Part shown: positions 1-64,000 of the stretch, in pieces | Position numbering within the stretch: position 1 is the first letter of the stretch | How the letters are laid out: each line of letters starts with the position of its first letter | DNA from: Elusimicrobiota bacterium | GTDB taxonomy: Bacteria > Elusimicrobiota > Elusimicrobia > FEN-1173 > JAKLIF01 | DNA length: 64,000 nucleotides | Assembly (NCBI GenBank): GCA_022709755.1 | Contig: JAKLIF010000003.1 | Coordinates: 29,171-93,170, forward strand | Reading direction: 5' to 3' | The notes under the pieces: generated by a model | Database searches by the model: none | What the model was told of the DNA's origin: nothing | Seen by the model: only the letters and a program-made list of their open reading frames with translations | Translations under genes and position numbers: made by a program

Positions 1-4
1 CCGG

Positions 5-910
5 GTGGACGACGTCCGTAAACTGGTGCAGAAGGCCCTGGGGGCCCAGACCCTTTCGAAAGACGGGTTGATGACGGCGGAAAAGCCCGCCGCGTCCTCG
101 GCCTCCACGGCCGAGAAACTCCTGTCGAACGCCCAGAAAAAACCGGCGGGATCGAAGTCCGTCGGTCTGGCCGTCGGCGCGGTCGCGCTCCTGGCGTTGC
201 TGGGAGGGGGATATTTCCTATTCCAGAAAAAAGGGGGGCTCACCGTTCAGGACAAGGAATTCAGCGTCCCTTACAGGAATCCCACCGCGTTGTGTTTTGA
301 CGGCGGCGAGTCCCTCTGGGTCTCGGACTGGGTGTCATCGAGCCTCTATAAACACAAGGTGGACGACGCCATGTCCGTGTCCCAGATATTCCAGCTCCCC
401 GGCGGTCACCCCACGGGCATCGCCTGGGACGGCAGTTCCTTATGGACCTGCAATTCCTGGGAACGGAAGATCTACAAGCATACCCTGGACGCGTCCCTGA
501 GCGTCGCGGCCGAATACCCGAGCCCGGGCCCCGAACCGTCGGGATTGTATTGGGACGGCGTCAACCTGTGGGTCTGCGATTTCAAGGAAGCCAAGTTCTA
601 CCGTCTCAAGGTTTCCGAGGAAGGGTTGTCCGTCATCAATGCCTATGACAGCCCGGGTCCCCACCCCATCGGCCTGTTCTCCACGGCGGAGAACGTCTGG
701 AGCGCCGACTCGGAGACGGACATGATCTACCGACACGCCAAGGACAACACGCTCACCGTGCAGAACATCTATGTGGCCGCTCCCTACGAGGACAAGAAAC
801 TGCACTTGTCGGGACTGGGGTGGGATGGGAAATCGTTGTGGACGTGTGCCGACGAGAACGACCGGATCTACCGCCACGCGCTGAAGAACCTCAAAGAGAA
901 GAAGTTTTAA
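5..910 (+). CDS. membrane-anchored beta-propeller repeat protein (glutaminyl-cyclase-like/NHL-like blades); GTG start at window edge, possibly 5'-truncated
   Basis: Translation shows a Lys/Ala-rich N-terminus, one hydrophobic helix (VGLAVGAVALLALLGGGYFLF), then 4-5 internal ~45-aa repeats with motif P-x-G-[LI]-x-W-D-G-x-x-L-W-x-[CD]...I-Y-[RK]-H. Convergent with the next gene. Confidence 0.5.
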   Translation: MDDVRKLVQKALGAQTLSKDGLMTAEKPAASSASTAEKLLSNAQKKPAGSKSVGLAVGAVALLALLGGGYFLFQKKGGLTVQDKEFSVPYRNPTALCFDGGESLWVSDWVSSSLYKHKVDDAMSVSQIFQLPGGHPTGIAWDGSSLWTCNSWERKIYKHTLDASLSVAAEYPSPGPEPSGLYWDGVNLWVCDFKEAKFYRLKVSEEGLSVINAYDSPGPHPIGLFSTAENVWSADSETDMIYRHAKDNTLTVQNIYVAAPYEDKKLHLSGLGWDGKSLWTCADENDRIYRHALKNLKEKKF

Positions 911-975
911 ACTCCCGCCGAAAGAGATCGATCCCGGGGTCCCCCGTCCGGGGGGACCCGTCGCCGTTCCTCCGG

Positions 976-2256
976 TCAGGTCGTGAAGGTGAGACTCTGA
1001 AGGCAGGCCGTGAGGTTGTCGCTCTGATTTAATAAACCGAGTTTTTTCCGGATGTTCGAGCGGTGTTTGTCGATGGTGGGGGGCGTCGTTTCGCACAGGT
1101 CGGCGATCTCCCGGGTGGTGAGCCCGCAGCGGATCATGTTGCAGATCTGAATCTCGCGCCGGGTGAGTCTGTTCACCTTGGCGGCCATCCGGTGTCCGAA
1201 GTTGTTGGAAAGGTTCTCCAGGTTTTTCATGACCAGGTCCACCTGTTTTCCCGCGGCGGGGGTCGCCATCTGCTTGATCTTCCGCAGGGCGGGGTAGATG
1301 AACTCCTCGATGTTGATGGTGATGTCCTCCTTCAGCCGTTTCTTCTCGATCTCGATGTGTTCCAAGACCTCTCGCAGGACCGTGTTCTTCTTCTCCAGGA
1401 GAGCCGTCTGCTCCAGCAGTTTCGTCTCCGACGCCCGCAGCATCCGCTCCACTTGTTTCCGTTCGGTGATGTCGCGCGCGATGCATTGCACGCCGAACAC
1501 GTAACCGTCCTTCCGGATGGGCCTCAGTCCGAGTTCCATCAGGCGGACCCTCCCTTCCCGGGGAGAGACTTTGACTTCGACCGTGTCCAGGGGTTTCCCG
1601 TCGACCACTTCGCGGAGCTTCGCCCGGAATTCCTCGGAAGACGGGGCCGTGAAGAGGATGCTCGCCGGCTGTCCCTGCAGTGAATCCGCGGTGTATTGCG
1701 TGACGGCCTCGATCTGTTTGTTGACCGAGACGATCACCCCGTTCGGGTCGATGATGAGGATCCCGTCGCTGGCCCATTCGAAGAGGTCCCGGTATTTCTG
1801 TTCGGAGATCTCCAGTTCCTTCACCTTATCCTTCAACTGCTCGGTCAGATAGGCGTTCTCCGCCATCAGCCGGTGGGCCCGCACGGCTTTCTGGACCGGG
1901 TTGAGCAGGTCTTCGAGGCTCTCCAGGGGTTTCAGCAGGTAATCGGTGGCGTCGAGGGTCACGGCCTCCTTGGCGGTCTCGAGGCTGGCGTATCCGGTCA
2001 GCAGGATGATGGGGATGTCCTTGTCTTTTTCCCGCACCGAGGCGGTGAAGTGGATGCCGTCCATCCCGGGAAGCTTGATGTCGCAGATGATCGCGTCGTA
2101 TTTCCTCTCCCCGAACTTCCTCAGCCCGTCCTCCCCGTTGAAAGCGGGGTCCACCGCGAAACCTCTCTTCGTCAGGCGGGCCGTGAGCGCCGTCGAAAAA
2201 TCGACGTCGTCTTCCACCAGAAGAATGGTGATCATGTCTTGAGCGTTGATATCCAT
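976..2256 (-). CDS. response regulator: receiver domain + PAS domain + C-terminal LuxR-type HTH
   Basis: N-terminus ILLVEDD...DAIICDIKLPGMDG is a REC domain with a phospho-acceptor Asp. The middle is a PAS fold. The C-terminus LTRREIQICNMIRCGLTTREIADLCETTPPTIDKHRSNIRKKLG is a LuxR/FixJ HTH. AAGGAG Shine-Dalgarno 10 nt upstream. Last gene of a 6-gene minus-strand operon. Confidence 0.85.
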   Translation of the reverse strand: MDINAQDMITILLVEDDVDFSTALTARLTKRGFAVDPAFNGEDGLRKFGERKYDAIICDIKLPGMDGIHFTASVREKDKDIPIILLTGYASLETAKEAVTLDATDYLLKPLESLEDLLNPVQKAVRAHRLMAENAYLTEQLKDKVKELEISEQKYRDLFEWASDGILIIDPNGVIVSVNKQIEAVTQYTADSLQGQPASILFTAPSSEEFRAKLREVVDGKPLDTVEVKVSPREGRVRLMELGLRPIRKDGYVFGVQCIARDITERKQVERMLRASETKLLEQTALLEKKNTVLREVLEHIEIEKKRLKEDITINIEEFIYPALRKIKQMATPAAGKQVDLVMKNLENLSNNFGHRMAAKVNRLTRREIQICNMIRCGLTTREIADLCETTPPTIDKHRSNIRKKLGLLNQSDNLTACLQSLTFTT

Positions 2257-2260
2257 GTCC

Positions 2261-3631
2261 TTATGACTCCTTCTCGTGTGGAATGGTCGAACCCATCGTC
2301 CAGGGGCTCATCCGTCGCCGGACGGCCCTTCGGGACGTGAACTGGAAATAGACGTCTTCGAAAAAATTGGTCCTGGGAAAGCCGGTGATGTATTGTTTCT
2401 TGAACCGCCAGGCCATCCGCCCGATGTGGGGGATCGAATAGAACCGTTGATAGGACGTCCACACCAGATCCTCCAGTTCCCGCGCCGACATGTTCTTGAA
2501 CGCGATGACGGGATGTTCCGCGTCGTAGAGAGACCAATCCGCGGCGACGATCCTCCCCTCGTTCTTGAACTGTTCGTGGATCCGGGTGCCCGGCAGGGGC
2601 ACCAGCATGAAAATGTAGAGGAATTTGATGTCCCATCCCAGGATCGTCCCGATGGTGTCCTTGAGGGTGTCGGGCGTGTCCTGGTCCAACCCGAATATGA
2701 ACGAGGCTTGTCCCAGGATCCCGGCTTCTTTCATCCGGCGGAAGACCTCCTTGTAAGTCTCCACCTTGTTGAATCCCTTGCGGGCGGATTTCAGGGATTC
2801 CTTGTTGATGCTCTCGATCCCGACGAACGTCTCATGGCAACCCGCCCGGGCGGCGAGGTCGATCAACGCGGGGGTCCGGAGGACGGTGGTGCTCATCTGG
2901 CAGGCCCATCGGATCCGGAGGGGGATGAGGGCCGTGAACAGTTCGCGCGCGTAGGATTCGTCGGCGCAGATGTTGTCGTCGGTAAAAAAGACGAGGGAGG
3001 GTTTGAGGGCCTCGATCTCGCGCACTACGTGAGCCACCGGCTTTTTCCGGATCTCGTTGCCGAGGAACGGATGCACCGAACAGAAACCGCAGGTGTTGGG
3101 ACATCCCCGCGTGGTCTGAAGCGGGAGGCACGGCGTCCGGGCGAACGGGGGGATGAGGTATCGGGAATAGTCCAACAGGTCGAACCGCGGGATGACCAAC
3201 CGGGAGAGGTCCGGCCGTCGCGGAGAGGAATAGATCTTCTTCAGCCGGCCGTCGCGGGCGTCCCGCAGGACCTCTTCCCAGAGGTCTTCCGCTTCGCCGA
3301 TCATCACCGAATCGAAATGGGTCAGCGCCTCGTCGGAACAGAAGGCGGCGTGGATCCCTCCCAGGATGGTCTTCTTCCCTCGACGGCGGAACTCATCGGC
3401 GATCTGGTAGGCGCGCGGCGCGTGGAACGTCATGGCGGTCAACCCCACCAGGTCCACGGGTTCGTCGTAGTCGATCTCCTCGATGTAGTCCACGGTGATC
3501 TTCACGTCCACCTCGGGCGGGGTGAGCGCCGCCACCGTCGGGAGCGAGAGAGACGGCATGAAGAGTTCCGAATAACGGACTCGCGTCCCGTCGGGATTCA
3601 GATGAGCCGGTTGGATCAGTCTAACGCGCAT
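2261..3631 (-). CDS. B12-binding radical SAM protein (class B radical SAM, methyltransferase-like)
   Basis: N-terminal cobalamin-binding-like domain followed by the radical SAM cluster motif CPNTCGFC (CxxxCxxC). Start overlaps the upstream kinase stop by 11 nt; 4-nt gap to the downstream regulator. Confidence 0.85.
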   Translation of the reverse strand: MRVRLIQPAHLNPDGTRVRYSELFMPSLSLPTVAALTPPEVDVKITVDYIEEIDYDEPVDLVGLTAMTFHAPRAYQIADEFRRRGKKTILGGIHAAFCSDEALTHFDSVMIGEAEDLWEEVLRDARDGRLKKIYSSPRRPDLSRLVIPRFDLLDYSRYLIPPFARTPCLPLQTTRGCPNTCGFCSVHPFLGNEIRKKPVAHVVREIEALKPSLVFFTDDNICADESYARELFTALIPLRIRWACQMSTTVLRTPALIDLAARAGCHETFVGIESINKESLKSARKGFNKVETYKEVFRRMKEAGILGQASFIFGLDQDTPDTLKDTIGTILGWDIKFLYIFMLVPLPGTRIHEQFKNEGRIVAADWSLYDAEHPVIAFKNMSARELEDLVWTSYQRFYSIPHIGRMAWRFKKQYITGFPRTNFFEDVYFQFTSRRAVRRRMSPWTMGSTIPHEKES

Positions 3632-5249
3632 GTTGGTTCTCCTGAATGGGGATGCGGAGCGTGAACGTCGCCCCTTTCTCCGGATTGTTCCTTACCTGGA
3701 TATCTCCTTGAAAGCGCTTGATGAGGTTGTAGCTGATGGCCAGTCCGAGCCCGGTCCCCTGCCCCGCGGGTTTGGTGGTGAAGAACGGGTCGAAGATCTT
3801 GTTCATCACGTCCGGCGGTATTCCCGGCCCCGTGTCAGAGATGTCGATGAAGATGTTCGTCCCGTCGTGGCGGGACGTGATGGTGATGGTTCCCTCGTCG
3901 CCGATCGCGTCCACCGCGTTCATCAGGATGTTCATCATCACCTGCTCGATCTGCAATTGGTCGATTTGCAGCGGGGGGAGGTCCCGGCTGAGTTCGTCGC
4001 GCAGCACTATTTGGGGGCCGGGCAGGGAATCCTTCGTCTTATGGACGACGGAGTCCAGGATGGTGTTCATGTCGATCTGTTTCAGGTTCTTCGAATCCCG
4101 CGAGAACGTGAGCAGGTCCGCCACGATGTTCTTGCATCGCCCGGTCGCCTTCTCCGCCCGTTTCAGGCGGTCCCACCGGGGGTCTGTCTCCGGCGTGTCT
4201 TCCAGGACGTCCTGCAGGTAGTTCCGGATGGCCCCGACGGGATTGTTGATCTCGTGGGCCATGCCCGCCGCCAGGCGCCCGACGGACGCCATCTTCTCGG
4301 ATTGGATGAGTTCCTTCTGGCTGTTCTGGAGCTCTTCCAGTGTGCGCCTCAGGTCGAGGTTGCTCTTCTTGAGTTCCTCGGTCCTCTGCACGATCTTCTC
4401 CTGTAATTCGATGTTCATCTTCTCGATGGTTTCCATCGCTTCCATCAGGTTCGCCGTCTCCCGCTGGTTGGCGCTCGTGGTGTCCGCCAGGATGAGCCTG
4501 TTGTCGATGAACCGCCCGGTGATGTATCCGAGGAGGACGAACAGTGTCAACGTGATATAGGAGTGGGAGAGGTCCCATCGGTGGAGGATCAGGTAGAGGA
4601 GGAGGGCGACGGCGGCGCCGACCAGGCCCAGCCATTGGGTGGGGCGGTTCGTCCATTCGACGTGATAGACGCAGTCGGACCCGCCCGTTTCGGCGGCACA
4701 GACGGTCTCGCGGATCTTGGCCTGGGGAAGTCTCAGGAGGGTCGGCACGGCCGCGAAGATCCCCTGCATGTTGAGGCAGTTGTTCCTGTCTTGGCGGTAT
4801 TCCGGATAATAATGGGAGGTGATGGTGCAGCTGGTCCGTTTGAGCTGGGTGACCCTCGTCTCTCCGATCTTGCTGAACCGTGGGGACACGAGTTCGATGA
4901 GTTTGAACGCCGTTCGCGGCGTCGCCAGTTGGACGATGACGTCGGACAGCGCGCCGTAACTCTTTCCGCGCGAGGAATACGTGCCGGCGAGATAGGCGGC
5001 GTTGGGGTCTCCCGTGAATTCGACCAGCTTGGCCAACAGCCGCCGGAAATAGTCGAAACTGATCCAATTGTTGGGGTTCTTGAGATAGTCGAGGTTCATC
5101 CCGGTGTCGCGGATGAGTTCACGCATCGCCTTTTCTCCCCGCGTGTCTTCGAGATACAGGAGTATGCAATGGGTGGTCCGGCAACTGAGCTCCACTTTCG
5201 TGTCGTTGGGGTCCACCTTCGAGAGGGGGATGTTCTGGACGTCAGTCAT
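3621..5249 (-). CDS. sensor histidine kinase with a ~190-aa N-terminal domain of unknown type, two TM helices, coiled coil, HisKA and HATPase_c
   Basis: H-box ASVGRLAAGMAHEINNP. N/G1/G2 boxes NILMNAVDA ... DTGPGIP ... GTGLGLAISY. TM segments WLGLVGAAVALLLYLIL and ITLTLFVLLGYITG. Start overlaps the upstream gene end by 8 nt. Confidence 0.85.
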   Translation of the reverse strand: MTDVQNIPLSKVDPNDTKVELSCRTTHCILLYLEDTRGEKAMRELIRDTGMNLDYLKNPNNWISFDYFRRLLAKLVEFTGDPNAAYLAGTYSSRGKSYGALSDVIVQLATPRTAFKLIELVSPRFSKIGETRVTQLKRTSCTITSHYYPEYRQDRNNCLNMQGIFAAVPTLLRLPQAKIRETVCAAETGGSDCVYHVEWTNRPTQWLGLVGAAVALLLYLILHRWDLSHSYITLTLFVLLGYITGRFIDNRLILADTTSANQRETANLMEAMETIEKMNIELQEKIVQRTEELKKSNLDLRRTLEELQNSQKELIQSEKMASVGRLAAGMAHEINNPVGAIRNYLQDVLEDTPETDPRWDRLKRAEKATGRCKNIVADLLTFSRDSKNLKQIDMNTILDSVVHKTKDSLPGPQIVLRDELSRDLPPLQIDQLQIEQVMMNILMNAVDAIGDEGTITITSRHDGTNIFIDISDTGPGIPPDVMNKIFDPFFTTKPAGQGTGLGLAISYNLIKRFQGDIQVRNNPEKGATFTLRIPIQENQHAR

Positions 5250-6387
5250 GGGCGGTCTCCGGATCGGTCTTGAACACCCGCTTGGGCGGGGTGTTGTCCT
5301 GGGGCGTCATCGCGTCGAAGATCCTCGGGACGAACAGGTGGAACAGCGGGTTCCGGTGTTTCATATACATGTGGAGTGTGACGACTTCCGCCCCGATCTC
5401 TTTTTTCGGTTCCAGCGTGGTGATGCCCAGGTCGATGTCGCGCATGTCGCGTTCACCGGCCAACGCGATGATGTTGTAGAACAGGTTGAAGTAGAGACAA
5501 TAATCCTCATTGAGACTGTAATCCAGACCGCAGAACAGCGGGATGAGCGTCTCATCGTCGAAGAGCAGAAGAGAGAATGCGACGGGCCGGTCCCCTTTCT
5601 TGACGAGAAGGACCGACGACCGGCCGTTCAAACACTGCCGGATGTTCATGAAAAAATCCTTCGTCAGGCGCTCCCGTTTGTATTCCCGGGCCTGGTCATA
5701 CACGTTGAACCAGAGCCGTTCCAGGTCGGCCGCGTGGGGGGTGAAATCCTCCACCACCTGGACCGTGACGTCGTCGCGTTGGAACTTCCGCTTCCGGAGG
5801 GAGATCTCTTTCCGGTATCGTTTGCGCAGACTGTCGAGATACTGGTCGAAAGTCTTCCATGTCACGTCGATCCGCGTACCGGGCAGGTTGTGGATGCGCC
5901 GGTATCCGAAAGAGAGCAGACTGTCGTAAAAGGGGAGTTCCCTGTCGAGGAAATCGCGGAAGAGGATGACGTTGATCCCTTCTCGTTCGGCGATCCCCTC
6001 GATCGCGGCGCGCAACGCCCCGAGAGCCGCCGCGCGGTCCGTCCCCTCCCGGAACGAGAAGGTCGATCCCAAGGCGACGGGGGTGCCGCATTCCAACGAC
6101 CGTAATATCAGGAAGTCCGGCCAGAAGCGGCGCACCCGACCGATCGCCTTTTTCAGAACGCCCGTGGCGAACAGGTCGAGTTCCGTGCTGATGGTGTAGG
6201 CGCAGGTGTGCGCGACGAGCCGGCCCCCTTCGTAGGCCGCGGGATAGAAGAAACGGCAGTCGTTGATCCCGGACCTCTCGATGGCGGAGGGATACTCATG
6301 GGTGCATATCAGCCGGTTGGGGCCGACGATCCCGTTCCAATCATCCTTCGGCACCGCCTCGATCGTCGTGTGGACCTTGATTTCCAT
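5242..6387 (-). CDS. FemAB-like / BioF2-like GNAT-fold acyltransferase (Acetyltransf_6-like)
   Basis: Internal ATG (MEIKVHTTIEAV...) of the 779-aa track ORF. The upstream 398 codons are Arg/Gly/Pro-rich nonsense overlapping the real AOS gene. The ~380-aa product resembles the FemAB/BioF2-like acyltransferase family that often neighbours alpha-oxoamine synthases. 23-nt gap to the upstream gene. Confidence 0.6.
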   Translation of the reverse strand: MEIKVHTTIEAVPKDDWNGIVGPNRLICTHEYPSAIERSGINDCRFFYPAAYEGGRLVAHTCAYTISTELDLFATGVLKKAIGRVRRFWPDFLILRSLECGTPVALGSTFSFREGTDRAAALGALRAAIEGIAEREGINVILFRDFLDRELPFYDSLLSFGYRRIHNLPGTRIDVTWKTFDQYLDSLRKRYRKEISLRKRKFQRDDVTVQVVEDFTPHAADLERLWFNVYDQAREYKRERLTKDFFMNIRQCLNGRSSVLLVKKGDRPVAFSLLLFDDETLIPLFCGLDYSLNEDYCLYFNLFYNIIALAGERDMRDIDLGITTLEPKKEIGAEVVTLHMYMKHRNPLFHLFVPRIFDAMTPQDNTPPKRVFKTDPETAHD

Positions 6388-6407
6388 CGGTATCCGGAGA
6401 CCGCTCC

Positions 6408-7736
6408 TCAGGCGGCGTGTAGCAAGCCGTGCTCCAGGCCGGCTTTTCTCATCACGTCGAGCGTTCTGTCCAGGTCGTCGCGCGTGTGGGTGGCCATGAC
6501 GCTGAACCGGAAACAGCATTTCTCCAGAGGCACGGCCGGGTAGGGCACGGCATTGACGAAGACGCCCCCTTCGTGGATCTCGCGGCTCATCTGTCTCAGT
6601 TTGACGTTGTCGCCGATCGTGATGATCAGGATGGCGGATTCCGGCGGGGAGGGGAACACGGTGTACCCCATCGCCTTCAGGTTGTCGTGCAGGTATCGGG
6701 TGTTCTCCCACAATTGTTTCCGTCGTTCGGGTTCCTCCTCCATGACCTGGAGGGCGGCCAGCGCCGTGGCCACGACAGCCGGCGTGATGCCCGCCGAGAA
6801 CATGTAGGACCTGGCGTAATAGCGGATGTAATGGACGGCCTCCTTGTTCCCGGCCACGAAACCGCCGGTGCACCCCAACGATTTGCTGAAGGTCCCCATC
6901 ACCAGGTCCACTTGTCCTTCCAGGTGGAAATGGTCGGTGGTCCCGCCCCCGTGGGATCCCAGGACGCCCGTGGCGTGGGCGTCGTCCACCAGCACGCGCG
7001 CACCGTAGAGCCGGGCCAGCCGCACGATCTCGGGCAGGGGCGCCAGGTCGCCGTCCATGCTGAAGACGCCGTCCACCACCACCAATTTCCCCATGAATTT
7101 GTGGCGGCATCGCTGAAGCAGTGTCTCCAGATGGCCCATGTCGTTGTGTCGGAACGCCCGGAAGTTCCCTCCGGACAGCCGGCATCCGTCGATGATGCTG
7201 GCGTGGTCCCACCGGTCCATCAGGGCCACGTCTTTGGACCGGATCAGGGCCGAGACGCTCCCCACGTTGGCCGAATACCCGGTCGAGAACACCATGGCGT
7301 CCTCGCAACTCTTCAGCCGGGCCAGGCGGACTTCCAGTTCCCGCACCAGGTCGCAGAGACCGTTCATGTGGGGCGCCCCGCAGAGGCCGCTCCCGTATTT
7401 GGCCAGGGCCTTCTGCCCAGCCTCGATCACCTTGGGGTGCGTGCTCAACCCGAGATAGTTGTTGGACCCCATCATGATCATCTCGCGCGGACGGTCCGTG
7501 AGGTTGTCGAGCACCGTGACGCGGTTGCGGCAGGCCGACAGGAGCCGTCGGAGATAGAAATGCGTTTTCTTCCTCTTCCAATCCTCGATGAACGCGTAAT
7601 AGGACCGGGCCTTGGCGAAAAGGTCCGGATCGTCCTGTTCCACGAAATCGGCCATGGTGTAATGGTCCGAATCGATGGCCCCCTCATCAACAAGAAGCTT
7701 GTGCGGCGCGACATACGAACTGGCAGTGAGTGTCAT
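6408..7736 (-). CDS. PLP-dependent alpha-oxoamine synthase family acyltransferase (BioF / serine palmitoyltransferase / CqsA-like)
   Basis: Aminotransferase class I/II fold with the PLP-lysine motif GTFSKSLG, and the SNNYLGL and VDDAHATG motifs typical of the AOS family. Start chosen at MTLTASS, which has an AAGGAG SD 7 nt upstream. The N-terminal 17 codons of the track ORF were rejected. Confidence 0.85.
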   Translation of the reverse strand: MTLTASSYVAPHKLLVDEGAIDSDHYTMADFVEQDDPDLFAKARSYYAFIEDWKRKKTHFYLRRLLSACRNRVTVLDNLTDRPREMIMMGSNNYLGLSTHPKVIEAGQKALAKYGSGLCGAPHMNGLCDLVRELEVRLARLKSCEDAMVFSTGYSANVGSVSALIRSKDVALMDRWDHASIIDGCRLSGGNFRAFRHNDMGHLETLLQRCRHKFMGKLVVVDGVFSMDGDLAPLPEIVRLARLYGARVLVDDAHATGVLGSHGGGTTDHFHLEGQVDLVMGTFSKSLGCTGGFVAGNKEAVHYIRYYARSYMFSAGITPAVVATALAALQVMEEEPERRKQLWENTRYLHDNLKAMGYTVFPSPPESAILIITIGDNVKLRQMSREIHEGGVFVNAVPYPAVPLEKCCFRFSVMATHTRDDLDRTLDVMRKAGLEHGLLHAA

Positions 7737-7805
7737 GGATAGCTCCTTTCCGTCGATCGTCGTGCTCGGGCCGATTCCGTGGATCAAAAGGCGTGTGTCC
7801 CCGGA

Positions 7806-9065
7806 CTAGAAACGATAGGTCACACCCACCGAAAGGGCCGTGCCGAAATCGTCATACGTTCCGTCGATGCTGGATGAACTGATGGTCTCGTTGTTGTCCA
7901 CGTTGTTGTTCACGTGCACCGTCTTGTAGAAGACGAATTGAAGGGCGGTGTCGATGGTGATGGGACCGCGGGTGTATCCCAACCCCGTGGTCAAAAACTG
8001 GCCGACGGTGTCCTGCAGGCTGGGCCGCCAATGTTCCTCGGGCGCGGCCGGCTGGTTATAGATGTAACCGGCCCTCAGGCGGAGTGGGTCGTTGAGTTTA
8101 TATTCCGCGCCGAGCTTATAGGCGATCGTGTCCCTGTAACCGTATTTGAATGTGGTCGGGGCCAGGGTCGGGTCCTGGTAGTGGACGGTCAGTTTGTCCA
8201 AAGTGCTCCAGTCGGTCCAATCCAGGTTGAATTCGAATTTCCAACGGTCGCCGGGCGTGACGGCATAACCCAACACGACCACGGCCGGATAGGCGATGGA
8301 AGTCTTGGCCTCGCATTTGGACGACGCATTCGCGGGGGGGATCTCCGTGAACGTGGCGTCCCCCTTATACTTCACCGTGAACGGGCTTTTGAACGTGGCA
8401 GCCAGGGTTTGCCGCTCATCGAGCTTATAGGTGGCCCCGGCATTGTAACCCCAGGCGTTCCCATCGGCCGAGAGTTCGCTTCCACCGTCCCATGGAACCG
8501 GAAGGCCATACATCGTGGCGTAGTCGACCTTGCTCTTAAGTTCGGCGGTCGAATGGTAATAGCTGATCCCCACGCCGGCGGAGAACCTGTCCGAGACTTT
8601 CCAGGCCAGGGAGGGATTGACGTCCACCAGGACCAGGTTGGAATAGGTGGTCACATAACGGGCAAACCCCGTTCCGCTCCATTCGCTGGAGATCCCGTTC
8701 GGGACGGTGATTCCGAGTCCCCAACCCCAGGGCCGGTCGGCGCGACGGCCTGTCAGGTAGAAGGCCGGGACGCCCTGCCATTTTTCCAGGTTGCTTTCTT
8801 CCACGCCGGTGGGGCTGGTGCGTTTGAACCATCCGTTCATGATGGAATACTGGCCGGAAACCTGGGTCCCTTCCAGGTTCGTCAATCCCGCCGGATTGAA
8901 GGCGATGGTGGACGGGTCATCGGCCTGGGCGATGAAGGCTTCACCCATGGCGATGGCCTTGGCGCTCTTGACTCCCAGTATCTTGAACCCGTTCGCGGCG
9001 GCGTTGCTCACGAACAACGAACCGCAACAGACGGCTAAAATGATGGATCGGATGGTTTTGAACAT
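7806..9065 (-). CDS. outer-membrane FadL/TodX/OmpP1-family hydrophobic-compound channel
   Basis: Signal peptide MFKTIRSIILAVCCGSLFVSNAAA. N-terminal hatch motif AIAMGEAFIAQADDPSTIAFNPAGL (the NPA motif). Beta-strand-rich, Gly/Tyr-rich sequence ending in an aromatic residue (F). AAGGAG SD upstream. First gene of the operon. Confidence 0.8.
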   Translation of the reverse strand: MFKTIRSIILAVCCGSLFVSNAAANGFKILGVKSAKAIAMGEAFIAQADDPSTIAFNPAGLTNLEGTQVSGQYSIMNGWFKRTSPTGVEESNLEKWQGVPAFYLTGRRADRPWGWGLGITVPNGISSEWSGTGFARYVTTYSNLVLVDVNPSLAWKVSDRFSAGVGISYYHSTAELKSKVDYATMYGLPVPWDGGSELSADGNAWGYNAGATYKLDERQTLAATFKSPFTVKYKGDATFTEIPPANASSKCEAKTSIAYPAVVVLGYAVTPGDRWKFEFNLDWTDWSTLDKLTVHYQDPTLAPTTFKYGYRDTIAYKLGAEYKLNDPLRLRAGYIYNQPAAPEEHWRPSLQDTVGQFLTTGLGYTRGPITIDTALQFVFYKTVHVNNNVDNNETISSSSIDGTYDDFGTALSVGVTYRF

Positions 9066-9094
9066 GAAGATATTTCTCCTTTTTTATATTAAAT

Positions 9095-9111
9095 AACGCA
9101 TTGAATGCGTT
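9095..9111. promoter_or_regulatory. perfect palindrome AACGCATT-g-AATGCGTT followed by a T-run, in the 5' leader of the FadL-like operon; candidate operator
   Basis: Read directly from the sequence. The half-site AATGCG recurs at ~9144 and ~9299 as AATGCGGAA. The region 9066-9460 is ~33% GC versus ~63% for the window. Confidence 0.35.
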
Positions 9112-9483
9112 TTTTTATCACTCAAATCACTTCTTGGACAAAAAATGCGGAACATTTTATACCCAATCGGAAGAACGTGGTGATTTTCATATCCCAATAC
9201 CAGTAAGTTTATCTCCAGATCCGGGTTTTGTCAACTGGAAGAAAGTATGTAGAAAATAGGTACGAAAACTACCAGTTGTAAACCAAAATATGCATTATAA
9301 TGCGGAATTAGCGGTTTTATGGTGATTTTTTGATACTGGAAATTCATATACTCATTTTTCGCCAGAAAACTTCGGATTGTTTTTTTATAGGATTCAATGT
9401 AAATATAGGGTATGGAACATGTGCTGTTCTAACAAGTGAATGAGACCATTTGAACAACTATGAGTTCCGGGGAAAGGACAGAC

Positions 9484-10644
9484 ATGCCGACACCGATCCG
9501 CGTGTTGATTGCCATCGATGTTTCCGACGACGCCCAGTGGCTGCTCGATGAACTTCGTTGCGGGGGCTACTCGCCGGTGTGGAAATGCGTCGTCTCGCTG
9601 GAAGAACTGGGCGATGCTCTCCTGTCGAAACCGTGGGATGTGGTGGTGGCGGATTATTCCACATCGAGTTTCACCGGGCTGGACGTGTTCAACCTGGTCC
9701 GCAAGAGGGGCTTGGATATCCCCGTCATCATCATATCGGACCCCGTGGGGGACATGGACGCGGCCGAGCTCCTCCGCCTGGGCATAGCGGATTTTCTCAT
9801 CAAGGGCCACCTGGAACGGTTGGTCCCCGTGATTGAACGCGAACTCCGCCGCGAGGGGGTCAAGAAAGAGCTGAACGACCTGCGGAGAGAGATGAGGGCG
9901 AAAAGCGAGCAACTCTATCAGGCGAACAAAGTGAGATTTCTGGGCCATCTGGCCGGGGGGATGGCTCACGATTTCAACAACCTGCTCACGGCGATCATCG
10001 GTTACACCGACGTCGTCCTGCAGGATTTAAAAACCGGGAAAGTGAATCGGGAAGATGTGGAGGGGATCCGTCTGGCGGCCCAAAAGTCGGCCGTGTTGAG
10101 CCGCCAGCTGTTGGTGTTCAATCCCCGTCATTCGACGGAACCGCGCCCCGTGGACGTGAACCAATTCGTCACGGACATGGAGAAGATGTTCCAGCGGCTG
10201 ATCGGGGACGGTATCCGACTGGAGCTGGGTTTGGACGCCCACCTCCATCCGGCGGTCGTCGATCCCGTGCATCTGGGGCAGATCCTCTTCAGCTTGGCGG
10301 TCAGCGCCATGGAATCCATGCCCGAGGGAGGGCGCCTCATCATCGAGACGGCCAATGCCCGGTTGGAAGCCATGACCCTCCCTTCGGGAGAGGAGGTCCG
10401 TCCGGGGGACTACGTTCTCCTGGCGGTCAGCGACACCGGTCCGGGGATGGACGCTCATACCCAGTCCCGGCTGTTCAATCCGGCGTTGTCGTCTCCTCCG
10501 GAAGACCATCCCCCGGGGTTGGACACGGCGTACCGCATCGTCAGGCAGAACGCGGGATACATCACGATCTACAGCGAGTTGGGCCGGGGAAAGACCGTCA
10601 AGGTCCATCTGCCCCGGAGTCCGGAACAGTCCGAGAAAGATTGA
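9484..10644 (+). CDS. cytoplasmic hybrid histidine kinase: N-terminal receiver domain + HisKA + HATPase_c
   Basis: REC domain VLIAIDVSDD...VVVADY. H-box FLGHLAGGMAHDFNN. ATPase region SDTGPGMD...GLDTAYRIV...GRGKTVKVHLP. No TM segments. Second ATG chosen because GGAAAGGA sits just upstream. Confidence 0.75.
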   Translation: MPTPIRVLIAIDVSDDAQWLLDELRCGGYSPVWKCVVSLEELGDALLSKPWDVVVADYSTSSFTGLDVFNLVRKRGLDIPVIIISDPVGDMDAAELLRLGIADFLIKGHLERLVPVIERELRREGVKKELNDLRREMRAKSEQLYQANKVRFLGHLAGGMAHDFNNLLTAIIGYTDVVLQDLKTGKVNREDVEGIRLAAQKSAVLSRQLLVFNPRHSTEPRPVDVNQFVTDMEKMFQRLIGDGIRLELGLDAHLHPAVVDPVHLGQILFSLAVSAMESMPEGGRLIIETANARLEAMTLPSGEEVRPGDYVLLAVSDTGPGMDAHTQSRLFNPALSSPPEDHPPGLDTAYRIVRQNAGYITIYSELGRGKTVKVHLPRSPEQSEKD

Positions 10645-10655
10645 AAGGAACGCTC

Positions 10656-10967
10656 ATGTTCGATATGTTGTGGGGAAAGATCACGAATATCGTCGATGAC
10701 GACAGCTTCGACGTGCAGGTGGCCCGTTCCGCCAAGATCAACGCCAACGTCTACCCCGCCGAGGTGCGGGTGCGGTTCGCCGCCACGCCCAATTATGAGA
10801 GTCTTTTGACCAAGGAACAGATGGAAAAATATCTATTGGGTAAGAAGGTGGAGCTGATCGTCCAATTTTGGGATGTGAAGAATCGGCTGGTGTGCGGAGT
10901 GAAAATCCTTCAGCAGGCGAATCCGGCGAAAGAAGCCGCCGCCGCTCCCGTCGCCCAGACGGCCTGA
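10656..10967 (+). CDS. small hypothetical protein, possible SNase-like OB fold
   Basis: 103 aa. GKITNIVDDDSFDVQV...EVRVRF resembles the first strands of thermonuclease-like OB folds. AGGAA SD upstream. Ala/Pro-rich tail. Confidence 0.4.
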   Translation: MFDMLWGKITNIVDDDSFDVQVARSAKINANVYPAEVRVRFAATPNYESLLTKEQMEKYLLGKKVELIVQFWDVKNRLVCGVKILQQANPAKEAAAAPVAQTA

Positions 10968-10974
10968 AAACCCG

Positions 10975-12294
10975 TTACCAAACCTCGTCGAGGAAGGAGA
11001 GCGATTTCTGACACCACTTGTCCACGAAGACCTTGCGGTTGGTCTCCCGGCACCGGTCGTAGTCGGTGTCGGAATACCCCGTCCCTCCTTCGTGATGGAT
11101 GTAGACGTCTTCGATGAGCAGGAGTTTGAACCCCGCCTGCCTCACTCGCAAGGCGTAGTCGTAATCTTCGTAACCCCCGGGCCCGAACCGTTCGTCCAGA
11201 AGGCCCACCAGTTCGATGACGTTCCGTTTGATGAGCAGGCAGAACCCGTCCAGCCGGGGAACGGACAGCCGTCCTCCCTCGTGTTGGCGGGCCCATCGGT
11301 CGGCGAAGGCATCCAGGTTCCTGAGGGATTTATAGGGGATGGGAGCCACTTTCTGGGCGCCCACCGCGCCGTTGGTGTGCGGTCCGGCCATCCCGGCTTT
11401 GGGGTCCACTTTCATCCGGCGGATCATGCGTTCCAGCCAGCGCGCGGTGACCACGGTGTCGGCGTTGAGCAGCATGATGAACCGGCCGTGGGCGGCGCGG
11501 ATGCCCTGGTTACAGGCCGCGGCGAAAAACTTGTTCTGCGGGTTGTGGATCACGGTCACGTCTTTCACTGATTTAAGGAACTCGGTGGACTTGTCGGTGG
11601 TGCCGTTGTCCACGACGATGATCTCGTAAGGGACGTTGGTGTGTTTCCGGATGCTCTCGAGGCAAGCCCCCAGATAGCGGCCGTCGTTGTGCGTGGGGAT
11701 GATGATGCTGGTCAGATCCGCTTTGGGTGTCAGGGTGTTCTTTTTGAAAGTGTGGGTGCCGATGGCCTTGAACTGGTCGTTGAGCCACGGCCCGATCTTT
11801 GAGACGTCGGAAGGGACCACGGCGGGGGTGATGTGGGGGTCCACGCGGGCGGTCAGCGCATCGCCGTCCCGTTCGGAGCGGGTCCAGACGGCATCGGCCG
11901 TCTGAAGGATCTCCGACCACATCTCGCGTTGACGCAGTCCGTCGGTGGTGCCGGTGAGGTCCCTGAGGAACTCCATGTCCGGCAGAAAGCAGACGAGGGA
12001 CTGGTCGGCCCCGGCCAACTGGCGGAGGGGGAAAAAGTAGCGGTTGATGGCCGCACTGTCCAGAAAAAGGACGGCGGTCAGCGGGGTGTTGGTGAGGATG
12101 GTTTTGGCTGTCTGAAGGAACGAATCGACGTTTCCGTGGGGACTTGGGTGGATGGTCAGAGTGGCTGACGGTGGAACCGTGGGTTTCTCTGAGAGCAGGT
12201 GCAACGACCAACCGGACGAGAGGGCTTTATCGAGACCGCCGGTTTGAGTGTCGCCGGGCCATTCGGACGCGACGAGGAGCAAGTTTTGAGTCAT
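10975..12294 (-). CDS. family 2 glycosyltransferase with an N-terminal domain of unknown function
   Basis: C-terminal half carries the GT2 signature IIIPTHNDGRYLGACLESI...IIVVDNGTTD...DAD-like LLNADTVV ... DYDYALR. Confidence 0.8.
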   Translation of the reverse strand: MTQNLLLVASEWPGDTQTGGLDKALSSGWSLHLLSEKPTVPPSATLTIHPSPHGNVDSFLQTAKTILTNTPLTAVLFLDSAAINRYFFPLRQLAGADQSLVCFLPDMEFLRDLTGTTDGLRQREMWSEILQTADAVWTRSERDGDALTARVDPHITPAVVPSDVSKIGPWLNDQFKAIGTHTFKKNTLTPKADLTSIIIPTHNDGRYLGACLESIRKHTNVPYEIIVVDNGTTDKSTEFLKSVKDVTVIHNPQNKFFAAACNQGIRAAHGRFIMLLNADTVVTARWLERMIRRMKVDPKAGMAGPHTNGAVGAQKVAPIPYKSLRNLDAFADRWARQHEGGRLSVPRLDGFCLLIKRNVIELVGLLDERFGPGGYEDYDYALRVRQAGFKLLLIEDVYIHHEGGTGYSDTDYDRCRETNRKVFVDKWCQKSLSFLDEVW

Positions 12295-12611
12295 GGGGTG
12301 ATTCTATGTTTTTTTGCCCTAAAACGGAAACGTTCCTCATCTCATGAGTGTGAGGACGGTCAAGGCCGCTTGGTCACCCTGAAGCGATGAGCAAGGGATT
12401 TAGGTGGGGATGTGAGTGGGAGAGAGTGGTTAACCTTCTTGGGTATACCGCTGCACTCGACGCCCTGCAAGGAGTAGGAGACGGAACATGGGGGTAAAAT
12501 ATAAAGAGGCAGGTTGTTTCTTGAGTAGGTTTAAAAATTGTTTTTGAGATAGAAAATATATTTTAACAGAAGTAAAAAATACCCAATATTTTGAATGGAG
12601 GAGATAAACTA

Positions 12612-13898
12612 ATGATAAATCCTGAACAAGGTTTTACCTCGGGAGTGATTCGTGAGGCAGATCGTTTTGTTGGTCGCTATGAAGATATTCGTGATTGTAT
12701 TAAAGCAATTAATACGGAGTTGGGACTCGTGGCTGTTTACGGTAAACGAGGTGTTGGAAAGTCTTCAATTCTGAGGCAAATACAACACATGGCACTTGGT
12801 GATTATGGGTTGTCAAAAAAATCAGGACTTGAAAGGGAAATTCCTACGCGCCCTCGAACCTATCTAACAGTGTATTATACTTGTGATTCAATGATTAGAT
12901 CGGGGCAGGATCTTCTCCAGCGGTTATGTAACGATCAGGATCCTGAGGACGGGTTGCTTCGCCTCGTTCCAAATGACGGAAAAGAAATTGTTGAGTTTGC
13001 GAGAACGAAGGAGGTTTCTTTGGGTGCAGATCTAAAAGTTGTTAATTGGGGATCAAAGGGAATCGAATCTTCAAAATATGCCCGAATAATTCCTAACGAT
13101 ATAGTCCAAACATTCCGTAATATGGTTAATGCTATTGTTATACATCAGGTCGAAAAACGAATGAAACGTGACGGTCTCTTAGTATTGCTGGATGAGTTTG
13201 ACGTCATAAAAGATAAAGCAGGATTGGGTTCACTTATAAAGTCATTGAGTAGTGAAAAGGTTAAATTTGGTGTTTGTGGTATTGGTCGGGATTTGACGGA
13301 TTTGGTTAATGATCATGCTTCAATAGAAAGGTTATTGGAGGAAGGGGCTATTCATGTGAAGCCTATGGCTGAAATGGAACTTGAACGCATTATTACTAGA
13401 GCTGAAGAATTGTTCAAGGGCGCTCTTAGTTTCTCCTCAACTGTAAAGGCTAGAATCGCAAAGCTCTCTCAAGGGTATCCCTATCTCGTTCAGTTGTTTG
13501 GAAAGGAATGTGTGGCTGTGGCCAATAAGACATCCGTAAATGAAATTGATGACCATGTGTTTGACATGGTAATAGAGGATATTCAATCCGGTCGGGCGTT
13601 TCCGACGCTTGAGGCTATGTATCAAAAGGCAATTGGTGGTTCTACAGATCGACAGAAATTACTTTGGTTGCTTGCCGAGCATAAAGAAGAGGCCCCTCTT
13701 TATCAGGACGAGTCAGGGCGCATACAACTAAAGAAAGTTCGAACAGATGCTGACGTTTTTGATATACCTTACGTTGACCAACTGCTTCCTCGGTTGATTG
13801 ATGCAAATTATGGGCCGATTCTGTATCGTGAAAAACAGGGTGTTTACGAATTTCTCAATCCTGTATTTCGAGTTTACGTCACTCTTCGCAATATCTAG
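12612..13898 (+). CDS. P-loop NTPase of the archaeal-type ATPase (Arch_ATPase/ORC-Cdc6-like AAA) family; low-GC, probably horizontally acquired
   Basis: FVGRYEDIRDCIKAINTELGLVAVYGKRGVGKSSIL matches the FVGR-x-E-L-x-L...GxRRxGKT N-terminal signature. Walker B is LLVLLDEFD. ~40% GC versus ~63% surroundings. GGAGGAG SD 8 nt upstream of the ATG. The track ORF begins at an upstream TTG. Confidence 0.75.
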   Translation: MINPEQGFTSGVIREADRFVGRYEDIRDCIKAINTELGLVAVYGKRGVGKSSILRQIQHMALGDYGLSKKSGLEREIPTRPRTYLTVYYTCDSMIRSGQDLLQRLCNDQDPEDGLLRLVPNDGKEIVEFARTKEVSLGADLKVVNWGSKGIESSKYARIIPNDIVQTFRNMVNAIVIHQVEKRMKRDGLLVLLDEFDVIKDKAGLGSLIKSLSSEKVKFGVCGIGRDLTDLVNDHASIERLLEEGAIHVKPMAEMELERIITRAEELFKGALSFSSTVKARIAKLSQGYPYLVQLFGKECVAVANKTSVNEIDDHVFDMVIEDIQSGRAFPTLEAMYQKAIGGSTDRQKLLWLLAEHKEEAPLYQDESGRIQLKKVRTDADVFDIPYVDQLLPRLIDANYGPILYREKQGVYEFLNPVFRVYVTLRNI

Positions 13899-14117
13899 TT
13901 GCTTTTTAGTTTATTATGTATGGGCGGGATTGGTTGATGTTTATCTTCTTAATATTTATAAAAAACGATTCCGATCTTGTGTGTAAAAGGATGGGTAACT
14001 AATATAGCGAATGATGCCACAAAAAGAATAATACTTTGATATGCAATCCCCGCTCCTTGTTTATGTTCAACGTCGGCCCTCATTTACTTTCCCAATCCTG
14101 ACTGATAGAATAGCTCC

Positions 14118-15221
14118 ATGGCGAAGGTCATCCTGCAGAACCTCCAAAAAAAATACGCGGAACACGACGTCGTCCGGAACGTGAACCTCGAAATCCCGGA
14201 CAAGGAGTTCTTCATCCTTGTCGGGCCGTCCGGGTGCGGTAAATCCACCACGCTCCGCATGATCGCCGGGCTGGAAGATATCAGCGGCGGGCAGGTGCTC
14301 ATCAACGACCGCGTGGTCAACAACGTCGCGCCGAAAGACCGCGATATCGCCATGGTTTTTCAGAACTACGCCCTTTATCCCCACATGACCGTCTATGAAA
14401 ACATGTCGTTCGGGTTGAAACTCAAGAAAATCCCCAAAAAAGAGATCGATAAACGGGTGAACGAGGCGGCCGATATCCTGAACATCCGGGAATTGTTGCA
14501 GCGGAAGCCCAAAGCCCTCTCGGGCGGTCAGCGTCAACGCGTAGCGGTGGGGCGGGCCATCGTGCGCAAACCACAGGTCTTCCTTTTCGACGAGCCGTTG
14601 TCCAACCTGGACGCCAAGATGCGCGTGCAGATGCGGGTGGAGTTGTCCCGCTTGCACGACCAGCTTCAGACCACCATGATCTACGTGACCCACGACCAGG
14701 TGGAAGCCATGACCATGGGTGACCGGATCTGCGTGATGAAAGACGGCGAGGTTCAGCAGGTGGCTCCGCCGTTGGAACTATACCATAAGCCGGTCAATCA
14801 GTTCGTGGCCGGGTTCATAGGAAACCCGCCGATGAATTTCATGCCGGTGCAGGTCGTCCTTCAGGTGGATTCTTACTGGCTCCTCAATGAGTCTGTCAAT
14901 CTGCGCGTGCCAAAAAAATTCGATGCCCGGATGAAAGCGCTCGTCGGCAAGACGGTCACGCTCGGCATCCGCCCGGAAGATATTTACGACAAACTATTTT
15001 ATGGGACCACCGTTCTGCCGGGAACCACCGTCAAGGCCAACGTGGATGTGGTGGAACCGATGGGTTCCGAGATCTACCTTTATTTGAAAGCCGGGAAACA
15101 AGACGTCATTGCGCGGGTCCCTCCTCAAGTCCAAGCCCACGCCGGGCAGAAGATGGAAGTGGTGTTCAATCTGGAACAGCTTCATCTGTTCGACGCCGAG
15201 TCCGGCCTGTCGTTGATTTGA
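14118..15221 (+). CDS. ABC transporter ATP-binding protein, MalK/UgpC/MsiK sugar-import family, with C-terminal TOBE-like regulatory domain
   Basis: Walker A GPSGCGKST, Q-loop, signature LSGGQRQRVAVGRA, Walker B VFLFDEPLSNLD, H-loop VTHDQ. No cognate permease or binding protein in the window. Confidence 0.9.
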   Translation: MAKVILQNLQKKYAEHDVVRNVNLEIPDKEFFILVGPSGCGKSTTLRMIAGLEDISGGQVLINDRVVNNVAPKDRDIAMVFQNYALYPHMTVYENMSFGLKLKKIPKKEIDKRVNEAADILNIRELLQRKPKALSGGQRQRVAVGRAIVRKPQVFLFDEPLSNLDAKMRVQMRVELSRLHDQLQTTMIYVTHDQVEAMTMGDRICVMKDGEVQQVAPPLELYHKPVNQFVAGFIGNPPMNFMPVQVVLQVDSYWLLNESVNLRVPKKFDARMKALVGKTVTLGIRPEDIYDKLFYGTTVLPGTTVKANVDVVEPMGSEIYLYLKAGKQDVIARVPPQVQAHAGQKMEVVFNLEQLHLFDAESGLSLI

Positions 15222-15286
15222 CCTTTTTGTAAAATCCAAGACATCACGAGTCTGTCCTCCTCCGATTGAGGGAAACGATCCATTTT

Positions 15287-16555
15287 ATGAGACCCAATGA
15301 AGGTAAAAGCATATCCCAAATGATTTTGAGGGCGGTTCTTCTCGCCCTGTTCTCGATCGGCCCTCTCGGCGCACAAGGGCCGGAGTGGATCGACGTGCCG
15401 GGATTGGATTCCGAATACGAATCGGACCGGTTCATGAGCGATATCCCGTGGGATTGGCGCGAATCGTTCTGGGCCTCCCCGTCCGGCGTGCAGATGACCG
15501 GCGGTTCCATGAACATCCGCCATCTTTACCTCCAACAGGACATTAAATTGCGGGTGCCGCTGGTGGAGAACAGATTCTGGTTCCGCTACCGGTATCAGAA
15601 ATTCGACACCCTCGAACGGAATAGGTCCGATTCGCTCTGGGAGTTCGAATATCGGCCGTGGCGCGACTGGTTCGTGTCGTTCCTGGGCGAGCCCCGTTAC
15701 CATAAGGCCGAAGCCAACATGGGGGCGCGGGTCCGGTGGGGGCGCGCCGAGAACCGGTCGGTGGACGCCGCCATACTCTTTCCGAACTTCGACACGAATT
15801 ATGCTTTCCATAACACCTCTGTCAACGAGGGTTACCAGGAGTTCTATGACGATTTTCCAAAGGACGTCCGGCTGACGGCCGTTTGGTCGGGCCACGGCAC
15901 GTCCGTGCGCGCTCAAGCCCGAAAAATGACACTCTGGCGGAAACAGCATCGTGACTTGACCACGCCTTTTGTAGAATATAGGGAGACCGGCGGAGAGACC
16001 GACCTGTCGGTGGAGATGCGATGCCGAGGAGAGCGGTTCGGCGTCACGTTGGAAGGGGAATATTGGGACGAACTTCGGTCCGTGTGGTTTTCTCAGACCG
16101 CTTTCGGCCAGGGCCGCCGGCGCGATCAGGTCCGGCGGTTGGTCCGTCCCGCGGCGGAGTGGTATTGGGACCATACCGGAACGGCGCGGATAGGATTTTT
16201 CACGGTGAGACGACGGGAATCGCTCGTGTATTCGGATCCGGCGGTCGCGTCGCGGTTTGAGCGGCAGAACGAGACGTTGCCGTTCGTTCAGGTCATCAAA
16301 AAGTTCGGGCGGGTGATCGAGGCCGAGATGGCTTATGTCCACGATCGGCAAAGGACCACCCGGGAATACGGCGCCGAGACGTTTTCTAAGAGAGAGGAGA
16401 ACCGTTTGAAATTGGCTTGCGGGTTTCAGTTCACTCCGTCCACGTCGCTCCGGTTGGTGACGGGATGGGAATTGGATAAGCGGGATTTCGGCCGGTTCGC
16501 CTATTTCGACGGCGGAACGGTCCAGTTCCAGGCGGTTTTCGGAGGCGTTCAATGA
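15287..16555 (+). CDS. secreted hypothetical protein, Trp/Arg/Phe/Tyr-rich, possibly an outer-membrane beta-barrel
   Basis: Signal-peptide-like MILRAVLLALFSIGPLGAQG, then alternating aromatic/charged beta-like segments. Start uncertain (15287 or 15320). Confidence 0.45.
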   Translation: MRPNEGKSISQMILRAVLLALFSIGPLGAQGPEWIDVPGLDSEYESDRFMSDIPWDWRESFWASPSGVQMTGGSMNIRHLYLQQDIKLRVPLVENRFWFRYRYQKFDTLERNRSDSLWEFEYRPWRDWFVSFLGEPRYHKAEANMGARVRWGRAENRSVDAAILFPNFDTNYAFHNTSVNEGYQEFYDDFPKDVRLTAVWSGHGTSVRAQARKMTLWRKQHRDLTTPFVEYRETGGETDLSVEMRCRGERFGVTLEGEYWDELRSVWFSQTAFGQGRRRDQVRRLVRPAAEWYWDHTGTARIGFFTVRRRESLVYSDPAVASRFERQNETLPFVQVIKKFGRVIEAEMAYVHDRQRTTREYGAETFSKREENRLKLACGFQFTPSTSLRLVTGWELDKRDFGRFAYFDGGTVQFQAVFGGVQ

Positions 16556-17700
16556 CGGATTCATCGAAGGTCGATCCGATCTGCGGCATGAACGGCCGTA
16601 TTCCAGCCCACGGGAAATGGTTTTGTTCCGAATATTGCGTGCGCCAATACGAATCGGATAACGGACTGCCCGCGGCGACGGTCGTGCCGGAGGCGCGGTG
16701 GGGTTGGATCCGGAAACCCATCGTCTGGGTGGCGGCCGCCGAACTGGTTTTGTTGTTCTTGTCTTATCTCCTGCCCGTCCTGGGCCCTTTCCGCCACGTT
16801 TTCGTGATGTATCTCTATAAGATCGCGGGGCCCGTGCTCGTGGGGTTCTTGATCGGCGGGCTGATAGACCATTACGTGCCGCGTTCTTATGTGTCGGGTC
16901 TCATGGCGGGACATGGCGGCGGGGTCTTGGTGCGGTCCACGGGGCTCGGGTTCATCATGGCGGCTTGTTCGCACGGTATTCTGGCGGTGGCCATCGAGTT
17001 GTATCGGAAAGGAGCGTCGGTCCCCGCCGTGATCGCATTCTTGCTCGCCAGCCCGTGGGCGAACTTGCCGGTGACCATCCTCCTGTTCGGGTTTTTCGGG
17101 TTCAAGGCCTTCGCGTTGATATTCATGGCGCTGGTCGTGGCCCTCACCACCGGTTTTTTGTTCCAGGCGTTGGACCGGAAAGGGTGGATCGAGCGGAACC
17201 CCAACACCGTCGAGACGTCCGCCGGTTTTTCAGTCCGGGAAGACATGAGACGGCGCTGGGCGGAGTATCCGCCGACGTGGTCCCGGTTCTTCAGGGAAGA
17301 CGCGCCCGGTGTGGTGCGAGGGGCTTTCTCCCTGGCCGACATGGTGTTGTGGTGGATCCTCCTCGGGATGGGCCTGGCCGCGCTGGCGGGGGCGTTGATA
17401 CCGCCGCATTGGTTCCATCGGTGGATGTCCGCCTCGTGGACGGGGTTGGGCGTCACGCTGTTGCTGGCCACCGTCATGGAGATCTGTTCCGAAGGGACCG
17501 CGCCGTTGGCTTTCGAGATCTATCGACAGACGGGCGCGTTCGGGAATGTGGCGGTGTATCTGATGGCCGGCGTGGCGACGGATTATACGGAGATCGGGTT
17601 GCTCTGGAGCACGATCGGACGGCGGACGGCGTTCTGGTTGCCCGCCCTGACCGTGCCGCAGGTGGTCTTATGGGGAATGTTGTTCAATACGCTGTTTTGA
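16552..17700 (+). CDS. TRASH/YHS metal-binding domain fused to a DUF318-type (ArsP/YraQ-like) permease
   Basis: N-terminal DPICGM...CSEYC is a YHS/TRASH-like Cys motif, followed by ~8 predicted TM helices. ATGA overlap with the upstream gene stop. Confidence 0.7.
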   Translation: MTDSSKVDPICGMNGRIPAHGKWFCSEYCVRQYESDNGLPAATVVPEARWGWIRKPIVWVAAAELVLLFLSYLLPVLGPFRHVFVMYLYKIAGPVLVGFLIGGLIDHYVPRSYVSGLMAGHGGGVLVRSTGLGFIMAACSHGILAVAIELYRKGASVPAVIAFLLASPWANLPVTILLFGFFGFKAFALIFMALVVALTTGFLFQALDRKGWIERNPNTVETSAGFSVREDMRRRWAEYPPTWSRFFREDAPGVVRGAFSLADMVLWWILLGMGLAALAGALIPPHWFHRWMSASWTGLGVTLLLATVMEICSEGTAPLAFEIYRQTGAFGNVAVYLMAGVATDYTEIGLLWSTIGRRTAFWLPALTVPQVVLWGMLFNTLF

Positions 17701-18272
17701 GGAAGACGGTCCCGGCGATCGGGTTGGCGTTCCTCGTTCTCGGGGCCGGCGGCCTTTGGGGCGACGAGGACCGGCAGTTCGGCCATTGGCCGTATCCGGA
17801 AGCCGAACCGTCCCAGTTGACGGTGGTGGACAAACAGAAACCGATCTCTCTCCGGCACGAGGCGGCCAAGGCGTTCGAACAGATGAAAAAGGCCGCGCGG
17901 AAAGATAAAGTCCGGCTGGTCCTTTTATCCGGTTTTCGCAGCGTGGAGTATCAAAAGGGTTTGTTCCGTCGGGCGGTGAAGAAGCACGGGTCTTCCAGGG
18001 CTGCCGCGCGCTGGGTGGCCCCGGCGGGCCATTCGGAACATCACACGGGTTACGCGATGGACCTGGGAGACGGGCACCGTCCCAACACGAACCTGGAACC
18101 GGCCTTTGAATCCACCAAGGCGTTCTATTGGTTACAGAAGAACGCCGCTCAATACGGTTTCGAACTGGCGTTCCCGAAGAAGAACGACCGGGGACCCCGG
18201 TATGAACCCTGGCACTGGCATTACGTGGGGAACGAGGAGAGCCGGGCTCTTTTCCATAGAAATAAAGGATGA
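17670..18272 (+). CDS. VanY-like D-alanyl-D-alanine carboxypeptidase (peptidase M15B), membrane-anchored
   Basis: LLSGFRS...Q, AGHSEHHTGYAMDL and WHWHY motifs of the M15B/VanY family. N-terminal anchor TVPAIGLAFLVLGAGGLW. Start overlaps the permease 3' end by 31 nt. The 5' part of the track ORF (16965-17669) is an out-of-frame shadow of the permease gene. Confidence 0.7.
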   Translation: MGNVVQYAVLRKTVPAIGLAFLVLGAGGLWGDEDRQFGHWPYPEAEPSQLTVVDKQKPISLRHEAAKAFEQMKKAARKDKVRLVLLSGFRSVEYQKGLFRRAVKKHGSSRAAARWVAPAGHSEHHTGYAMDLGDGHRPNTNLEPAFESTKAFYWLQKNAAQYGFELAFPKKNDRGPRYEPWHWHYVGNEESRALFHRNKG

Positions 18273-18278
18273 TCTCCC

Positions 18279-18689
18279 ATGGCTCCCGATGATACCGTAT
18301 CAAAAAATGAAAAAAGCGATATCGAGAGACGGCAGACTTCCCGGATCGGTTGTCGGCTGCCGGTCCGGTATAAGGAAAAGGGGCAGGGGCTCCTGGTTAA
18401 TATCAAAACGGCTCAGAGCGGGAACCTGTCGGCGAATGGGATATTTTTGACTTTCGGGGAGAAGATCGCCGTGGGGATGCTGATGGAACTGGAGATTCCG
18501 GTCCCCGGACTGTTGGCGCCGATCAGCGCTCTGGCGAAGGTCGTTTGGCGTGGAGGGACAACGTCGTGTGTGGAGTGCGGCCTGGAATTTACGGAGATAA
18601 AACCGCAGGATAGGGTTTTCTTGATGAAGTTTATACTCGATCAGAAGAAAATATCTTCAGGGAAAAGCGATAAACCCGGCGGGACCTGA
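18279..18689 (+). CDS. PilZ domain c-di-GMP-binding protein
   Basis: RQTSRIGCR (RxxxR) and NLSANGIF (D/N-x-S-x-x-G) motifs; ~130 aa. Confidence 0.7.
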   Translation: MAPDDTVSKNEKSDIERRQTSRIGCRLPVRYKEKGQGLLVNIKTAQSGNLSANGIFLTFGEKIAVGMLMELEIPVPGLLAPISALAKVVWRGGTTSCVECGLEFTEIKPQDRVFLMKFILDQKKISSGKSDKPGGT

Positions 18690-18691
18690 GG

Positions 18692-19690
18692 TCAGTAGGA
18701 GGGGTGGTTCATCGCCCCGGCGTGTCGGCGGAGCGAGAGGAGCAGGACTTCCAGCGTGAGTTGGGGCGAGACGTTCTGGCGGACCTTCCGCATGGCGTCC
18801 ATGATCTGCTGTAACGTCTGCTGTGCCGAGAGTTCGCCGGAATAAAGCCGGTTCTGATGTTGCAGTAAAAGCCGTTTCAGGAATTTTTCAGTTTCGATCC
18901 GACCGCGGCGTCCTTTGGAAGAGGGTTCCTGGTCGTCGTCGCGCGACCTCTTTGGCCTCTGCAGTTGGGCGCACCATTCCAGTATGTCGTTGACCGTCGC
19001 ATTCTCGTAATCCATCACCGCTCCGTCGGATCCTTCCGCCGCGGCCAGGGCCAGTTCCAGAGACCCTTCCGCGAATTCGGCCATCTCTTTGGCCGCGTCC
19101 GGAGGGAACCCGTGTTTTTCCGTCAAAAACTTCTCGATCATCGCCGTCGGCAACGTGCGGAAGGCGACGGTCTGGCACCGCGACCGGATGGTGGGCAGTA
19201 TCCCGTGCGAGTCCACCGAGAGGAGCACGATGTGCACGGCCGGCGGGGGGTCTTCCAGGATCTTCAAAAGGGAGTGGGCCGCGTCTTCCGTCAGTTGGTC
19301 GGCCGGGTCCACGATGGCGATCTTCGCGCGCCCTTCGTAGGGCTTGAACGAGAGGAGCCGTTCCATCGCGCGCATGGTGTCGATCTTCAGGTTGATCTGC
19401 TTCTCGGTGTCCTCCACTTTCAGCGTCGCTTGGAAATCGTAGTTGATGTGGAGCACGTCGGGGTGGATGTCCTTGTCGATCTTTTCGCAGGAGGCGCAGA
19501 GTCCGCAGGATTCGCCCGCCGACGGCGGTTGCAGGCATTGGATGGCTTTCGCCCATTCTTTGGCGGTGGTGCGCTTGCCGACGCCGTTGGCGCCCGTGAA
19601 GATGTAGGCGTGCGGAACGTGGCCGCGGACCAGGGCCGAGGTCAGCACCTGGCAGGCATGGTCTTGTCCGATGATGGATTTGAACGACAT
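18692..19690 (-). CDS. holB: DNA polymerase III delta-prime subunit
   Basis: AAA+ clamp-loader fold: HAYIFTGANGVGKRTTAKEWAKAI, zinc module CGLCASCEKI, SRC motif PTIRSRCQ. Confidence 0.8.
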   Translation of the reverse strand: MSFKSIIGQDHACQVLTSALVRGHVPHAYIFTGANGVGKRTTAKEWAKAIQCLQPPSAGESCGLCASCEKIDKDIHPDVLHINYDFQATLKVEDTEKQINLKIDTMRAMERLLSFKPYEGRAKIAIVDPADQLTEDAAHSLLKILEDPPPAVHIVLLSVDSHGILPTIRSRCQTVAFRTLPTAMIEKFLTEKHGFPPDAAKEMAEFAEGSLELALAAAEGSDGAVMDYENATVNDILEWCAQLQRPKRSRDDDQEPSSKGRRGRIETEKFLKRLLLQHQNRLYSGELSAQQTLQQIMDAMRKVRQNVSPQLTLEVLLLSLRRHAGAMNHPSY

Positions 19691-19709
19691 GGGGAGGGGA
19701 CCGGCCCGG

Positions 19710-20393
19710 TCAGATCTTTCTTGTGCGGAGGTATCGCTCCACCTCGGTGATGAGGCGGCCGTGGGTCTTCTCGATGCCGGTGCGCCACGGGATGAGCTTG
19801 ATGCGGCGGGGGTCTTGCCGGGTGAGCGTGTAATACCCGCGCCGGACGCGCAGGTGGAAATCGATGTTCTCGCGTTCGAGGCGGTCGCCGGCCACCGAGA
19901 CGTTGTTCTTGGATCCGGCCCGTCCGCGTCCGAGTTTTTTCTGCATGGCGCGGGCTTTCGAGAGGCCGGTCTTGACCGGCACGTCCAGGAAAAGGGTGAG
20001 GTCCGGCTTGAGCCCGCCGGTGGCGATGCGGTTGAGGGAATGGATGTCGGTCAGCGGGAGACGGCGTCCGTAACCTTGATAGGCGACCGTGGCGTCGGTG
20101 TATCGTTCGCACACGACGATCTTGCCGTGCTCCAGAGCCGGACGGACGATCTCGGCGATGTGCTGGGACCGGCTGGCTTCGTAGAGCAACAGTTCCGTCA
20201 TGGGAGCGATGACGCTTTCGGGATGGAGGAGCACCCGGCGGATCGCTTCGGCGATGCTGGTGCCGCCCGGTTCGCGCGTGTGGACGACGGAGAGCCCCCG
20301 CTTCTTGAGGTAATCGCACAGGAGCACCGATTGGGTGCTCTTGCCGCTGCCTTCGGGTCCTTCCAGAGTGATGAAGACGCCTCGGCGTGTCAT
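19710..20393 (-). CDS. tmk: thymidylate kinase
   Basis: P-loop GVFITLEGPEGSGKST, DRY-like VCERY, LID region; ~225 aa. Confidence 0.9.
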   Translation of the reverse strand: MTRRGVFITLEGPEGSGKSTQSVLLCDYLKKRGLSVVHTREPGGTSIAEAIRRVLLHPESVIAPMTELLLYEASRSQHIAEIVRPALEHGKIVVCERYTDATVAYQGYGRRLPLTDIHSLNRIATGGLKPDLTLFLDVPVKTGLSKARAMQKKLGRGRAGSKNNVSVAGDRLERENIDFHLRVRRGYYTLTRQDPRRIKLIPWRTGIEKTHGRLITEVERYLRTRKI

Positions 20394-20397
20394 GGGG

Positions 20398-21279
20398 TCA
20401 GTTCCGTCCCGTGGCGGATTTTTCGGCCAGGGTCACCGTGTTCATGAGGAGCATGGCCACGGTCATGCGTCCCACCCCGCCGGGGACCGGCGTGATGGCG
20501 GAAGCGGTCTTCGAGACGTCCGCGAAATCCACGTCGCCGCACATCCCTTCCTGTTCCCGGTGGATCCCCACGTCGATGACGACGGCTCCCTTTTTGACCA
20601 TGAACGATTTGACCAGCCGGGGTTGCCCGATGGCCGCCACCAGGATGTCGGCCGTTTGGGTGAGGGCCGGCAGGTTCTGGGATTGGGAATGGCATTGGGT
20701 CACGGTGGCGTTCTGGGACAGCAACAGGACGGAGATCGGTTTTCCGACGAGCGCGGAACGGCCCAGGACCACCGCGTGTTTTCCGGCGGCGGAGATCTTG
20801 TTCTGTTCCATCATCTCGATGATGCCGTAGGGCGTGCACGGGAGGGGACATCCGGATTTCTGGATCTCCTCCCAGGATTTGAGCTGGAACCATTTCCCCT
20901 GGTTGTAGGGATGCAGTCCGTCGGCGTCTTTGGCGGGATCGATGCGCTGAAGCACCGTCCAGGTGCAGAGATGTTTGGGAAGCGGGAGTTGAACGAGGAT
21001 CCCGTGGACCGAGGGGTCGGCGTTGAGCGAATCGATCTTCTCGAGGAGTTCTTTTTCGGTGACCAGGGCCGGGAGAGGCACGTGGACGGACCGGAGCCCG
21101 TAGGCCTGGCACGACTTGATCTTCTGGCGGACGTAGGTGGCCGAGGCGGGGTCTTCTCCCACCAGCACCGTGGCCAACCCGGGCACGAGACCGCGCCGGG
21201 CGAGGGACGTGGATTTGGCCTTCACGCGCTCGTAGACCACGTCGGCCGCTTTTTTTCCGTCGATGAGGATCGCCTTCAT
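20398..21279 (-). CDS. folD: bifunctional 5,10-methylene-tetrahydrofolate dehydrogenase/cyclohydrolase
   Basis: GILVQLPLP, VVLGRSALVGKP and PVPGGVGRMT signatures. Confidence 0.9.
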   Translation of the reverse strand: MKAILIDGKKAADVVYERVKAKSTSLARRGLVPGLATVLVGEDPASATYVRQKIKSCQAYGLRSVHVPLPALVTEKELLEKIDSLNADPSVHGILVQLPLPKHLCTWTVLQRIDPAKDADGLHPYNQGKWFQLKSWEEIQKSGCPLPCTPYGIIEMMEQNKISAAGKHAVVLGRSALVGKPISVLLLSQNATVTQCHSQSQNLPALTQTADILVAAIGQPRLVKSFMVKKGAVVIDVGIHREQEGMCGDVDFADVSKTASAITPVPGGVGRMTVAMLLMNTVTLAEKSATGRN

Positions 21280-21806
21280 TGGGGGATGATCTCCAGTTTC
21301 CGGGCCAGGGTCTCCAGGTTCACGATGTCTTCCCGGTTGTATCTCAAAAGCAGGTCGAGCGCCTCTTTGTCGCGGTTCTTAGTGTAGCGGTCCCAGAGGA
21401 TGAGGGCCACGCGTCCGTCGACGCCTTCGGTGTCGCGGTGGATGCCGAGCGCCGTCTCCACCCGTTTCAGTCCGCCGTAGAGCGACCGGGCCCAGCAGTC
21501 GAACATCAGGTCCTGATGGCGGAACTCTTTTTCCAGGTCCACCTGGAGCTGCCTCAGGATCACCGGCAGGTCGAACCGGCTGCCGTTGTAGGTGAAGAAC
21601 TTCTTGGTGCCCCGGAGCGTGTTGCGGATCTCGTCGACGGGAAAATGCGGAGCGATCCATTGGATGGGGTCCTGGCCGGTGCGGTAGATGCCGATGACCG
21701 TGATCCGCTGGCTCCAGTCCGTCTCGATGTCCAGAAAAGCGTAGTCGGTGTGTTTGGCGGACCGTTTGGCGGAGGCGACCCGCTTGGCGACTTTGCGCGT
21801 GACCAT
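21276..21806 (-). CDS. RNase H-like 3'-5' exonuclease domain protein (YprB/PolB-exo-like)
   Basis: Internal ATG of the 429-aa track ORF. AFLDIETD (Exo I DxE motif), FTYNGSRFD, and a C-terminal Y-x3-D-like region. The upstream 253 codons are low-complexity and overlap the lipid kinase gene. 1-nt start/stop overlap with that gene. Confidence 0.55.
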   Translation of the reverse strand: MVTRKVAKRVASAKRSAKHTDYAFLDIETDWSQRITVIGIYRTGQDPIQWIAPHFPVDEIRNTLRGTKKFFTYNGSRFDLPVILRQLQVDLEKEFRHQDLMFDCWARSLYGGLKRVETALGIHRDTEGVDGRVALILWDRYTKNRDKEALDLLLRYNREDIVNLETLARKLEIIPQ

Positions 21807-22702
21807 CAGAGCGGCGCCCAGAGACGGATTTTTTTCGGCAGACGCGAGAAGACGATCTCGTTGACGCCCTCGGCCGGAGGGGGTTCTCCGTCCGCCTGGG
21901 GCCAGACCGGGATGTCGGTCTTGAGTGTGCAGCCCGTGACCGAGAGACGCGTCATCTTGCCGTCGATGAGAGGGAGCCCGATCCGTCCGCGCAGGAGACG
22001 CAGTCCCAACCGCACTTTGGAGGTGGCCGGCACCAGATAGAGGTCCAATAGGTCGTCGGTCGGAGAGGCGGTCTTGTCGAAGTGGAGCCCTCCCGAAAAA
22101 TAAGGGGCGTTGCAGGCGAGGGCCATGTAGTAGATGCCTTTCAGGTGTCCGCCCGGCCAGGTGATCTCCGCGGCGGTGGACCGGAACCCGCGGAGGGTTC
22201 CCAGCGGGCCGGACCGTTTCTCGAAATCCGAGCGGGACCGTCCGAACCCCGCGTTGTTGACGACGATGTCGCCGTTCATGTCCCAGACGGTGTACGAGGT
22301 CAGGGTGCCGGGCGGAGTGGGATGTTCCCATTGGCGCCAGAAATATCTGTCCAGCCGTATCTGTCGCGCCAGGTCGTTGCACGTGCCGACCGGGACCAAC
22401 GCCAGTTCCACCTTGTCTTCGGCCGCCATCGCGAGGAGTTTCTTGGCCGCGCGGTGGAAGGTGCCGTCGCCGCCCCAGACGACGATGCGTTGGTTCCCTT
22501 CCTTCACGGCCCATTCCACAATGGTCTCGGTGTGGTCCGGGTGCGTCTTGGAGACCCACTGCCACAGGACCTGCGATGACCCCGTCGGAGTGAGACTGTT
22601 CTCCTGGCTGTTGGTGGCCAAAGACGGCCGCGCGGAGTCCATGAGAAAACGGACCCAGCCTTCGTAACGGGCGGAGGGGTTCAGGAGATGGAATATCTTC
22701 AT
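21806..22702 (-). CDS. diacylglycerol-kinase catalytic-domain lipid kinase (YegS/BmrU-like)
   Basis: VVWGGDGTFHRAAKKL, the GGDGT motif of the DAGK_cat family. Confidence 0.7.
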   Translation of the reverse strand: MKIFHLLNPSARYEGWVRFLMDSARPSLATNSQENSLTPTGSSQVLWQWVSKTHPDHTETIVEWAVKEGNQRIVVWGGDGTFHRAAKKLLAMAAEDKVELALVPVGTCNDLARQIRLDRYFWRQWEHPTPPGTLTSYTVWDMNGDIVVNNAGFGRSRSDFEKRSGPLGTLRGFRSTAAEITWPGGHLKGIYYMALACNAPYFSGGLHFDKTASPTDDLLDLYLVPATSKVRLGLRLLRGRIGLPLIDGKMTRLSVTGCTLKTDIPVWPQADGEPPPAEGVNEIVFSRLPKKIRLWAPL

Positions 22703-23652
22703 AGGTATCGTCGTTCCGCTGAATTCAGCAGTGTGTCCAATGTCCTTAAGAGCGGCACACGGATCTTCAACCGGCGGGCTTCCTCTAAAAAAGGTCCCAA
22801 GATAAAAGCGCGTTCCGTGGGCCGGCCCCGGCGAAGGTCCTGCGCCATGGAGTTCATGTTGCGGGCGGTCTTCCGGGCCAATGTCAGGACACTATTTTGT
22901 ATTTTTTTTAAGCGGAGCGGTAGTCCTGATTTTTTCAGGACGGTGACGCACTCGTCGGCCACCCGCCGGACGACGGGCTCCAGCGGGGGCTTGGCCAGGG
23001 CGCCGTTGGGAACGTCACCGAGGGCGCCGAGCGGGTTGATGCACGCGTTGGCGATGAGTTTGGTCCATTGGGCTTGCTCGAAATCTCGCCGGATCCGGAC
23101 CGCGAATCCCGCCCGGCGGAGAAGCCGGGCGAGCCGGGCCACGTCCGAAGGCCGGTCCGCGTTTTTGTCCAGCACGACCGCGCCGTCGGCCGCATGGCGG
23201 ATCTTCGTGTCGGAGATCTTCGTGACCCCTTCGGTCAGGAACCCTTCCAACACCCGTCCCGCGCCGGTGGCGCGCGCGATCCGTTCCTTGAGCCCCCGCC
23301 CGTTCTGGAGCGTGACCACGACCGTCCCGGGACCGATCAGCGGGATCAACCTTCGGACGGCTTCCGCCGTCTGGTGCGCCTTCACAAAGACGAAGATCCA
23401 GTCGGGGAAGGAGCCGCGCAACGCTTTTTTGAGGGCGGCGGCCGACGCCGAGACCGAAAAAGAGGAGCCGGAGACCTTGAGCGTCGACAGGCCGGTGGAG
23501 GTCAACCCGGACCGGCGGATGCGCTGGGCGCGGGAGGCCGACCGGTCCAACAGGAGGACGGCGTGGCCGTTCCGGACGAAGCGGAGGACGAAATGGAGTC
23601 CCATGGCTCCGGGACCGGCGATCAGGATGGAGGATTTTGAAGGAGGGGCCAA
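22699..23652 (-). CDS. panE: 2-dehydropantoate 2-reductase family oxidoreductase (PanE/ApbA-like); start codon uncertain (TTG proposed)
   Basis: Rossmann motif ILIAGPGAMG near the N-terminus, and the K-x-N-x-x-I-N ApbA_C region LIANACINPLGAL. The 59 codons upstream in the ORF are Pro/Ser-rich nonsense. Start set to an in-frame TTG 8 nt after the upstream stop. Gene symbol is tentative. Confidence 0.6.
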   Translation of the reverse strand: MAPPSKSSILIAGPGAMGLHFVLRFVRNGHAVLLLDRSASRAQRIRRSGLTSTGLSTLKVSGSSFSVSASAAALKKALRGSFPDWIFVFVKAHQTAEAVRRLIPLIGPGTVVVTLQNGRGLKERIARATGAGRVLEGFLTEGVTKISDTKIRHAADGAVVLDKNADRPSDVARLARLLRRAGFAVRIRRDFEQAQWTKLIANACINPLGALGDVPNGALAKPPLEPVVRRVADECVTVLKKSGLPLRLKKIQNSVLTLARKTARNMNSMAQDLRRGRPTERAFILGPFLEEARRLKIRVPLLRTLDTLLNSAERRYL

Positions 23653-23662
23653 GGGGTGCGGA

Positions 23663-24679
23663 TCAGGAACGGATGGACTGGAAAGAGGATTTGACCGTGC
23701 GCCAGACTTTGCCCGGATCCTCCGAGAGGGTGGTGTCGAGGACGGCGCCGCCGTCGTGGCTCCAGGCGGCCAGATGGGTGATGCCCGATCGGGCGGCGGC
23801 GTCGACGGCCGCGCGGATCTCGGTCTCACGTCCCTTGGGGAACCGCATGGACTGGATCCATATCTGGCTGTGCCGCCGGAGGGGGATCGTGGCGGTCAGG
23901 ACCTTCTTCGAAAAACGGGTCACGTGCTCCCGGGGATCCGCCGAGGTGCGCGGGGGCCATCGCCAATAGGGGTCGCATCCGAAGACATCGAGCTGTTTCA
24001 AGGACGACAGGTCGTTCCAGATGAGTTCGTATTCGTCGGACCCTTCGAAGGCGTAGAGGCAGAGGGCGTTCTTGAGTTTTTTCGTCCGGGCGAACGAGAC
24101 CATTTCCTCCAAAAATCCCCGGAGGGACCGGAGGCGGAACGCGCGGGCGGTCTCGTTCATCGTCGCGGGGAGAGATTCTCCGAACTGTTTCCGGCAGAGT
24201 TTCTGGCAGAGAGGGCACGCGCAGGAATAGGTGCCGGCCCATTCGAGGTCCCAATGAAAGTAGACGTGGGGTTCGTCCCAGAAGAGGACGTCGGCGCCCA
24301 TTTCTCGGACGGTGAGGATCCATTCGCGCACGAAGTTGCGGAAAGCGGGTTGGTGAAGACAGGCGGCGGGGACACGCCGTCCGTCGGAAAGGACCTGCCA
24401 GGAGTCGGGATGGTCCAGGAGGAACCGGGAGAACGTTTCGCCGCCGAAGACGCCGCCCAGACCCCAGGGGTCCGCCCAGACTTCGAGGCCCTGGCGGTGC
24501 GAATCCGAGAATATTTTTTCGAGGGAGGCCTTGTGGTAGTGGAAGTCCGTCTCGCTCACCGTGTGGACGACGTAGTCGCAGGCCTCGGCGATGTCCGCAA
24601 GGTCCCGCCGGGCGTGGGAGACGATCCTGTTTCCCAGGTAGGCGACGCCGGTGTGGATCTTCTTGTCGGAAGGGGGCAT
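23663..24679 (-). CDS. conserved hypothetical protein, possible TIM-barrel glycoside-hydrolase-like fold
   Basis: 338 aa from the internal ATG with GAGG 9 nt upstream. Motifs VWADPWG and FWDEPHVYFHWDLEW. The 137 upstream codons are Arg/Pro-rich and were rejected. Confidence 0.4.
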   Translation of the reverse strand: MPPSDKKIHTGVAYLGNRIVSHARRDLADIAEACDYVVHTVSETDFHYHKASLEKIFSDSHRQGLEVWADPWGLGGVFGGETFSRFLLDHPDSWQVLSDGRRVPAACLHQPAFRNFVREWILTVREMGADVLFWDEPHVYFHWDLEWAGTYSCACPLCQKLCRKQFGESLPATMNETARAFRLRSLRGFLEEMVSFARTKKLKNALCLYAFEGSDEYELIWNDLSSLKQLDVFGCDPYWRWPPRTSADPREHVTRFSKKVLTATIPLRRHSQIWIQSMRFPKGRETEIRAAVDAAARSGITHLAAWSHDGGAVLDTTLSEDPGKVWRTVKSSFQSIRS

Positions 24680-24690
24680 GGGACGCATCC

Positions 24691-27018
24691 TCAACGATCG
24701 TATAACTTCAGGAAAGCTTCCGGTATCCAATAATCGTTCTGCGGTTTCCACCCGGTCTTGCGCGCCATGAAACGGAAGAGGATCTCCTTGATGTCTTTGA
24801 CGCGCTCCGTCTGTCTCGGCGCCAGGTTTTTCCGCATGTCCGGGTCGGCCGAGAGGTCGAAGAGGGCGCAGTCGACACCGTTCTCTTCGGGAACGTAGAT
24901 CAGGCGTTCGGTCCCTGTCTGGAAGATCCGTTTTTTCGCGATGATGATGAGGTCCTCCCAATCTTTCCTGACCGTCCAGAACCCGCCGTTGCGGATGTCG
25001 GGTTCGATGAGTTCCTGGATGGGAGGGAGCGTTATCCCGCCGGCGGCGGGGAGGGCCAGGGCGGGCAGGCCGGACCACCAGTGGGGGTCCGGCATCCACA
25101 GGGCCCCGTAGGTCTCGAGCGTGTCGGGAAGAATGCCCGTCTCCGAATAGAGGGTCGAGGGTTCCAGCGTGAGGGGGTCGGCGGAAGTGAGATCGATCCC
25201 CGGAGAGTCGGGGTCTTGAGCACGGACGGGGAGGGAGTCCCTGAAGAGCGGGCGGCCTTCCATCGTCGAGGGGATGGGGAGGTTCAGGATGTCCAGCAGG
25301 GAGGGCGCGATGTCTTCGGTGCGCACGGGCGAGTGGACGGTCTTGGGCAATAGTTTCAGGCGCGGTTCGAGGAAAAAGAGGGGGACGGTCACGATGTCCC
25401 GCTTGAGAAGGGAGGGGACCGCCGGAGACTGGTCGACGGCGTCGGAATAGAGAAAACCGTGGTTGGACCAGAAGACGATGTAGGTGTTGTCGGTCAGTTT
25501 GAGCCGTTTGAGGGAATGAAGGACTTTCCCGACGGCCGCGTCGACGGCTTGGAGGTTGGCGTCATAGATGGCGCGCGTGTAGACCTGGTCGTCCAACGTC
25601 GACGACCGGCTGGCCGCCGGTCCCCCGTATTTGAAGGGGCCCCGGTATCGGGCGTTGGCGAACCGTTGGATGTGGTCGGACGCGACGGCGGACCGGCTGT
25701 GCGTGGCGGAGAAATAGAGAGTCAGGAAAAAACGGTCTCGGAACCGGAGTCTCCGAAGCTGGCAGTCGGCCTCCCGCGCGAGGAACCGGGGGTCCGCCAG
25801 TTCGGGCATGTTCCGGTATTCCGGGAACAGAAGGCGGCCCGTCAGGAGGATGTAGGGGAACAGATGGCCCTGCTGGTGAAGGAGGCGCGTCCGGAGAAGG
25901 GAGGCGCTGTCCAGGCGGGGCGCGATAATCCTGTCGAATCCCATGGCCAGCCGGGAGAAGGCGTATCCCATGTAGTCGGCGATCGCCACGGACGTGTAGC
26001 CCTGGTCCCGGAGGAGAGCGGGAAGAGTCTCCGGTCCCAGGTCGGTTTCACCCTGGTCCGGGAAAGGGTGTCTGATCCCGTGCATGAGGGGCGTCTTTCC
26101 CGTCATGAGGGTTGTGATCGCGGGGAGACTTTCGGGAACGGGGACGTGGCACGTGTCGAAGTAACAGCCCCGTTTCTTGAGCTCGTGGAGGTGGGGGAGA
26201 TAGGAGGGGTCCCGTTCGGCCCGTTCGAACGCGTCGGAGCGCATGGAATCGACGACGATGAGGAGGATGTTCGTTCCGGCGTTGCGTGTTTTTTGGGTGC
26301 GGACGACGTTCCAGAGTCCCAGGAGGGTGAGGACCAGTCCGGACAGGAGGACCAACGTGCCGACGCGGACCGGTCTGGAGAGCCGCAGGAACCGCTCGAG
26401 ATATTTGACGACGACGTTCGTGCCCGCCAGCAGGATCAGGATCATGACGCCGGCGACCGCCAGCCGCGCCGACCAGCCCGGCACGATGTCCGTCAGATAA
26501 ACCTGCAACGAGCGGAGGGCCTCGGAATGGAAATAGAACGAATCCTTGTAGAACGCCGGGTAGAGCCGCATCGTCCGGAGCAGGAGGACGGAATGGATGA
26601 AGAGGAATCCGAGGAGCGTCACCCCCGTCCGGCCGACGTCGTATTTGAAGACGATGACCGCGCGGGGAAAAACGCGGATGCCGAGTTCGCAGACGTTCTT
26701 CAACACCCAGCCGATCGCCAGCCCGATCGCCATCGACAGGAGCAGGAGTGTGGATTGGAAGGTGAGGACGGTCTTCCAGTCGATCGCGCGGCTTGTCTGG
26801 GAGGCGATCTGTTCCGAGAGGAGCGGCGCCGGGAGGAAATGGGGACCGTGGAGGTAGGAGAGGATGAAGAGGGCCAGCCCGCCCCAAAGCCCGATCTTGA
26901 GTTCGATGGGGATGGGACGCCGCCGCCGCGCGTTCTCCACCTGTTCCCGGGCGTGCCGGTCGAGCCGATGATGGAGCTGTCTGACGGATTCCAGCAGATG
27001 AGAGAGCCGCGCCTTCAT
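24691..27018 (-). CDS. polytopic membrane sulfatase-family protein (alkaline-phosphatase superfamily; LTA-synthase / phosphoglycerol- or phosphoethanolamine-transferase-like)
   Basis: ~6 N-terminal TM helices then a sulfatase domain, LLIVVDSMRSDAF...YFDTCHVPVPESLPAITTLMTG. Start at MKARLSH, whose ATG lies 1 nt after the upstream stop. Confidence 0.75.
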   Translation of the reverse strand: MKARLSHLLESVRQLHHRLDRHAREQVENARRRRPIPIELKIGLWGGLALFILSYLHGPHFLPAPLLSEQIASQTSRAIDWKTVLTFQSTLLLLSMAIGLAIGWVLKNVCELGIRVFPRAVIVFKYDVGRTGVTLLGFLFIHSVLLLRTMRLYPAFYKDSFYFHSEALRSLQVYLTDIVPGWSARLAVAGVMILILLAGTNVVVKYLERFLRLSRPVRVGTLVLLSGLVLTLLGLWNVVRTQKTRNAGTNILLIVVDSMRSDAFERAERDPSYLPHLHELKKRGCYFDTCHVPVPESLPAITTLMTGKTPLMHGIRHPFPDQGETDLGPETLPALLRDQGYTSVAIADYMGYAFSRLAMGFDRIIAPRLDSASLLRTRLLHQQGHLFPYILLTGRLLFPEYRNMPELADPRFLAREADCQLRRLRFRDRFFLTLYFSATHSRSAVASDHIQRFANARYRGPFKYGGPAASRSSTLDDQVYTRAIYDANLQAVDAAVGKVLHSLKRLKLTDNTYIVFWSNHGFLYSDAVDQSPAVPSLLKRDIVTVPLFFLEPRLKLLPKTVHSPVRTEDIAPSLLDILNLPIPSTMEGRPLFRDSLPVRAQDPDSPGIDLTSADPLTLEPSTLYSETGILPDTLETYGALWMPDPHWWSGLPALALPAAGGITLPPIQELIEPDIRNGGFWTVRKDWEDLIIIAKKRIFQTGTERLIYVPEENGVDCALFDLSADPDMRKNLAPRQTERVKDIKEILFRFMARKTGWKPQNDYWIPEAFLKLYDR

Positions 27019-27019
27019 G

Positions 27020-29425
27020 TCACGGGGCCTCTCCGAAGACGGGTTGTCGCTCGATATGGATCTGGGAACTGTTCCCCGGCCGGGGGTTCCCCGTCCCGCG
27101 CAGAAGGGGGAACGAGTTGGCGTCATACCATTCGAGGTGCTGTTGTTCCAATAAGGGGAGGTTGATCGTGGAGACCGTGTAGGCGGAGGGGGGGAGACTC
27201 CGTTGTTTCTGGCGGAGCTGGAGCGTGAACGGGGCCGTGGAGGGGTCCGTCTCGAAGGACACGGTCCCCGCGTTTTCAGATATCTTGAAATCCAACTGGC
27301 CGCTCCACGCCTGGCTGGTGCCGCCGGCGATGCGGAACCGTTCGAGTTGTCCTCCCGGGATGCGCAAGGTCCCTTCCAGAGGGGTCTCCGGGACGGTGTT
27401 GACGGTGATCACGGTGCGGGTCCGGTCGGGGTTGTGGGCGTCCATGGTCCGACGGAGCATGGACAACGTGGACCGGTCGCGCCGGGCCAGGTTCACCGTT
27501 TCGTCGGGGTCCATCCAAAGGTCGTAGACCTCCTCCTCGTCGAACTGGGTGACGACGGATTTGTCCCCGAAGATGGATTTTTTCGTGAAGCGGAGAGGGA
27601 TCGGTTCGTGGCGGATGTATTTGAGATGCCCTTCGCTGATGAACCCCTTGCAGTGCAGTCCCGTCAGAAGGAGGGGGGCGGGTTCGCTGCCTTCTCCGTA
27701 GGACGGCGCGGAAAAATAGGATTGGGCCCTTCCCCGGAACCCGGGCGGCGGGGCGATGTCGAGGATCGAGAGGATGACCGGCGAGAAGTCCAGGAGTTGG
27801 ACCGGCCCCGGCAGTTTCTGGCCCTGCGGCATCGACGGATGTTTCATGGCCCAGACCACGCGGACGTCTCCCTCCCTCAGGTTGAGCCCGGGATCGGTCA
27901 ACACGCCGAAGGCCGGTTGTCCATCGAGCAAGACCGGTTTCGGTTGGAAATCAATGCCGTGCATCGAGAGGAAGGAGACGAGCCCGTCGTCCCACGTCTT
28001 CAGGGCGTCCATCACCGAGAAAAGCCAGCCGACGTATTCGTCGATGTAAGCCAGCTGGCTGAGGTAGGACCATTGTTCGAGGCCGATCCCTCCGTAGAAG
28101 AGCTTGGGGAGCGCGCGGGCGAAGAAGCGGATGGGGATCAGCGTGTCGGTCCGGGGTTCGCTGAAGAAGACGAAAAGACAGAAGGGCCGGTTGTCGCGGT
28201 TTCGGGCCAACCAATCGGCCGTCTCCTGGGCGATGTGCGCCGGTTCGTAGCCGGGGTGGTCGAACAGCACCGCCTCGTCGAATCCCCAGTCGATCCCTTC
28301 GGGGGAACCGTCGGCAATCTCCGGCAGGGATCCGATGGCCGCCGTCTGATATCCCTTCTCCCGGAGGACCGTCGGCAGGGTCGGGATCTTCTTCATGTAG
28401 AAACGTTCTTTCTCCACGCGGGTCAGCGAATTTCCGAACGGGAGAAAGTCCATCTGGAACGGCCAGCGGGAGGCCAACAAGGAGGGCAACGCCAGCCGGG
28501 GCGTGTTCCCGTTGGAATAGACGATCTGGCTGTCGATCCCTTCGTGGATGAACCGGTCCATGTTGGGCGTGAGGGACTTCTTGAAACCGTGCGCGCCGAG
28601 CGATGACCAGTTGAGCGGGTCCACCACCAGCACGATCAGGTTGTTCCGCGTCGGGGCGTTGGGGTTCGCCGGTCCCCAGAGCCGCGGATTGGCCCAGAAG
28701 GCGTGGGCGGGTTCCGGGGAATCCGCCGGAGAGACCGGGACCGTCTTGAAACGCAGGGTCGTCTTCTTTCCGGCGGCGTTCCCGAACCTGACGGTGCCGT
28801 GGATCCATCGTTCGTCGGGCGGGACCGGGCGGTGGAGGACGCGTCGGACGGCCTTTTTGATGAAGGAACGGGAGGGGGAGGAGTCCGGGACCGATTCCGT
28901 CGAAAAGAGGGTGGCCGTCTTGCCGTCTTCGTCCACCGCTTCGATGAGGAAACGGACCGCGGGACCGGGCGAGAGGACGCCGCAATCGAATTCCAGGAGC
29001 CCGTTCGGCGGGACGTCCACATGGAATTCATACGTGGTGGAGGCCGGCGCGTAGAGGGCATGGCGCCGGACCGTGCGTGCGCTGTCTTCTCTCAGGGAGA
29101 CGTGCACCGCGTGGTCGGACGAGTGCCATCGCCGGTTCGCGTTGACGGCGGGTCGCAGGACCAATTGCAACCGCGAGGATTCGAACCGGTCGGATTGGAT
29201 CCTGGCTTCCGCGACGTGGTCGATGAAAGAATAAACGATCTGCCGAGCGGGGGCCGCGTCTTGGATCCCGGGAAACCGGAACGGGATCCGCTGGTCGTTC
29301 GGCCAGAGATAGGTGAAGTAACAGAAGGAGGCCACCACGACGGCCAGGAGGACGACGATCAGGGTGTATTCGATCGTGCGTTGCCGGGTCACCCGGCGGA
29401 GTTGGAGAGGGTTTTGAGAGGTCAC
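27020..29425 (-). CDS. sulfatase-family (alkaline-phosphatase superfamily) protein with a single N-terminal TM anchor and a large C-terminal extension
   Basis: TM IEYTLIVVLLAVVVASFCYF. Core LIVLVVDPLNWSSLGAHG...TPNMDRF...GNTPRLALPSLLASRWP. 801 aa. Confidence 0.7.
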   Translation of the reverse strand: MTSQNPLQLRRVTRQRTIEYTLIVVLLAVVVASFCYFTYLWPNDQRIPFRFPGIQDAAPARQIVYSFIDHVAEARIQSDRFESSRLQLVLRPAVNANRRWHSSDHAVHVSLREDSARTVRRHALYAPASTTYEFHVDVPPNGLLEFDCGVLSPGPAVRFLIEAVDEDGKTATLFSTESVPDSSPSRSFIKKAVRRVLHRPVPPDERWIHGTVRFGNAAGKKTTLRFKTVPVSPADSPEPAHAFWANPRLWGPANPNAPTRNNLIVLVVDPLNWSSLGAHGFKKSLTPNMDRFIHEGIDSQIVYSNGNTPRLALPSLLASRWPFQMDFLPFGNSLTRVEKERFYMKKIPTLPTVLREKGYQTAAIGSLPEIADGSPEGIDWGFDEAVLFDHPGYEPAHIAQETADWLARNRDNRPFCLFVFFSEPRTDTLIPIRFFARALPKLFYGGIGLEQWSYLSQLAYIDEYVGWLFSVMDALKTWDDGLVSFLSMHGIDFQPKPVLLDGQPAFGVLTDPGLNLREGDVRVVWAMKHPSMPQGQKLPGPVQLLDFSPVILSILDIAPPPGFRGRAQSYFSAPSYGEGSEPAPLLLTGLHCKGFISEGHLKYIRHEPIPLRFTKKSIFGDKSVVTQFDEEEVYDLWMDPDETVNLARRDRSTLSMLRRTMDAHNPDRTRTVITVNTVPETPLEGTLRIPGGQLERFRIAGGTSQAWSGQLDFKISENAGTVSFETDPSTAPFTLQLRQKQRSLPPSAYTVSTINLPLLEQQHLEWYDANSFPLLRGTGNPRPGNSSQIHIERQPVFGEAP

Positions 29426-29493
29426 AAAGAACCGGTCCTCCGGTCGTCAGGGTTTTCGCAGAGGGGACGCGCCGTCACGGAGGGGGACGTCCG

Positions 29494-29991
29494 TCAGCGG
29501 TAATTGTCGAATTGGACGGGGATGCCGAAATCTTTCGAGCGGAGCAAGGCGATGACCGACTGGAGGTCGTCTTTGGCGCGGCCGGTGACGCGGACCTGTT
29601 CTCCCTGGATGGATGCGGTGACCTTGATCTTCGAATCCTTGATCACGCGGACGATCTCCTTGGCCTTCTCCGACGCGATCCCCTGGTTGATCTTGGCCAC
29701 TTGGCGGACCGTGGCGCTCTCGGCGGGTTCGATCTTCTGGTATTGGAGGGCTTGCAGGGAGATTCCCTGTTTGACCAGACGGCCCTGGAGCACGTCGATG
29801 ACGCTCTTGAGTTTCCCTTCATCGTCGCTGTAGAGGGTGATTTGGGCCAGTTTCTTGTCGAGTTCGATGCGGCTGACGCTGCCGCGGAAATCGAAACGGG
29901 TGGATATCTCGCGCGCCGCTGTGTTGACGGCGTTGTCGACCGCCTGAAGGTCCACTTTGCTTACGATGTCGAATGAAAATTCCTGTGCCAT
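29494..29991 (-). CDS. yajQ: YajQ-family (UPF0234) nucleotide / c-di-GMP-binding protein
   Basis: 165 aa with the typical duplicated ferredoxin-like YajQ sequence FDIVSKVDLQAVDNAVN...IKVTASIQGEQVRVTG. Confidence 0.8.
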   Translation of the reverse strand: MAQEFSFDIVSKVDLQAVDNAVNTAAREISTRFDFRGSVSRIELDKKLAQITLYSDDEGKLKSVIDVLQGRLVKQGISLQALQYQKIEPAESATVRQVAKINQGIASEKAKEIVRVIKDSKIKVTASIQGEQVRVTGRAKDDLQSVIALLRSKDFGIPVQFDNYR

Positions 29992-30009
29992 GTGAGAAGT
30001 CTCCTTTTC

Positions 30010-30432
30010 TTATTGCTTTAAAAAAGCCATTCCGGCGACGACCAGGACGACGCCGATGAATTTCTGGGGGGTGAGGGATTCCCGGCCCAACGCCAGACTG
30101 AGAAGGAACGCCACCAGGGGCCACGAGCCGGAGAGGGCGGTGATGCGGCCGATCTCGCCGGTCTTGAGGGCCTTATAGAAGAAGAGTTGTCCGACCACGG
30201 CCGCCGCCAGACCGCTGGTGGCCAGAAGGGTGAACGAACGGATCCCCATCTTGGCGACGTGCTGGAGAATGGGAGGCCAGGCCGCGGTGAGCAGGAGTAT
30301 CCCGGCCGTCGCCCCCATGCAACGGGCCCAGAGCCCGGCCATGGGGTCCGCGTCGCGCAACCCCATCTTTTCCACGATGGCGGTGGCTCCCCAGATCAGG
30401 GCGGCGATGATGGCGATCCAAAACGAGGTCAT
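30010..30432 (-). CDS. EamA-like small transporter (DMT superfamily, 4 TM)
   Basis: 140 aa with four hydrophobic helices. AAGGAG SD for the downstream yajQ lies just after its stop. Confidence 0.65.
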   Translation of the reverse strand: MTSFWIAIIAALIWGATAIVEKMGLRDADPMAGLWARCMGATAGILLLTAAWPPILQHVAKMGIRSFTLLATSGLAAAVVGQLFFYKALKTGEIGRITALSGSWPLVAFLLSLALGRESLTPQKFIGVVLVVAGMAFLKQ

Positions 30433-30518
30433 GGGCCCTTCCTTTCCCGGTCAATAATAATGATGTATGAAAACGCCGCTACAATTGTACAATGAGAGGA
30501 CCCAAGGCACAAATCCTA

Positions 30519-31571
30519 ATGAACGATATTCTATATCAAAGCCGTTTCCTGAAAGCCTGCCGCCGCGAAAAAACGGACGTCACGCCGGTCTGGCTGATGC
30601 GCCAGGCGGGCCGCTATATGAAGAGCTATCGGGCGCTCCGGGCCAAACATTCCTTTCTGGAGATGTGCCGCACGCCGGAACTGGCCGCCCGCGTGACGGT
30701 CGACGCCGTGGACCAGTTGGGCGTGGACGCCGCCATCCTTTTTTCGGATATCTTGCTGATCCTCCAGGCGTTCGGGCGGGAACTCCGCTACGAGTCGGAG
30801 GTCGGGCCCGTCGTCACGCCCGCTCTCACCGAGGCGCGGCTGGTCGGGAGACTTCCGCGGATATCCGTCGATGAATCGCTGGGTTTCGTGTTCGAGGCGG
30901 TGCGCCTGGCCCGGGCCGGTCTGCCGCCGTCTCTCCCGCTGATCGGATTCGCGGGGGCCCCGTTCACGCTGGCCGCATACCTGATCGAGGGTGGAAAATC
31001 CCATCAGTTCGTGAAGACCCGGTCGTTCATGTATCAGCATCCGGCCGAATGGGACCGGTTGATGGGGAAATTGTCGGACGCGACCTCGGACTACCTGCGG
31101 GGACAGATCGACGCCGGCGTTCAGGCGGTGCAGGTGTTCGACAGCTGGGTCGGTTGCCTCTCCCCGGCGGACTATCGCAACAGCGTGTTGCCTTACACGG
31201 AACGGATCGTGGCGTCCGTCCGATCGCGCGTGCCCGTGATCTATTTCGGCACCCAGACGGCCGCCCTGCTCCCCTGGATGAAGAAGACGGGGTGCGACGT
31301 GATGGGGTTGGATTGGCGGGTGGATCTGAAAGAAGAGTGGGACCGGCTGGGACGGACCGCCGTGATGGGGAACCTGGACCCGGCGGTGCTGTTGGCGTCC
31401 CGCGCGGACATCAAGAGGAACGCCGAGGCGATCCTGCGGAGCGTGGCCGGCCGGCCGGGACATATCTTCAATCTGGGGCACGGCGTGTTGCCCACGACCC
31501 CGCCGGACCATGTGAAGTATCTGGTGGACGTCGTCCATCGGTTCTCCGGGGCCCGGTCGCGTCTTTCGTAA
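30519..31571 (+). CDS. hemE: uroporphyrinogen decarboxylase
   Basis: PVWLMRQAGRYM (the URO-D signature PxWxMRQAGR), conserved along its full length. Confidence 0.9.
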   Translation: MNDILYQSRFLKACRREKTDVTPVWLMRQAGRYMKSYRALRAKHSFLEMCRTPELAARVTVDAVDQLGVDAAILFSDILLILQAFGRELRYESEVGPVVTPALTEARLVGRLPRISVDESLGFVFEAVRLARAGLPPSLPLIGFAGAPFTLAAYLIEGGKSHQFVKTRSFMYQHPAEWDRLMGKLSDATSDYLRGQIDAGVQAVQVFDSWVGCLSPADYRNSVLPYTERIVASVRSRVPVIYFGTQTAALLPWMKKTGCDVMGLDWRVDLKEEWDRLGRTAVMGNLDPAVLLASRADIKRNAEAILRSVAGRPGHIFNLGHGVLPTTPPDHVKYLVDVVHRFSGARSRLS

Positions 31572-31628
31572 ACAAGGTAAAAAACGTATCATGGGGGGCG
31601 CATTGAAATCCTCCGGAGGAGACGTCTC

Positions 31629-32144
31629 ATGAAACCAACTTCGAACAAGACACTGACACAGGCGGAGATCGAAAAACTGAAGTGGAACCAATCCACCATC
31701 GGCGGAGTGCAACTGGTGGCGCTGGAGACCAATATGGACGACCGGGGTTACCTGGTGGAGATCGTGCGGAGCACCGATCCCTACGTGCCGAAGTTCGGAC
31801 AGGTGTATCTGGTGGGGAACCTGACCCGGGGCGTGGTCCGCGCGTTCCATAAACACGAGGTCCTGTGGGACTACTTTTTCATCAGTCATGGTTCGGCGAA
31901 GTTCGTTCTGGTGGATGACCGGCCTCAGAGCCCCACTTACGGAGCGGTGAACATTTTCATCTTGTCGACGAAAAAACACAGTCTTTTGGTGATCCCGCCC
32001 GGAGTCTTCCATGGATGGATGTCTCTGGAGGACGACACGCAGATGATCAGCACGGCGTCGGAAGTATATAACCGGCAGAAACCGGACGAGGTCCGCATCG
32101 CGCCGGATAGTTTCGGCGACCTGTGGACGGTCCGGGGACGGTGA
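31629..32144 (+). CDS. RmlC-like cupin sugar-nucleotide 3,5-epimerase
   Basis: 171 aa. DDRGYLVEI...HKH...PPGVFHGW matches the dTDP-4-dehydrorhamnose 3,5-epimerase fold. A perfect 12-bp palindrome TCCTCCGGAGGA covers its SD (31609-31620). Confidence 0.7.
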   Translation: MKPTSNKTLTQAEIEKLKWNQSTIGGVQLVALETNMDDRGYLVEIVRSTDPYVPKFGQVYLVGNLTRGVVRAFHKHEVLWDYFFISHGSAKFVLVDDRPQSPTYGAVNIFILSTKKHSLLVIPPGVFHGWMSLEDDTQMISTASEVYNRQKPDEVRIAPDSFGDLWTVRGR

Positions 32145-32147
32145 ACC

Positions 32148-33224
32148 ATGGGTAAGATACTGGTCGTCGGCGGAGGCGGGTATGTGGGGAGCGTCCTGTG
32201 CCGTGAACTCCTCGACCGGGGGTTCGCCGTCAAGGTGGCGGACCGGTTCTATTACGGCAACGCCGGTCTCAACGACATCAAGGAACGCATCGAGATCCAG
32301 ACGGCCGATCTGCGCGCGTTGACTCCCGCCGATCTGGAGAACGTGGACGCCGTGGTCAATCTGGGGGGGCTCTCCAACGACCCCACGGCGGAATACAGTC
32401 CGGAAGCCAACTGGGACATCAACGCCCTGGGCGCCGAACATCTGGCGAAACTGAGCCGCGAGGCCGGCGTGCGGCGGTATATCCTGGCGTCGTCGGCGTC
32501 CGTCTACGACCTCGGGTCCTTCGATGAAGACGAGGATGTCGTCCAGACCGAAGAGTCGAAGGTGAAACCGAAGGCGGCCTACGCCGTGTCCAAACTGGAA
32601 GCGGAACGCCGCGTGTTGGCCCTGGCCGATAAGAAGTTCTGCCCCGTGATACTGCGGAAAGGGACCGTCTACGGGTTTTCCCCGAGGATGCGCTACGACT
32701 TGGTGGTCAACACCTTCGTGAAAGACGCGCTCTCGTCGGGACATATCACTTTGTATTACGGCGGAGAGATGTGGCGGCCGATGGTGGAGATTCACGACGT
32801 GTCGCGCGCCTACATCCTGGCCATCCAGGCCCCCGCGGAGAAGGTCTGCGCGCAGGTCTTCAACGTGGTCCATCGGAATTTTCGCATCTCCGAGGTGGGA
32901 TTGCGGGTCAAACAGAAACTCGTGCAGATGGGAGTGCCGACGAAAATCCAGGTGGATTACACCTACCGCGGGGTTCGCAACTATCGCGTCTCCGGCCGGA
33001 AGATCCGCCAGGTGCTGGGGTGGAACCCGGTCGTGACCGTGGACGAGTCGGTCGAGGTGATGGTCGGTAAGATCCGGGAACTCGGCTATACGAATTTTGA
33101 CCATCCGCGCTATTACAACATCGAGTGGCTTAAACTTCTGCAGGAGACCCGCGGCGCCGATCCGGCCGGGAAACAGGAGAGCATCTTCAGCGTTTCCGCC
33201 AACCTGCCGGCCCACCCGGCCTGA
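32148..33224 (+). CDS. NAD-dependent epimerase/dehydratase (extended SDR)
   Basis: GGGGYVGSVL Rossmann motif and the YxxxK-like YAVSK motif. 3-nt gap after the cupin gene. Confidence 0.8.
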   Translation: MGKILVVGGGGYVGSVLCRELLDRGFAVKVADRFYYGNAGLNDIKERIEIQTADLRALTPADLENVDAVVNLGGLSNDPTAEYSPEANWDINALGAEHLAKLSREAGVRRYILASSASVYDLGSFDEDEDVVQTEESKVKPKAAYAVSKLEAERRVLALADKKFCPVILRKGTVYGFSPRMRYDLVVNTFVKDALSSGHITLYYGGEMWRPMVEIHDVSRAYILAIQAPAEKVCAQVFNVVHRNFRISEVGLRVKQKLVQMGVPTKIQVDYTYRGVRNYRVSGRKIRQVLGWNPVVTVDESVEVMVGKIRELGYTNFDHPRYYNIEWLKLLQETRGADPAGKQESIFSVSANLPAHPA

Positions 33225-33386
33225 CCTCTTCGCCTCACCGGACCCCGCCCCGGGGTCCTTGAAAACCTCCGTCACAACCCCCGCGATCTGAGCGGAGGGC
33301 CTCTCCGCCCGCGACGCGATTTCCTTGCAGCTCGCCGACGGAAATGATAAAATTCAGTTGAAAGGATTTTCCGTGAGGAGGAACCC

Positions 33387-34598
33387 TTGAAAACCATCTA
33401 TTTCGACTACAACGCGACCACTCCCATCCGGCCGGAAGTCCATGAGGAGATGAAGCCTTGGATGGAGCCGGGCGGAGAGTTCGGCAACCCGTCCAGCATT
33501 CATTCGGTGGGGATGAAGGCGCGCGCGGCCGTTGAAAAAGCACGGGGTCAGGTGGCGACGCTCCTGGGTGTTTCGGATCCGGGACAGATCGTTTTCACCT
33601 CCGGCGGCACCGAGGCCGATAACATGGCCATCAAGGGGGCGGCCCTGTCCCACCGGGAAGCCAAGCACATCGTCACCAGTTCCATCGAACATCACGCGGT
33701 CCTCAACGTGTGCGAATACCTCAAGGAGAATTTCGGTTATCGGGTCACCTTCCTTCCCGTGGATAAGGGGGGGCGTGTCGACCCGGAGGCCGTCGCCCGG
33801 GCGATCGAGCCGGATACGCTGATGGTCAGCGTGATGCTGGCCAACAACGAGATCGGCACGTTGCAGCCCATCGAGAAGATCGGGGCCCTCTGCCGCGACC
33901 GGCGGATCCTTTTCCACACCGACGCCGTCCAGGCGGTCGGAAAGATCCCCCTGTCTTTGGACAAGATGCCCGTCGACCTCCTCTCCCTGTCGGCGCACAA
34001 GATCTATGGCCCTAAGGGGATCGGCGCGCTGTATATCCGCAAGGGGACGCGCCTTCAATCGCTTTTTCATGGAGGCCAGCACGAAAAGAACCGCCGGGCC
34101 GGCACCGAGAACCTCTCCGGCATCGTCGGGTTGGGGGCGGCCTGCGCCGCGATCGGTCCCGAAATGGAAGCGGAGGAAGCCCGTCAGCGCCGGCTGAGGG
34201 ACCGGCTGGAAAAAGGATTGTTGGATCAGATCCCCTCGTCCCGCGTGAACGGACATCCGACGGAACGCTTGAACAATACCGCCCACCTGTCGTTTGAATG
34301 CGTGGAAGGGGAAGGGCTTCTGATGCTGTTGGATGCGGCCCAGGCCGACCGGCCGGGGCTGGCCGTCTCCACGGGATCGGCGTGCGCGTCGGGGTCCCTG
34401 GAACCGTCCCATGTGATGCAGGCGTTGGGGGTGGGACCCGAATGGATCCACGGGAGCGTCCGTTTTTCTCTTGGAAAATTCAACACCGAGGAGGACGTCG
34501 ACTGGGCCCTGAAACTGGTGCCCCCGGTGGTGGCCCGTCTTCGGGAGATGTCGCCTCTCTGGCAAGACAAAATAAAAAGATCGGCGGTGAAAAACTGA
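33387..34598 (+). CDS. iscS: cysteine desulfurase (NifS/IscS family)
   Basis: TTG start with GAGGAGGA SD. SAHKIYGPKGIGALY (PLP lysine) and the active-site loop GSACASGSLEPSHV. Confidence 0.9.
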   Translation: MKTIYFDYNATTPIRPEVHEEMKPWMEPGGEFGNPSSIHSVGMKARAAVEKARGQVATLLGVSDPGQIVFTSGGTEADNMAIKGAALSHREAKHIVTSSIEHHAVLNVCEYLKENFGYRVTFLPVDKGGRVDPEAVARAIEPDTLMVSVMLANNEIGTLQPIEKIGALCRDRRILFHTDAVQAVGKIPLSLDKMPVDLLSLSAHKIYGPKGIGALYIRKGTRLQSLFHGGQHEKNRRAGTENLSGIVGLGAACAAIGPEMEAEEARQRRLRDRLEKGLLDQIPSSRVNGHPTERLNNTAHLSFECVEGEGLLMLLDAAQADRPGLAVSTGSACASGSLEPSHVMQALGVGPEWIHGSVRFSLGKFNTEEDVDWALKLVPPVVARLREMSPLWQDKIKRSAVKN

Positions 34599-34599
34599 C

Positions 34600-34983
34600 A
34601 TGTATACACCACAAGTGCTGGATCATTTCCAGAACCCGCGGAACGTCGGCGAAATGGCGGACGCCAACGCCGTCGGCGAGTCGGGGAGCGCCGTCTGCGG
34701 CGATGTGATGCGCATCTTCCTGCGGATCGAGGGGGGGGTCGTCCAAAAGGCCTCGTTCAAGACCTTCGGTTGCGGGGCCGCCATCGCCACGTCCTCCGTG
34801 CTGACGGAACTGGTGAAGGGAAAGACCATCGACGAAGTCCGGAAGATCAAGAACACGGACGTGGTGGCGATGCTGGGGGGTCTTCCCCCGATCAAGATCC
34901 ATTGTTCCGTGCTGGCCGAGGAGACTCTAAAAGCGGCTCTGGACGACTATGAGCGCCGCACGCCGTCCGGAACGGGGAAATGA
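34600..34983 (+). CDS. iscU: Fe-S cluster scaffold protein (NifU/IscU N-terminal type)
   Basis: GSAVCGD, FKTFGCGAAIA and IHCS cysteine motifs. 1-nt gap after iscS. Confidence 0.9.
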   Translation: MYTPQVLDHFQNPRNVGEMADANAVGESGSAVCGDVMRIFLRIEGGVVQKASFKTFGCGAAIATSSVLTELVKGKTIDEVRKIKNTDVVAMLGGLPPIKIHCSVLAEETLKAALDDYERRTPSGTGK

Positions 34984-35004
34984 CGCTTTTCCGATCCGCC
35001 CGCG

Positions 35005-36963
35005 ATGCCCGATAGACCGTATTGCGACACCTTGTTGCATCGGTCACGCCGGAAGACGCGGGAAGTGATGGTCGGTCCCGTCGGGATCGGCGGAGACAAC
35101 CCCCTTCGATTGCAGTCCATGACCACCGTCGCCACGGCCGATACCGGGCCCTGCGTCGACCAGATTCTCCGTCTCGCCGGGGCGGGTTGTGAGATCGTCC
35201 GGCTGACGGTTCCCACCGAGACAGACGCTGAAAACCTGAAACAGATCAAATCGATGTTGACGTCCCGGGGATGTCACGTGCCCTTGGTGGCGGACGTCCA
35301 TTTCCGCCAGGAGGCCGCCCTGGAGGCGGCTCTTCACGTGGAGAAAGTCCGCATCAATCCGGGGAATTATGTCGACGCCAAGGCGTTCCGGGAGAAGAAT
35401 TATGACGACCGCCGATATGCCGGGGAGTTGGAACGGATCGAAGAACGGTTCATCCCCCTGTTGAACCGGTTGAAGGAGCGAGGCCGGGCGCTGAGGATCG
35501 GCACGAACCATGGTTCTTTGTCGGACCGCATCCTGAACCGGTTCGGCGACACGCCCGAGGGGATGGTGGAGTCTGCCCTGGAGTTCATCCGGATATGCCG
35601 GAGACACGATTACCATGAGATCGTCGTCTCCATGAAAGCGTCCAACCCGAAGATCATGATCGCGGCGTATCGGCTCCTGGCCCGCCGGATGAAGGACGAG
35701 GGGATGGATTATCCGTTCCATCTGGGCGTCACGGAAGCCGGGTTCGGCGTCGATGGGCGGCTGAAGTCCGCCGTCGGGATCGGGGCCCTGTTGGAAGACG
35801 GGATCGGCGACACGCTCCGCGTCTCTTTGACGGAGGAGCCGGAACTCGAGATTCCCGTCGCCCGGAAGATCGCGCGGAGATACGGCGCGGCGCCGGCCGT
35901 CCCCGCCCCGACCGATTCCGCCGGGCTGTCGTATGTGGAGAGTTATTATTCTTATCACCGCCGGGCCACCCGCGCCGTGACCCTGGGCCCGGTTTCCCTG
36001 GGAGGAAACTCTCCGGTGAGGGTGGTCGTGTCGGGCCCGACGGAGGCGCTTCTGAGCCCGACAGGAGGCGATCTCCGCGCGGAGATCGCCGTTCAGCCCA
36101 TGGAGACCGAGGAGGATCGGGCCGGGTTCCGGAAGATACGGAAAGATTTGGAGTCGCGGAGGAAGGTGATGGCCGTCGTCTTTGAGATATCGTCGTCTCC
36201 CGGGGATGACTTCTCTCTCGATGAGGCCGACGGCGTCTGTTGGCGGGGGGCCGATCCGGAATCGTTGAGGACGGTCGCGCGTCAGTGCGCGCAGAGACGG
36301 AAAGTCTTGATTTTGGAATCGTCGTCGGCGGACCGATTGATCGAACAGATCTCCGTCGTCTCTTCGTCGACGGCGGACCTGGCGGTCTCCTTGGTTTCGG
36401 AGGGGGGGGCGGGTTTTGTCCATGAGGCGCGTCGCCTGGTTTCGGCCGTCCCCGTCCGAGATCTCCGTCTTCCCCTGGTGTTGAAGGTCATGGCGGCACC
36501 CGCCGAGGAGGACGAATCCCACTCACTGAGAGCGGCCATCGAGACGGGATCCCTTCTCTGCGACGGGATCGGCGATGCCGTCCAGGTGGGATCGTCGGTC
36601 GGGCTGGCCTACGGGCTTCTCCAGGCCGCCGGTGTGCGGCAGACGCGCGCCGAATATATATCCTGTCCCTCCTGCGGACGGACCCTTTTCAAGATCCAGG
36701 AAGTCGCCGAGCGGATCTCGGCCCGGACGAGGCATCTGAAGGATCTGAAGATCGCCATCATGGGATGCATCGTGAACGGTCCCGGAGAGATGGCGGACGC
36801 CGATTTCGGTTATGTGGGGGCCGGCCCCGACCGGGTCAACCTCTACGTCGGCCGCGATTGCGTGGAGAAAGGGATCCCGGCGGACCAGGCCGTGGAACGG
36901 CTGATCCGGCTGATCCGGGAGCGGGGTCGCTGGACGGAACCGGAAGGAGATTCGACGCGATGA
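35005..36963 (+). CDS. ispG: 4-hydroxy-3-methylbut-2-en-1-yl diphosphate synthase, long form with inserted A* domain
   Basis: RRKTREVMVGPVGIGGDNPLRLQSMTT N-terminus, TIM-barrel part, ~270-aa insertion, then the C-terminal CPSCGR...GCIVNGPGE 4Fe-4S domain. Confidence 0.9.
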   Translation: MPDRPYCDTLLHRSRRKTREVMVGPVGIGGDNPLRLQSMTTVATADTGPCVDQILRLAGAGCEIVRLTVPTETDAENLKQIKSMLTSRGCHVPLVADVHFRQEAALEAALHVEKVRINPGNYVDAKAFREKNYDDRRYAGELERIEERFIPLLNRLKERGRALRIGTNHGSLSDRILNRFGDTPEGMVESALEFIRICRRHDYHEIVVSMKASNPKIMIAAYRLLARRMKDEGMDYPFHLGVTEAGFGVDGRLKSAVGIGALLEDGIGDTLRVSLTEEPELEIPVARKIARRYGAAPAVPAPTDSAGLSYVESYYSYHRRATRAVTLGPVSLGGNSPVRVVVSGPTEALLSPTGGDLRAEIAVQPMETEEDRAGFRKIRKDLESRRKVMAVVFEISSSPGDDFSLDEADGVCWRGADPESLRTVARQCAQRRKVLILESSSADRLIEQISVVSSSTADLAVSLVSEGGAGFVHEARRLVSAVPVRDLRLPLVLKVMAAPAEEDESHSLRAAIETGSLLCDGIGDAVQVGSSVGLAYGLLQAAGVRQTRAEYISCPSCGRTLFKIQEVAERISARTRHLKDLKIAIMGCIVNGPGEMADADFGYVGAGPDRVNLYVGRDCVEKGIPADQAVERLIRLIRERGRWTEPEGDSTR

Positions 36964-37934
36964 TCACCCCGACAACGGGAAATACCGGTCCGTTCACGAT
37001 CCTTCTGGCCCGTCCGCGCGGATTCTGCGCGGGGGTGGTCCGTGCGATCGATATCGTGGAACAAGTCCTTCAGAAATATCCCCCGCCGATCTATGTGCGG
37101 AAGGAGATCGTTCACAATAAGGCCGTGGTGGAGTCGTTCCGTCAGAAGGGCGTGCGGTTCGTCGATTCGCTGGAGGAGGTTCCCGCCGGAGGGCTGGTCG
37201 TTTTCAGCGCCCATGGGGTCTCTCCGGACGTGAGGAAACGCGCCCAGGAGAGGAAGCTCCGGGTGATCGACGCCACCTGCCCCCTCGTGACGAAGGTCCA
37301 CCTCGAGGTCCACCGGTTTTTGAAAGATGGGTATTCGCTGGTCCTGATCGGGCATGCCGACCACGACGAGGTCGTCGGCACCGTCGGAGAAGCCCCGGAC
37401 CGGATCCACCTGGTGGCGACGGAGGAGGATGTGGCCGGGTTGGACGTGGGCAACCCCAGTAAGATCATGATCCTCACGCAGACCACGTTGAGCGTCGACG
37501 AGGCGCGCAAGATGATCGAGATCATCCAGAAGAAATATCCCGGAGCCTCGACCCCTCCCCGGCATGACATCTGTTATGCGACCCAGAACAGACAGGACGC
37601 CGTGAAAGAACTCATGCGGGAAGGGATGCAACTCCTCCTGGTGGTGGGATCCCAGAACAGCTCCAATTCCCGACGGTTGTGCGAGGTGGCGCGGAAGACC
37701 GGGGTGCCGGCGCATCTCATCGACAAAGCTTCCGAGATCGAGGACGGCTGGTTCGGCGGCCTCCGTTGCGTGGGTGTCACCGCCGGCGCGTCGGCTCCCG
37801 AATACCTGGTCAGGGATGTGATCCAACGCCTCCAGGCCGCTGGCCGCGGCGTCGTGCGGGAAGTGTCGGTGAGGGAAGAGGAGATCCACTTTTCGATCCC
37901 CCCGGATCTGATGGGGAGTCAGGAGAAACCATGA
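36960..37934 (+). CDS. ispH: 4-hydroxy-3-methylbut-2-enyl diphosphate reductase
   Basis: ATGA start/stop overlap with ispG. FCAGV, TCPLVTKVH and SSNSRRL motifs. Confidence 0.9.
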   Translation: MITPTTGNTGPFTILLARPRGFCAGVVRAIDIVEQVLQKYPPPIYVRKEIVHNKAVVESFRQKGVRFVDSLEEVPAGGLVVFSAHGVSPDVRKRAQERKLRVIDATCPLVTKVHLEVHRFLKDGYSLVLIGHADHDEVVGTVGEAPDRIHLVATEEDVAGLDVGNPSKIMILTQTTLSVDEARKMIEIIQKKYPGASTPPRHDICYATQNRQDAVKELMREGMQLLLVVGSQNSSNSRRLCEVARKTGVPAHLIDKASEIEDGWFGGLRCVGVTAGASAPEYLVRDVIQRLQAAGRGVVREVSVREEEIHFSIPPDLMGSQEKP

Positions 37935-38461
37935 ACGACAAGATGATCCGTCTGACCCGCGAGGGTTTCGTCTCCCCCGTTTCGCAGGACCGCGATCTGG
38001 CGGTGCGTCTGTTGAACCGATCCACCCGGGATTGGGCCGCGGCTCAGTCCCTCCGGAAGGATCCGGAGGCGCTCCTTCATTGCGTGGGGGTGATGGGTTT
38101 CCGTCTGGGATGGGGGCTGATGGCGCTGCGCGGTTACCGGCCGACGGGCCGGGATCCCGAAAGGGCCGTCCATGAGGCCGTCTCGGGCTGGCTGGTGACG
38201 GAGACCGCGTTTTTGACCGGCGACTATGCGCCGCTCCTTCAATCGTGGCGGACCAACCTCTATGAACCCGACATGCCCAACGAATACTTGTCGGCCCTTT
38301 CTCCTTCCGCCGTCTCCAAGAAGATCCTTTCGGTCGGCCGCCGGTATCGGGAGGCGATCCGCCGGTTCATCGGAGAAAATCATCCGGAGTTCACGCCCGT
38401 CCTGAACGGGAGGACGAGGGGATCCACGGACTTGAGCGCGGAAAGGACGTTCCGTGGATGA
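37931..38461 (+). CDS. hypothetical all-alpha protein (weak HEPN-like R-x6-H motif), translationally coupled to ispH
   Basis: 176 aa. ATGA overlap with the ispH stop. RDPERAVH is a weak HEPN-like motif. No confident family assignment. Confidence 0.45.
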   Translation: MNDKMIRLTREGFVSPVSQDRDLAVRLLNRSTRDWAAAQSLRKDPEALLHCVGVMGFRLGWGLMALRGYRPTGRDPERAVHEAVSGWLVTETAFLTGDYAPLLQSWRTNLYEPDMPNEYLSALSPSAVSKKILSVGRRYREAIRRFIGENHPEFTPVLNGRTRGSTDLSAERTFRG

Positions 38462-39182
38462 GGTGATCGTTTTTCAGCATGTCCTCCATGAACATGCCGG
38501 CACTCTGAGCGCCGTCTTGCGGCGGCAGGGATTCAGACTGAGGACAGTCGATGTCTGGAAGAAGATCCCGCCGTTGTCCCGCTTGTCGAGGGCCGCTGGG
38601 TTGGTCGTGATGGGCGGTCCCATGAGCGTCTATGAGTCGCACCGGTATCCTTATCTTCGCCGGGAGATGGAGGTCATCCGGCATTTCATCCGGAAGGGGA
38701 AACCCGTTCTGGGAATCTGCCTGGGGTCTCAACTGATCGCCGGGGCTCTGGGCGCCCGCGTGTATCCGAACCGGGTCCGCGAGATCGGCTGGGTCGCCGT
38801 CCGATCGACCCCGGAGGGCCGCCGGGACCCCGTCTGCGGCGAGATGCCCACTCCCTCCCGTGTGTTCCAGTGGCATCAGGATACGTTCGATCTTCCCCGC
38901 CAGGCGGTCCTTCTGGTCACCGGCGATGACTGCCGTCATCAGGCGTTTCGCGTCGGGAAAACCGTTTACGGGTTCCAATTCCATCCGGAGATGGACGCGA
39001 CCATGATCCGCGATTGGATCCAATCATCGGACGGCCGTCGTGAGATATCCGGATGTCCCGGGAACTCGCCGGAGAGGATCCTCCGGGACACCCGCCGCTC
39101 GCTGTCTGGAATGAAACGGTGGGGCCGCCGGCTGTTCAACGCTTTTTCATCGACGATACGCGGGTCCCATCCCGGGGCCTGA
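38454..39182 (+). CDS. class I glutamine amidotransferase-like protein
   Basis: GICLGSQL (nucleophile Cys) and FQFHPE (His/Glu) motifs. Overlaps the upstream gene by 8 nt. Confidence 0.75.
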   Translation: MDEVIVFQHVLHEHAGTLSAVLRRQGFRLRTVDVWKKIPPLSRLSRAAGLVVMGGPMSVYESHRYPYLRREMEVIRHFIRKGKPVLGICLGSQLIAGALGARVYPNRVREIGWVAVRSTPEGRRDPVCGEMPTPSRVFQWHQDTFDLPRQAVLLVTGDDCRHQAFRVGKTVYGFQFHPEMDATMIRDWIQSSDGRREISGCPGNSPERILRDTRRSLSGMKRWGRRLFNAFSSTIRGSHPGA

Positions 39183-39202
39183 GAATAAAGTCCTCCAAAA
39201 GA

Positions 39203-40897
39203 ATGTATAGAATATTCTTTCATAAAATCCGTTCCAAACATTGGCTCACGGTGTTTGGCGTGTCGTTGGTTTCCTGCACTGTCATGTTCCTGGGGGGCGA
39301 ACTGTATTTCCGGTCACACCAGGACGAATGCGTCACCGCGCACGAATTAACCGAGAACATCCGCTATGAGTGCCATACACAATCCGCATTTTTTCGAATC
39401 ACGACACGGGGTGGAAAGAAATACCTGGTCCACGATGTGCACACGGTCAATTTGGATTGCATGTGTATGAGGGTCAAGGGGGCTGATAATGATCCACTGA
39501 TGTTCCCGGTGGCGAAGGACCCCTCGAAGAAAAGGATCGTCGTGCTCGGCGAGTCGAGCGCGGTGCTGTTGGGTTGGGGGATTGATCGGGTGATCCGGCG
39601 TTCGCCGGAATCGCGGGACTACGAGGTCATGAACTGCGCGCTCGGGGCCTCGAACCTGACGATGCTCGAACGGATGTTTGACGAGGTCAACCGCTATTCA
39701 CCGGACCTGATCATCGTTTATTTCGGCAATAATTGCCATTACAATCTTTGGCGGCTTCCTCGGCGGTATTACCCACTCTACTGGGTGGGACTCGTCGCCC
39801 AGAAGAGCGCCTTGTTGAGTATCCCCTTCAATCGGATCCCTTACCGATATCATGCCGAGACGTTCTCATCCCCCCAACGACTGGCTGGTTACGAAAATTT
39901 CCTCACCCGCCTGGGAGAATATACCCGTCAGAATAAGGTCTCGGCGCTGATCTGCACGGTCCCGGTCAACATGTTGTTCTGGGGCGGGGACAGACCTTAT
40001 GATGAGGAACTGGTCTTTGAACCGCAGTGGCTCTATGTCGTCGGCCGGAAGCAGGAGGCCATCGGGCTCCTGCAAAAAGGTCTCGCATCGGCCCGGCATC
40101 CTTGGCCTCACTATCTGATGGGGGAGTGGATGAGGAGAGGATCCCGATGCGCCGAGGCTTATCGCCATTATCGACGCGCGTTGGATTTGCGCATGGACGG
40201 GTCGGGTGAGAATCTGATCTCACCGACGATCATCAACGAGATGATCCGCCGGAAGTGCCGCGAGGAGGGGTTGATGTTGGCGGATCTGGCAATGGCCATT
40301 CCCCGGGTGTCGGAGTGCGGCATCCCGGGCTGGGATGTTTTTTCGGATTATTGCCATGCGCGCGATTCTTTCGCGGATTATGAGGCGGCACTCGTCTTGG
40401 ACGTTTTGAAAAGGGAGGAGGGTGCGCAAGGAGGAGCCTGGGATATCCCCGTGTCGGACCGTCTTCCATCGGCGAACGCATTCTTTTCGCGGTTACAGGT
40501 CCCGGGAGACATCGATTGGAATCGAGTCCCGGTATTGTTCCGTAGTGTGGTCCATGATGAAATCAAAGGGGAAGGGGAACTGATCCGGTCGATCCATGAT
40601 TGGATCGAATCCAACCGGAAGGGGAAGCCGGCCCGTGACGTGGCTGTGGAATATCTGGTTCTGGGGGAGCTCTGCCGCTATCTGGACCGGGATGAAGAGG
40701 CGGTCGGGTATCTGAAGACGGCGGGACGTGAGGATCCCGGTTGGGAGGAGCCTGATTTTCAAGCGGGAGTCTGTCATCTGAAGAGGGACCACCGGGAGGA
40801 GGCGCGTTCCGCGTTTGAGAGGGCCCATTCCCTCAATCCCCGCCGGCGAGACATCGCCTATTTCCTTGATCGGTTGACCGGGGAGCGCCGTGAATAG
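39203..40897 (+). CDS. membrane-anchored SGNH/GDSL-like hydrolase domain protein with C-terminal TPR-like repeats
   Basis: N-terminal TM (AT-rich codons). IVVLGESSAV (GDS-like block I) and IIVYFGNN (GxND block). Helical repeat C-terminus. Start after the upstream gene's stop at 39182. Confidence 0.5.
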   Translation: MYRIFFHKIRSKHWLTVFGVSLVSCTVMFLGGELYFRSHQDECVTAHELTENIRYECHTQSAFFRITTRGGKKYLVHDVHTVNLDCMCMRVKGADNDPLMFPVAKDPSKKRIVVLGESSAVLLGWGIDRVIRRSPESRDYEVMNCALGASNLTMLERMFDEVNRYSPDLIIVYFGNNCHYNLWRLPRRYYPLYWVGLVAQKSALLSIPFNRIPYRYHAETFSSPQRLAGYENFLTRLGEYTRQNKVSALICTVPVNMLFWGGDRPYDEELVFEPQWLYVVGRKQEAIGLLQKGLASARHPWPHYLMGEWMRRGSRCAEAYRHYRRALDLRMDGSGENLISPTIINEMIRRKCREEGLMLADLAMAIPRVSECGIPGWDVFSDYCHARDSFADYEAALVLDVLKREEGAQGGAWDIPVSDRLPSANAFFSRLQVPGDIDWNRVPVLFRSVVHDEIKGEGELIRSIHDWIESNRKGKPARDVAVEYLVLGELCRYLDRDEEAVGYLKTAGREDPGWEEPDFQAGVCHLKRDHREEARSAFERAHSLNPRRRDIAYFLDRLTGERRE

Positions 40898-40976
40898 AGC
40901 CGCTCGGAATGGGACTTTTTTCCGGGCGGATGTTGACCATCGGACGGCCTTTTGATAATCTAAACCAGCGTTTCTT

Positions 40977-41939
40977 ATGGATCAATCTTCCACTACATCA
41001 CCTGTCGCGCCGGTCAGGCCTCGGTTTTACCAAATCAGCCAAATCATGATTCTGCTGGGATTGGGAACGTTGACCCTTTCCTTCCATTGCATGAGGATCG
41101 GGCGTGAGCCGTTCGCCACGTGGTTCTATAATTTCGCCTGGTGGAGCTATATCCTCGTGATTGACGGACTGGTCTATCGCCGTCGAGGGGAATCCCTGCT
41201 GTTGTCCTATCCCCGTCGTTTTCTGTTGTTGGCGGCTTGGTCGTCCGTCCTGTGGTTCCTCTTCGAGGCGCTGAACTTCCGTTTGAACAATTGGTTCTAT
41301 GTCGGCCTGCCGTCTTCCTCTGTGGCCCGTTGGATCGGTTATTTCATGGCGTATGCGACGGTCGTACCCGCTCTCTTTGAAACGATGGATTGCCTGGATG
41401 CCGCCGGGTTCGTGAGGGATAAGGAATCGAAATACAAACTGTCCTCCCGGGTCCGCGGGCGAGTCTGGGGCGGGGTCGGTATCGTCCTTCTGGTCCTTCC
41501 GATGATTTGGCCCCGCTATTTCTTCCCGCTCGTCTGGGGAGGGTTCGCGTTCCTGGTGGAACCCTGGAATGAACGGTGGGGGCAGCGAGGTCTCTGGGCC
41601 GACCTCCGGGAGGGACGTCTCCGACGGGTGATCCTGCTCTTGTGGTCCGGCTTGATCTGCGGCGGACTCTGGGAATTCTGGAATTTTTGGGCCCGCGCCA
41701 AATGGGAATACAGCGTGCCTTTCGTCGGTTCACTGAAGATGTTCGAGATGCCCGTGCTGGGTTATCTCGGATTCCCCGTTTTTGCCGTCGAATGTTTCAT
41801 CATGACCATGGCGGTCGTGACGCTGTGGAACCGTCTCTCGAGGATCGGCCGATGGAGCCTCGGCTTTGTCGGTCTCGCCTTCGGCCTGTTGTCCTGCTGG
41901 GCTATCGACCATTTCACGGTCAGGTCTTTTTATGGCTAA
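40977..41939 (+). CDS. polytopic integral membrane protein, unknown function
   Basis: ~8 hydrophobic helices, Trp-rich. Confidence 0.5.
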
Positions 41940-42921
41940 ACGACTGGGCCGGAGAGCCCGGCGCATCCTGGTCACCGGTGGAGCCGGTTTCTTGGGGTCC
42001 CATCTGTGCGACGCTCTCATCAGCCGGGGTCATTCCGTCATCTGTGTGGATAATTTTCTGACGGGGAAACCGGACAACATCGCTCATTTGATGGGCCATC
42101 CCCGTTTCGAGTTCATCCGCCATAACGTCACCCACGATCTGTTCATCCACGGTCCCCTTCACGCCATCATGCATTTCGCCAGCCCGGCCTCTCCCGTCGA
42201 TTACCTGAATTATCCGATCGAAACGCTGAAAGTGGGGGCGTTGGGGACCCATAAGATGCTCGGCCTGGCTCGGGCCAAGGGGGCTGTTTTTTTTCTGGCA
42301 TCCACTTCGGAAGTCTACGGCGATCCGCAGGTCCATCCGCAGCGGGAGGACTATTGGGGACACGTCAATCCGGTGGGCCCCCGCGGCGTCTACGACGAGG
42401 CCAAGCGGTTCGGCGAAGCCCTTTGTATGGCGTATCACAAGGTCCATCGGATCCCGGTGAGATTGGTTCGGATCTTCAACGTCTACGGTCCCCGCATGCA
42501 ATTGCGCGACGGCCGGGCGGTGCCGGCTTTCATCTCGGCGGCGCTCAACCGGAAACCCTTCCCGGTCTTCGGGAACGGACGGCAGACCCGCTCTTTCTGC
42601 TATATCGACGACATGGTGGACGGATTGCTCCGTCTCCTTTTTTCCGACTACAACGGTCCGGTGAACATCGGCAATCCTCAGGAGATCAGCGTCTTGAAGA
42701 TGGCCCAGACCATCAAGCGCCTGACGAAGAGCCGGTGTCCGATCGTCCATAAGGGGTTGCCCGTCGACGACCCCAAGGTCCGTCAGCCGGATATCACTTT
42801 GGCCAAACGATTGTTAGGTTGGAGCCCTCGGGTATCGCTGGAGGACGGTCTGAGCCGGACGATCCGCTGGTTTCGTGAGGAACGATACGAAAAGCGGGAG
42901 AGAACCCATGAAAAAAAATAG
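41932..42921 (+). CDS. UDP-glucuronate decarboxylase (UDP-xylose synthase-like extended SDR)
   Basis: [21 protein letters not shown] and the typical UXS/ArnA C-terminal region. Overlaps the upstream stop by 8 nt. Confidence 0.85.
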
Positions 42922-44899
42922 ATTCATCACTTTGATGATCGCCGTGTCCTGGTCGCTGCTCGTGACGATCCTGTTCCTCCGGGGGTCGTTCCAGGGGCTG
43001 GAGAACAAGACCGTTGATTCCCGTTTCGCCCTCCGAGGACAACGCGCGCCGGACCCGCGGGTCGTGATCATCACGGTGGATGAAAAATCCATCGCCGAGA
43101 TGGGCCGTTGGCCTTGGCCCCGACACATCCACGCCCAGTTGATCGAACTCCTGACGAAGGCCGGCGCCACGTCCATCGCGTTCGATATGCTATCGACGGA
43201 AGTGGACAAGGAACATCCGGATTCAGACCAGCGTTTCGCGCAGGCGGCCCAGCAGAGCGGCCGGGTCACGGTCGGGATGTTGTTCCAGCTCGGTGAAGGC
43301 GGAGCGGCCACAGCGCCGTTGTTTCCCTACGAAGCCTTGGCTCAAAAGGCGTCTCTCATGGGTTTCGTCAATAATTTCCCGGAAGCCGACGGGGTCAGCC
43401 GGAAAGTGCCGCTCTACGCCGTCTACAACGATCGGCTCTACCCCTCCCTGTCGTGCGCGGCGCTGGCTGTTCATGAAGGCAAAACGCCGGAAGACCTCCT
43501 GGAGAGACTGAACCTGCCTCTGGAGGGGATCTGGAACGAGATGACCGTCAACTATGTGGGCGGGTTCCAGTCGTTCCCTTATTTTTCCTTCGTGGATGTG
43601 CTGAACGGGAAGGTCACCCCGGACACGTTCAAGGACAAGATCGTCCTGATCGGCGGAACAGCCACGGCGCTGTTTGATTTCCGGGCGGTCCCCAATGTCC
43701 CCGTTTTTCCGGGGCTGGAGATCCACGCCAACGCCATCGACAACTATCTCAACAAAAACCACCTCCGTCATTCCACCTTGCTCCTCGGCGTGCTCCTCAT
43801 CCTGGTCTTCGGCATCAGCTGCGGGCTCATCATGTTCCGCTTGCCGGCCTGGATCGGGGCGGTCTCCATCGGGGCCTGGATGACGGGCTTTTTCTTCTTC
43901 TGTCAGTGGATCTTCGTCAGGACCAACGTGGTCATCGACTTCGTGGGGCCGACGGTCTCCCTGTTGGGATGCTATGTCTTCGTCCTGTTCTACCGGTTCA
44001 TCACCGAGGAACGAGAGAAGCGGTGGATCAAGGGGACGTTCTCCCAATATCTGTCGCCGAAGGTCATCGAGGTCATCACCTCGGATCCCAGCCGGCTTCG
44101 CCTGGGCGGCGAGGAACGCATCATGACCGTGTTTTTCTCCGATCTGGCCGGGTTCACCTCCATCTCGGAAGCCCTCAAGCCGCCGGAACTCGTGGCCGTG
44201 CTGAACGAATATCTCACGGCCATGAGCGAGATCATCTTGAAATACGACGGGGTGGTGGATAAATACATCGGCGACGCCATCATGGCGTTCTGGAACGCTC
44301 CCCTCGACGAACCGCGACACGCCAGTCTGGCCTGCTTCTCCGCGCTGGAGAACATCCAGCAGTTGAAGATCCTTCAAAAGAAGTTCCAACAGCAGGGGTT
44401 GCCGTTGATCGACTGCCGAATCGGGTTGAACACCGGGAACATGGTCGTCGGAAACATGGGATCCAAAAACCGGTTCGACTACACGGTCATGGGGGATTCC
44501 GTCAACCTGGGGTCCCGCCTCGAAGGGGCCAATAAACCGTTCCATACCCGCATCATGGTGTCGGATTTCACATATCAGCAGGCGAAGAACGACGTCGAGG
44601 TCCGCGAACTGGACCTCCTTCGGGTGAAGGGGAAAGCGGTGCCGATCCGCGTCTATGAGTTGGTGGCCCGAAAAGGGGAACTCACCGATACCCAGCGCAA
44701 GGGGTTCGATCTGTATGCCGAAGGGTTGCAATTTTACCGTGACAGGAAATTCTCGAAGGCCGTCGAAAAATTCAAGAAGGTGTATGAGTCCATCCCCGAC
44801 GACGGCCCCTCCGCCGTCTATATCTCTCGCAGCGAAGGATATATCGCCACGCCGCCTCCTCCGGAATGGGACGGCGTCTACGTGATGACCACGAAGTAA
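42908..44899 (+). CDS. CHASE2 sensor domain / class III adenylate-guanylate cyclase
   Basis: N-terminal TM, periplasmic CHASE2, three TM helices, then a cyclase homology domain with [19 protein letters not shown] and [14 protein letters not shown]. Confidence 0.85.
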
Positions 44900-44942
44900 C
44901 GGCGATCGCCCCAGCCGGTTTTCCCAGCCGTGTCCCCGATCC

Positions 44943-46337
44943 ATGCGTCCTCCCGATAAATCCAGCCGGATCCATATCCCTTTCGCGTGGAGTTTCCTGC
45001 TCTATCTGTGCCTCTCCGGGCTGGTCGTGACCGTCCATAACCGGATCGTGGATTCCAACGCTATGGATGCCCGCAAGATACTGCACCGGCAAGTGCTGTC
45101 CAACGAGGCTCCGGCGCCCGTGCAATACCGGGTCATGACCGTGTATCTGGCCGAAGGTCTGCAGCGACTCGGGTTCTCTTTTCAATCGTCCTACCTGATC
45201 CTTCGTGGAGTGACCACCCTGTTGGCCGCCCTGTTGCTCCATCGGTTCCTGGCGTGTTATCTCCCTCCGCCGTGGAACGTCTGGGGCGTCACGTTGTTCT
45301 TCGCCTGGTTGCCGCTGACCTATATCAATTACTATATGCAGGAAACCGACCCTCTGAACCTCGTGTTCTATCTGGGGGCGTTCCTCCTCATCCGTCGGAG
45401 GAAGGATCTGTGGTTGATTCCCCTGCTGGCCGTGTCCCTGTTGAACCGGGAGACCCCGGTGCTGATCCCGTTGGTCTGGCTGTTCTACCGGTGGGATGAA
45501 CTTCCCGCCGGAACGACCGTCGCCCGTTTTTCGGGATATACACTCCTCGGGTTGGGCGTCTACGCGCTCCTTCGGTATGTGTTCGGGCACCATCCGGCCT
45601 ATTCCGAGTTCTATTACCTCTGGTTCAACCTGAAATCCTGGGAGACGTATTACTATTTCTTCCTGATCTTCGGGGCGTTCCTCCTCCCGTCGTGGAAAGG
45701 ATGGTCCACCCGGCCGAAATTCCTGCGCCGTCTGGCCCTGTTCATCCCGTTCTTCCTGGTGTTCCATTTGATCATCCCGATCTTCAAGGAATCGCGTCTG
45801 ATCCTGCCCCTGATGCCCGTGTTCCTGGCTTTGGGGTTGTCGGTGTTCTTGGATGACAGGGACCTGGCTCCCGCGCACGCCGAAGAGGACCGGCCCGTCG
45901 TCTGGCGCCCGCCCCTTCCTTCGACGGTGGTCTATGGGGTTCTCTGGGCGGTTTTTACCGGATCGATCTACGTTTTTTCGGCGTATATCGACCGGGTCCA
46001 TGTGAAGGAATTCAGCGTCCGGCAGAAGGCCGAACAGTATTATGAGCGCGGGCGGGAATTCTACGACTTGCAATCGTATACGGAGGCCGTTCAGGAATGG
46101 GAGAGGGGACTCCTGTTTGATCCCGACCATTTCGATATGCACTATCTCTTGGCCGGTCTCTATGCGCGGATGTATGACCTGGAGAAGGCGAGGAAACACG
46201 CGCAGGAATGCCACCGGATATCGCCGGATGACCCGCGCTTCGAGGCTTTGGAGGAGATGTTCCGAGTGACCGAGACGAATTACCGTCAGGCGTTCCGCCC
46301 GTCGGTCCCCGTCCGAAAAGAGAACCCCGCCCGCTAA
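44943..46337 (+). CDS. polytopic membrane protein with C-terminal TPR repeat; function unknown
   Basis: ~10 TM helices. C-terminal YYERGREFYDLQSYTEAVQEWERGL is a TPR. Confidence 0.5.
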   Translation: MRPPDKSSRIHIPFAWSFLLYLCLSGLVVTVHNRIVDSNAMDARKILHRQVLSNEAPAPVQYRVMTVYLAEGLQRLGFSFQSSYLILRGVTTLLAALLLHRFLACYLPPPWNVWGVTLFFAWLPLTYINYYMQETDPLNLVFYLGAFLLIRRRKDLWLIPLLAVSLLNRETPVLIPLVWLFYRWDELPAGTTVARFSGYTLLGLGVYALLRYVFGHHPAYSEFYYLWFNLKSWETYYYFFLIFGAFLLPSWKGWSTRPKFLRRLALFIPFFLVFHLIIPIFKESRLILPLMPVFLALGLSVFLDDRDLAPAHAEEDRPVVWRPPLPSTVVYGVLWAVFTGSIYVFSAYIDRVHVKEFSVRQKAEQYYERGREFYDLQSYTEAVQEWERGLLFDPDHFDMHYLLAGLYARMYDLEKARKHAQECHRISPDDPRFEALEEMFRVTETNYRQAFRPSVPVRKENPAR

Positions 46338-47341
46338 CGTTTTTTTCGCCGTTCCGCCCGCTTGTGTCGTTTTCCTCTGAGATGGTCTTCGTAGGAACTG
46401 TAGAAGGTGTGGCTTCCCTGCCCGTCGGCCAGGAAGAACATGGCCTCGCTGTCCGCCGGGAAAAGAGCGGCTTCCAAGGCCGCTTTCCCGGGACTGCAGA
46501 TCGGCCCCGGCGGTAATCCAAAATGCCGGTACGTGTTGTAGGGGGATGGAACGTCCAGGTCTTTGTAGGTGAGCCGGGGTTTCCATTCCCCGAGACTGTA
46601 TTGCACGGTGGCGCAGGATTCGATATACCACCGCTTTCGGATCCGGTTGTGGAATACGGATGAAACCAACGGACGTTCTTCCGGTTTTCTGGCTTCCCGC
46701 TCGATCAGGGAGGCCAACGTCAGGATCTGTTTGGGTGTATAACGTTTGTCCCTGACCCAGACGTCGGCCGAACGGACATCCGTGGATTTTCCAAACTCCA
46801 CCCGGAGCCGGCCGGTGTCGGCGGCGGTCCGGACCATCTGTTCCCAGACGGTCTCATATTGAGCCCGCATGACGTCGATGACTTGTCCCGGGGATGTCTT
46901 TTTCTCGAGGAAATAAGTCTCCGGGAAGAGGAACCCCTCGGCTCCCCTCGTCGATACCTCCGCCAGGAACGCTCCTCCCCCACAGATACCCGCCTTCTCC
47001 AATTTATCCGCGATCTGCCATGAGGCATACCCTTCCGGGATGGTGACGGAGATCGTCAGGGTGCGCCCTTCTTTGAGGGCGGCCAACGCTTTCCCGGCGG
47101 AATGAGGGGGAGGGAAAGAATAGGTGCCGGCATGGAGGCGGTTGGATCCCTTCCGCAGTTGGACGAGGAAGAGGAACCAGCGCGTGGAACCGATCACCCC
47201 CGCTTCACGGAGGAGCCGGGCGATCTGGGTCGCCGTTGAACCTTCGGGAATGGTGACGGTGATGGGTGTTTTTTCGCCCGGAGCACAGGCGCAGAGCAGG
47301 AAGAACAGCAACAAGAACGCCGCGGAGCCACGCCGGTTCAT
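46334..47341 (-). CDS. mltG: endolytic murein transglycosylase MltG (YceG-like)
   Basis: N-terminal TM then the YceG domain: FLFPETYF, SLIEREA (catalytic Glu), YNTY...GLPPGPI.SPG. Start/stop overlap with ruvX. Confidence 0.8.
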   Translation of the reverse strand: MNRRGSAAFLLLFFLLCACAPGEKTPITVTIPEGSTATQIARLLREAGVIGSTRWFLFLVQLRKGSNRLHAGTYSFPPPHSAGKALAALKEGRTLTISVTIPEGYASWQIADKLEKAGICGGGAFLAEVSTRGAEGFLFPETYFLEKKTSPGQVIDVMRAQYETVWEQMVRTAADTGRLRVEFGKSTDVRSADVWVRDKRYTPKQILTLASLIEREARKPEERPLVSSVFHNRIRKRWYIESCATVQYSLGEWKPRLTYKDLDVPSPYNTYRHFGLPPGPICSPGKAALEAALFPADSEAMFFLADGQGSHTFYSSYEDHLRGKRHKRAERRKKR

Positions 47342-47790
47342 CAGGAGGCCTCCGAGGGGGGCGGGGCCGCCGTCTGGGCGCGGAGGCGGTCCAGATGGGT
47401 CTGGAGGATGAGGCAGGCTGCCGTTTTGTCGACGGTCTGCCGTCGCCGCCTCCGTTGTTTGGCCGGTTTGTCGCGGAGCAGACATTCCGCTTCGAAACTG
47501 GTCAATCGCTCGTCGGAAAATGTCACGGGACAGCCGGAAAGGGCGTGGAGGTCTTCTCCGAACCGCCGCGCAGCCTGCGCGCTGGGCCCTTCGGTCCCGT
47601 TCATGTTGAGCGGGAGGCCCACGACCACCTCACAGGGATGATAGCGCCGGATCAGTTCGATCACGGAGCGGATTGATTGCTCTTTGGATTTGACGGGGAG
47701 GGTGTCTGCGGGGTGGGCCATCAGGCCCAGTTCGTCGGAGACGGCGACTCCGATCCGTTTGGTTCCCCAGTCCAGTCCGATCCGTCTCAT
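47341..47790 (-). CDS. ruvX: Holliday-junction resolvase-like pre-16S rRNA nuclease YqgF/RuvX
   Basis: MRRIGLDWGTKRIGVAVSD N-terminus and the RNase H-like fold. 149 aa. Confidence 0.85.
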   Translation of the reverse strand: MRRIGLDWGTKRIGVAVSDELGLMAHPADTLPVKSKEQSIRSVIELIRRYHPCEVVVGLPLNMNGTEGPSAQAARRFGEDLHALSGCPVTFSDERLTSFEAECLLRDKPAKQRRRRRQTVDKTAACLILQTHLDRLRAQTAAPPPSEAS

Positions 47791-47805
47791 GGAGCGGGCT
47801 CGGTG

Positions 47806-48594
47806 TCAGGATGCGGGTTGGCTCGCGGTCGCGGCGGCCATGTCCGAATGCCTGGGCAGAAGCCAGACGGCGGAGCCGGAGCTATCCAACATCTCGGAGA
47901 TGGTGTAGAATTCGAACCCTTTTTTTCGGAGGTCATGGATCAACCGGGGGAGCATGGCCAACGTGTTCTCCATGCCGGAATGGAGGAGGATCACCCCGCC
48001 GTCCTGGGCTCCGTCCATCACCCGTTGGTAGATTAAGTCCGCCGGCAACGCCCGGTGGTCCTGGGGAAGGACGGTCCAGAGGACCATGCGATAACCTTTT
48101 TCCACCGTGACCCGGATGGAATCCTTGTCGAACCGTCCCCCCGGCGGTCTGAAATAGCGCACGTCGACTCCCGACGCCGTCCGGATGGAGGTCTGCGTCC
48201 GGTCCAACTCCTCGGACAGGAGGGTCGGGTTCATCTGATCGAAGTTGAGGTGGTTGTAGGTATGGCTGGCTATTTCGTGGCCGTTCCGGTGGATGTCCCG
48301 GATCAGGTTGGGGTAGAGGTCCACCTGTTTTCCGACGACGAAGAAAGTGGCCGCCGCCCGCTCTTGTTCCAGCGCTCTCAGAAGACGGTCCGTGAAAGCC
48401 GGATGCGGCCCGTCATCGAACGTCAGGGCGATCTTGTATTTCGGCCGGGGTTGGGTGGGGAAAAAATCGCTGTCCCTGGAGAACAGAGCCACGCTCCCCA
48501 TCAACATGCCCGACAGGAGCAACAGGATGGCCTGGTATCGCCTCAGGAAGACGATCGTCGATGAATCGGCGTCGTGAAGGGGTCGGTCCGTCAT
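47806..48594 (-). CDS. polysaccharide deacetylase (NodB homology, CE4)
   Basis: TFDDGP, HTYNH and LLHSG motifs. Start at the internal ATG forming an ATGA overlap with the upstream stop. The 94 upstream codons were rejected. Confidence 0.8.
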   Translation of the reverse strand: MTDRPLHDADSSTIVFLRRYQAILLLLSGMLMGSVALFSRDSDFFPTQPRPKYKIALTFDDGPHPAFTDRLLRALEQERAAATFFVVGKQVDLYPNLIRDIHRNGHEIASHTYNHLNFDQMNPTLLSEELDRTQTSIRTASGVDVRYFRPPGGRFDKDSIRVTVEKGYRMVLWTVLPQDHRALPADLIYQRVMDGAQDGGVILLHSGMENTLAMLPRLIHDLRKKGFEFYTISEMLDSSGSAVWLLPRHSDMAAATASQPAS

Positions 48595-49190
48595 GACAGG
48601 GGGATCGCCGCCAGTTCGGTGTGGATCGGCCCGTCGGCCCGGAGATCGCTTTTGAAAAGGGAGACCTTTGAGACGGGGAAGGATAAAAAGAGTCTGTCTT
48701 TCGATGACAGGTAAGCGTCCATGGACGAGGCGTTGACCGGACGTTTGAAGCGGGCGATCGTCAGGTGGGGCTCGAAAGGCCTGTCCGCTCTCGGCAGGCC
48801 GATCCGGGCGAGTCCGTCCTCTGTTTTTCCGGCCAATGTGCTCAGTGTGTCGCCTCCGCGTCCGGTCCCAATCCACAGGATCCGGGCATGCTGTTCATCG
48901 GGGAAAACCCCCAACCCTTTACATTCTATATCAAATGACGCTTGGTCCGACAGACAATTTTTCAGCGCGTCGACGATGGGATCGACCCATCGCGCGTCCG
49001 TCTCTCCGAGGAACTTCAAGGTAAAATGTTGTTGAGAGGGGGGAGTCCATCTCACCGAAGCCGGATACGTCGTGTTTCCGGAAAGACGGGGCTTGTCCAA
49101 GCGGGGTTCCAGTTCCTGTCGGATCCCGGCGACGGCGGCGTGGGACTGCACGGGAGAGGAGATGGCGATGAATAATCGGAGTCTCGTCAT
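48591..49190 (-). CDS. thpR: RNA 2',3'-cyclic phosphodiesterase (2H phosphoesterase, LigT/ThpR family)
   Basis: Two H-x-T/S-x motifs, HFTLKF and HLTIAR. ~200 aa. Confidence 0.75.
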   Translation of the reverse strand: MTRLRLFIAISSPVQSHAAVAGIRQELEPRLDKPRLSGNTTYPASVRWTPPSQQHFTLKFLGETDARWVDPIVDALKNCLSDQASFDIECKGLGVFPDEQHARILWIGTGRGGDTLSTLAGKTEDGLARIGLPRADRPFEPHLTIARFKRPVNASSMDAYLSSKDRLFLSFPVSKVSLFKSDLRADGPIHTELAAIPLS

Positions 49191-49351
49191 GCGATGACTG
49201 AAGGATAGCAAACACTTCGGTCCTCCGCAATTCGTCCGGAACGGGCCGCTCCGGACCACGGTTTACATCATAAATCCGCGCCGATTATGTATCCGCCCGA
49301 AGATAAAAATGGGTTGACTTCTCAGAGGAAGTAACTTAAACTTAAAAAGAT

Positions 49352-51562
49352 ATGCTGAGTCACATACGGATCAGTTTGTTCATGAAAGTGGCCCTCCTCA
49401 TGGTGGGCTTGGCCACGGTGCCGTTGATGATCGTGGGGACTCAGATCCTCAGTCTGAATAAAGACTCACTCCAATACGAAGTTCTGAGATATCATACCCG
49501 CCTGGCCCAGTCGCTGGCTGAAAAATGGGACGGCCACCTGGCCGTCCTTGAAGAGAAGATCCGGTTCATCATGTCCACGTTCCAATCCAGCGAGATCAGT
49601 TGGCCCGAACGCCAATCGATCCTGCAGTCACTCGTGGATTCCAGCCCGTCGTTCGCCGTGGTATCCATCGTGGGGCAGGACGGTAAGGAATATATGAAGG
49701 TGTATAACCCAATCCTGGAACCGGAGTTGGCCGCATTCCCGTCCTTGGCTTCCCACAGCGAAGAGCCGTTGTTCCAGGATTTCCTCAAATCAAAGCACCG
49801 GGTCATGGAAGTGATCCGGGACAGTGACAATCCCCGCCTGCACCTCTACTACCCCCTTGAAACGCCGACGGGCCGTCACGCGATCTACATCGACACGTCC
49901 CTGCGGGCGTTCTGGGACGAGATCCTGAACACGCGCATCGGACAGACGGGGTTCGCCTATCTGGTCGGGGTGGAAGGGAGCCTCCTGGCCCATCCGGACC
50001 GGAACATGATGGAGGAGCCCCATTCCGTCAGGACCATTCCCCTGGTGGCCGCCGCGTTGGCGGGGAATTCCGGTGCTTCCGAGTTCTCGGATGCGAAGAA
50101 CGTCCAGTGGATCGGCGCCTCGGCCCCGATCCGCCGGATGCAGGGCGCCATCATCACCCAACAACAGCGCAACGAGGCTTACGCCGCCTCGCGGAAGGGC
50201 CAACGCCATGCTCTGTTCTGGATCGTGCTTTCCGCCTTTCTCGCGTCACTCATCGCGGCCCTCTTTGCCCGTCAGATCACCCGCCCCGTGCTGGATTTGA
50301 CCCGCGCCGCCCAGGACGTGAAGGTCGACGTGGGACAGTTCCCTGACGAAGTCGAGGTGCGCACGCACGACGAACTCCAGGACCTGAGCGAGACCTTCAA
50401 CACGATGACCAAAGAGCTGAAATCCTACGCGGCCATGCAGTTGGAACACCTCTTGGCGGAAAAGACCAAGACGGAGGCCATCGTCTTTTCGATTGTCGAC
50501 GGGCTCATCATGACCGATCACCAGGGGCTCATCGAGTTCATCAATCATCGGGCGCGCCAGATCCTGGGGATCACGGCTGAATACCAATCCTTGTTGAAAA
50601 AACCCCTGTGGGATTTCATCCCGCATACGGAAGCGCTCGACGTGCTGTGGGATATCACCCAAAATCCCCAAGACAACACGGCGCGCGAGATCGATCTCTC
50701 GGAGACGGGATATCGGCGGGTTTTCAAGGTGTTCTCCGAAGTGGTCCGCACCCCGACCCGCGGAGAAGACATCGGCGTCGTCATCATCCTCCACGATGTG
50801 ACGCTGGAGAAGGAGATCGAACAGATGAAGGAGGATTTCCTCCATTCCATCACCCATGACCTCCGCAATCCCATGACATCCATCCGGGGATTCCTCAAGT
50901 TCCTCCTGGACGAACTCGGGGGCCCTCTGACGGAACAACAGCGGAAGATGCTCGATACCATGGACCGCGCCAGCCTGCGGCTCCTCGGGATGATCAACGA
51001 CATCCTCGATGTGGCCAAGCTCGAAGCCGGGAAGATGGAAGTCAACCTCGCCGAAACAGATTTGATCGAACTTTCCCAGCGCATCCTTGAACTCCTGCAG
51101 GCCCAGGCCGGGAAGAAGAACATCGAACTGGTCCTGGATGCCAATCCGCAGATGCCCAAATCCATCCTCGATCCGCTCCTCATGGAGCGCCTTCTGACGA
51201 ACTTGGTGGGGAACTCCATCAAGTTTACGCCGGAAAAAGGTCGCATCACGATCGAGTGGCGGGATACGCCGACACAGATCCAGGGGGCCGTCTGCGATAC
51301 GGGAGAAGGGATGCCGCCCGATTTTATGGACAAGATATTCGGGAAGTTCCAGCAAGTGCGCGGCCAGCGCAAGGGAGGCACCGGGCTGGGATTGACCATC
51401 TGTAAATATATCGTCGAGAGTCATAAAGGGACCATCGGCGTGGAATCGACCCTCGGTAAGGGGTCCCGCTTTTATTTCACCATCCCCAAGGGTCTTCAAC
51501 GGGCGGAATCCGGAGAGGTTTATGTCACCAACAGTCCAGCGATATCACAGCAGACCGTCTAG
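49352..51562 (+). CDS. sensor histidine kinase: periplasmic Cache-like domain, HAMP, PAS, HisKA, HATPase_c
   Basis: Two TM helices flank a ~260-aa periplasmic domain. HAMP region. H-box HSITHDLRNP. N/G boxes LVGNSIKF...DTGEGMP...GTGLGLTICK. Confidence 0.85.
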   Translation: MLSHIRISLFMKVALLMVGLATVPLMIVGTQILSLNKDSLQYEVLRYHTRLAQSLAEKWDGHLAVLEEKIRFIMSTFQSSEISWPERQSILQSLVDSSPSFAVVSIVGQDGKEYMKVYNPILEPELAAFPSLASHSEEPLFQDFLKSKHRVMEVIRDSDNPRLHLYYPLETPTGRHAIYIDTSLRAFWDEILNTRIGQTGFAYLVGVEGSLLAHPDRNMMEEPHSVRTIPLVAAALAGNSGASEFSDAKNVQWIGASAPIRRMQGAIITQQQRNEAYAASRKGQRHALFWIVLSAFLASLIAALFARQITRPVLDLTRAAQDVKVDVGQFPDEVEVRTHDELQDLSETFNTMTKELKSYAAMQLEHLLAEKTKTEAIVFSIVDGLIMTDHQGLIEFINHRARQILGITAEYQSLLKKPLWDFIPHTEALDVLWDITQNPQDNTAREIDLSETGYRRVFKVFSEVVRTPTRGEDIGVVIILHDVTLEKEIEQMKEDFLHSITHDLRNPMTSIRGFLKFLLDELGGPLTEQQRKMLDTMDRASLRLLGMINDILDVAKLEAGKMEVNLAETDLIELSQRILELLQAQAGKKNIELVLDANPQMPKSILDPLLMERLLTNLVGNSIKFTPEKGRITIEWRDTPTQIQGAVCDTGEGMPPDFMDKIFGKFQQVRGQRKGGTGLGLTICKYIVESHKGTIGVESTLGKGSRFYFTIPKGLQRAESGEVYVTNSPAISQQTV

Positions 51563-51596
51563 GCGGGCTTTCGGACGGGGCAGTCTCACCGTCCTG

Positions 51597-53111
51597 ATGG
51601 CCTTGTGGATGGGATTGAACGTCGGCCTGGGCGCGACCGACGTCCTTCAAGAGATCGTCGTTCGAGACGGCGACACGCTGTGGAAGATCGCCAACTATTA
51701 TATGAAGGACCCCAAACGCTGGCCCGAACTCCTTCAGTATAATCCCAGGTTGAAGAGCGATCCGACGGTGGCCCTGAGCGGGATGAAACTCCAGGTCCCG
51801 GTCTACCTAATCAAGGAACATCTGCGCGCGGCGGAACTCGTCTATCTCTTGAAAGAGGTCCGCTACAGACGGGACGGGAGCGAACTGTGGAAGCCCGCCG
51901 CCGTCAACATGGAACTGTACAACGAGGACAGCCTCCGCACCATGAAAGAGGCCAAGGCCGACATCCGGTTCCCGACGGGAGAGGTGGTCCACCTGAACGA
52001 GAATTCGCTGGTCCTGGTCCGTCCCGAGAAGGCGAAAGAAGAGCTTTTCCTGATGTCGGGAGACGTGCTGGCCAATCGAGCCAAGGTCATCACCGCCGGC
52101 GGAGCGGAGATCAGCCCCCAGTCTCCCGATGCCCAATACCGGACGCGGATCAAGCCGGATAAGTCGGAACTGGTCCTGGTCTTCAAGGGGAACGTGGACG
52201 TGACCGCGCAAGGGAAGACGGTCCGCATTGCCGAAGGGTTCGGTTCGGAGATCCGGCCGTTGTCACCACCCACCCAGCCCATCCCTCTTCCCCAGATCCC
52301 CGTCGTGGCGGAGAAATACGGCGACCCGGAGAAGAAGGACGTCGCCATCCGTCCGATGTCCACCCGGGACGGACTCATCCTGAAGGTGGATCTGCCTTCT
52401 CTCCAGGTGGAATCTCCGGAGGATCAATCGTCAGCTCCGACGGCAAACAGGGATATCCCGGGGGCTCCCCCGTCGTCCCGGTCCCAGGCGATTACGGCTA
52501 AAAATTTCATCCAAAGATACCGGATTCAGATCAACAAGACCAAAGATTTCTCGAGCCCGCTCGTCGATGGCGTGTATCCTATTTCCCAGAAATTGAACCT
52601 GACCAAACAGGGTCTGGCGGACGGGGAGTATTGGTGGAGGATCGCCTATATCGATTCTTTGGGGCTGGAGGGTCGTTTTTCGACGCCTCAGTCGTTCCAG
52701 GTGGACCTGACACCTCCCGCCTTGATTGTGGCCAGCCCCCTCGAGGGGGAGGAGTTTTCATTTGAGAGCGATGAAATCCGTATTGAGGGAACCTGTGAAC
52801 CCGAGTCCTCCGTGATCGTTGAGGAGAAGGGGATGACTGTCGACGGACAGGGGGTATTCAAGGGCGTAATCTACCTCAAGGAAGGGAAAAACCGGCTGAC
52901 TTTTTTAGCGCGCGACTCTTTCGGGAACCTGACGACCGTCGAGCGGGTCGTCTATCGGTTGGGAGAGGGACAGGAAGGCCGGTATGCGAAACGCGTGGAG
53001 GAGGAAGAAGATTCGGACAAGCCCCGGAAAGAGACGACGTTCGCCACCTTCGGTCTCGGACTGTTGACCATCGGGGTGTTGGTGGGCGTTTTTATTTTGA
53101 TCATCGGTTGA
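51597..53111 (+). CDS. LysM + FecR-like domain protein with C-terminal TM anchor
   Basis: LysM VVRDGDTLWKIANYY...LLQYN. FecR-like beta-rich segment. C-terminal TM TTFATFGLGLLTIGVLVGVFILIIG. Start set to MALWMGL, downstream of the kinase stop. Confidence 0.6.
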   Translation: MALWMGLNVGLGATDVLQEIVVRDGDTLWKIANYYMKDPKRWPELLQYNPRLKSDPTVALSGMKLQVPVYLIKEHLRAAELVYLLKEVRYRRDGSELWKPAAVNMELYNEDSLRTMKEAKADIRFPTGEVVHLNENSLVLVRPEKAKEELFLMSGDVLANRAKVITAGGAEISPQSPDAQYRTRIKPDKSELVLVFKGNVDVTAQGKTVRIAEGFGSEIRPLSPPTQPIPLPQIPVVAEKYGDPEKKDVAIRPMSTRDGLILKVDLPSLQVESPEDQSSAPTANRDIPGAPPSSRSQAITAKNFIQRYRIQINKTKDFSSPLVDGVYPISQKLNLTKQGLADGEYWWRIAYIDSLGLEGRFSTPQSFQVDLTPPALIVASPLEGEEFSFESDEIRIEGTCEPESSVIVEEKGMTVDGQGVFKGVIYLKEGKNRLTFLARDSFGNLTTVERVVYRLGEGQEGRYAKRVEEEEDSDKPRKETTFATFGLGLLTIGVLVGVFILIIG

Positions 53112-53120
53112 GTCGCCCCC

Positions 53121-55427
53121 ATGGATCGACGAGACGGGGTGGCCGCCGTTGTGTTCTCCCTGATCGGCCTCCTGTGGCTGTTCCCTCAGATTTTCCTCGG
53201 TCGGATCCCCTTCGTCGGCGATCTTCTGAATTCTTTCAACCCGTGGTTCACTTCCGCGGCCCAGGCGCTCCAGTCGGGCCGTCTCCCTCTCTGGAATCCT
53301 TATACCGCTTCCGGTGAACCGTTCCTGGCCAATCCCCAGGCGATGATGTTCTATCCCGGAGCCCTGGTCTTCTGGCTGTTTCCTTATGGGTTCGCCTGGC
53401 CCGCCTTTCTAATGATGCATGTGGTCCTGATCGGTGCGGGGACTTTTTTATTGGCCAAGAAATGGGGTTTCTTGACGGGACAAGCCCTTTTTATCGCCTT
53501 GGCGATGGTTTGGAACGGCTTCATGGTCGTCCATTGGGAGTTCCCACCGGCGTTGGCGGCGTCGGCCTATGTCAGCTTGATGATCCTCGTCGGCGGGGCC
53601 TATCGGTCTCGCGTGTCGCCGATGTGGGTTGGTTTTGTGTTGGCCATCACGACGACACTCTTGTGTTTGACCGGTTATCCCCACTTCATCTACTACATAC
53701 TCCTCTTGGCGGTCGTTCACCGGCTCACGGAGAGCGGTCGGCGTTTGTGGCGTGGAGACGAGCCCCGGTTCAAGACCGTCTATCATGTCCTTCTGTGGGG
53801 GGCTTTTGTCGGTTTTGGAATCGTCATGAGTCTTCCTCAATGGGGACCGGCCTTGGAAGCCGTTTCCCAGTCCATCCGCAACAGGATTCCGCTGAACTCC
53901 GCGGCGGATTACAGCCTCAATCCGGCGTTCATCCTTAAATTCATCATCCCCGATATCGTCGACAAAGTGGCTCTCCCGTTCCGTTCCTCTCCTTTCGGAG
54001 CTGAATTCTGGCCGTTGCAGCGCAACTGGTTGACCACGTTCTTCATCGGGACGGGGCCGTTCGTGCTGGCGCTGGCCGCACTGCGACACCGGTCTCGATG
54101 GCATCTGGCGGGAGTGGCCCTGTTCGCCGGGATGTTGGCTTGCGCGATGCCGGTCGTGTTCCCGCTGGTTTGGACCCTGTTCCCGGGGATGAGATACATG
54201 ACTCATTTCGCCAACGCCATGTTGATTGCCGTCTGGGCGGTTGTTTTCCTGGCGGGCTTCGGGCTGAAAGACCTGTCCGGCGACCGGAAGCCGGCGCTCC
54301 TCCTCCTGGCCTTGGTGGCCGTGGTCTCGACGGTCGTGGCGTTGAGCGGGACTTTTCGGGGGATGTCGGCCCGTTGGCTTCTGGGACTCGGGTCTCTGAG
54401 CGAGGCCCAACATATGTGGATGAAGACGGCCGCGTGCCATAGCGTGGTCTGGATGGCGCTCTGGGCCGGATTGTTCTTTTTTCGCTGGAAGGGGAAGACT
54501 TTGTCCCTGTTGGCCTTGTTGTCGGCTGAACTGTGGATGTTCGGCCATGATATCCATCCCTTGACCCGTCATTCCTTCTTCCATGAGCCGGTGACATTGG
54601 CGCGTTTCGTCCAAACGAAAGATGTGCGCTTTGTGATGGATCCGGAACTCATGAAGAAGAGCCGGATCATGACCGGTGATTCCCTGGCGGCGGGTTATCA
54701 GAGTATACGTCAGGTCCTTTATCCCAATGTCCATCTGCCCTTTCGTGTGGAGGCGGCGTGGGGTTATGAGGTCATGCCGAATAAAGCCTACGCCGATTTC
54801 CGACGACAAATATCCGGGAATCTCCTGGAAAACCGGTTGGTGCGGTTCCTGTCCGGAGGCATCGTCCTCTCTGAAACCGATCAGGGTCGTTTCAAGCGGG
54901 CGGATCATTACCATTTCAGCGTCCATGATAACCCCGACGTTCTTCCCAAGGCGACATGGAATTCCAGACGGAAAGTCATTCCGGGGAGCGACGAACGCCT
55001 TCGTTACCTGGTTCGGGAATGGGATCCTTCTTCCGAGACGGTCTTGGAGACGGGGACCGAGGGGGGAGCGCTGACGGGAGTTCAGGGCGGACCGTTGTCG
55101 TTTGGAGAGACGGAAGAGAGTGTTTCTGTCCGGGGGGAACGGTCCACGGCGGGATTTCTTGTGATGAACCGGATCTATTATCCCGGATGGGAAGTGTTCG
55201 TCAATGGAAAGAGGGGAACCCTCCTGCGAGCCAACCATGCTTTTCAATGCGTTGAGACGCCCGCTGGGTATTGGGACGTCGTTTTTAAATATCGGCCCAG
55301 AATTTTTTATTTGGCGGTATGGGGGTTTGTGTCTGTCTCGTTGTTCCTGATCGCATCCAATCTGTTGATGGCGATCCCGAAAAAAAGGGCTTTTTTTGCG
55401 TCAAAAAACGCAAAATACAGGGTTTAA
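53121..55427 (+). CDS. YfhO-family large polytopic membrane protein (glycosyl-modification-associated)
   Basis: 768 aa, ~14 TM helices and a C-terminal extracytoplasmic domain, typical of the YfhO/DUF2723 architecture. Confidence 0.65.
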   Translation: MDRRDGVAAVVFSLIGLLWLFPQIFLGRIPFVGDLLNSFNPWFTSAAQALQSGRLPLWNPYTASGEPFLANPQAMMFYPGALVFWLFPYGFAWPAFLMMHVVLIGAGTFLLAKKWGFLTGQALFIALAMVWNGFMVVHWEFPPALAASAYVSLMILVGGAYRSRVSPMWVGFVLAITTTLLCLTGYPHFIYYILLLAVVHRLTESGRRLWRGDEPRFKTVYHVLLWGAFVGFGIVMSLPQWGPALEAVSQSIRNRIPLNSAADYSLNPAFILKFIIPDIVDKVALPFRSSPFGAEFWPLQRNWLTTFFIGTGPFVLALAALRHRSRWHLAGVALFAGMLACAMPVVFPLVWTLFPGMRYMTHFANAMLIAVWAVVFLAGFGLKDLSGDRKPALLLLALVAVVSTVVALSGTFRGMSARWLLGLGSLSEAQHMWMKTAACHSVVWMALWAGLFFFRWKGKTLSLLALLSAELWMFGHDIHPLTRHSFFHEPVTLARFVQTKDVRFVMDPELMKKSRIMTGDSLAAGYQSIRQVLYPNVHLPFRVEAAWGYEVMPNKAYADFRRQISGNLLENRLVRFLSGGIVLSETDQGRFKRADHYHFSVHDNPDVLPKATWNSRRKVIPGSDERLRYLVREWDPSSETVLETGTEGGALTGVQGGPLSFGETEESVSVRGERSTAGFLVMNRIYYPGWEVFVNGKRGTLLRANHAFQCVETPAGYWDVVFKYRPRIFYLAVWGFVSVSLFLIASNLLMAIPKKRAFFASKNAKYRV

Positions 55428-55467
55428 TCTTTTCGTCGGGGAAAAAGGCTATTTAGCAATAAAACCC

Positions 55468-55496
55468 TTGACAAAATGGGGTTCGGACCCTATACT
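55468..55496 (+). promoter_or_regulatory. sigma70-type promoter: TTGACA - 17 nt - TATACT
   Basis: Exact -35 hexamer at 55468-55473 and -10 hexamer at 55491-55496, with 17-nt spacing, 40 nt after the yfhO-like stop. Predicted TSS ~55503. Confidence 0.55.
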
Positions 55497-55504
55497 TGGA
55501 GTGA

Positions 55505-55630
55505 CGATAAGGGCAACCCTCGGTGAAAGCTGGGGGGCGCAAAGCTACGGGGCTAAAGAGAGGTCATTCTATATCCAAAGTGAAAGCTTTGGATACCTTC
55601 CGCGAGGGAGGGCTGGCCGAGCTGCCGAAT
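55505..55630 (+). ncRNA. c-di-GMP-I (GEMM) riboswitch-like aptamer, copy 1 (divergent, extended P3)
   Basis: AAGGGCAACCC - hairpin with GAAA tetraloop (CCUCGGU GAAA GCUGGGG) - GGGCGCAAAGCUACGGGGCUAAAG ... GGCUGGCCGAGCUGCCGAA. This matches the GEMM-I order GGCAAACC / GNRA-capped P2 / GACGCAAAGCC-ACGGG / P3 / ...GCCGA. One A is missing from the GGCAAAC box. Confidence 0.5.
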
Positions 55631-55688
55631 TATGACGAGAGCAGTTGCTCGTGCGTTCGTGCAGCCGTGGGACTCGATCCCATGTTTT

Positions 55689-55724
55689 AGCCGCGTTTGC
55701 TCAGTGCAAATGGCGGCTTTTTTA
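55689..55724 (+). terminator. intrinsic terminator (expression platform of riboswitch 1): AGCCGCGTTTGC-tcagt-GCAAAtgGCGGCT + TTTTTT
   Basis: ~11-bp GC-rich stem with a 5-nt loop, immediately followed by a T6 run. Read directly from the sequence. Confidence 0.6.
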
Positions 55725-55791
55725 TTCAGTCTGAAACATTGATCTTTTGATTCGCTCGACAAATCTCCTTTAACCGGGAGGCCTTTCCAAG

Positions 55792-55886
55792 AGTTCGGAA
55801 AGGGGCAAACCCGTCGCAAGACGGGGACGCAAAGCCACGGGCCCAGGAACCGCTGAATGGTTTTGGGGCAGCCGGGTTGCCGAAGA
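55792..55886 (+). ncRNA. c-di-GMP-I (GEMM) riboswitch aptamer, copy 2
   Basis: GUUCGGAAAGGGGCAAACC CGUC-GCAA-GACG GGGACGCAAAGCCACGGGCCC...GGGGCAGCCGGGUUGCCGAAG. It has the GGCAAACC box, a GNRA-capped P2, the GACGCAAAGCC-ACGGG core and the 3' GCAGCCGGGUUGCCGA element, nearly identical to the V. cholerae Vc2 consensus. P1 is UUCGG/CCGAA. Downstream leader ends in a U8 tract (56027-56035) just before the GGAGAGG SD of the first cluster gene. Confidence 0.7.
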
Positions 55887-56049
55887 ACAGACGTGTTTGG
55901 CCGACGGCGTTGTAACTTATAAGAAAGACGGCGCTGTAGGTACAATCACTTCATTTTCTTCTTTTGTATCAGCCGGTGACCGTGGTCACGAGCGATCAGT
56001 GATAGTCAGTGACATCGGGCGTCGGCATTTTTTTTGAACGGAGAGGAAA

Positions 56050-56463
56050 ATGAACCAAAAACGGCTTCAAACGATGGCAGTCGCGGCGGGGATCCTGGGA
56101 TGGATCCTTTGCGTGACGCCTGTTTGTCAGCCGGGCCACAGCATCGCCATCCAATCCCTCGAAAACCTGACCAATTACCCCAACCCGTTCGATTCCCGTT
56201 CCGCCGTCACCGTGATCGCCTATACGCTGCCTTCTGAAGCCAGCGTCAAGATCGTCATTTTCGATTTGGGCGGCAATGAGATCCGCCGTTGGGACATCTC
56301 CGCCGGGACGGAGGGATCTCGGCAAGGTTCGAACAGATGGACATGGGATGGAACGGATGAATCGGGGAGCAAAGTTGCGGCGGGGGGGTATGTGTGCCGC
56401 GTGATGGTGGAAGAGGGATACGGTTTCTCTTCCGGAGTCCGGAAGATCGGAGTGATCCGGTAA
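56050..56463 (+). CDS. small secreted protein with FlgD-Ig-like / T9SS C-terminal-domain-like beta-sandwich
   Basis: Signal peptide MNQKRLQTMAVAAGILGWILCVTPVCQ. YPNPFDSRSAVTVIAYTLPSEASVKIVIFDLGGNEIRRW...WTWDGTDESGSKVAAGGYVCRVMVE follows the NPF...I.Y.L......I.D..G..V......G....W.G.D..G..V..G.Y pattern of FlgD Ig-like/Por_Secre_tail domains. GGAGAGG SD. Confidence 0.6.
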   Translation: MNQKRLQTMAVAAGILGWILCVTPVCQPGHSIAIQSLENLTNYPNPFDSRSAVTVIAYTLPSEASVKIVIFDLGGNEIRRWDISAGTEGSRQGSNRWTWDGTDESGSKVAAGGYVCRVMVEEGYGFSSGVRKIGVIR

Positions 56464-56475
56464 CGGAGAACGGCC

Positions 56476-58119
56476 ATGAGACAAGGACTGACCTCATCGA
56501 GCTTCTTCGGAAACCAGGCCCGGCGGCGGTTCGCCGGCCGGCTGGTGTCGGTCCTTCTTGCGGCTCTCCAGGTGGTCTCTCTGTTCCCGATGTCGGCGTC
56601 GGCTCAGGCCAAAGGAGGCGCTCCGGGACAATTCCTCTCGTGGGGAACCGGCGCCCGCAGCATGGGGATGGGAAAGGCCTTCTCCGCCATCGCCGACGAC
56701 GCCACTTCCGTTTATTGGAACCCGGCCGCGATGGTTCAGGCCGAACGGAAAGAGTTGTCCGCCATGCACGTGACCCTTTTCAAAGACACCGCCTACGATT
56801 CCATCAGCTATGTCCACCCGACTTCCAGAGCCGGCACGCTCGGCCTTAATTTCACCCGTCTCTTGTCCTCCGGATTCGAGAAGATCGGGATCAGCATCGA
56901 CCCCAAATCGCAGGAGATCGTCAAGTTGGAGAAGCTCGGCACTTTCGACGACCTTCAACAGGCCTACACGCTGGCTTACGGAAAACAGTTCACGGAAAAG
57001 ATGTCCATCGGCGTGTCCGTCAAACAGATCAGCCATCAGATGGATACGTTCAAACAGGGGTTCGTGGCCGTCGATGCGGCGTTCTTCGGGCGTGAATTTT
57101 TCCCCCATCACCGGATCGCGCTGGTGGGGCAGAACATCGTTTCCCAGGTCTCCGGACAGACGGACGATCAACTGCCGTTGACGGTACGCGTCGGGAACGC
57201 CTATTCCTTGCTGAGGGACCGCATCAACCTGGGGCTGGATATCACGCAGAACAGTTTTTCCGGGTTGGGCTACAATTTCGGGGCCGAATATTGGGTCCTG
57301 CGGTGGGCGGCGCTGAGGCTCGGGATCGAGGCGCATAGCGAAGGAATCGCGGAGACGAGCGTCGGGTTGGGGTTGAAACATCGGAACTATAGCCTGGATG
57401 TCGCCATGGCGATCCATGAACTGGGGATGTCCCAGCGGGTCTCGGCGTCCTGGCGTTTCGGCCGCTCGGTCAAGTCCAGCCAGAGAGAAGAAACCCAGAG
57501 CCTCATCGAACAGGGTCACGAGATGTTCCGGCAGGGCAATTATCTGCAGGCCATCCAGAAATTCAGCGCGGCGTTGGACGTGAACCCGTCCAATAAAGAG
57601 GTCCAGGCCATGGTGGCCAAATTGCAGGATATCGTCTCCGATCTTCCGAAGGCGCCGTCCGGCGACGTGGGCCGGTTGGTGGCTTCCGGCGTCAAGGCGT
57701 ATATGGACGGCGATCTGAACGGCGCGTATGACAGCTTCCGGGCCGCCTTCGATAAGGAGCCGGAGAACGGCCAGTTGATGAATCTGACCAACCGTCTGGC
57801 GAAACAGACCAATCGGCCGATGGTGGAACGGCCCAAGGGCGCCAGCGCGGCCGCCCGATGGACGCTGGTGGACCAGAAGCTGCATGACGCCCTGCAGGCC
57901 ATCTACGAAGGCCGCTATGACGTGGCCATCCAGAAATGCGACGAGGTCCTGCGCATCGAGCCCACGAACGTGGTGGCGATCGGCCGGATGGGCGCGGCGT
58001 TCTTCCTCCTGGGAGAACGGGACAAGGCGGTGGCTCTCTGGAAGCGGGCCCTGGAACTGGATCCGACCCATCGCCCGGCCATCGAATACCTGCAGCAACT
58101 GGGTGAATACAAACGATGA
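56476..58119 (+). CDS. FadL/PorV-like outer-membrane beta-barrel fused to C-terminal TPR repeats
   Basis: Signal peptide ending ...SASAQA. Hatch motif GARSMGMGKAFSAIADDATSVYWNPAAM, the same A-x-AMG-x-AF-x-A-x-ADD-x-S-x-x-x-NPA motif as the FadL at 7806-9065. ~300-aa beta-rich barrel, then ~200 aa of TPR (ALDVNPSNKE..., ALELDPTHRPAIEYL). Confidence 0.65.
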   Translation: MRQGLTSSSFFGNQARRRFAGRLVSVLLAALQVVSLFPMSASAQAKGGAPGQFLSWGTGARSMGMGKAFSAIADDATSVYWNPAAMVQAERKELSAMHVTLFKDTAYDSISYVHPTSRAGTLGLNFTRLLSSGFEKIGISIDPKSQEIVKLEKLGTFDDLQQAYTLAYGKQFTEKMSIGVSVKQISHQMDTFKQGFVAVDAAFFGREFFPHHRIALVGQNIVSQVSGQTDDQLPLTVRVGNAYSLLRDRINLGLDITQNSFSGLGYNFGAEYWVLRWAALRLGIEAHSEGIAETSVGLGLKHRNYSLDVAMAIHELGMSQRVSASWRFGRSVKSSQREETQSLIEQGHEMFRQGNYLQAIQKFSAALDVNPSNKEVQAMVAKLQDIVSDLPKAPSGDVGRLVASGVKAYMDGDLNGAYDSFRAAFDKEPENGQLMNLTNRLAKQTNRPMVERPKGASAAARWTLVDQKLHDALQAIYEGRYDVAIQKCDEVLRIEPTNVVAIGRMGAAFFLLGERDKAVALWKRALELDPTHRPAIEYLQQLGEYKR

Positions 58120-60047
58120 TCTCCGCCCCCTATTATAGAGTAGGTAACTACATGGGGCCCCGCCCCCGGTTCTTGGGTCGCGCGGTCTTCGTTGTGGTGG
58201 CGGCGTTGGTCTGTTCCGGGATTCTGACGGAGACGGGTTTCACCGTCGGCGCCGCCGCCCCGGACCCGGTCATCATCGAACAGGAGAACCTCATCCGCCG
58301 CGAAGCGGAGGAAAAGATCCAGCGGGACATCTTGGACCGCATCCTCGGAGAGGGGCGGGCCAGCGTGCTGGTGAACGTCGAGGTCAGTCTCGAGAGCGAA
58401 AAACGGGAGTCAGGCACGGCGGAAGGGAAAGTGGACGACCGCAAAGGATTGGGCGATCAGGACTACATCCTGCCGTGGGTTCCGGCCCAGAAGTCGGTCA
58501 GCAAGAACAATGAGGTCCCCAAGGACGCCAAGGTGGAATCCGCTTCGGGAGAGATAGCGACCTCCGCGATCCGTCAGGTCGTGCGCCGTTTCGACGTGAC
58601 CGTGATCCACGATGAATCCATGGGCAAACCGCAGATGGAGCTGGTGGATGCGGCCATCCGTTCCGCTTATTCGCGTTACGAGAAGGTCATGAGCGTTATC
58701 TATAAGGCGACCCGGTTTGCCAAATATGAGATGAAGGTCAAGATCAGGGAGGGTTTCTGGGATTTTCTGAAACCCCAGTATCTGTTGCCCGGTCTCATCG
58801 CCCTCCTCCTGTTGTTCTTCCTGTTCGGTCCGGTGTGGCAGTTCCTTCGGGCGGTGTTGAAGGCCATGACGGCCCGCCGTGGAGCGGACATGTTCAGTGA
58901 TTCCAACACACGGCTTGAATCGAAGGGGGAGAACGAGGATAAGGACAAGGATAAAGACGGAAAGAATGGGGAAGGGGAAGAGGCCGATGCTCTGGCGGCC
59001 CTTCAGAAGAAGATGCAGGAGGAGAAATACATCCCCTTCCTCTATGTCGACGATAAGAACCTGAAACGGCTGATCTACCTCATCCGGAAAGAGCCGCCGG
59101 AAGTCATCGCCGTCATCGTGTCTTACCTGAAGCCGGAGTTCGTCAAGGAGATATTGAATTCGCTGGTGCCGGAGTTACAGGCCAAAGTGGCCATGCATAT
59201 GGCCGCGGTGAAACAGATGACGCAGGCGGAGATCCGTTCGTTGGATATGGAGATCAAGGAGAAGATCGATTTTCTCGTGGGGGGTCTCCATTCGTTGTTG
59301 AAGGTCCTCGATGAGGTGAATTCCACCAGCCGTGACAACATCTTGGAATATCTCAAGAACGAACGTCCGAGACTCTATGAGAAGGTGCGGCATTATATCC
59401 TGATGTTCGACGACATCATCAACTTTCCGGACCAGGCCATGCAGATCATCGTCCGTGAGTTAAGGACGGAGAATCTGGCCAAGGCCCTTCAGGGGGCCAG
59501 CCCGGACATCACGAACAAGGTCTTCAACAACATGTCGAAAGGGGCCATGGCTCTTCTCAAGGAGGAGATGGAGTTCAGCCGGGCCTTGACGCCGGATCAG
59601 ATCACGGACGAACGTCAGAAGATATTGAACACCGTCAAGAGCCTTGAATTGGCCGGGAAGATATCGATCCGGGAGAAATTGCCGGATGATTTCCTGGAGT
59701 GGGAGGACATGGAGGTCCTGTCCAACACCGGACAATGGCTCGCCGGCCGTTCTTCGTCGGAACCGGCCGCCTCCCCGGCCGCCAACCCCGAATATTTCAC
59801 GGCAGGAATACAACTCTATCAGGCGGGACAGTATTCGGAAGCACTGCCATATCTTCAGTACGCGGATCAGCTGGACCCCCGGTCCGAGGAGACGAAACAG
59901 TATCTGGGGCACTGCTATTACGCGTTGGGTCAGTACGGCGCCGCGTTGGCGACGTATGAGACGTTGTCAGCGATGAAACCAGGGGATGCGGCTTTGAAAC
60001 AGTGGGTGGAACAGTTCCGCGCGAGCATCTCTCTCCCGACGACATAA
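58116..60047 (+). CDS. chimeric FliF(C-terminal ring-building/TM part)-FliG(middle + C-terminal domains) membrane protein with C-terminal TPR
   Basis: Residues ~50-260 align with the FliF RBM3 and C-terminal TM region: NLIRREAEEKIQRDILDRILGEGRASVLVNVEVSLE versus FliF NDVESRIQRRIEAILSPIVGNGNVHAQVTAQLD, then TM LLPGLIALLLLFFLFGPVWQF. Residues ~300-520 are FliG-like. EPPEVIAVIVSYLKPEFVKEILNSLVPELQAKVAMHMAAV matches the FliG-M EHPQ region. ILMFDDIINFPDQAMQIIVREL...GASPDITNKVFNNMSKGAMALLKEEM...RQKILNTVKSLELAGKISI matches the FliG-C MFxF and charged-helix region. C-terminus is TPR-like (AGIQLYQAGQYSEALPYLQYA...). ATGA overlap with the upstream stop. Confidence 0.7.
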   Translation: MISAPYYRVGNYMGPRPRFLGRAVFVVVAALVCSGILTETGFTVGAAAPDPVIIEQENLIRREAEEKIQRDILDRILGEGRASVLVNVEVSLESEKRESGTAEGKVDDRKGLGDQDYILPWVPAQKSVSKNNEVPKDAKVESASGEIATSAIRQVVRRFDVTVIHDESMGKPQMELVDAAIRSAYSRYEKVMSVIYKATRFAKYEMKVKIREGFWDFLKPQYLLPGLIALLLLFFLFGPVWQFLRAVLKAMTARRGADMFSDSNTRLESKGENEDKDKDKDGKNGEGEEADALAALQKKMQEEKYIPFLYVDDKNLKRLIYLIRKEPPEVIAVIVSYLKPEFVKEILNSLVPELQAKVAMHMAAVKQMTQAEIRSLDMEIKEKIDFLVGGLHSLLKVLDEVNSTSRDNILEYLKNERPRLYEKVRHYILMFDDIINFPDQAMQIIVRELRTENLAKALQGASPDITNKVFNNMSKGAMALLKEEMEFSRALTPDQITDERQKILNTVKSLELAGKISIREKLPDDFLEWEDMEVLSNTGQWLAGRSSSEPAASPAANPEYFTAGIQLYQAGQYSEALPYLQYADQLDPRSEETKQYLGHCYYALGQYGAALATYETLSAMKPGDAALKQWVEQFRASISLPTT

Positions 60048-60052
60048 AAACG

Positions 60053-63000
60053 ATGAACGATAAACTCAAATCTCTGTTCGGCCGAAAAAAAGGGGATCCG
60101 TCCACGGATTCCCGGAACCTTCCTGTTCCGTCGGAACCGGCGCGACCCCCGATGGTCCCTCCTCGGGAGGAAGCCGGATCGTCCGATCAGGCGGCTGATT
60201 CTCTTTTTCAGAAACAGGAGCTTGAACGCGCGGCGGCCACGGCCGAACTTCAGGAGGCCGAGACGGCCGCCGCGGTGAGGCAACAGGCCTTCAACGAAGA
60301 GATGAAGACATTCCATGAGGATATTGAGGCCACCTTGCGCGCGTGGGAGGAACATGCCCTGGTCTCGAAGAAACGATGGACCGAACTGATCGAAAAAAAG
60401 ATGTCGGAGATGAAACAAGAGTCGGAGAAAGCCCTGGAACTCGAATCCCTGCTGAAATATCACAGGGAATCGTCATCCAAGTCCGCCGTCCTCCAGGAGC
60501 AGATGGAGCAGGAGAAAAGACAGTCCCTTGAAAAACAGATGCGGGGCGAGAGGGCCCGGTGGGAACAGCGGCTGGAGGACCAGAAACAGAAGATCGGTTC
60601 TCTCCGCCAGAAGATCGAGGTATTGAGAGGTCAGAAGGTCCTCGAGGAGGAGGCGCACCGCAAGGAGATCGAGACGTTGAAGGCGCAGTTCTCCAGCGAG
60701 ACGTTGCGTCGTCAACGGGAATGGGAACTCATCAAGGGACAATTGGAGAGGACGTTACAAGAGAAAGCCAAAGCCCTGCGGGAGATGAAGCTCAGGACCG
60801 AAGAATTCAAGATGTCGATCGACATGGAGTTGAAGAATCAGGAGGACGAGAAACAGCGGCTGATCTCCACGTCCCAGGAACGGCTCCAGACCCTCGGCCT
60901 CCGGAAACAAAACGAACAGATGAAGTTTGAATCGGTTCTGAAGACCCTCGCGGAGACCCATCAGAAATCGATCGCGGAGTTGGAGATGATCCAGGCCCAG
61001 TCCAAGGCCGAAAAAGAAATCCACCAGAAGGAATATCGGGATCTGGTGGCCAAGGCCCAACAGGATCTTCAGGAATTGGAACATCGTCTCCAGCGCGAGG
61101 AGGGTTCTTTCCGCCAGGTTATCGACGATAAAAATCGGGAAGCGCAGTCCCTGCAAGAACAGCTTGAGCAGATCGAGAAGTCGTCCCAATCGGGATGGAA
61201 AGACGTTCAGTCCCGGCTGGAGCAGGATCGTCTCCAACTGGCCGCCCAGATCCGGTCGCAGGAAGAGGCGTTGCAGAACCTCCTGAAAGAGCAGGAGGAG
61301 AAGTTGAACCGCCAGAAGGCCGATTATGCGGCGCTCCAACAGGCCTGGAGCCAGCGGTTGAAGGAAGAACAGTCCCAGCACGCCCAACTCATCCAAACAT
61401 TGCAGGAGCAGAGGAGAGGGTTGGAGATGAAACAGGCGGAGTTGGAGAAGTCTTTGAACGGGCAGCGCGAAGAGTGGAAAAAACAGATCGTTGAGACGGA
61501 ACGCGCCGTCGCGGAAGCGCAGACTCAATTGTCTCAGAAACAATCCGAGGTTAAGAGGACTCTGCAACGGTTGGAGTGGGACCATCAGGAGGCGGCCCGT
61601 CCGTTGGTGGCGAAAAAGACCGAGATCGAGAGGCGGTTGCAGTCCCTCCAGACCGATTTTCAAAAGGCCATGGAGGACAAGGAACGATGGGTCCAGTCGT
61701 ACGTGGACCAGATGAACCGCCGGGAGGAGGCGGCCAAACGGTTGTACGATGAGCAGAAGAACGCGGCCCAACGGGAACTCGAAAAACTGTCCAAGGCGGA
61801 GGCGGAGGCGTCGGTCCGTTGGAGGGTGGAAGAGCAGAAGATGAGGGAATCCCTCGATCTAAAGAACGTGGAGCTGGGACGTCTCCAGGGGGAACTGTCC
61901 GCGAAGGTGGATCAGGGCCAGGTTGAACAGTCTCAAATGAAGCAACGGTTCGAAGAGGAGTTGCTCCGGCTTCGGGAAGAAGTTAAAGCTGTTTCGGATC
62001 ATGTCGACAAACAGAGACAGGAGAATCAACGGATCTTATCGGAGAAGGATCAAGATATCTCGGCGCTGAAGATCCGCTTGAAAGAACAGGCCCAGCGCCT
62101 CGAAGAGGAGGGGCGTCTCCTCTCCGTCTCTTTCGAAGAAGAACGTTGCCGGTTGCAGAAATCGTTGGAAGAGGAGGAGGTCCGTCGTCAGAAGATCCAA
62201 GAGGGTTGGAATCTCGAGAAAGATTCCCTGATCAATCGTCAAAGGGAACTGGAGAAACAGATCGAAGACGCATCGGTCCTTCATCGTCGGGAGATGGAAG
62301 CGCTCGCCGCGGATCGGGCCAGGGTGCGTCAGCCGCTCTCCCAACAGAAAGCCGATCTGGAGATCCAACTGGAAACCCTGCTGAAGGACCGGGAGGGCGC
62401 GCTTCAGGCCTTGGAGTCGGAAAAGCAGAATCTTGAATATCAACTTCAACAGAAACAGGAGTCGGTGGGGAATATCCGGGAGCGGCATCATCAGGATGTC
62501 GCGAACCTGAAAGACCAGTTTCGGGAACGTTTTGCGCGGATGAGGGAGGAGTGGACCGCGCTGGAAAACCGGCATGCGACGGCGTTGCAGGATCTGGAGC
62601 GCCAGATCCTGAACGTTCAGAAACAGTTTGCGGAAACGAAATCGGAGTTGGATCAGGAAAAAGATAATTTCCTCCAGGTCTCTCATCGGGAGAAGGCGGC
62701 CTTGCTCGACAGTCTCGCGGAATTGGATCGGAAGATCGGTTCCTTCAAGGAAGAGTGGCCCCGGCAACGCCAGGAAAAAATGGATTATCTCGATCAGATT
62801 CAGAAGAAGGTCGCGCTCCTCCAGCGTCAGTTGGATGAACAGGAGAAGGAGTCGGTCCGCGCTCTGGATCAACGGCGCCAGCGGTTCCTGAAACGGGAAT
62901 CGAAAGTCCGGCAGGTGATCGGTTCTCGGACCGAGAAACAGAAACAGGAACTGAATAAGAGTCAGTCTCTCCTCCAATCTCTTCAGAAGGAGACGGCCGG

Positions 63001-64000
63001 ACAGGAACAGTCGTTGCGGAACCAGTTGACCGAAACGGAAAAAGCATACGCGGCCGAGAGGGACCGGTTGGGACAGCAGAAGAAGGAACTGCAGTCCCGA
63101 TGGGAGATCCTCGAGAAGGAACGAGCCGAGGAATTATCGAAATTGAGCGGCGAGATCCAGCGTTTGGAGACCCAATACGCCACTCAGCAATCCCAATGGG
63201 ACAGGCAGCTCCAAAAACAGAGGGAAAACGAGGCCTCGGAGATCGAATCCTTCCATGTCCGGATCCGGGAGATCCTGGAACGGCAGAAGAAGGACGAGGC
63301 GGCGGCGGACGCGGTCATCCAACGGGCGGAGGCGGATCGGGCAAAACTGCAGAAGGAATATGAGGACCGCCGCTGGGCATTGGAATCCCAGATCATCGAA
63401 AAACGGAAACAATGGACACCCCTTTTGGAGAAGATGAAGGAGGAGGTCCGGAGCCTATCGGAGAAAGAGACGGATCTCCTCCAGCGCTTCACGACGGAAA
63501 AAGAGCATCGCGTCAAGAAACTGGCCGATCTTCAGAACCAGCTCCAGAACTGGAACGAGAAGATGCAGGCGGAGAAGAAGGAACATGAGATACGGCATGA
63601 GGATAAGATCGCTTCCCTGCAGGAGCAGATCGATAAGAACACCCAACTGTTGGTCAAGACAAAGAAAGAATTGGACGTGCGGGTGCAGTCGAATCAGGAG
63701 GAGTTGCAGAAAGTCACCACGGATTTGCAGGAACGGGAACGTCAGATCATGGCGCAGATCGACAAAGAGGAGGCGGACTGGAAAGAGGGGCTGACCGCCG
63801 TTGAGGAAGAGGCGCAGCAACTGAAGTCCCGGCTCCAGTCGACAGAGTCCGCCCACCGGGAGACGGTCGGCGGATTGGAAGTGCGCATCAGTCAGATTCA
63901 GATGGAGCTGACCCTGAAGGAGACGCAGCGGGAGTCGGACAAGGCCCGTTTCGAGAGGGAATCGGCCAAGGTCCGCCGTCCTCTGGAACAGAAGTTGAAG
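60053..64000 (+). CDS. giant coiled-coil protein (>1315 aa, 3'-truncated by window end)
   Basis: ATG 5 nt after the FliF/FliG-like stop. The frame is open to the last base of the window. Translation is E/Q/K/R/L-rich with heptad periodicity throughout (e.g. LQEQLEQIEKSSQSGWKDVQSRLEQDRLQLAAQIRSQEEALQNLLKEQEEKL). It is absent from the ORF track only because it has no stop in the window. All minus-strand ORFs in 60.7-63.9 kb are its shadows. Confidence 0.6.
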   Translation, partial: MNDKLKSLFGRKKGDPSTDSRNLPVPSEPARPPMVPPREEAGSSDQAADSLFQKQELERAAATAELQEAETAAAVRQQAFNEEMKTFHEDIEATLRAWEEHALVSKKRWTELIEKKMSEMKQESEKALELESLLKYHRESSSKSAVLQEQMEQEKRQSLEKQMRGERARWEQRLEDQKQKIGSLRQKIEVLRGQKVLEEEAHRKEIETLKAQFSSETLRRQREWELIKGQLERTLQEKAKALREMKLRTEEFKMSIDMELKNQEDEKQRLISTSQERLQTLGLRKQNEQMKFESVLKTLAETHQKSIAELEMIQAQSKAEKEIHQKEYRDLVAKAQQDLQELEHRLQREEGSFRQVIDDKNREAQSLQEQLEQIEKSSQSGWKDVQSRLEQDRLQLAAQIRSQEEALQNLLKEQEEKLNRQKADYAALQQAWSQRLKEEQSQHAQLIQTLQEQRRGLEMKQAELEKSLNGQREEWKKQIVETERAVAEAQTQLSQKQSEVKRTLQRLEWDHQEAARPLVAKKTEIERRLQSLQTDFQKAMEDKERWVQSYVDQMNRREEAAKRLYDEQKNAAQRELEKLSKAEAEASVRWRVEEQKMRESLDLKNVELGRLQGELSAKVDQGQVEQSQMKQRFEEELLRLREEVKAVSDHVDKQRQENQRILSEKDQDISALKIRLKEQAQRLEEEGRLLSVSFEEERCRLQKSLEEEEVRRQKIQEGWNLEKDSLINRQRELEKQIEDASVLHRREMEALAADRARVRQPLSQQKADLEIQLETLLKDREGALQALESEKQNLEYQLQQKQESVGNIRERHHQDVANLKDQFRERFARMREEWTALENRHATALQDLERQILNVQKQFAETKSELDQEKDNFLQVSHREKAALLDSLAELDRKIGSFKEEWPRQRQEKMDYLDQIQKKVALLQRQLDEQEKESVRALDQRRQRFLKRESKVRQVIGSRTEKQKQELNKSQSLLQSLQKETAGQEQSLRNQLTETEKAYAAERDRLGQQKKELQSRWEILEKERAEELSKLSGEIQRLETQYATQQSQWDRQLQKQRENEASEIESFHVRIREILERQKKDEAAADAVIQRAEADRAKLQKEYEDRRWALESQIIEKRKQWTPLLEKMKEEVRSLSEKETDLLQRFTTEKEHRVKKLADLQNQLQNWNEKMQAEKKEHEIRHEDKIASLQEQIDKNTQLLVKTKKELDVRVQSNQEELQKVTTDLQERERQIMAQIDKEEADWKEGLTAVEEEAQQLKSRLQSTESAHRETVGGLEVRISQIQMELTLKETQRESDKARFERESAKVRRPLEQKLK

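Follow-up and report, generated by a model that had tools for sequence, protein, structure and literature searches.

The described systems closest to the locus treated here are cqsA-cqsS of Vibrio and lqsA-lqsR-hdeD-lqsS of Legionella, whose layout (lqsA-lqsR-lqsS in the latter) combines an alpha-oxoamine synthase (AOS) with a sensor kinase and a regulator. In both, an AOS-family PLP enzyme yields an aminoketone-derived lipophilic signal, its gene adjoins that of the cognate sensor histidine kinase, and in Lqs also that of a response regulator, making and sensing being encoded at one locus. Alike by domain content is BioF2 of Mycobacterium tuberculosis (Rv0032), of the GNAT-AOS fusion type, which joins an Acetyltransf_6 "BioF2-like" GNAT to an AOS; it is not known to have a linked kinase. 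Finally, in bacterial ceramide synthesis (Spt, bCerS, CerR; Caulobacter, Bacteroidota and others) an AOS of the serine palmitoyltransferase (SPT) type is followed by a cytoplasmic N-acyltransferase whose substrate is the 3-keto long-chain base; clustering of these genes is frequent (PMC11087976, PMC11334938).

The locus described here lies in a stretch of 64,000 nucleotides from an Elusimicrobiota genome (the window) and places an SPT-like AOS, a tandem-GNAT transferase and a sensor kinase side by side. Its recurrence across no fewer than nine lineages of bacteria gives the trio the look of a make-and-sense chemical circuit not described before, and a search of the searchable literature for a description of an AOS-GNAT-kinase circuit found none. 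We consider the chances about even that a hydrophobic alpha-aminoketone, N-substituted, is both made and sensed by this conserved module. The initial annotation had proposed a signalling circuit of six genes; of that proposal the linkage and the sensor domain are supported, but not the six-gene unit or the assignment of a C-methylase.

Organization of the locus

The six reading frames of the operon, all on the minus strand, span positions 976-9065 of the window. The spacing first reported, with overlaps or gaps of at most 69 nt, is borne out by the coordinates, and each of the six earlier domain calls was reproduced with Pfam. The features are:

976..2256, minus strand: response regulator, REC + PAS + LuxR/GerE HTH (Pfam Response_reg, PAS, GerE)
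2261..3631, minus strand: cobalamin-binding (class B) radical-SAM enzyme (rSAM), accessory (PF02310 45.2 bits, PF04055 61 bits)
3621..5249, minus strand: sensor histidine kinase (HK), core part (Pfam HisKA + HATPase_c)
4500..4637, minus strand: predicted membrane hairpin, kinase residues about 205-250 (two hydrophobic segments, very short loop between)
4641..5249, minus strand: heme-less H-NOX/VirS-like sensor domain, kinase residues 1-203 (fold assignment)
5242..6387, minus strand: tandem-GNAT, Fem-like transferase, core part (Pfam FemAB_like 54.8 bits + Acetyltransf_6 44.9 bits)
6408..7736, minus strand: PLP-dependent AOS, SPT-like, core part (PF00155, Aminotran_1_2, 197 bits)
7806..9065, minus strand: FadL/OmpP1/TodX-family outer-membrane channel, accessory (PF03349, Toluene_X, 216 bits, residues 20-419)
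9066..9459, minus strand: putative AT-rich promoter/leader region of the operon (composition, promoter-like matches)
9460..10644, plus strand: divergent REC-HisKA-HATPase protein (Pfam)

By coordinates, gaps of 69 nt and 20 nt separate FadL from AOS and AOS from GNAT, the GNAT and HK frames overlap by 8 nt and the HK and rSAM frames by 11 nt, and 4 nt lie between rSAM and the regulator; we infer that the six genes are co-transcribed. The AOS start is placed at TTG 7787 by JGI (459 aa) and at ATG 7736 by NCBI (442 aa), and for the rSAM enzyme, where the JGI model is shorter (432 aa), the 456-aa form is favoured because the orthologues have 450-456 aa. The downstream neighbour (5..910, plus strand) is convergent with the operon.

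G+C is ~33% in the 350 nt that precede the FadL start, whose ATG at 9065 follows a ribosome-binding site AGGAG, and all four sigma-70-like matches of a scan of 700-9600 fall within the 9066-9459 spacer, the best being TTGACA-17-TAAACT at 9234-9206. The same leader holds a perfect palindrome, AACGCATTGAATGCGTT, at 9095-9111; an Rfam search of this region matched no family, and terminator-like matches were no more frequent than in shuffled sequence (9 observed vs 7.6 +/- 3.3 expected).

Conservation of the cassette

The comparison set, 34 related and non-redundant loci, came entirely from uncultured genomes. In 27 of them the core genes adjoin one another, namely AOS, GNAT and a kinase whose N-terminal domain is homologous, and the remaining seven are orphan GNAT genes, at ~45% identity and without partner genes. 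The kinase stands directly downstream of the GNAT in 22 of 29 GNAT loci, that is, in every cassette locus with sufficient flanking DNA, the other seven being the orphans; in locus L029 AOS and GNAT form one fused protein. Besides the Elusimicrobiota window, the carriers are Omnitrophota, Planctomycetia, Verrucomicrobiota, Lentisphaerota, Kiritimatiellia, Desantisbacteria, Spirochaetota, Neomarinimicrobiota and Desulfobacteraceae, mostly anaerobic lineages. The gene order is more than chance, since phyla unrelated to one another share it. AOS, GNAT and kinase are linked and inherited together across phyla: their pairwise identities co-vary (r = 0.60-0.71, Mantel p <= 5e-4, n = 21), a mirror-tree correlation that shared species history can also produce.

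Thus the AOS, for which a lack of linked neighbours in relatives had been considered, is instead strongly tied to them, and what is conserved of the supposed self-contained circuit is the trio, whereas FadL, the B12-rSAM enzyme and the REC-PAS-LuxR regulator are accessories that differ with the lineage.

The synthase, the transferase and their proposed product

The AOS carries the catalytic motifs DHAS(177), DDAH(251) and TFSK(282-285). Its best PDB matches are the Sphingobacterium SPT structures 3a2b/8guh, at 323 bits, with other solved bacterial SPTs at about 270 bits and CqsA at 123 bits. It reaches none of the curated NCBIfam equivalog cut-offs, including all three SPT models (the best model, SPT-CFB, gives 409.5 bits vs a cut-off of 640), the autoinducer-synthase model (218 bits, cut-off 428) and BioF, where 373.8 bits against a cut-off of 426.45 speak against the biotin orthologue that the initial annotation had weighed. 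Judged by sequence, it is nearest to bacterial SPTs and far from CqsA; the analogy once drawn with Cqs/Lqs therefore holds for the circuit logic and not for the AOS family. The present cassette also differs from those systems in its obligatory tandem-GNAT. Relatives of the AOS at 52-54% identity occur in other signalling settings: one is a PilZ-AOS fusion adjoining a reductase, a GAF kinase and a hybrid kinase, and others adjoin MpsC-CheW-MCP genes.

As the family suggests, the AOS would join an amino acid and a fatty acyl thioester into a long-chain alpha-aminoketone, and the GNAT, predicted to be an N-acyl- or N-aminoacyl-transferase of FemAB_like/BioF2-like type, would add a second acyl or aminoacyl group onto the free amine. 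The same chemistry, however, counts against a signal: by its sequence the AOS is closest to true SPTs, and the first half of bacterial ceramide synthesis likewise consists of an AOS and an N-acyltransferase. A reading that the earlier interpretation had left out, and which stands as a rival of some but limited likelihood, is that AOS and GNAT do the work of Spt and bacterial ceramide synthase, respectively, and that no signalling molecule is made. The product would then be, tentatively, an (oxo-)ceramide-like or 1-deoxy-ceramide-like membrane lipid methylated by the rSAM enzyme, while FadL might aid its outer-membrane placement and the two-component system might only tune supply to the envelope state, both possible rather than probable roles. 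The proximity to solved SPTs and to SPT-CFB agrees with this, as does the case of Caulobacter, in which Spt and then bCerS act in this order, both in the cytoplasm (PMC11087976). Moreover, Spt-like genes are common in anaerobic phyla, Planctomycetota and Verrucomicrobiota among them, and do not always have CerR and bCerS in the same cluster (PMC11334938); among the best models for the rSAM enzyme are those of lipid enzymes (HpnJ, HpnR and a ladderane-type rSAM). Nevertheless, the gene tables read for the cassette loci show no CerR-type reductase, ACP/acyl-ACP synthetase, head-group enzyme or Lpt-like transporter, which fits a signal better than a bulk lipid; in Caulobacter, sphingolipid transport is attributed by a preprint to LptC/F/G paralogues (10.64898/2026.04.12.717747). 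Likewise, every SPT cut-off is missed, the tailoring enzymes differ between lineages, and the kinase, invariant in the cassette, matches the enzymes in conservation and has its translation coupled to that of the GNAT, which would be unusual in a bulk-lipid pathway.

A further variant concerns the donor. Pyrazinones of the DPO and AI-3 type derive from aminoketones and aminoacyl donors, and VqmA, the DPO receptor, has PAS and LuxR-HTH domains. We think it improbable that the GNAT uses aminoacyl-tRNA to give an N-aminoacyl-aminoketone, which can cyclise to a pyrazinone-type molecule, and it would be a similarly long shot that the kinase or the PAS-LuxR regulator senses such a molecule. It is true that the closest structural relatives of the GNAT use aminoacyl-tRNA, that a role as peptide aminoacyl-tRNA ligases has been proposed for the PF13480/COG3146-type GNATs of the argolaphos cluster (PMC8976061), and that inspection of the GNAT sequence for the CoA-binding motif [RQ]xxGx[GA] found it absent. 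But a fold similarity at 10-16% identity leaves the donor unfixed, the SPT-like AOS and the FadL channel suggest a long-chain lipid, and the PAS-GerE part of the regulator has no specific VqmA match in the PDB.

The sensor domain of the kinase

The kinase consists of an N-terminal sensor domain, a predicted TM hairpin, a coiled coil, HisKA and HATPase_c. The N-terminus, which had been put forward as a candidate ligand sensor, indeed has the fold of the hydrophobic-ligand sensors H-NOX, VirS and PoxR/DmpR, although as a distinct sequence family (about 913 cluster representatives) with only sub-threshold Pfam matches; elsewhere it is linked to GGDEF and cyclase outputs and is therefore a genuine input module. 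VirS is described as binding a small-molecule drug directly (PMC13234193). The domain differs from H-NOX/HnoK, VirS and XylR/DmpR-type sensors in being kinase-fused and membrane-tethered instead of a separate protein, and from H-NOX in lacking a conserved proximal histidine, so that heme binding is very unlikely.

The hairpin, a topology deduced from hydropathy, has a first segment with Kyte-Doolittle values >1.6 at residues 212-218 and a weaker second one, SYITLTLFVLLGYITGRFI; two hydrophobic segments are also seen in kinase homologues. Where Cqs/Lqs sensors are multi-pass membrane proteins, here a cytoplasmic domain would thus sit on the hairpin. In the make-and-sense reading, the product or a close intermediate would be bound in the heme-less pocket of this inner-membrane-tethered kinase. 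Such a position keeps the "move" step and signalling between cells conjectural, and a cytoplasm-facing domain could serve product homeostasis instead of communication.

A predicted metal site is formed by Cys158, Glu181, Cys184 and Cys193; in the homologues the three Cys are invariant and position 181 is E, H or D, a spacing equal to that of the Shewanella H-NOX zinc site (C139, H161, C164, C172), and heme-free Vibrio cholerae H-NOX responds reversibly to oxidation at its zinc site (PMC7108781). The Cys3 site could thus work as a redox switch, either in place of a role in ligand sensing or in addition to it (PMC7108781). That it is a thiol-based oxidant sensor and not a product sensor seems unlikely to us, and we give as little credence to oxidised anaerobes turning on a protective or adaptive lipid synthesis, even if the carriers are mostly anaerobic. 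This would leave without explanation the tie of this sensor type to AOS-GNAT across phyla, and the well-conserved helical half of the domain suggests a maintained pocket. In addition, many H-NOX proteins have this zinc site in a structural role, as do V4R proteins such as PoxR.

Accessory genes and presumed output

FadL, with a hydrophobic N-terminus and signal peptide, is found in 9 of the 16 cassette loci with sufficient upstream DNA. Sinorhizobium requires FadL for the uptake of long-chain AHL, and here the channel may offer outer-membrane passage to the hydrophobic compound, so that the compound of neighbours could be read as well. Its absence from the other 7 of 16 counts against the signal reading, as do the seven orphan GNATs and the upstream regions of the cassettes, in which no conserved operator was found.

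The rSAM enzyme has the motif C177xxxC181xxC184 and would perform a tailoring step, the product being modified in the Elusimicrobiota carrier by this single B12 enzyme. The label "C-methylase-type" given to it earlier is not established, as the best NCBIfam models, BchE (112.7 bits) and HpnJ (105 bits), are of non-methylases and no score comes near its cut-off. B12-rSAM genes occur in 7 of 15 loci, with 0-2 paralogues per cassette, and L002 carries an FkbM methyltransferase, a lineage-variable pattern of tailoring that suits specificity-bearing signals. Neither these optional genes nor FadL have a counterpart in Cqs/Lqs, from which the LuxR/GerE output also differs.

The REC-PAS-LuxR regulator is presumably the output of the kinase; once phosphorylated, it would control a set of genes that probably includes the operon's own AT-rich promoter. 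Orthologues of the same architecture are found in L002, L003, L007, L010, L013 and L015, and in other lineages REC-HisKA_3-HATPase followed by REC-GerE takes their place; the output varies, yet ends in a LuxR-type response regulator. The divergent REC-HisKA-HATPase protein is a possible relay partner of uncertain membership. In Verrucomicrobiota and Lentisphaerota cassettes REC-HK relay proteins come after the sensor kinase, and protein P0269 is a fusion of both kinases.

Gene organization and the conserved core

The initial annotation had described an operon of six consecutive ORFs on the minus strand, and these were confirmed at its coordinates, with all of its domain calls recovered by Pfam and NCBIfam.

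Window ORFs of the operon
7806-9065, minus strand, FadL-like channel
6408-7736, minus strand, SPT-like alpha-oxoamine synthase (AOS)
5242-6387, minus strand, FemAB/BioF2-like tandem-GNAT transferase (GNAT)
3621-5249, minus strand, histidine kinase
2261-3631, minus strand, B12 radical-SAM enzyme (B12-rSAM)
976-2256, minus strand, REC-PAS-LuxR regulator

The junctions consist of three gaps (69, 20 and 4 nt) and two overlaps (8 and 11 nt). In a scan of positions 700-9600 every sigma-70-like match fell within the AT-rich spacer at 9066-9459, terminator-like matches were no more frequent than background, a search for riboswitches and other RNA elements gave no Rfam match in the leader or the operon at E <= 1, and the gene downstream of the operon is convergent; on these grounds, co-transcription of the six genes is a reasonable inference.

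Homologues of the GNAT number more than 100 at 43-63% identity, with AOS homologues on many of the same contigs, and three neighborhoods that were read directly carry the same gene set in a slightly shuffled order. A scan of loci, taking one genome per GTDB species and labelling the ORFs by phmmer with the six window proteins as queries, yielded 35 loci, all from MAGs, 34 of them non-redundant. Twenty-seven of these 34 are cassette loci, that is, they hold an AOS, a GNAT and a sensor kinase, and the remaining 7 (L016, L018-L022 and L024) are orphan GNATs, found in unrelated contexts and among which no recurrent partner gene was found. The AOS was present in 20 of the 24 loci with enough upstream DNA and the kinase in 22 of the 29 with enough downstream DNA, each miss being an orphan GNAT. 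Wherever the flanks of a cassette are sufficient, the AOS lies upstream of the GNAT, and immediately downstream of the GNAT comes a kinase that shares homology with the window kinase over its first 200 residues.

The six-gene unit originally proposed holds, then, for the AOS, the GNAT and the sensor kinase, and does not hold as a constant set for the FadL channel (9/16 cassettes) or for the B12-rSAM (at least one in 7/15). As the kinase and the AOS flank the GNAT in the cassettes, and the accessories and the output vary, the core is AOS, GNAT and sensor kinase, with a LuxR-type output as the common endpoint. The identities of AOS, GNAT and sensor domain co-vary over 21 loci (r = 0.60-0.71, Mantel p <= 5e-4), which fits inheritance as a module, shared species history adding to the correlation.

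Some cassettes present particular arrangements. In an Omnitrophota MAG (L029:1827-4859) the AOS and the GNAT are fused as one ORF of 1010 residues, preceded by FadL and followed by the sensor kinase; in two Spirochaetota cassettes (L025:11201-14524 and L030:11229-14639) the sensor kinase occurs in two tandem copies, each with its own H-NOX-like domain; and in a Planctomycetia cassette an FkbM-type (Methyltransf_21) SAM methyltransferase is placed between the kinase and the rSAM (L002:10829-11608), adding to the lineage-specific tailoring.

The enzymes and the channel

The AOS belongs to the alpha-oxoamine synthase superfamily (PF00155, 197 bits; PLP fold-type I, BioF/KBL/SPT/ALAS/CqsA) and carries its catalytic motifs, DHAS at 177, DDAH at 251 and TFSK ending at the PLP lysine K285. 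It rises above no NCBIfam equivalog cut-off: it scores 373.8 bits on the BioF model TIGR00858 (cut-off 426.45); on the SPT models of the CFB group and of the beta- and alpha-proteobacteria, 409.5 of 640 bits (NF047600), 354.8 of 500 (NF047599) and 313.7 of 670 (NF047603), respectively; and on the CqsA/LqsA model NF005526, 218.2 bits (cut-off 428). Compared with solved structures, the best match is Sphingobacterium SPT (323 bits), followed by Sphingomonas SPT and Thermus BioF/KBL (about 270), KBL (241), the cysteate acyltransferase CapB (217), BioF (about 195), ALAS (182) and CqsA (123). By these scores the AOS is a putative distinct clade, most like the SPTs that use long-chain acyl substrates. 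The initial annotation would have been contradicted by an AOS that was a BioF without conserved linkage to its neighbors; instead, the biotin reading was rejected on the TIGR00858 score and the conserved non-biotin neighborhood.

Many AOS relatives at 51-55% identity, Thermodesulfobacteriota proteins among them, bear an N-terminal PilZ (c-di-GMP-binding) domain (P0153, P0164, P0176, P0211 and others). After one such PilZ-AOS (L046:7001-8635) come genes for an NAD-dependent epimerase/3-beta-HSD-type reductase, a GAF histidine kinase and a hybrid kinase, these neighbors extending to 14563, and GGDEF and HD-GYP-type genes lie upstream of it. Other relatives, at 52-54% identity, are divergent from adjoining MpsC-CheW-MCP chemotaxis genes, with a TonB-dependent receptor nearby, in MAGs labelled Betaproteobacteria and Bacillota (L045:5778-8296 and L047:3346-8299).

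The predicted model of the GNAT (pLDDT 92) has the tandem-GNAT fold of the Fem and aminoacyl-tRNA-dependent transferases, with only 10-16% identity to the Fem-type matches; there is no sequence match in the PDB, and the sole NCBIfam match is TIGR03019 (0.0012). The [RQ]xxGx[GA] motif for binding the pyrophosphate of CoA is absent, which is only suggestive as to the donor, and for this reason the candidates would be a fatty acyl or an aminoacyl group.

Distant relatives of the GNAT (about 25% identity), on plasmids of Roseomonas, Agrobacterium, Rhizobium, Nostoc and Xylella, were set aside as another system, in which a class-III aminotransferase replaces the AOS; the Roseomonas kinase beside one of them has the catalytic core alone in common with the window kinase. 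In the Roseomonas and Agrobacterium plasmids (L041 and L043) these FemAB_like GNATs stand in amine-lipid-like clusters, and the alphaproteobacterial neighbors of this type are a HAD-IB phosphatase, a class-III aminotransferase, an arginase-family protein, an alpha/beta hydrolase, EamA transporters and a two-component pair; in the Nostoc plasmid (L042) they are a class-III aminotransferase, a desaturase, a glycosyltransferase and a DevBCA exporter.

The rSAM is of class B, the cobalamin-dependent type (PF02310, 45.2 bits over a cut-off of 32.1; PF04055, 61 bits over 29.5), with its CxxxCxxC motif at C177-C181-C184. All NCBIfam equivalog scores are far below cut-off, the best being BchE (112.7 of 481) and HpnJ (105 of 578), and the methylases PhpK and HpnR give about 70 bits; with no characterised methylase subfamily matched at cut-off, the earlier label of a C-methylase-type enzyme must be taken as a guess. 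The channel is a member of the FadL/OmpP1/TodX family, with a full-length Toluene_X barrel (PF03349, 216 bits, profile positions 6-421 of 421) and, at its hydrophobic N-terminus, a predicted signal peptide.

The sensor kinase and its presumed output

The N-terminus of the kinase, which had been put forward as a candidate ligand sensor, gave only sub-threshold Pfam matches (Arabinose_bd in 12 of 26 members, V4R in 15 of 26). Searched for exhaustively with phmmer, the domain turned up in 913 cluster representatives, nearly all of which have it at the N-terminus of a kinase; it also stands in front of GGDEF and class-III cyclase domains, which indicates an input module. A model built from 41 sequences (pLDDT 95.4) has the H-NOX fold. 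Both results bear out the proposed sensory role. Heme binding by H-NOX requires an absolutely conserved proximal histidine (PMC7108781), and among the 41 members no alignment column reaches 30% His, so that heme binding is very unlikely here. The invariant residues of the 41 members are C158, P175, C184 and C193, while position 181 holds Glu in 28 of them, His in 12 and Asp in one. In a zinc-site subgroup of H-NOX, which includes proteins of Shewanella and Vibrio, the ligands are Cys3 plus His/Gln, spaced C-x21-[H/Q]-x2-C-x7-C (PMC7108781); the metal site predicted for the window kinase is C158-x22-E181-x2-C184-x8-C193. Such a Cys3 site would permit redox sensing, and the kinase could on this account be a redox sensor, a reading that we consider improbable. 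After the sensor domain come two hydrophobic segments with a very short loop between them, and from this hairpin we infer that the sensor and the catalytic core are both cytoplasmic, at the membrane surface.

The regulator is of the NarL/FixJ class (PF00072, 90.9 bits; PF00196, 38.7 bits), with a PAS domain in between. This REC-PAS-GerE output is found in the window, Planctomycetia, Omnitrophota and Desantisbacteria; in Verrucomicrobiota and Lentisphaerota the output is a REC-HisKA_3-HATPase relay and then REC-GerE. In one protein of 1067 aa (P0269) the H-NOX-like sensor kinase is fused with REC-PAS-HisKA_3-HATPase, parts that in Verrucomicrobiota and Lentisphaerota are encoded separately but adjacent, which suggests that sensor kinase and relay kinase form one relay. 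The idea that the regulator's PAS-LuxR part acts as a VqmA-like receptor was discarded, its PDB matches being only to generic PAS and GerE domains.

Possible meaning of the cassette

The AOS and the GNAT would be a pair of enzymes of which one forms an aminoketone and the other caps its amine, with a kinase of the hydrophobic-ligand type behind them. The reading that explains this best, to which we give an even chance, is that the cassette is a dedicated make-and-sense module, the product of which would be a signalling metabolite rather than a bulk lipid. The module is proposed because the placement of the sensor kinase behind the enzyme pair is conserved and translationally coupled, and a signal is favored over a bulk lipid because: (i) the tailoring enzymes differ by lineage; (ii) CerR or Lpt-type genes were not found in the cassette gene tables; (iii) and finally, close AOS relatives adjoin other signalling genes, whether PilZ-AOS with reductase and kinases or MpsC-CheW-MCP.

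A serious rival, if on balance a rather unlikely one, is a ceramide-like envelope lipid under feedback control. The AOS is SPT-like, the order of the enzymes recalls Spt/bCerS, and the chemistry would resemble the first two steps of the bacterial ceramide pathway (Spt-bCerS-CerR); however, the cassette differs from this pathway in having a kinase and no reductase in its gene tables, neither an Epimerase nor an NAD-binding family (the CerR type) appearing in those of L001-L004. CerR is not always clustered with the other ceramide genes (PMC11334938). Should the product be such a lipid, the cassette would still represent a new ceramide-like pathway, one that dispenses with the reductase and carries its own sensor.

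Going further along the signalling line, we tentatively hold it possible that AOS and GNAT produce a lipid-like autoinducer of a new class (an N-acyl-aminoketone, an N-aminoacyl-aminoketone or a cyclised form of these) which B12-rSAM tailoring would diversify, and that its receptor is of a new type, a membrane-tethered histidine kinase with its ligand pocket in a heme-less H-NOX fold. The aminoacyl-aminoketone or pyrazinone variant of the signal reading seems a long shot. The analogy with the alpha-hydroxyketone quorum-sensing loci of Vibrio (cqsA-cqsS) and Legionella (lqsA-lqsR-lqsS) was part of the initial annotation, and it survives in the logic of the circuit and in the linkage of the AOS gene to a sensor kinase, seen in all 27 cassette loci where flanks allow. 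It fails as to family, the AOS remaining at about half of the CqsA/LqsA cut-off, and the sensor is a different one: CqsS and LqsS are multi-pass membrane sensors, whereas the window kinase has a soluble-type H-NOX-like domain and a two-segment hairpin, and hence an unlike architecture. In addition, the cassette has a further obligatory enzyme, the GNAT.

In the searchable literature we found no published description of the cassette or of the sensor family, which is no proof of absence. If the signalling module is real, its SPT-like synthase and Fem-like transferase would be the building blocks of a third AOS-based signalling architecture next to Cqs and Lqs; the module would give a first functional context to the COG3146/FemAB_like GNATs, a large family of unknown function, and to a family of some 900 clusters of heme-less H-NOX-like input domains, and would open a way to study how phyla that are almost entirely uncultured communicate chemically or keep their lipids in balance. 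If the autoinducer is real, Omnitrophota, the Planctomycetota/Verrucomicrobiota/Lentisphaerota group, Elusimicrobiota and their relatives would have their first proposed chemistry of signalling between cells.

Leader and flanking regions

The leader of the operon contains a perfect 7-3-7 palindrome, AACGCATTGAATGCGTT (9095-9111), some 30 nt before the start codon of FadL and followed on the plus strand by a T-run; it may serve as an operator or fold into an RNA hairpin. As to an operator shared by the cassettes, 7-N7-7 inverted repeats are not enriched in their upstream regions (5 were counted, where shuffled sequences gave 2.8 +/- 1.6 and yielded at least 5 in 49 of 300 cases), and TACAT-type palindromes upstream in L002, L010 and L015 are an unproven lead only.

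Two-component genes stand on both sides of the operon: a divergent REC-HisKA-HATPase protein (9460-10644, plus strand) on one, and on the other a convergent REC-only protein of 408 residues (5-910, plus strand), with a further kinase past the window edge (L001:16786-18216). Finally, between 12000 and 14000 the G+C content falls sharply to 0.39-0.48, against flanks of about 0.60, with a strong positive GC skew; this stretch, which contains an ORF (12591-13898) with a JGI-called product and no Pfam match, may be a foreign insertion.

Follow-up and report, generated by a model that had tools for sequence, protein, structure and literature searches.

NTPases of the STAND class are recognized by an hhGR(E) motif before the P-loop, a Walker A motif, an acidic Walker B motif and a GxP motif in a helical domain that is followed by a winged helix. 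Their full architecture is tripartite, with an N-terminal effector or adaptor, the NTPase and a C-terminal repeat sensor (TPR, WD40 or LRR), and the bacterial members include the transcription activators MalT and AfsR. The nSTAND1 clade of bacterial counter-invader STAND NTPases (PF20703) was named by Kaur et al. (eLife 2021, PMC8195603), and the effector classes of such counter-invader systems include TIR and calcineurin-like phosphoesterase domains (PMC8195603). Here we describe a gene in a 64-kb stretch of Elusimicrobiota DNA (the window, meaning the whole stretch analysed). Its product is best explained as a minimal STAND-type AAA+ NTPase made up of an nSTAND1-like nucleotide-binding domain, a GxP lid and a C-terminal winged helix.

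The gene sits in a block of strongly deviant composition. GC content is 59.2% over the window, 39.7% over the interval 12480-14110 and 41.5% in the coding sequence. A two-change-point likelihood fit delimited a low-GC block at 12495-14155 (log-likelihood ratio 74), with a GC fraction of 0.396 inside and 0.584 outside, and the block is the lowest-GC 1,600-bp window in the whole 64 kb (z = -7.1 versus the remainder). We placed its right edge at 14117, the final base ahead of the MalK ATG at 14118, whereas the fit itself gave 14155. So drawn, the ~40% GC block (12495-14117, unstranded) fills the divergent intergenic region between a GT2 gene on the left (10975-12294, minus strand) and, on the right, a gene for a MalK-type ABC ATPase with OB_MalK/TOBE domains (14118-15221, plus strand). 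It holds one real gene only, which is intact, reads on the plus strand, ends at 13898 and lies head-to-tail upstream of the MalK-type gene. GC3 of this gene is 0.333, compared with a mean of 0.745 (sd 0.07) for 68 other ORFs that were picked by a GC3 >0.62 filter and include some overlapping shadow ORFs. The first-pass annotation had described a ~40% GC island limited to one gene and its flanks, between a GT2 gene and a MalK-like ATPase, and both statements were borne out.

Deviant composition and a patchy phylogenetic distribution, two marks of a horizontally acquired islet, were both found, and recent horizontal acquisition of a single self-contained gene is the best explanation for the block. 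The source is a metagenome-assembled genome and composition changes abruptly at both edges, as would be expected of an assembly chimera or contamination. This explanation is extremely improbable: a JGI contig (3300025706) and a Logan contig (SRR4244739), which come from different samples, cross both junctions and are 100% identical to the window over them, which argues that the block is not an assembly artefact. A look-up found the protein on six contigs, four of which were collapsed as similar places. As the annotation had stated, the locus lacks integrase, tRNA and direct repeats: the 64-kb window contains no tRNA, the genes between 5.2 and 19.7 kb include no integrase or other mobility gene, and the direct and inverted repeats around the block are all short, with none exceeding what chance would give. 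An imperfect 16-nt inverted repeat whose arms lie at the start codons of the two flanking genes (12292-12307 and 14105-14120) was likewise judged to be chance. In the search for an empty site, the nearest GT2 orthologues proved only 50-53% identical and lie in different synteny, adjoining GcpE, without a MalK gene or the ATPase; a metagenome scan with the GT2 protein returned a sole relative at 32%. Even if the clade does not protect cells by itself, the locus offers a clean case of single-gene horizontal insertion, without detectable mobility marks, in the poorly sampled phylum Elusimicrobiota.

The coding sequence (12612-13898, plus strand) specifies 428 aa and a stop codon (100% identical to P0001, 428 aa), and profile searches, alignments and models all describe its product as a stand-alone STAND/AAA+ NTPase with an nSTAND1-type core, lid and winged helix. 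The listed ORF opens at a TTG at 12591, but the likely start is the ATG at 12612, because a Shine-Dalgarno sequence, GGAGGAG, precedes it and all homologues align from that methionine. This GGAGGAG, read directly from the plus strand at 12597-12603, stands 8 nt 5' of the ATG. The AT-rich leader contains a candidate sigma-70-like promoter (12563-12592, plus strand), consisting of TTAACA, a 16-18-nt spacer and AATATT or TATTTT. It matches the consensus at 9 of 12 positions and is weak evidence, since the scan gave 6 sites against 3.9 expected.

Motifs of the class are strongly conserved in the protein. F19-V-G-R22, ahead of the P-loop (12666-12677), is 97-98% conserved family-wide; the Walker A motif GKRGVGKS (residues 44-51, 12741-12764) is invariant in the alignments, as are D194 and E195 of the Walker B motif LDEFD (residues 193-197, 13188-13202). 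Across 79 family members, F19-V-G-R22-Y-E, GKRGVGKS and the LLDEFD stretch are 91-100% conserved, and the FVGR, GxRGxGKS and DEFD signatures reported in the first-pass annotation can be read straight from the sequence. Behind the sensor-1 strand follows D234-H-x-S-x-x-R240 (13311-13331), in which H235, S237 and R240 are 96-97% conserved family-wide and R240 may serve as an arginine finger or a sensor residue. The helical lid contributes G288-Y-P290 (13473-13481), the GxP motif that is a STAND hallmark, with the glycine 100% and the proline 98% conserved. All of these motifs are encoded on the plus strand. The protein carries hhGR(E), Walker A, an acidic Walker B and GxP in a helical domain. 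Its layout is not tripartite: in the models, core, lid and winged helix take up all 428 aa, with no effector and no repeat sensor.

Profile searches placed the protein in one family. Pfam nSTAND1 (PF20703) was the sole family passed (37.0 bits versus a gathering cut-off of 27.1, E = 4.2e-9), in a partial match of residues 21-273 to profile positions 11-201 of 379. Arch_ATPase/ATPase_2 (PF01637) stayed below its gathering cut-off (19.8 versus 33.2 bits) and matched residues 26-65, around the P-loop, only. The Orc1/Cdc6 models also fell short, TIGR02928 with 25.8 versus 181.3 bits in a local match from Walker B to the sensor region, and PF24389 with 11.1 versus 27 bits. DUF234, suggested earlier as a possible C-terminal domain, gave no Pfam match at E up to 1, and no other Pfam domain was found in the protein, including HTH, LuxR and SARP. 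Nothing in NCBIfam exceeded its cut-offs, and two different profiles retrieved no solved relative from the PDB by sequence. PADLOC-DB 2.0.0 (5,027 models) gave no significant match; the best scores, for mad8 (E = 0.015) and PDC-S27 (E = 0.017), cover ~35-40 residues round the P-loop. Whatever its role, the label 'AAA family ATPase' could be replaced by 'stand-alone nSTAND1-like STAND NTPase with a C-terminal winged helix'.

Two predicted models (pLDDT 81.5 and 83.9) agree on a chain that folds into an AAA+ core, then a helical lid, then a winged helix at the C-terminus. The C-terminal helical and winged-helix-like domain (residues 314-428, 13551-13895, plus strand), delimited from secondary structure and superpositions, carries conserved Y337, S344, R347, L351, L395, F414, Y422 and R426. 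Both models predict that it forms helices at 314-356 and, at 370-425, a unit of helix and strand; pLDDT is 83-97 over most of this length. Conservation and models also delimit an insertion of residues 108-160 (12933-13091, plus strand) between helix alpha2 and the Walker B strand, which is highly conserved in the close clade and variable in distant clades. Within it, residues 122-155 have pLDDT <50 in both models, and their predicted secondary structure differs between the two. We considered a PD-(D/E)xK-like nuclease motif here (D122 ... D140-L-K142) and rejected it: it is not conserved beyond the close clade, and the models disagree over this stretch at pLDDT <50.

With both models, Foldseek returned SSO1545 (2fna), Cdc6/Orc1 and PAB2304 (2qen) as top folds, and also listed the CED-4 and NRC1 NB-ARC domains; a BFVD fold search gave generic clamp-loader and AAA+ matches only. 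SSO1545 and PAB2304, of the PF01637 family, are about as large as the protein and have the same layout, in which a C-terminal winged helix follows the AAA+ core and lid; among the structural matches of both models they rank first and fifth to seventh (E = 5e-10 to 2e-8, target-normalised TM 0.53-0.57). Yet they superpose at only 12-15% identity, PF01637 is below threshold, the protein has no DUF234, and the sequence-profile search of the PDB misses both. Orc1/Cdc6 (1fnn, 2qby, 2v1u; TIGR02928) likewise share core, lid and winged helix (structural E 1e-9 to 1e-8), but TM is only 0.40-0.56, the profile score is 25.8 against 181.3 bits, most loci have no origin or replicon context, and the protein has the GxP lid motif that marks STAND proteins rather than initiators. 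The Arch_ATPase/ORC-Cdc6-like assignment of the first-pass annotation thus holds for the fold, in two models, and fails for the sequence, where only nSTAND1 passed. Its label 'archaeal-type' misleads, since all relatives with a name are bacterial; the structural matches SSO1545 and PAB2304 are archaeal.

Against described nSTAND1 systems, the likeness extends from the Pfam cut-off to FxGR, Walker A and B, the GxP lid and a post-lid winged helix, and to relatives fused to TIR and calcineurin-like phosphoesterase domains, classes listed in PMC8195603. The differences are that the protein has no N-terminal effector, adaptor or C-terminal repeat sensor, covers profile positions 11-201 of 379 only, and possesses a strictly conserved DHxSxxR and a clade-specific insertion of ~50 residues. 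Typical STAND proteins exceed 800 aa, compared with ~430 aa here. The Avs families and bNACHT resemble it as P-loop switch ATPases with lid and winged helix that occur sporadically, in accessory regions and near defence genes, and relatives of the protein carry TIR or nuclease-class effectors. Unlike them, it lacks phage-protein-recognising sensor repeats, an effector domain and a PADLOC match, and it is at most one third as large as they are.

Homologues sharing 60-77% identity are spread over at least five bacterial phyla, with copies in Elusimicrobiota, Pseudomonadota (Burkholderia, Pseudomonas, Caldimonas, Luteibacter and Rhizobacter), Syntrophomonas, Terriglobales and Verrucomicrobiota. 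Their distribution is sporadic, not lineage-wide, and they are usually lower in GC than their flanks, by 15-25 GC points in Pseudomonas alcaligenes, Caldimonas and Lacunisphaera. Substitution at synonymous sites has reached saturation (pS 0.81-0.91), whereas pN is only 0.17-0.28, which indicates strong purifying selection, and more than 120 alignment columns are invariant across phyla. DNA similarity between loci (blastn) runs from ATG to stop and includes nothing beyond. When ORFs up to 3 kb away were compared all against all by blastp, and the upstream ORFs more leniently, 15 independent loci proved to have none in common, and no other locus has a MalK neighbour. We conclude that the family is best explained as a tightly conserved clade of ~430-aa proteins that moves among bacterial phyla as a lone accessory gene.

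Defence and mobile-element genes adjoin several of these copies. In the close clade, a neighbour that matches a PADLOC model lies within ~3 kb at five of ~15 independent loci. Defence neighbours in other hosts are type I RM (L014), AbiU/AIPR (L009), an SpbK-like TIR (L011), PDC-S15 inside a prophage (L005) and PDC-S31 (L010). Mobile-element neighbours are IS21 (L018), TrfA with an IS (L001) and serine recombinases (L029 and L030); in Caldimonas, the gene follows a complete or fragmentary TrfA gene. In the sister clade, two loci adjoin AAA_15/21 ATPases, and one copy (L035), beside ICE relaxase, TraG and ParA genes, is ICE cargo next to AAA_15/21 and Mrr genes. Around most copies, that of the window included, the nearest 3-6 kb contain neither a replication gene nor a mobility gene. 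At the window's locus, none of ten flanking products matches a defence model, save for a generic ABC-ATPase match of the MalK-like protein. The proposal that lone NTPases of this kind frequent defence islands and integrated elements therefore fits the homologues, with their type I RM, AbiU, SpbK-like TIR, PDC-S15, PDC-S31, prophage, IS21 and ICE neighbours, but not the copy in the window, which does not lie in a defence island.

Among relatives of 24-30% identity, the entire ~410-aa module occurs fused with a TIR domain, with KTSC or with Metallophos, the last at the N- or the C-terminus. A match to phrog_6841 (E = 1e-29) points to phage-borne relatives, and four IMG/VR contigs carry relatives. 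A 23%-identical relative lies on Yersinia pestis pMT1, directly after parA/parB. Searches of 50,697 phage genomes by tblastn and of E. coli genomes by blastn gave no match, and in the literature on nSTAND1, Cdc6-like anti-phage ATPases and AAA_16 we found no study of the ~430-aa clade.

We surmise, with moderate confidence, that the gene was acquired recently and encodes a stand-alone STAND-type switch ATPase without an effector, which probably takes part in conflict with mobile elements. We rate it a reasonable candidate for immunity, not a new kind of system, because it encodes a pared-down molecular-switch ATPase that spreads among distant bacteria and often lies beside anti-phage genes. 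Its most likely role would be that of a nucleotide-switched sensor against mobile elements, whether in defence against phages or plasmids or in abortive infection. The trigger would probably be nucleic acid or a protein; it may bind through the winged-helix domain or the conserved insertion and drive the ATPase into an ATP-bound oligomeric state. In the fused relatives this state would activate the attached TIR or metallophosphoesterase effector; in the effector-less form the output could be the oligomer itself, by DNA binding or ATP burning, or an effector recruited in trans. Several observations count against this explanation. The protein has no effector domain to account for the output step, and more than 120 invariant columns are unusual for an arms-race sensor. 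Moreover, PADLOC gives no match, the neighbours here are not defence genes, the defence-adjacent loci are a handful with no background statistic, and neither the 50,697 phage genomes nor E. coli yielded a match.

Other roles would account for parts of the same evidence. An ORC/Cdc6-like fold resembling Orc1/Cdc6 and ORC subunits, with a winged-helix C-terminus, is what one would expect of an ATP-dependent DNA-binding accessory for maintenance or replication of plasmids, ICEs or prophages, left behind by a decayed element and without immune role. The Caldimonas copy after TrfA, the pMT1 relative (23%) after parA/parB, the sister-clade copy by ICE relaxase, TraG and ParA and the relatives on four IMG/VR contigs point the same way. 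We nevertheless regard it as unlikely: replication and mobility genes are missing within 3-6 kb of most copies, the protein falls far short of the Orc1/Cdc6 cut-off, fusions to TIR and metallophosphoesterase typify conflict systems rather than replication initiators, and a decaying remnant would not retain >120 invariant residues under strong purifying selection. Effectors fused in cis in relatives suggest instead that control of an effector is what the module evolved for. The lone form, whose sole catalytic domain is the ATPase, might then be half of a split system, a sensor or adaptor for a TIR, nuclease or phosphoesterase effector encoded elsewhere or for the host's other STAND systems, and inert alone. 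TIR, AbiU or AAA_15/21 genes do adjoin it in some hosts, but no partner is kept in 15 independent loci, and a gene that moves alone among phyla cannot count on a specific partner in each new host, which makes this option unlikely as well. Least convincing of these roles, and very improbable in our view, is that of a cellular regulator, in which a small STAND transcription factor similar to MalT or AfsR would control host genes through its winged helix and its adjacency to the MalK-like gene would be functional. The MalT/AfsR precedent, the predicted C-terminal winged helix and the head-to-tail position upstream of the MalK-type gene agree with it; the foreign composition, the sporadic rather than lineage-wide distribution, the lack of MalK or any other conserved neighbour at other loci and the lack of an HTH, LuxR or SARP domain do not.

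Within the immune reading, we also entertain, tentatively and at low probability, that the ~430-aa clade provides self-sufficient single-gene immunity with a NOD module only (NTPase, lid and winged helix). An ATP-driven oligomer on invader nucleic acid would then itself be the effector, for example one that blocks replication or packaging, or one that drains ATP. If so, single-gene immunity would represent a minimal, ancestral-like STAND/NLR form and would explain how the gene moves alone across phyla. Were the clade to protect alone, STAND/NLR-type immunity would be possible without a dedicated effector or repeat sensor, and the gene, at 1.3 kb, would be a compact defence candidate, highly conserved and easy to clone, from at least five phyla.

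The AT-rich 3' flank (13899-14117, unstranded) contains no ORF. A search for a non-coding element travelling with the gene gave no Rfam match, and the flank has no significant RNA structure, folding no better than shuffled sequences (z-score +0.8). A consensus scan located a promoter-like site for the MalK-like gene at 14083-14111, within the last 35 bases of this flank.

The composition of the window bears out the low-GC island proposed in the first-pass annotation. GC content is 59.2% across the window and 39.7% over 12480-14110, and a two-change-point likelihood fit set the edges of the block at 12495-14155, with GC of 0.396 inside versus 0.584 outside. Nothing else in the window matches it (lowest GC of any other 1600-bp window, 0.525; z = -7.1). 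The block holds a single gene (12612-13898, forward strand), whose GC3 is 0.333 versus a mean of 0.745 (sd 0.07) for 68 other ORFs of the window, a set selected by GC3 > 0.62 that includes some overlapping shadow ORFs. The mechanical ORF start is a TTG at 12591; the ATG at 12612 has a Shine-Dalgarno sequence, GGAGGAG, 8 nt upstream, and the alignment of every homologue begins at that methionine. Database protein P0001 is identical to the product and has 428 amino acids. An assembly artefact is scarcely credible, given that contigs of other samples, assembled by JGI and Logan, span both edges at 100% match; the junctions are real.

The block lies between divergently transcribed genes for a family-2 glycosyltransferase (10975-12294, reverse strand) and a MalK-type ABC ATPase with OB_MalK and TOBE domains (14118-15221, forward strand), and the gene's own neighbours are housekeeping genes. 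In line with the first-pass annotation, there is no tRNA across the window, no mobility gene among the tested neighbours of the block and no flanking repeat above chance. An imperfect 16-nt inverted repeat (12292-12307, CATGGGGTGATTCTAT; 14105-14120, ATAGAATAGCTCCATG; 81% complementary) covers the start codons of both bracketing genes, precisely at the two ends of the intergenic stretch where the insert landed; we judged it a chance occurrence. Neither a permease nor a binding protein is encoded within ~5 kb of the gene for the MalK-like ATPase. The matches of this ATPase to two PADLOC models, mad3 (E = 3e-31) and mad8 (E = 4e-11), most simply reflect generic ABC-ATPase similarity in view of its OB_MalK and TOBE domains.

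The motifs on which the first-pass annotation relied are all present in the protein (F19-V-G-R22, the P-loop G44-KRGVGKS-51 and the Walker B L193-DEFD-197), and its view of fold and lifestyle was largely right. Its family assignment requires revision: judged by profile matches, the protein is an nSTAND1-like STAND NTPase, neither an Arch_ATPase/DUF234 protein nor 'archaeal'. Pfam nSTAND1 (PF20703) passes its cut-off with partial coverage (37.0 versus 27.1 bits). AAA_16 (29.4 versus 32.6), ATPase_2/Arch_ATPase (19.8, P-loop only, versus 33.2), ORC-CDC6-like (PF24389; 11.1 versus 27) and NCBIfam TIGR02928 for Orc1/Cdc6 (25.8 versus 181.3) all fall short, and the suggested DUF234 C-terminal domain gave no Pfam match. 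None of 5027 PADLOC models matched the protein (best E = 0.015, over the P-loop alone). Among 79 family members (26-77% identity), invariant or near-invariant positions comprise F8, F19-x-G-R22, Walker A, Q56, D194-E195, K210, G223, H235-x-S237-x-x-R240, M252, G288-x-P290, G297 and F414. A GxP lid motif and a GR motif before the P-loop are hallmarks that Leipe and colleagues reportedly set out for STAND proteins in 2004; R240 would occupy the AAA+ Box VII arginine position.

Two AlphaFold2 models, each built from a different alignment, agree on an AAA+ alpha/beta core (residues 23-250), a helical lid (254-307) and a C-terminal helical and winged-helix unit (314-425), with pLDDT of 81.5 and 83.9 and pTM of 0.81 and 0.82. 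Only residues 122-155 are unreliable, their secondary structure differing between the models. Foldseek returned the same leading PDB entries for both: SSO1545 (2fna; E ~5e-10), Cdc6/Orc1 (1fnn, 2qby, 2v1u) and PAB2304 (2qen), then ORC subunits, RuvB and clamp loaders, with CED-4 and an NB-ARC domain lower down. Profile searches of PDB sequences found nothing significant.

The close clade of lone homologues is remarkable in both conservation and spread. More than 120 proteins among the matches listed are 427-452 amino acids long and 62-77% identical to the window protein; 46 aligned sequences have more than 120 invariant columns. Named sources beyond this Elusimicrobiota genome are Burkholderia gladioli, B. 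multivorans, B. ambifaria, Pseudomonas alcaligenes, Caldimonas, Luteibacter, Rhizobacter, Syntrophomonas, Terriglobales, Lacunisphaera and another Verrucomicrobiota MAG. Saturation at synonymous sites (pS 0.81-0.91) against a pN of 0.17-0.28 marks the gene as old, mobile and strongly constrained by purifying selection. In several high-GC hosts its GC is markedly below that of its flanks (P. alcaligenes, 0.45 versus 0.69; Caldimonas, 0.50 versus 0.71; Lacunisphaera, 0.44 versus 0.63). Metagenomic contigs with close homologues are mostly 1.4-4 kb, little more than gene length. Assembly apparently tends to stop at the ends of the gene, as might be expected if its context within a sample varied among strains or if it had several contexts there. 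Database records name the protein only 'AAA family ATPase' or 'nSTAND1 domain-containing NTPase', and it adds only modest novelty, as a minimal version, in architecture, of a class already known.

Between loci, DNA similarity is confined to the stretch from ATG to stop codon, and 15 independent loci share no ORF within 3 kb; the surviving unit of transfer is the gene alone. Neighbours of the close clade in other hosts include type I RM methylase and specificity subunits (L014), an AbiU/AIPR protein (L009), an SpbK-like TIR protein (L011), PDC-S31 (L010), IS21 (L018), serine recombinases (L029, L030) and, within a B. gladioli prophage with integrase, HicB, HNH and capsid genes, PDC-S15 (FRG; L005), whereas in L006 the homologue lies among plain housekeeping genes. 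In the sister clade (~33% identity, same length, also lone, mainly Bacteroidota and cyanobacteria), one gene is ICE cargo adjoining AAA_15/21 and Mrr-type genes (L035) another adjoins an AAA_15/21 ATPase (L036) and a third has housekeeping genes around it (L034). In Caldimonas (L001), the neighbours are a TrfA gene or fragment and IS pieces. A DDE transposase gene (3311-4762) lies on one side of the block of TrfA fragment, 116-aa membrane ORF and ATPase, and a 54-aa ORF matching part of the same transposase (7379-7543) lies on the other, so IS sequence is present on both sides, an arrangement suggestive of a composite transposon. On an IMG/VR contig (L028), a 146-aa ORF (5540-5980) directly upstream of the ATPase gene is similarly low in GC (0.45 and 0.43; locus average 0.57). 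By eye, its N-terminus reads as ribbon-helix-helix (Arc-like); the ORF, absent from other loci, may represent a regulator transferred together with the ATPase gene.

We firmly conclude that the window gene is a recent single-gene horizontal acquisition encoding a stand-alone, effector-less STAND-like NTPase. An exhaustive search at E <= 1e-3 yielded 1475 representatives. Each of the ten longer relatives scanned has a further domain (TIR in one, N- or C-terminal Metallophos in six, KTSC in three), and four fused relatives, when aligned, keep the whole ~410-aa module, from the N-terminal F-x-P ... FxGR through the C-terminal Y-x-F-x-D-P. Effector fusions of this kind have been described for nSTAND1 systems (PMC8195603). 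Given these fusions, the sporadic cross-phylum spread, the foreign composition and the frequent defence or mobile-element neighbours, we lean towards a part for the clade in mobile-element conflict; a defence role is unproven. A standard STAND switch would proceed from a trigger to an ATP-bound oligomer and then an output, which could be winged-helix-mediated binding of the oligomer to nucleic acid, the consumption of ATP, or an effector supplied in trans. Output is the weak step of this mechanism because an effector is absent; a split system is an improbable alternative.

Plasmid-borne relatives (23-30% identity) are likewise lone: that on Yersinia pestis pMT1 immediately follows parAB, and one on a Clavibacter plasmid lies near DUF4238 and Fic genes. 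Relatives of 53-64% identity occur on four IMG/VR contigs, one PHROG, with no known function, gives a match at E = 1e-29, and none was found in the phage genome collection searched. We consider a plasmid or phage maintenance factor doubtful, about on a par with a split system. A host regulator is less probable still. Mobile-element conflict remains the reading we favour.

Two further features lie near the block. Another AT-rich patch (9066-9459, GC ~0.33-0.37) fills all 394 bp between two divergent genes, one for a FadL/TodX-type outer-membrane protein (7806-9065, reverse strand) and one for a hybrid response regulator/histidine kinase (9460-10644, forward strand). No ORF of at least 60 aa lies wholly within the patch, which probably has a regulatory function and is probably no insertion. 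Downstream of the MalK-like gene, a 429-aa ORF (15266-16555) without a Pfam or PADLOC match lies antisense to a 460-aa ORF (15182-16564). An ArsP-type permease gene comes next, and its 4-nt overlap with the stop of the 429-aa ORF suggests that the two form an operon.

What the first reader, a model, noticed from the sequence alone, without database searches (positions are those of the whole stretch)
55468..56049. Tandem c-di-GMP-I (GEMM) riboswitch-like elements with promoter and intrinsic terminator upstream of the cluster
A textbook sigma70 promoter (TTGACA-17-TATACT) is followed by one aptamer-like element (55505-55630), a strong terminator hairpin plus T6 (55689-55724), and a second, near-consensus GEMM-I aptamer (55792-55886). 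The second aptamer's leader contains long-range complementary segments (GCCGACG 55900-06 / CGTCGGC 56020-26) and ends in a U8 tract just before the SD. The two copies share the CGCAAAGCYACGGG core but differ elsewhere. Tandem arrangements would give a steeper, two-input response to c-di-GMP. The region is 620 nt of non-coding sequence with no ORF in the track.
Basis: seen in the sequence. Interest (0 to 1): 0.75.

Follow-up and report, generated by a model that had tools for sequence, protein, structure and literature searches.

The report
Tandem c-di-GMP riboswitches before an operon
The 620-base leader holds two real cyclic-di-GMP class I riboswitches in series, each with its own terminator, a common arrangement that here controls a conserved, uncharacterised cell-envelope gene cluster in an uncultivated Elusimicrobiota bacterium.

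Summary
Rfam finds two matches in the whole window, both here: 55502-55629 (c-di-GMP-I, 51.7 bits, cut-off 35) and 55795-55885 (70.1 bits). The second is labelled "c-di-GMP-I-GGC", but it has A, not G, at the variant-defining position, so it is a canonical class I aptamer.

The promoter, terminator T1 (55689-55723) and the U8 tract are real and conserved in relatives. The proposed stem 55900-06/56020-26 is not supported. The 3' arm pairs with 55972-78 to form terminator T2.

All 17 orthologous Elusimicrobia loci examined carry a class I aptamer before the same PorV-like/FliG-like cluster. Six or seven of the 10 close relatives keep the tandem.

Folding models predict that an enforced aptamer favours its terminator in both units. 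This suggests OFF/OFF logic: c-di-GMP represses the operon, with Shine-Dalgarno masking as a backup.

One part is unusual. A 43-nt invariant block upstream of aptamer 2 appears to be its own P1/J1-2 strand, split from G20 by two inserted, covarying hairpins. That strand also forms a long-range antiterminator with the inside of T2.

Tandem class I switches are well known (347 doublets published). This is a new member of a known kind, with a possibly new aptamer variant.

The parts
55468..55496 (+). Sigma-70-type promoter, TTGACA-17-TATACT. The transcription start is predicted near 55503, at the first base of aptamer 1.
   Evidence: 11/12 match. The same CCTTGACA-16/17-TAnACT sits at the same distance from aptamer 1 in L081, L083, L088, L089, L097, L093 and L001. 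No other promoter-like site was found on the + strand between 55000 and 56500.
55502..55629 (+). Aptamer 1: a c-di-GMP-I (GEMM-I) aptamer with G20=55512, A47=55541 and C92=55625. P2 has a GAAA tetraloop. The P3 loop is replaced by a conserved three-hairpin insertion.
   Evidence: RF01051, 51.7 bits, gathering score 35. It folds on its own to the family architecture in all 7 homologues, with different helix sequences.
55685..55692 (+). UUUUAGCC, complementary to the aptamer-1 P3 5' strand GGCUAAAG (55551-58). It overlaps the 5' arm of T1 and is the predicted antiterminator partner of unit 1.
   Evidence: The duplex of the aptamer-1 core with the T1 5' arm plus loop is -26.3 kcal/mol, against -12.5+-3.2 for shuffles (0/300). 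The same holds in 5 of 7 homologues at <=1/300. It appears in the free-state MFE.
55689..55723 (+). Intrinsic terminator T1: AGCCGCGUUUGC / GCAAAUGGCGGCU followed by U6.
   Evidence: Homologues keep a hairpin plus U-run at the same place with different arms (GCCGC/GCGGC here, CCACC/GGUGG elsewhere).
55741..55783 (+). Nearly invariant 43-nt block. It contains the P1 5' strand / antiterminator strand GAUUCGCUCG (55749-58; the P1 part is UCG 55756-58), junction J1/2 ACAAA (55759-63) and hairpin Ha (55764-81, loop UUAACC).
   Evidence: CGAYAAA is the motif that directly precedes G20 in every other aptamer of these loci. Ha has two pairs with compensatory changes.
55782..55803 (+). Hairpin Hb (CCUUUCC/GGAAAGG). 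It abuts Ha on one side and G20 (55804) on the other, with no linker nucleotides.
   Evidence: Six of 7 pairs change on both sides among 9 homologues. For the combined structure Ha, Hb and the LR helix, 97.9% of cells are paired against 33-56% when slid, and 0/500 shuffles reach that value.
55795..55885 (+). Aptamer 2 core as matched by Rfam: G20=55804, A47=55831, C92=55880, P2 with a GCAA tetraloop, P3, and the 3' tail GCCGAAG. The P1 3' strand is CGA 55881-83.
   Evidence: 70.1 bits to RF03167, with a second same-clan match above its own cut-off hidden by clan competition. The near-identical core in L094 scores 82 bits to RF01051. It folds to the family architecture alone in 7 of 9 homologues.
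55954..55965 (+). Pyrimidine-rich anti-Shine-Dalgarno strand UUUUCUUCUUUU. It pairs with GGAGAGGAAAA around the Shine-Dalgarno site.
   Evidence: Full-length MFE of unit 2. An equivalent CUCCCU.../GGGGGAG helix encloses T2 in L081, L083, L084, L086 and L097.
55972..56035 (+). Terminator T2: 5' arm GCCGGUG 55972-78, interior 55979-56019, 3' arm CGUCGGC 56020-26, U8 56028-35. The interior holds the antiterminator strand (CGUGGU 55981-86 and CGAGCGAUC 55989-97).
   Evidence: The T2 arms differ but stay complementary in homologues. The interior pairs with 55749-58 at -16.4 kcal/mol here and -16 to -29 in homologues, against about -10+-2.7 for shuffles. The helix is predicted by RNAalifold.
56040..56052 (+). 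Shine-Dalgarno GGAGAGG and the ATG of the first regulated gene.
56050..64000 (+). Regulated operon:
- 137-aa secreted protein with a FlgD_ig / T9SS-C-terminal-domain-like fold (56050-56463).
- PorV-family outer-membrane protein with TPR repeats (56476-58119).
- Membrane protein with FliG_M, FliG_C and TPR domains (58116-60047).
- Giant coiled-coil protein of more than 1300 aa that runs off the window (from about 60059).
   Evidence: The same gene order is found in all close relatives.

Best explanation
One promoter (55468-96) drives a roughly 550-nt leader that contains two complete c-di-GMP class I riboswitches in series. Each has its own intrinsic terminator. Together they control a four-gene envelope operon of an Elusimicrobiota bacterium.

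Unit 1 is aptamer 1 (55502-629) plus T1 (55689-723). Without ligand, the 5' strand of aptamer helix P3 (around 55539-58) can pair with the 5' arm and loop of T1, which blocks the terminator. With c-di-GMP bound, that strand is locked in the aptamer and T1 forms.

Unit 2 is an aptamer that actually begins at 55756. It has P1 UCG, junction ACAAA, two inserted hairpins (Ha and Hb), then G20 and the canonical core up to 55885. Without ligand, the P1 5' strand and the 7 nt upstream of it (55749-58) pair about 240 nt downstream with 55989-97, inside T2. The two P3 strands also re-pair with neighbouring T2 sequences. This prevents T2. With ligand, P1 and the junction are locked, T2 (55972-56035) forms, and the flanking anti-SD/SD helix also masks the ribosome-binding site.

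The net logic is OFF/OFF. The operon is made only when c-di-GMP is low, with a steeper and tighter response than one switch would give.

What is shown and what is inferred:
- Shown: aptamer identity, layout and conservation.
- Inferred from folding models and comparative sequence: the alternative helices, the direction of regulation and the junction insertion.

Sub-confidences:
- Two functional class I aptamers acting in cis: about 0.95.
- Each has its own terminator: about 0.85.
- OFF direction for both: about 0.6.
- The junction insertion: about 0.55.
For: Identity:
- both hits are above gathering score, and G20, A47 and C92 are visible in the alignments.
- no class II match and no other family.
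- the sister aptamer 2 in L094 scores 82 bits to RF01051.

Conservation:
- All 17 of 17 orthologous loci from different Elusimicrobia genomes have a class I aptamer upstream of the cluster.
- The tandem is kept in window, L081, L083, L088, L089, L097 and L001. L093 has aptamer 1 and the start of aptamer 2 before its contig ends.
- The promoter and both terminators are conserved, with compensating arm changes.

Single transcript:
- Only one promoter-like site was found.
- L094 keeps the promoter and the conserved block but lacks aptamer 1.

Direction, unit 1:
- P(T1) at the decision point rises when the aptamer is enforced. Values are 0.33 to 1.0 (window), 0.02 to 0.98 (L089), 0.04 to 0.99 (L097), 0.03 to 1.0 (L093), 0.74 to 1.0 (L081), 0.83 to 1.0 (L083) and 0.99 to 1.0 (L088).
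- The antiterminator duplex is far stronger than shuffles.

Direction, unit 2:
- P(T2) is 0.025 to 0.18, and 0.998 with the full bound model (window). For other loci the pairs of values are L086 0.18 to 0.75/0.98, L089 0.007 to 0.91/1.0, L094 0.003 to 0.74/0.94-1.0 and L083 0 to 0/0.96.
- In L001, P(T2) goes from 0.013 to 0.99.

Long-range helix:
- It is in the RNAalifold consensus.
- 89% of cells are paired, against 24-35% when slid, with two compensatory pairs.
- Duplex energies beat shuffles in 9 of 9 loci.
- L083 has a 15-bp perfect extension.

Junction insertion:
- CGAYAAA directly precedes G20 in all 19 other aptamers listed.
- In the window clade it precedes Ha and Hb, which then abut G20 with no linker in 9 of 9 loci.
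Against: - No ligand binding, transcription start or termination has been measured.
- The direction rests on nearest-neighbour thermodynamics with hard constraints. That method cannot model kinetics, tertiary contacts or pseudoknots.
- In three homologues per unit the terminator is already favoured without the aptamer constraint.
- In L001, unit 1 shows no coupling at all.
- The long-range helix is almost invariant, so it has little true covariation.
- The nine sequences are related, so the shuffle statistics overstate independence.
- An insertion right next to the ligand-contacting G20 might abolish binding.
- T2 has a 41-nt structured interior and was not picked up by the simple terminator scan.
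Confidence: 0.65

Rival explanations
1. The two aptamers are the same, but one or both units are ON switches. c-di-GMP would prevent termination, so the operon would be induced at high c-di-GMP, as expected for an adhesion or secretion system.
For: - Many tandem class I switches, and those upstream of adhesin genes, are thought to be ON (PMC9481103, and general knowledge).
- The operon encodes PorV-like and T9SS-C-terminal-domain-like proteins. In some relatives it lies next to giant surface-type proteins that carry the same C-terminal domain. This fits a sessile, high-c-di-GMP function.
- The thermodynamic models do not discriminate in L081, L084, L088 or L097, or in unit 1 of L001.
Against: - In no homologue and in neither unit did enforcing the aptamer lower terminator probability. 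It rose wherever it could change.
- The terminator arms do not overlap aptamer strands, as an ON design needs. Instead the aptamer strands are complementary to terminator 5' arms and interiors.
Confidence: 0.25
2. The two elements are not one regulatory unit. Aptamer 1 plus T1 would be a separate short RNA, for example a c-di-GMP-binding small RNA. The invariant block 55741-83 would be a second promoter or a protein-binding site that drives or controls aptamer 2 and the operon.
For: - T1 is strong and is thermodynamically favoured in several homologues whatever the aptamer state.
- The block is more conserved than the aptamer helices.
- It contains CTCGATAAAT, which loosely resembles a sigma-28 -10 element (my reading).
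- Three relatives (L084, L086, L094) work with aptamer 2 alone.
Against: - No sigma-70-like site lies in or near the block.
- The sequence where a -35 element would sit is not conserved.
- Parts of the block behave as RNA. Ha has compensatory changes. The 5' part is complementary to the T2 interior in 9 of 9 loci. CGAYAAA equals the aptamer junction motif.
- L094 and L084 keep the upstream promoter at the usual place although aptamer 1 is lost or degenerate.
Confidence: 0.07
3. One or both aptamers sense a different ligand. The candidates are 3'3'-cGAMP, as in GEMM-Ib, or the unknown ligand of the c-di-GMP-I-GGC variant to which Rfam assigns aptamer 2.
For: - Aptamer 2's best Rfam match is RF03167.
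- Seven orthologous loci carry A at position 20, the cGAMP-type signature (PMC9481103 for the role of that position).
Against: - Both window aptamers have G at position 20.
- Both read GCAAAG where the RF03167 consensus reads GCGAAG (alignment).
- None of the 20 aptamers listed has G at that position.
- Sister aptamers flip between the RF01051 and RF03167 labels at similar scores, so the label reflects model competition.
Confidence: 0.04

Closest known systems
Tandem c-di-GMP-I riboswitches (347 doublets and 12 triplets catalogued by Sherlock et al. 2022, PMC9481103; the Bc3-5 triple tandem of Bacillus thuringiensis)
   Same: Two aptamers of the same class lie in one 5' UTR, each followed by its own intrinsic terminator. 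The expected result is a more switch-like ('pseudo-cooperative') response to a single ligand.
   Different: - The host phylum is Elusimicrobiota. No paper in the searched library links this phylum with c-di-GMP riboswitches.
- The regulated operon is different.
- The two aptamers are structurally dissimilar. One has a three-hairpin insertion in P3. The other has a probable two-hairpin insertion in J1/2.
Cd1, the c-di-GMP-I OFF switch before the flgB flagellar operon of Clostridioides difficile (own knowledge; the ON/OFF pair is studied in PMC9262584)
   Same: It is a class I aptamer with a transcription terminator that is favoured by ligand binding. It represses an operon that includes FliG/FlgD-type proteins when c-di-GMP is high.
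   Different: - Cd1 is a single switch with a compact platform.
- The window's operon is not a flagellar operon. It has PorV-like, FliG-like and coiled-coil proteins and no other flagellar genes.
- The OFF direction here is only predicted.
Bc1, a c-di-GMP-I riboswitch with a long expression platform and two terminators (PMC11218506)
   Same: Both have a long, structured expression platform downstream of a class I aptamer and more than one terminator in the leader.
   Different: Bc1 has one aptamer. Here there are two aptamers. In addition, the antiterminator of unit 2 uses the strand upstream of the aptamer core, not only downstream sequence.
Vc2 of Vibrio cholerae, the structural reference for class I (own knowledge: Smith et al. 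2009, Kulshina et al. 2009)
   Same: Both have a three-helix junction, a GNRA tetraloop on P2, and G20, A47 and C92 as ligand contacts.
   Different: - Vc2 has a continuous J1/2.
- Window aptamer 2 appears to have about 40 nt (Ha and Hb) inserted between J1/2 and G20.
- Window aptamer 1 has a branched P3.
c-di-GMP-I-GGC variant (Rfam RF03167)
   Same: The overall fold is the same, and the window's aptamer 2 scores 70.1 bits to this model.
   Different: The nucleotide after the P2-closing GC is G in the RF03167 consensus (GCGAA) but A in the window (GCAAA). I infer from the family name that this is the defining position. On that basis aptamer 2 is not a member.

Membership tests
c-di-GMP-I riboswitch (GEMM-I, RF01051) | Covariance-model score at or above the curated gathering score | tested here: met
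   Aptamer 1 scores 51.7 bits against a cut-off of 35. Aptamer 2 scores 70.1 bits to the clan sister RF03167, and one further same-clan match above its own cut-off was hidden by clan competition. Its RF01051 score could not be displayed. The near-identical aptamer 2 of L094 scores 82 bits to RF01051.
c-di-GMP-I riboswitch (GEMM-I, RF01051) | Two hairpins (P2, P3) around a conserved junction, with P2 capped by a GNRA tetraloop | tested here: met
   Both aptamers fold to this architecture in isolation. The P2 loops are GAAA (aptamer 1) and GCAA (aptamer 2). The helices differ in sequence among homologues but stay paired.
c-di-GMP-I riboswitch (GEMM-I, RF01051) | Tetraloop receptor in P3 (type 1 architecture) | tested here: inconclusive
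   Aptamer 1 has GGCUAAAG at the receptor position, and the sisters of aptamer 2 have CCUAAG-like motifs. The window's aptamer 2 reads CCCAGGAA. This was judged by eye only.
c-di-GMP-I riboswitch (GEMM-I, RF01051) | Ligand-contact nucleotides G20, A47 and C92 | tested here: met
   From the Rfam alignments, aptamer 1 has G55512, A55541 and C55625. Aptamer 2 has G55804, A55831 and C55880.
c-di-GMP-I riboswitch (GEMM-I, RF01051) | Selective binding of c-di-GMP and a ligand-dependent change in expression | not testable with these tools
   This needs in-line probing or ITC, and termination or reporter assays.
c-di-GMP-I-GGC variant (RF03167) | Score at or above the gathering score | tested here: met
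   Aptamer 2 scores 70.1 bits against a cut-off of 59. Aptamer 1 scores 48 bits, below the cut-off.
c-di-GMP-I-GGC variant (RF03167) | G in place of A at the intercalating position 47 (model consensus GCGAA). That this is the defining position is my inference from the family name and the two consensus lines. | tested here: not met
   The window reads GCAAAG in both aptamers. None of the 20 aptamers in the related loci has G there.
c-AMP-GMP riboswitch (GEMM-Ib) | A at position 20 (necessary but not sufficient) | tested here: not met
   Both window aptamers have G at position 20. Seven orthologous loci do have A at position 20.
c-di-GMP-II riboswitch (RF01786) | Match to the class II covariance model | tested here: not met
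   No match was found in 55400-56100 even at E<=10.
Tandem riboswitches with independent expression platforms | Two aptamers of one class in the same 5' UTR, each followed by its own intrinsic terminator | tested here: met
   T1 is at 55689-723 and T2 at 55972-56035. The same order is found in L081, L083, L089, L097 and L001. L088 keeps the tandem but has no U-run after the T2-equivalent.
Tandem riboswitches with independent expression platforms | Both aptamers lie on one transcript (a single promoter) | tested here: inconclusive
   Only one promoter-like site was found on the + strand, and that promoter is conserved. However, the consensus scan covers sigma-70-type sites only, and no transcript data are available.

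The most novel reading that the evidence does not exclude
Aptamer 2 may be a structurally new version of the class I c-di-GMP aptamer. Two coaxially stacked hairpins (55764-55803) would be inserted in junction J1/2, immediately 5' of the ligand-contacting G20. In that case the real P1/J1-2 strand lies about 45 nt upstream of the Rfam match. The same upstream strand would double as a roughly 240-nt long-range antiterminator that reaches into the terminator hairpin. The expression platform would then wrap around the aptamer rather than follow it. By extension, c-di-GMP would repress a non-flagellar machine of Elusimicrobia built from FliG-like and PorV-like parts.
Probability: 0.4. Interest if true: 0.55.

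Novelty: new member of a known kind. Interest (0 to 1): 0.38.

Why it matters
- It gives a direct, testable regulatory handle on an uncultivated phylum. A conserved Elusimicrobia operon of unknown function is tied to c-di-GMP in every lineage examined. The operon encodes a T9SS-C-terminal-domain-like protein, a PorV-like porin with TPR repeats, a membrane FliG-like protein and a giant coiled-coil protein. The link suggests it belongs to the motile/sessile decision.
- For riboswitch biology, the tandem itself is routine.
- The locus does offer a natural case where the same operon is controlled by one or by two class I aptamers in sister lineages.
- It also offers a case of G20-type and A20-type aptamers controlling the same operon in different lineages.
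- A likely junction insertion and a long-range antiterminator could broaden what homology searches should accept as a class I aptamer.

Tried and rejected
2. I proposed a helix between the aptamer-1 3' strand GAGCUGCC and a downstream GCAGC-like element. Its duplex energies are not better than shuffles (34-264 of 300 shuffles as good), so I dropped it as a claimed element.
3. The invariant block as a sigma-70, sigma-54 or sigma-28 promoter. There is no consensus match and no conserved -35 region.
4. A helix between UCUUUU (55744-49) and the aptamer-2 tail GAAGGA. It is weak and inconsistent across homologues (read by eye).
5. The idea that GCC just before Hb supplies an alternative 'C92'. Those bases are paired in Hb in all homologues.
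6. A conventional P1 between the 3' strand of Hb and the aptamer tail. The complementarity is not conserved (read).
7. A metagenome scan with the block's sequence, run to enlarge the alignment, returned only two loci. One was a chance match (L092) and one was truncated (L093). Covariation statistics therefore stay limited to 9-10 related sequences.
8. The RF01051 score of aptamer 2 could not be obtained, because the tool hides lower-scoring clan members.
9. The pairing of the aptamer-2 P3 5' strand with CGUGGY inside T2 shows one A-U to G-C swap. It is not individually better than shuffles, so I kept it only as a secondary element.
Full report
**What is in the sequence**

An Rfam scan of the whole 64-kb window at gathering thresholds gives exactly two matches, both inside the finding.
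- The first is 55502-55629 on the + strand. It matches c-di-GMP-I (RF01051) at 51.7 bits against a cut-off of 35, with a 54-nt insertion in the loop of the second hairpin.
- The second is 55795-55885 on the + strand. It matches c-di-GMP-I-GGC (RF03167) at 70.1 bits against a cut-off of 59.
- A permissive scan of 55400-56100 (E<=10) adds no class II match and no other credible family.

- The promoter TTGACA-17-TATACT lies at 55468-96 and matches 11 of 12 consensus positions.
- A hairpin plus T6 lies at 55689-55723.
- U8 is at 56028-35, the Shine-Dalgarno site at 56040-46 and the ATG at 56050.

**The 'GGC' label on aptamer 2**

In the alignment printed, the RF03167 consensus reads GACGCGAAgCc and the window reads GACGCAAAGCC. 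This position is the adenine that intercalates between the two guanines of the ligand in the reference structure. That role is my own knowledge of the Vc2 structures. That the family name encodes the three contact nucleotides is my inference.

Both window aptamers have G at position 20, A at position 47 and C at position 92. None of the 20 aptamers collected from related loci has G at position 47. Sister aptamers flip between the two Rfam labels at similar scores. The aptamer 2 of locus L094, which has nearly the same core, scores 82 bits to RF01051. Aptamer 2 is therefore a canonical class I aptamer, and the variant label is a by-product of competition between related models.

Position 20 is the one that separates c-di-GMP-selective aptamers (G) from c-AMP-GMP-responsive ones (A) (PMC9481103). 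Both copies here have G.

**Origin and regulated genes**

The second downstream protein is 100% identical to a PorV/PorQ-family protein of an Elusimicrobiota metagenome-assembled genome. The downstream genes are as follows.
- A 137-aa secreted protein with a FlgD_ig fold. It also resembles the C-terminal sorting domain of type IX secretion cargo, just below that model's cut-off.
- A PorV-family outer-membrane protein with C-terminal TPR repeats. The PorV_fam score is 115.7 against a cut-off of 90.
- A membrane protein with FliG middle and C-terminal domains plus TPR repeats.
- A coiled-coil protein of more than 1300 aa that runs off the window.

**Conservation**

A scan of one genome per species found 17 full-length orthologues of the PorV-like gene, all in Elusimicrobia. 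Every one of the 17 loci has a class I aptamer just upstream of the cluster.

Ten loci, counting the window, have PorV proteins 68-77% identical to the window's. They share the gene order FlgD_ig, PorV, FliG-like, giant protein.
- Two aptamers above threshold are present in window, L081, L083, L088, L089 and L097.
- L093 is cut off inside aptamer 2.
- Only aptamer 2 is present in L084, L086 and L094.
- A much more distant genome (L001, 43% PorV identity) has the same series: promoter, aptamer, terminator, aptamer, terminator, Shine-Dalgarno site, FlgD_ig gene.

The conserved promoter always sits so that transcription would begin at the first bases of aptamer 1. L094, and in degenerate form L084, keep this promoter although aptamer 1 is gone. 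This argues for a single transcript.

**Unit 1**

Aptamer 1 folds on its own to the family architecture in all seven homologues. The P3 loop is elaborated into three small hairpins whose sequences differ between lineages. T1 is conserved as a hairpin plus U-run with compensating arms: GCCGC/GCGGC in the window and CCACC/GGUGG elsewhere.

The aptamer core (J2/3 plus the P3 5' strand) is complementary to the 5' arm and loop of T1. The duplex energy is -26.3 kcal/mol in the window, against -12.5+-3.2 for shuffles. In five of seven homologues, 0-1 of 300 shuffles is as good.

I folded the transcript truncated at the end of T1. The terminator probability rises from 0.33 to 1.0 in the window when the aptamer is enforced. 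It rises from 0.02-0.04 to at least 0.98 in three homologues. In the other three it is already 0.74-0.99 and goes to 1.0. It never falls. This is the signature of an OFF switch.

**Unit 2 and the invariant block**

Between T1 and aptamer 2 lies a 43-nt block (55741-83) that is nearly invariant in all close relatives. It has three readable parts.

- *The 5' part, GAUUCGCUCG (55749-58).* It is complementary to CGAGCGAUC (55989-97), which lies inside the T2 hairpin.
  - RNAalifold places this helix in the consensus structure.
  - On a curated mini-alignment, 89% of cells pair against 24-35% when the partner is slid. Two pairs change on both sides.
  - Duplex energies are -16 to -29 kcal/mol against about -10+-2.7 for shuffles in each of nine loci. 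L083 has a perfect 15-bp extension.
- *Hairpins Ha (55764-81) and Hb (55782-55803).* Both are strongly supported by covariation. In the combined test of Ha, Hb and the long-range helix, 8 pairs have compensatory changes, all of them in Ha or Hb, and 0 of 500 shuffles reach the observed score. Ha, Hb and G20 follow one another with no linker nucleotides in all nine sequences.
- *The motif CGAYAAA, just before Ha.* This is exactly the motif that directly precedes G20 in every other aptamer of these loci.

The simplest reading is that aptamer 2 really begins at about 55756, with P1 UCG pairing with CGA 55881-83 and junction ACAAA. Ha and Hb would then be a coaxial two-hairpin insertion in the junction.

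**How the block explains the switch in unit 2**

The strand that forms P1 also forms the long-range helix with the interior of T2. P1 and the junction therefore compete with that antiterminator.

In thermodynamic models, the long-range helix and T2 are alternatives whose probabilities sum to about 1.
- Enforcing only P2 and P3 shifts the balance toward T2. Values are 0.025 to 0.18 (window), 0.18 to 0.75 (L086), 0.007 to 0.91 (L089) and 0.003 to 0.74 (L094).
- Enforcing P1 and the junction as well gives T2 at least 0.94 in nine of nine loci, at a cost of 3.6-12.8 kcal/mol.
- In L001, which lacks the insertion, T2 goes from 0.013 to 0.99.

T2 is itself enclosed by a helix between a pyrimidine-rich strand (55954-65) and the Shine-Dalgarno region. 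Transcripts that escape termination in the bound state would therefore also be poorly translated. L088 has no U-run after the T2-equivalent and seems to rely on this masking alone.

The stem 55900-06 x 56020-26 has probability 0 in all constructs. The stem 55972-78 x 56020-26 has about 0.98 in the full-length unit, and it is the arm conserved in homologues.

**Comparison with what is known**

Tandem class I c-di-GMP riboswitches are the most numerous tandem riboswitch arrangement described, with 347 doublets and 12 triplets. Each aptamer usually has its own terminator, and the arrangement is interpreted as giving a more digital response (PMC9481103; see also PMC12452182). The finding is thus a new example of a well-known arrangement.

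No paper in the searched library combines Elusimicrobia with c-di-GMP riboswitches. What may be new is the architecture of aptamer 2 and its wrap-around expression platform. This rests on sequence comparison of nine related leaders and on nearest-neighbour folding only.

**Limits**

- All conclusions on direction are model-based.
- In three homologues per unit, the terminator wins with or without the constraint.
- Kinetics, pseudoknots and tertiary contacts are not modelled.
- The long-range helix is almost invariant, so it shows little covariation.
- The sequences share ancestry, so the shuffle controls overstate independence.
- A metagenome scan to add sequences found only one usable, truncated locus.

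**Verdict**

This is a real, conserved tandem of c-di-GMP class I riboswitches. The predicted logic is repression of the envelope operon by c-di-GMP at two successive terminators, plus masking of the ribosome-binding site. Interest is moderate: the class and arrangement are routine, while the host, the target operon and the aptamer-2 anatomy are noteworthy.

Noticed in passing
L002 1243-1335; L003 3827-3905; L006 3856-3937; L007 327-404; L013 3807-3885; L016 3840-3918; L017 3818-3896: In seven orthologous Elusimicrobia loci, the single aptamer before the same PorV-like cluster has A instead of G at position 20 (UAGCAAA). This is the signature associated with c-AMP-GMP-responsive or promiscuous class I variants. 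The same operon may answer to a different cyclic dinucleotide in those lineages.
   Followed up: partly
window 56050-64000: The regulated cluster combines four genes: a small secreted protein that is little more than a T9SS-type C-terminal domain, a PorV-family porin fused to TPR repeats, a membrane protein with FliG middle and C-terminal domains plus TPR repeats, and a coiled-coil protein of more than 1300 aa. The order is conserved across Elusimicrobia. I could not assign it to any described machine.
   Followed up: partly
L084 1-1812; L086 1-1745; L091 1-2496: In three relatives, the gene just upstream of the leader encodes a giant protein (4066, 8079 and 5123 aa as called). In L084 and L086 its last 80 residues closely resemble the C-terminal domain of the first riboswitch-controlled gene (…GGYILRLEVRGSKGTTTVIRKIGIIH). 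These may be cargo of the PorV-like system.
   Followed up: partly
L084 about 1990-2130; L086 about 1850-2240; L094 2080-2240: Three close relatives have lost aptamer 1, and L084 keeps a recognisable stump of its first bases. L084 and L094 keep the upstream promoter and all three keep the invariant block. Sister lineages therefore run the same operon with one or with two switches.
   Followed up: partly
L088 2510-2580: The T2-equivalent hairpin of L088 is not followed by a U-run. Instead, CUCCGAGAG pairs with CUCUUCGGAG over the Shine-Dalgarno site. This lineage seems to have replaced termination by purely translational control.
   Followed up: no
window 55770-55775: The loop of hairpin Ha (UUAACC; UCUAACA in L083 and UUAAUC in L089) is almost invariant. 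No partner for it was found in the leader, and its role is unexplained. It could be a tertiary contact or a protein site.
   Followed up: no
window 42875-44899 and 49352-51562: A CHASE2-sensor class III nucleotidyl (adenylate/guanylate) cyclase and a dCache-HAMP-PAS histidine kinase lie 4-11 kb upstream of the riboswitch leader. No GGDEF or EAL gene was seen among the ten upstream ORFs scanned.
   Followed up: no
window 51522-55427: The two genes immediately upstream encode a LysM/FecR-domain protein with a glucodextranase-B-like domain and a 768-aa polytopic membrane protein with a weak YfhO-like C-terminus. The genes upstream of the leader differ in every relative, so the leader and operon behave as one module.
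   Followed up: no
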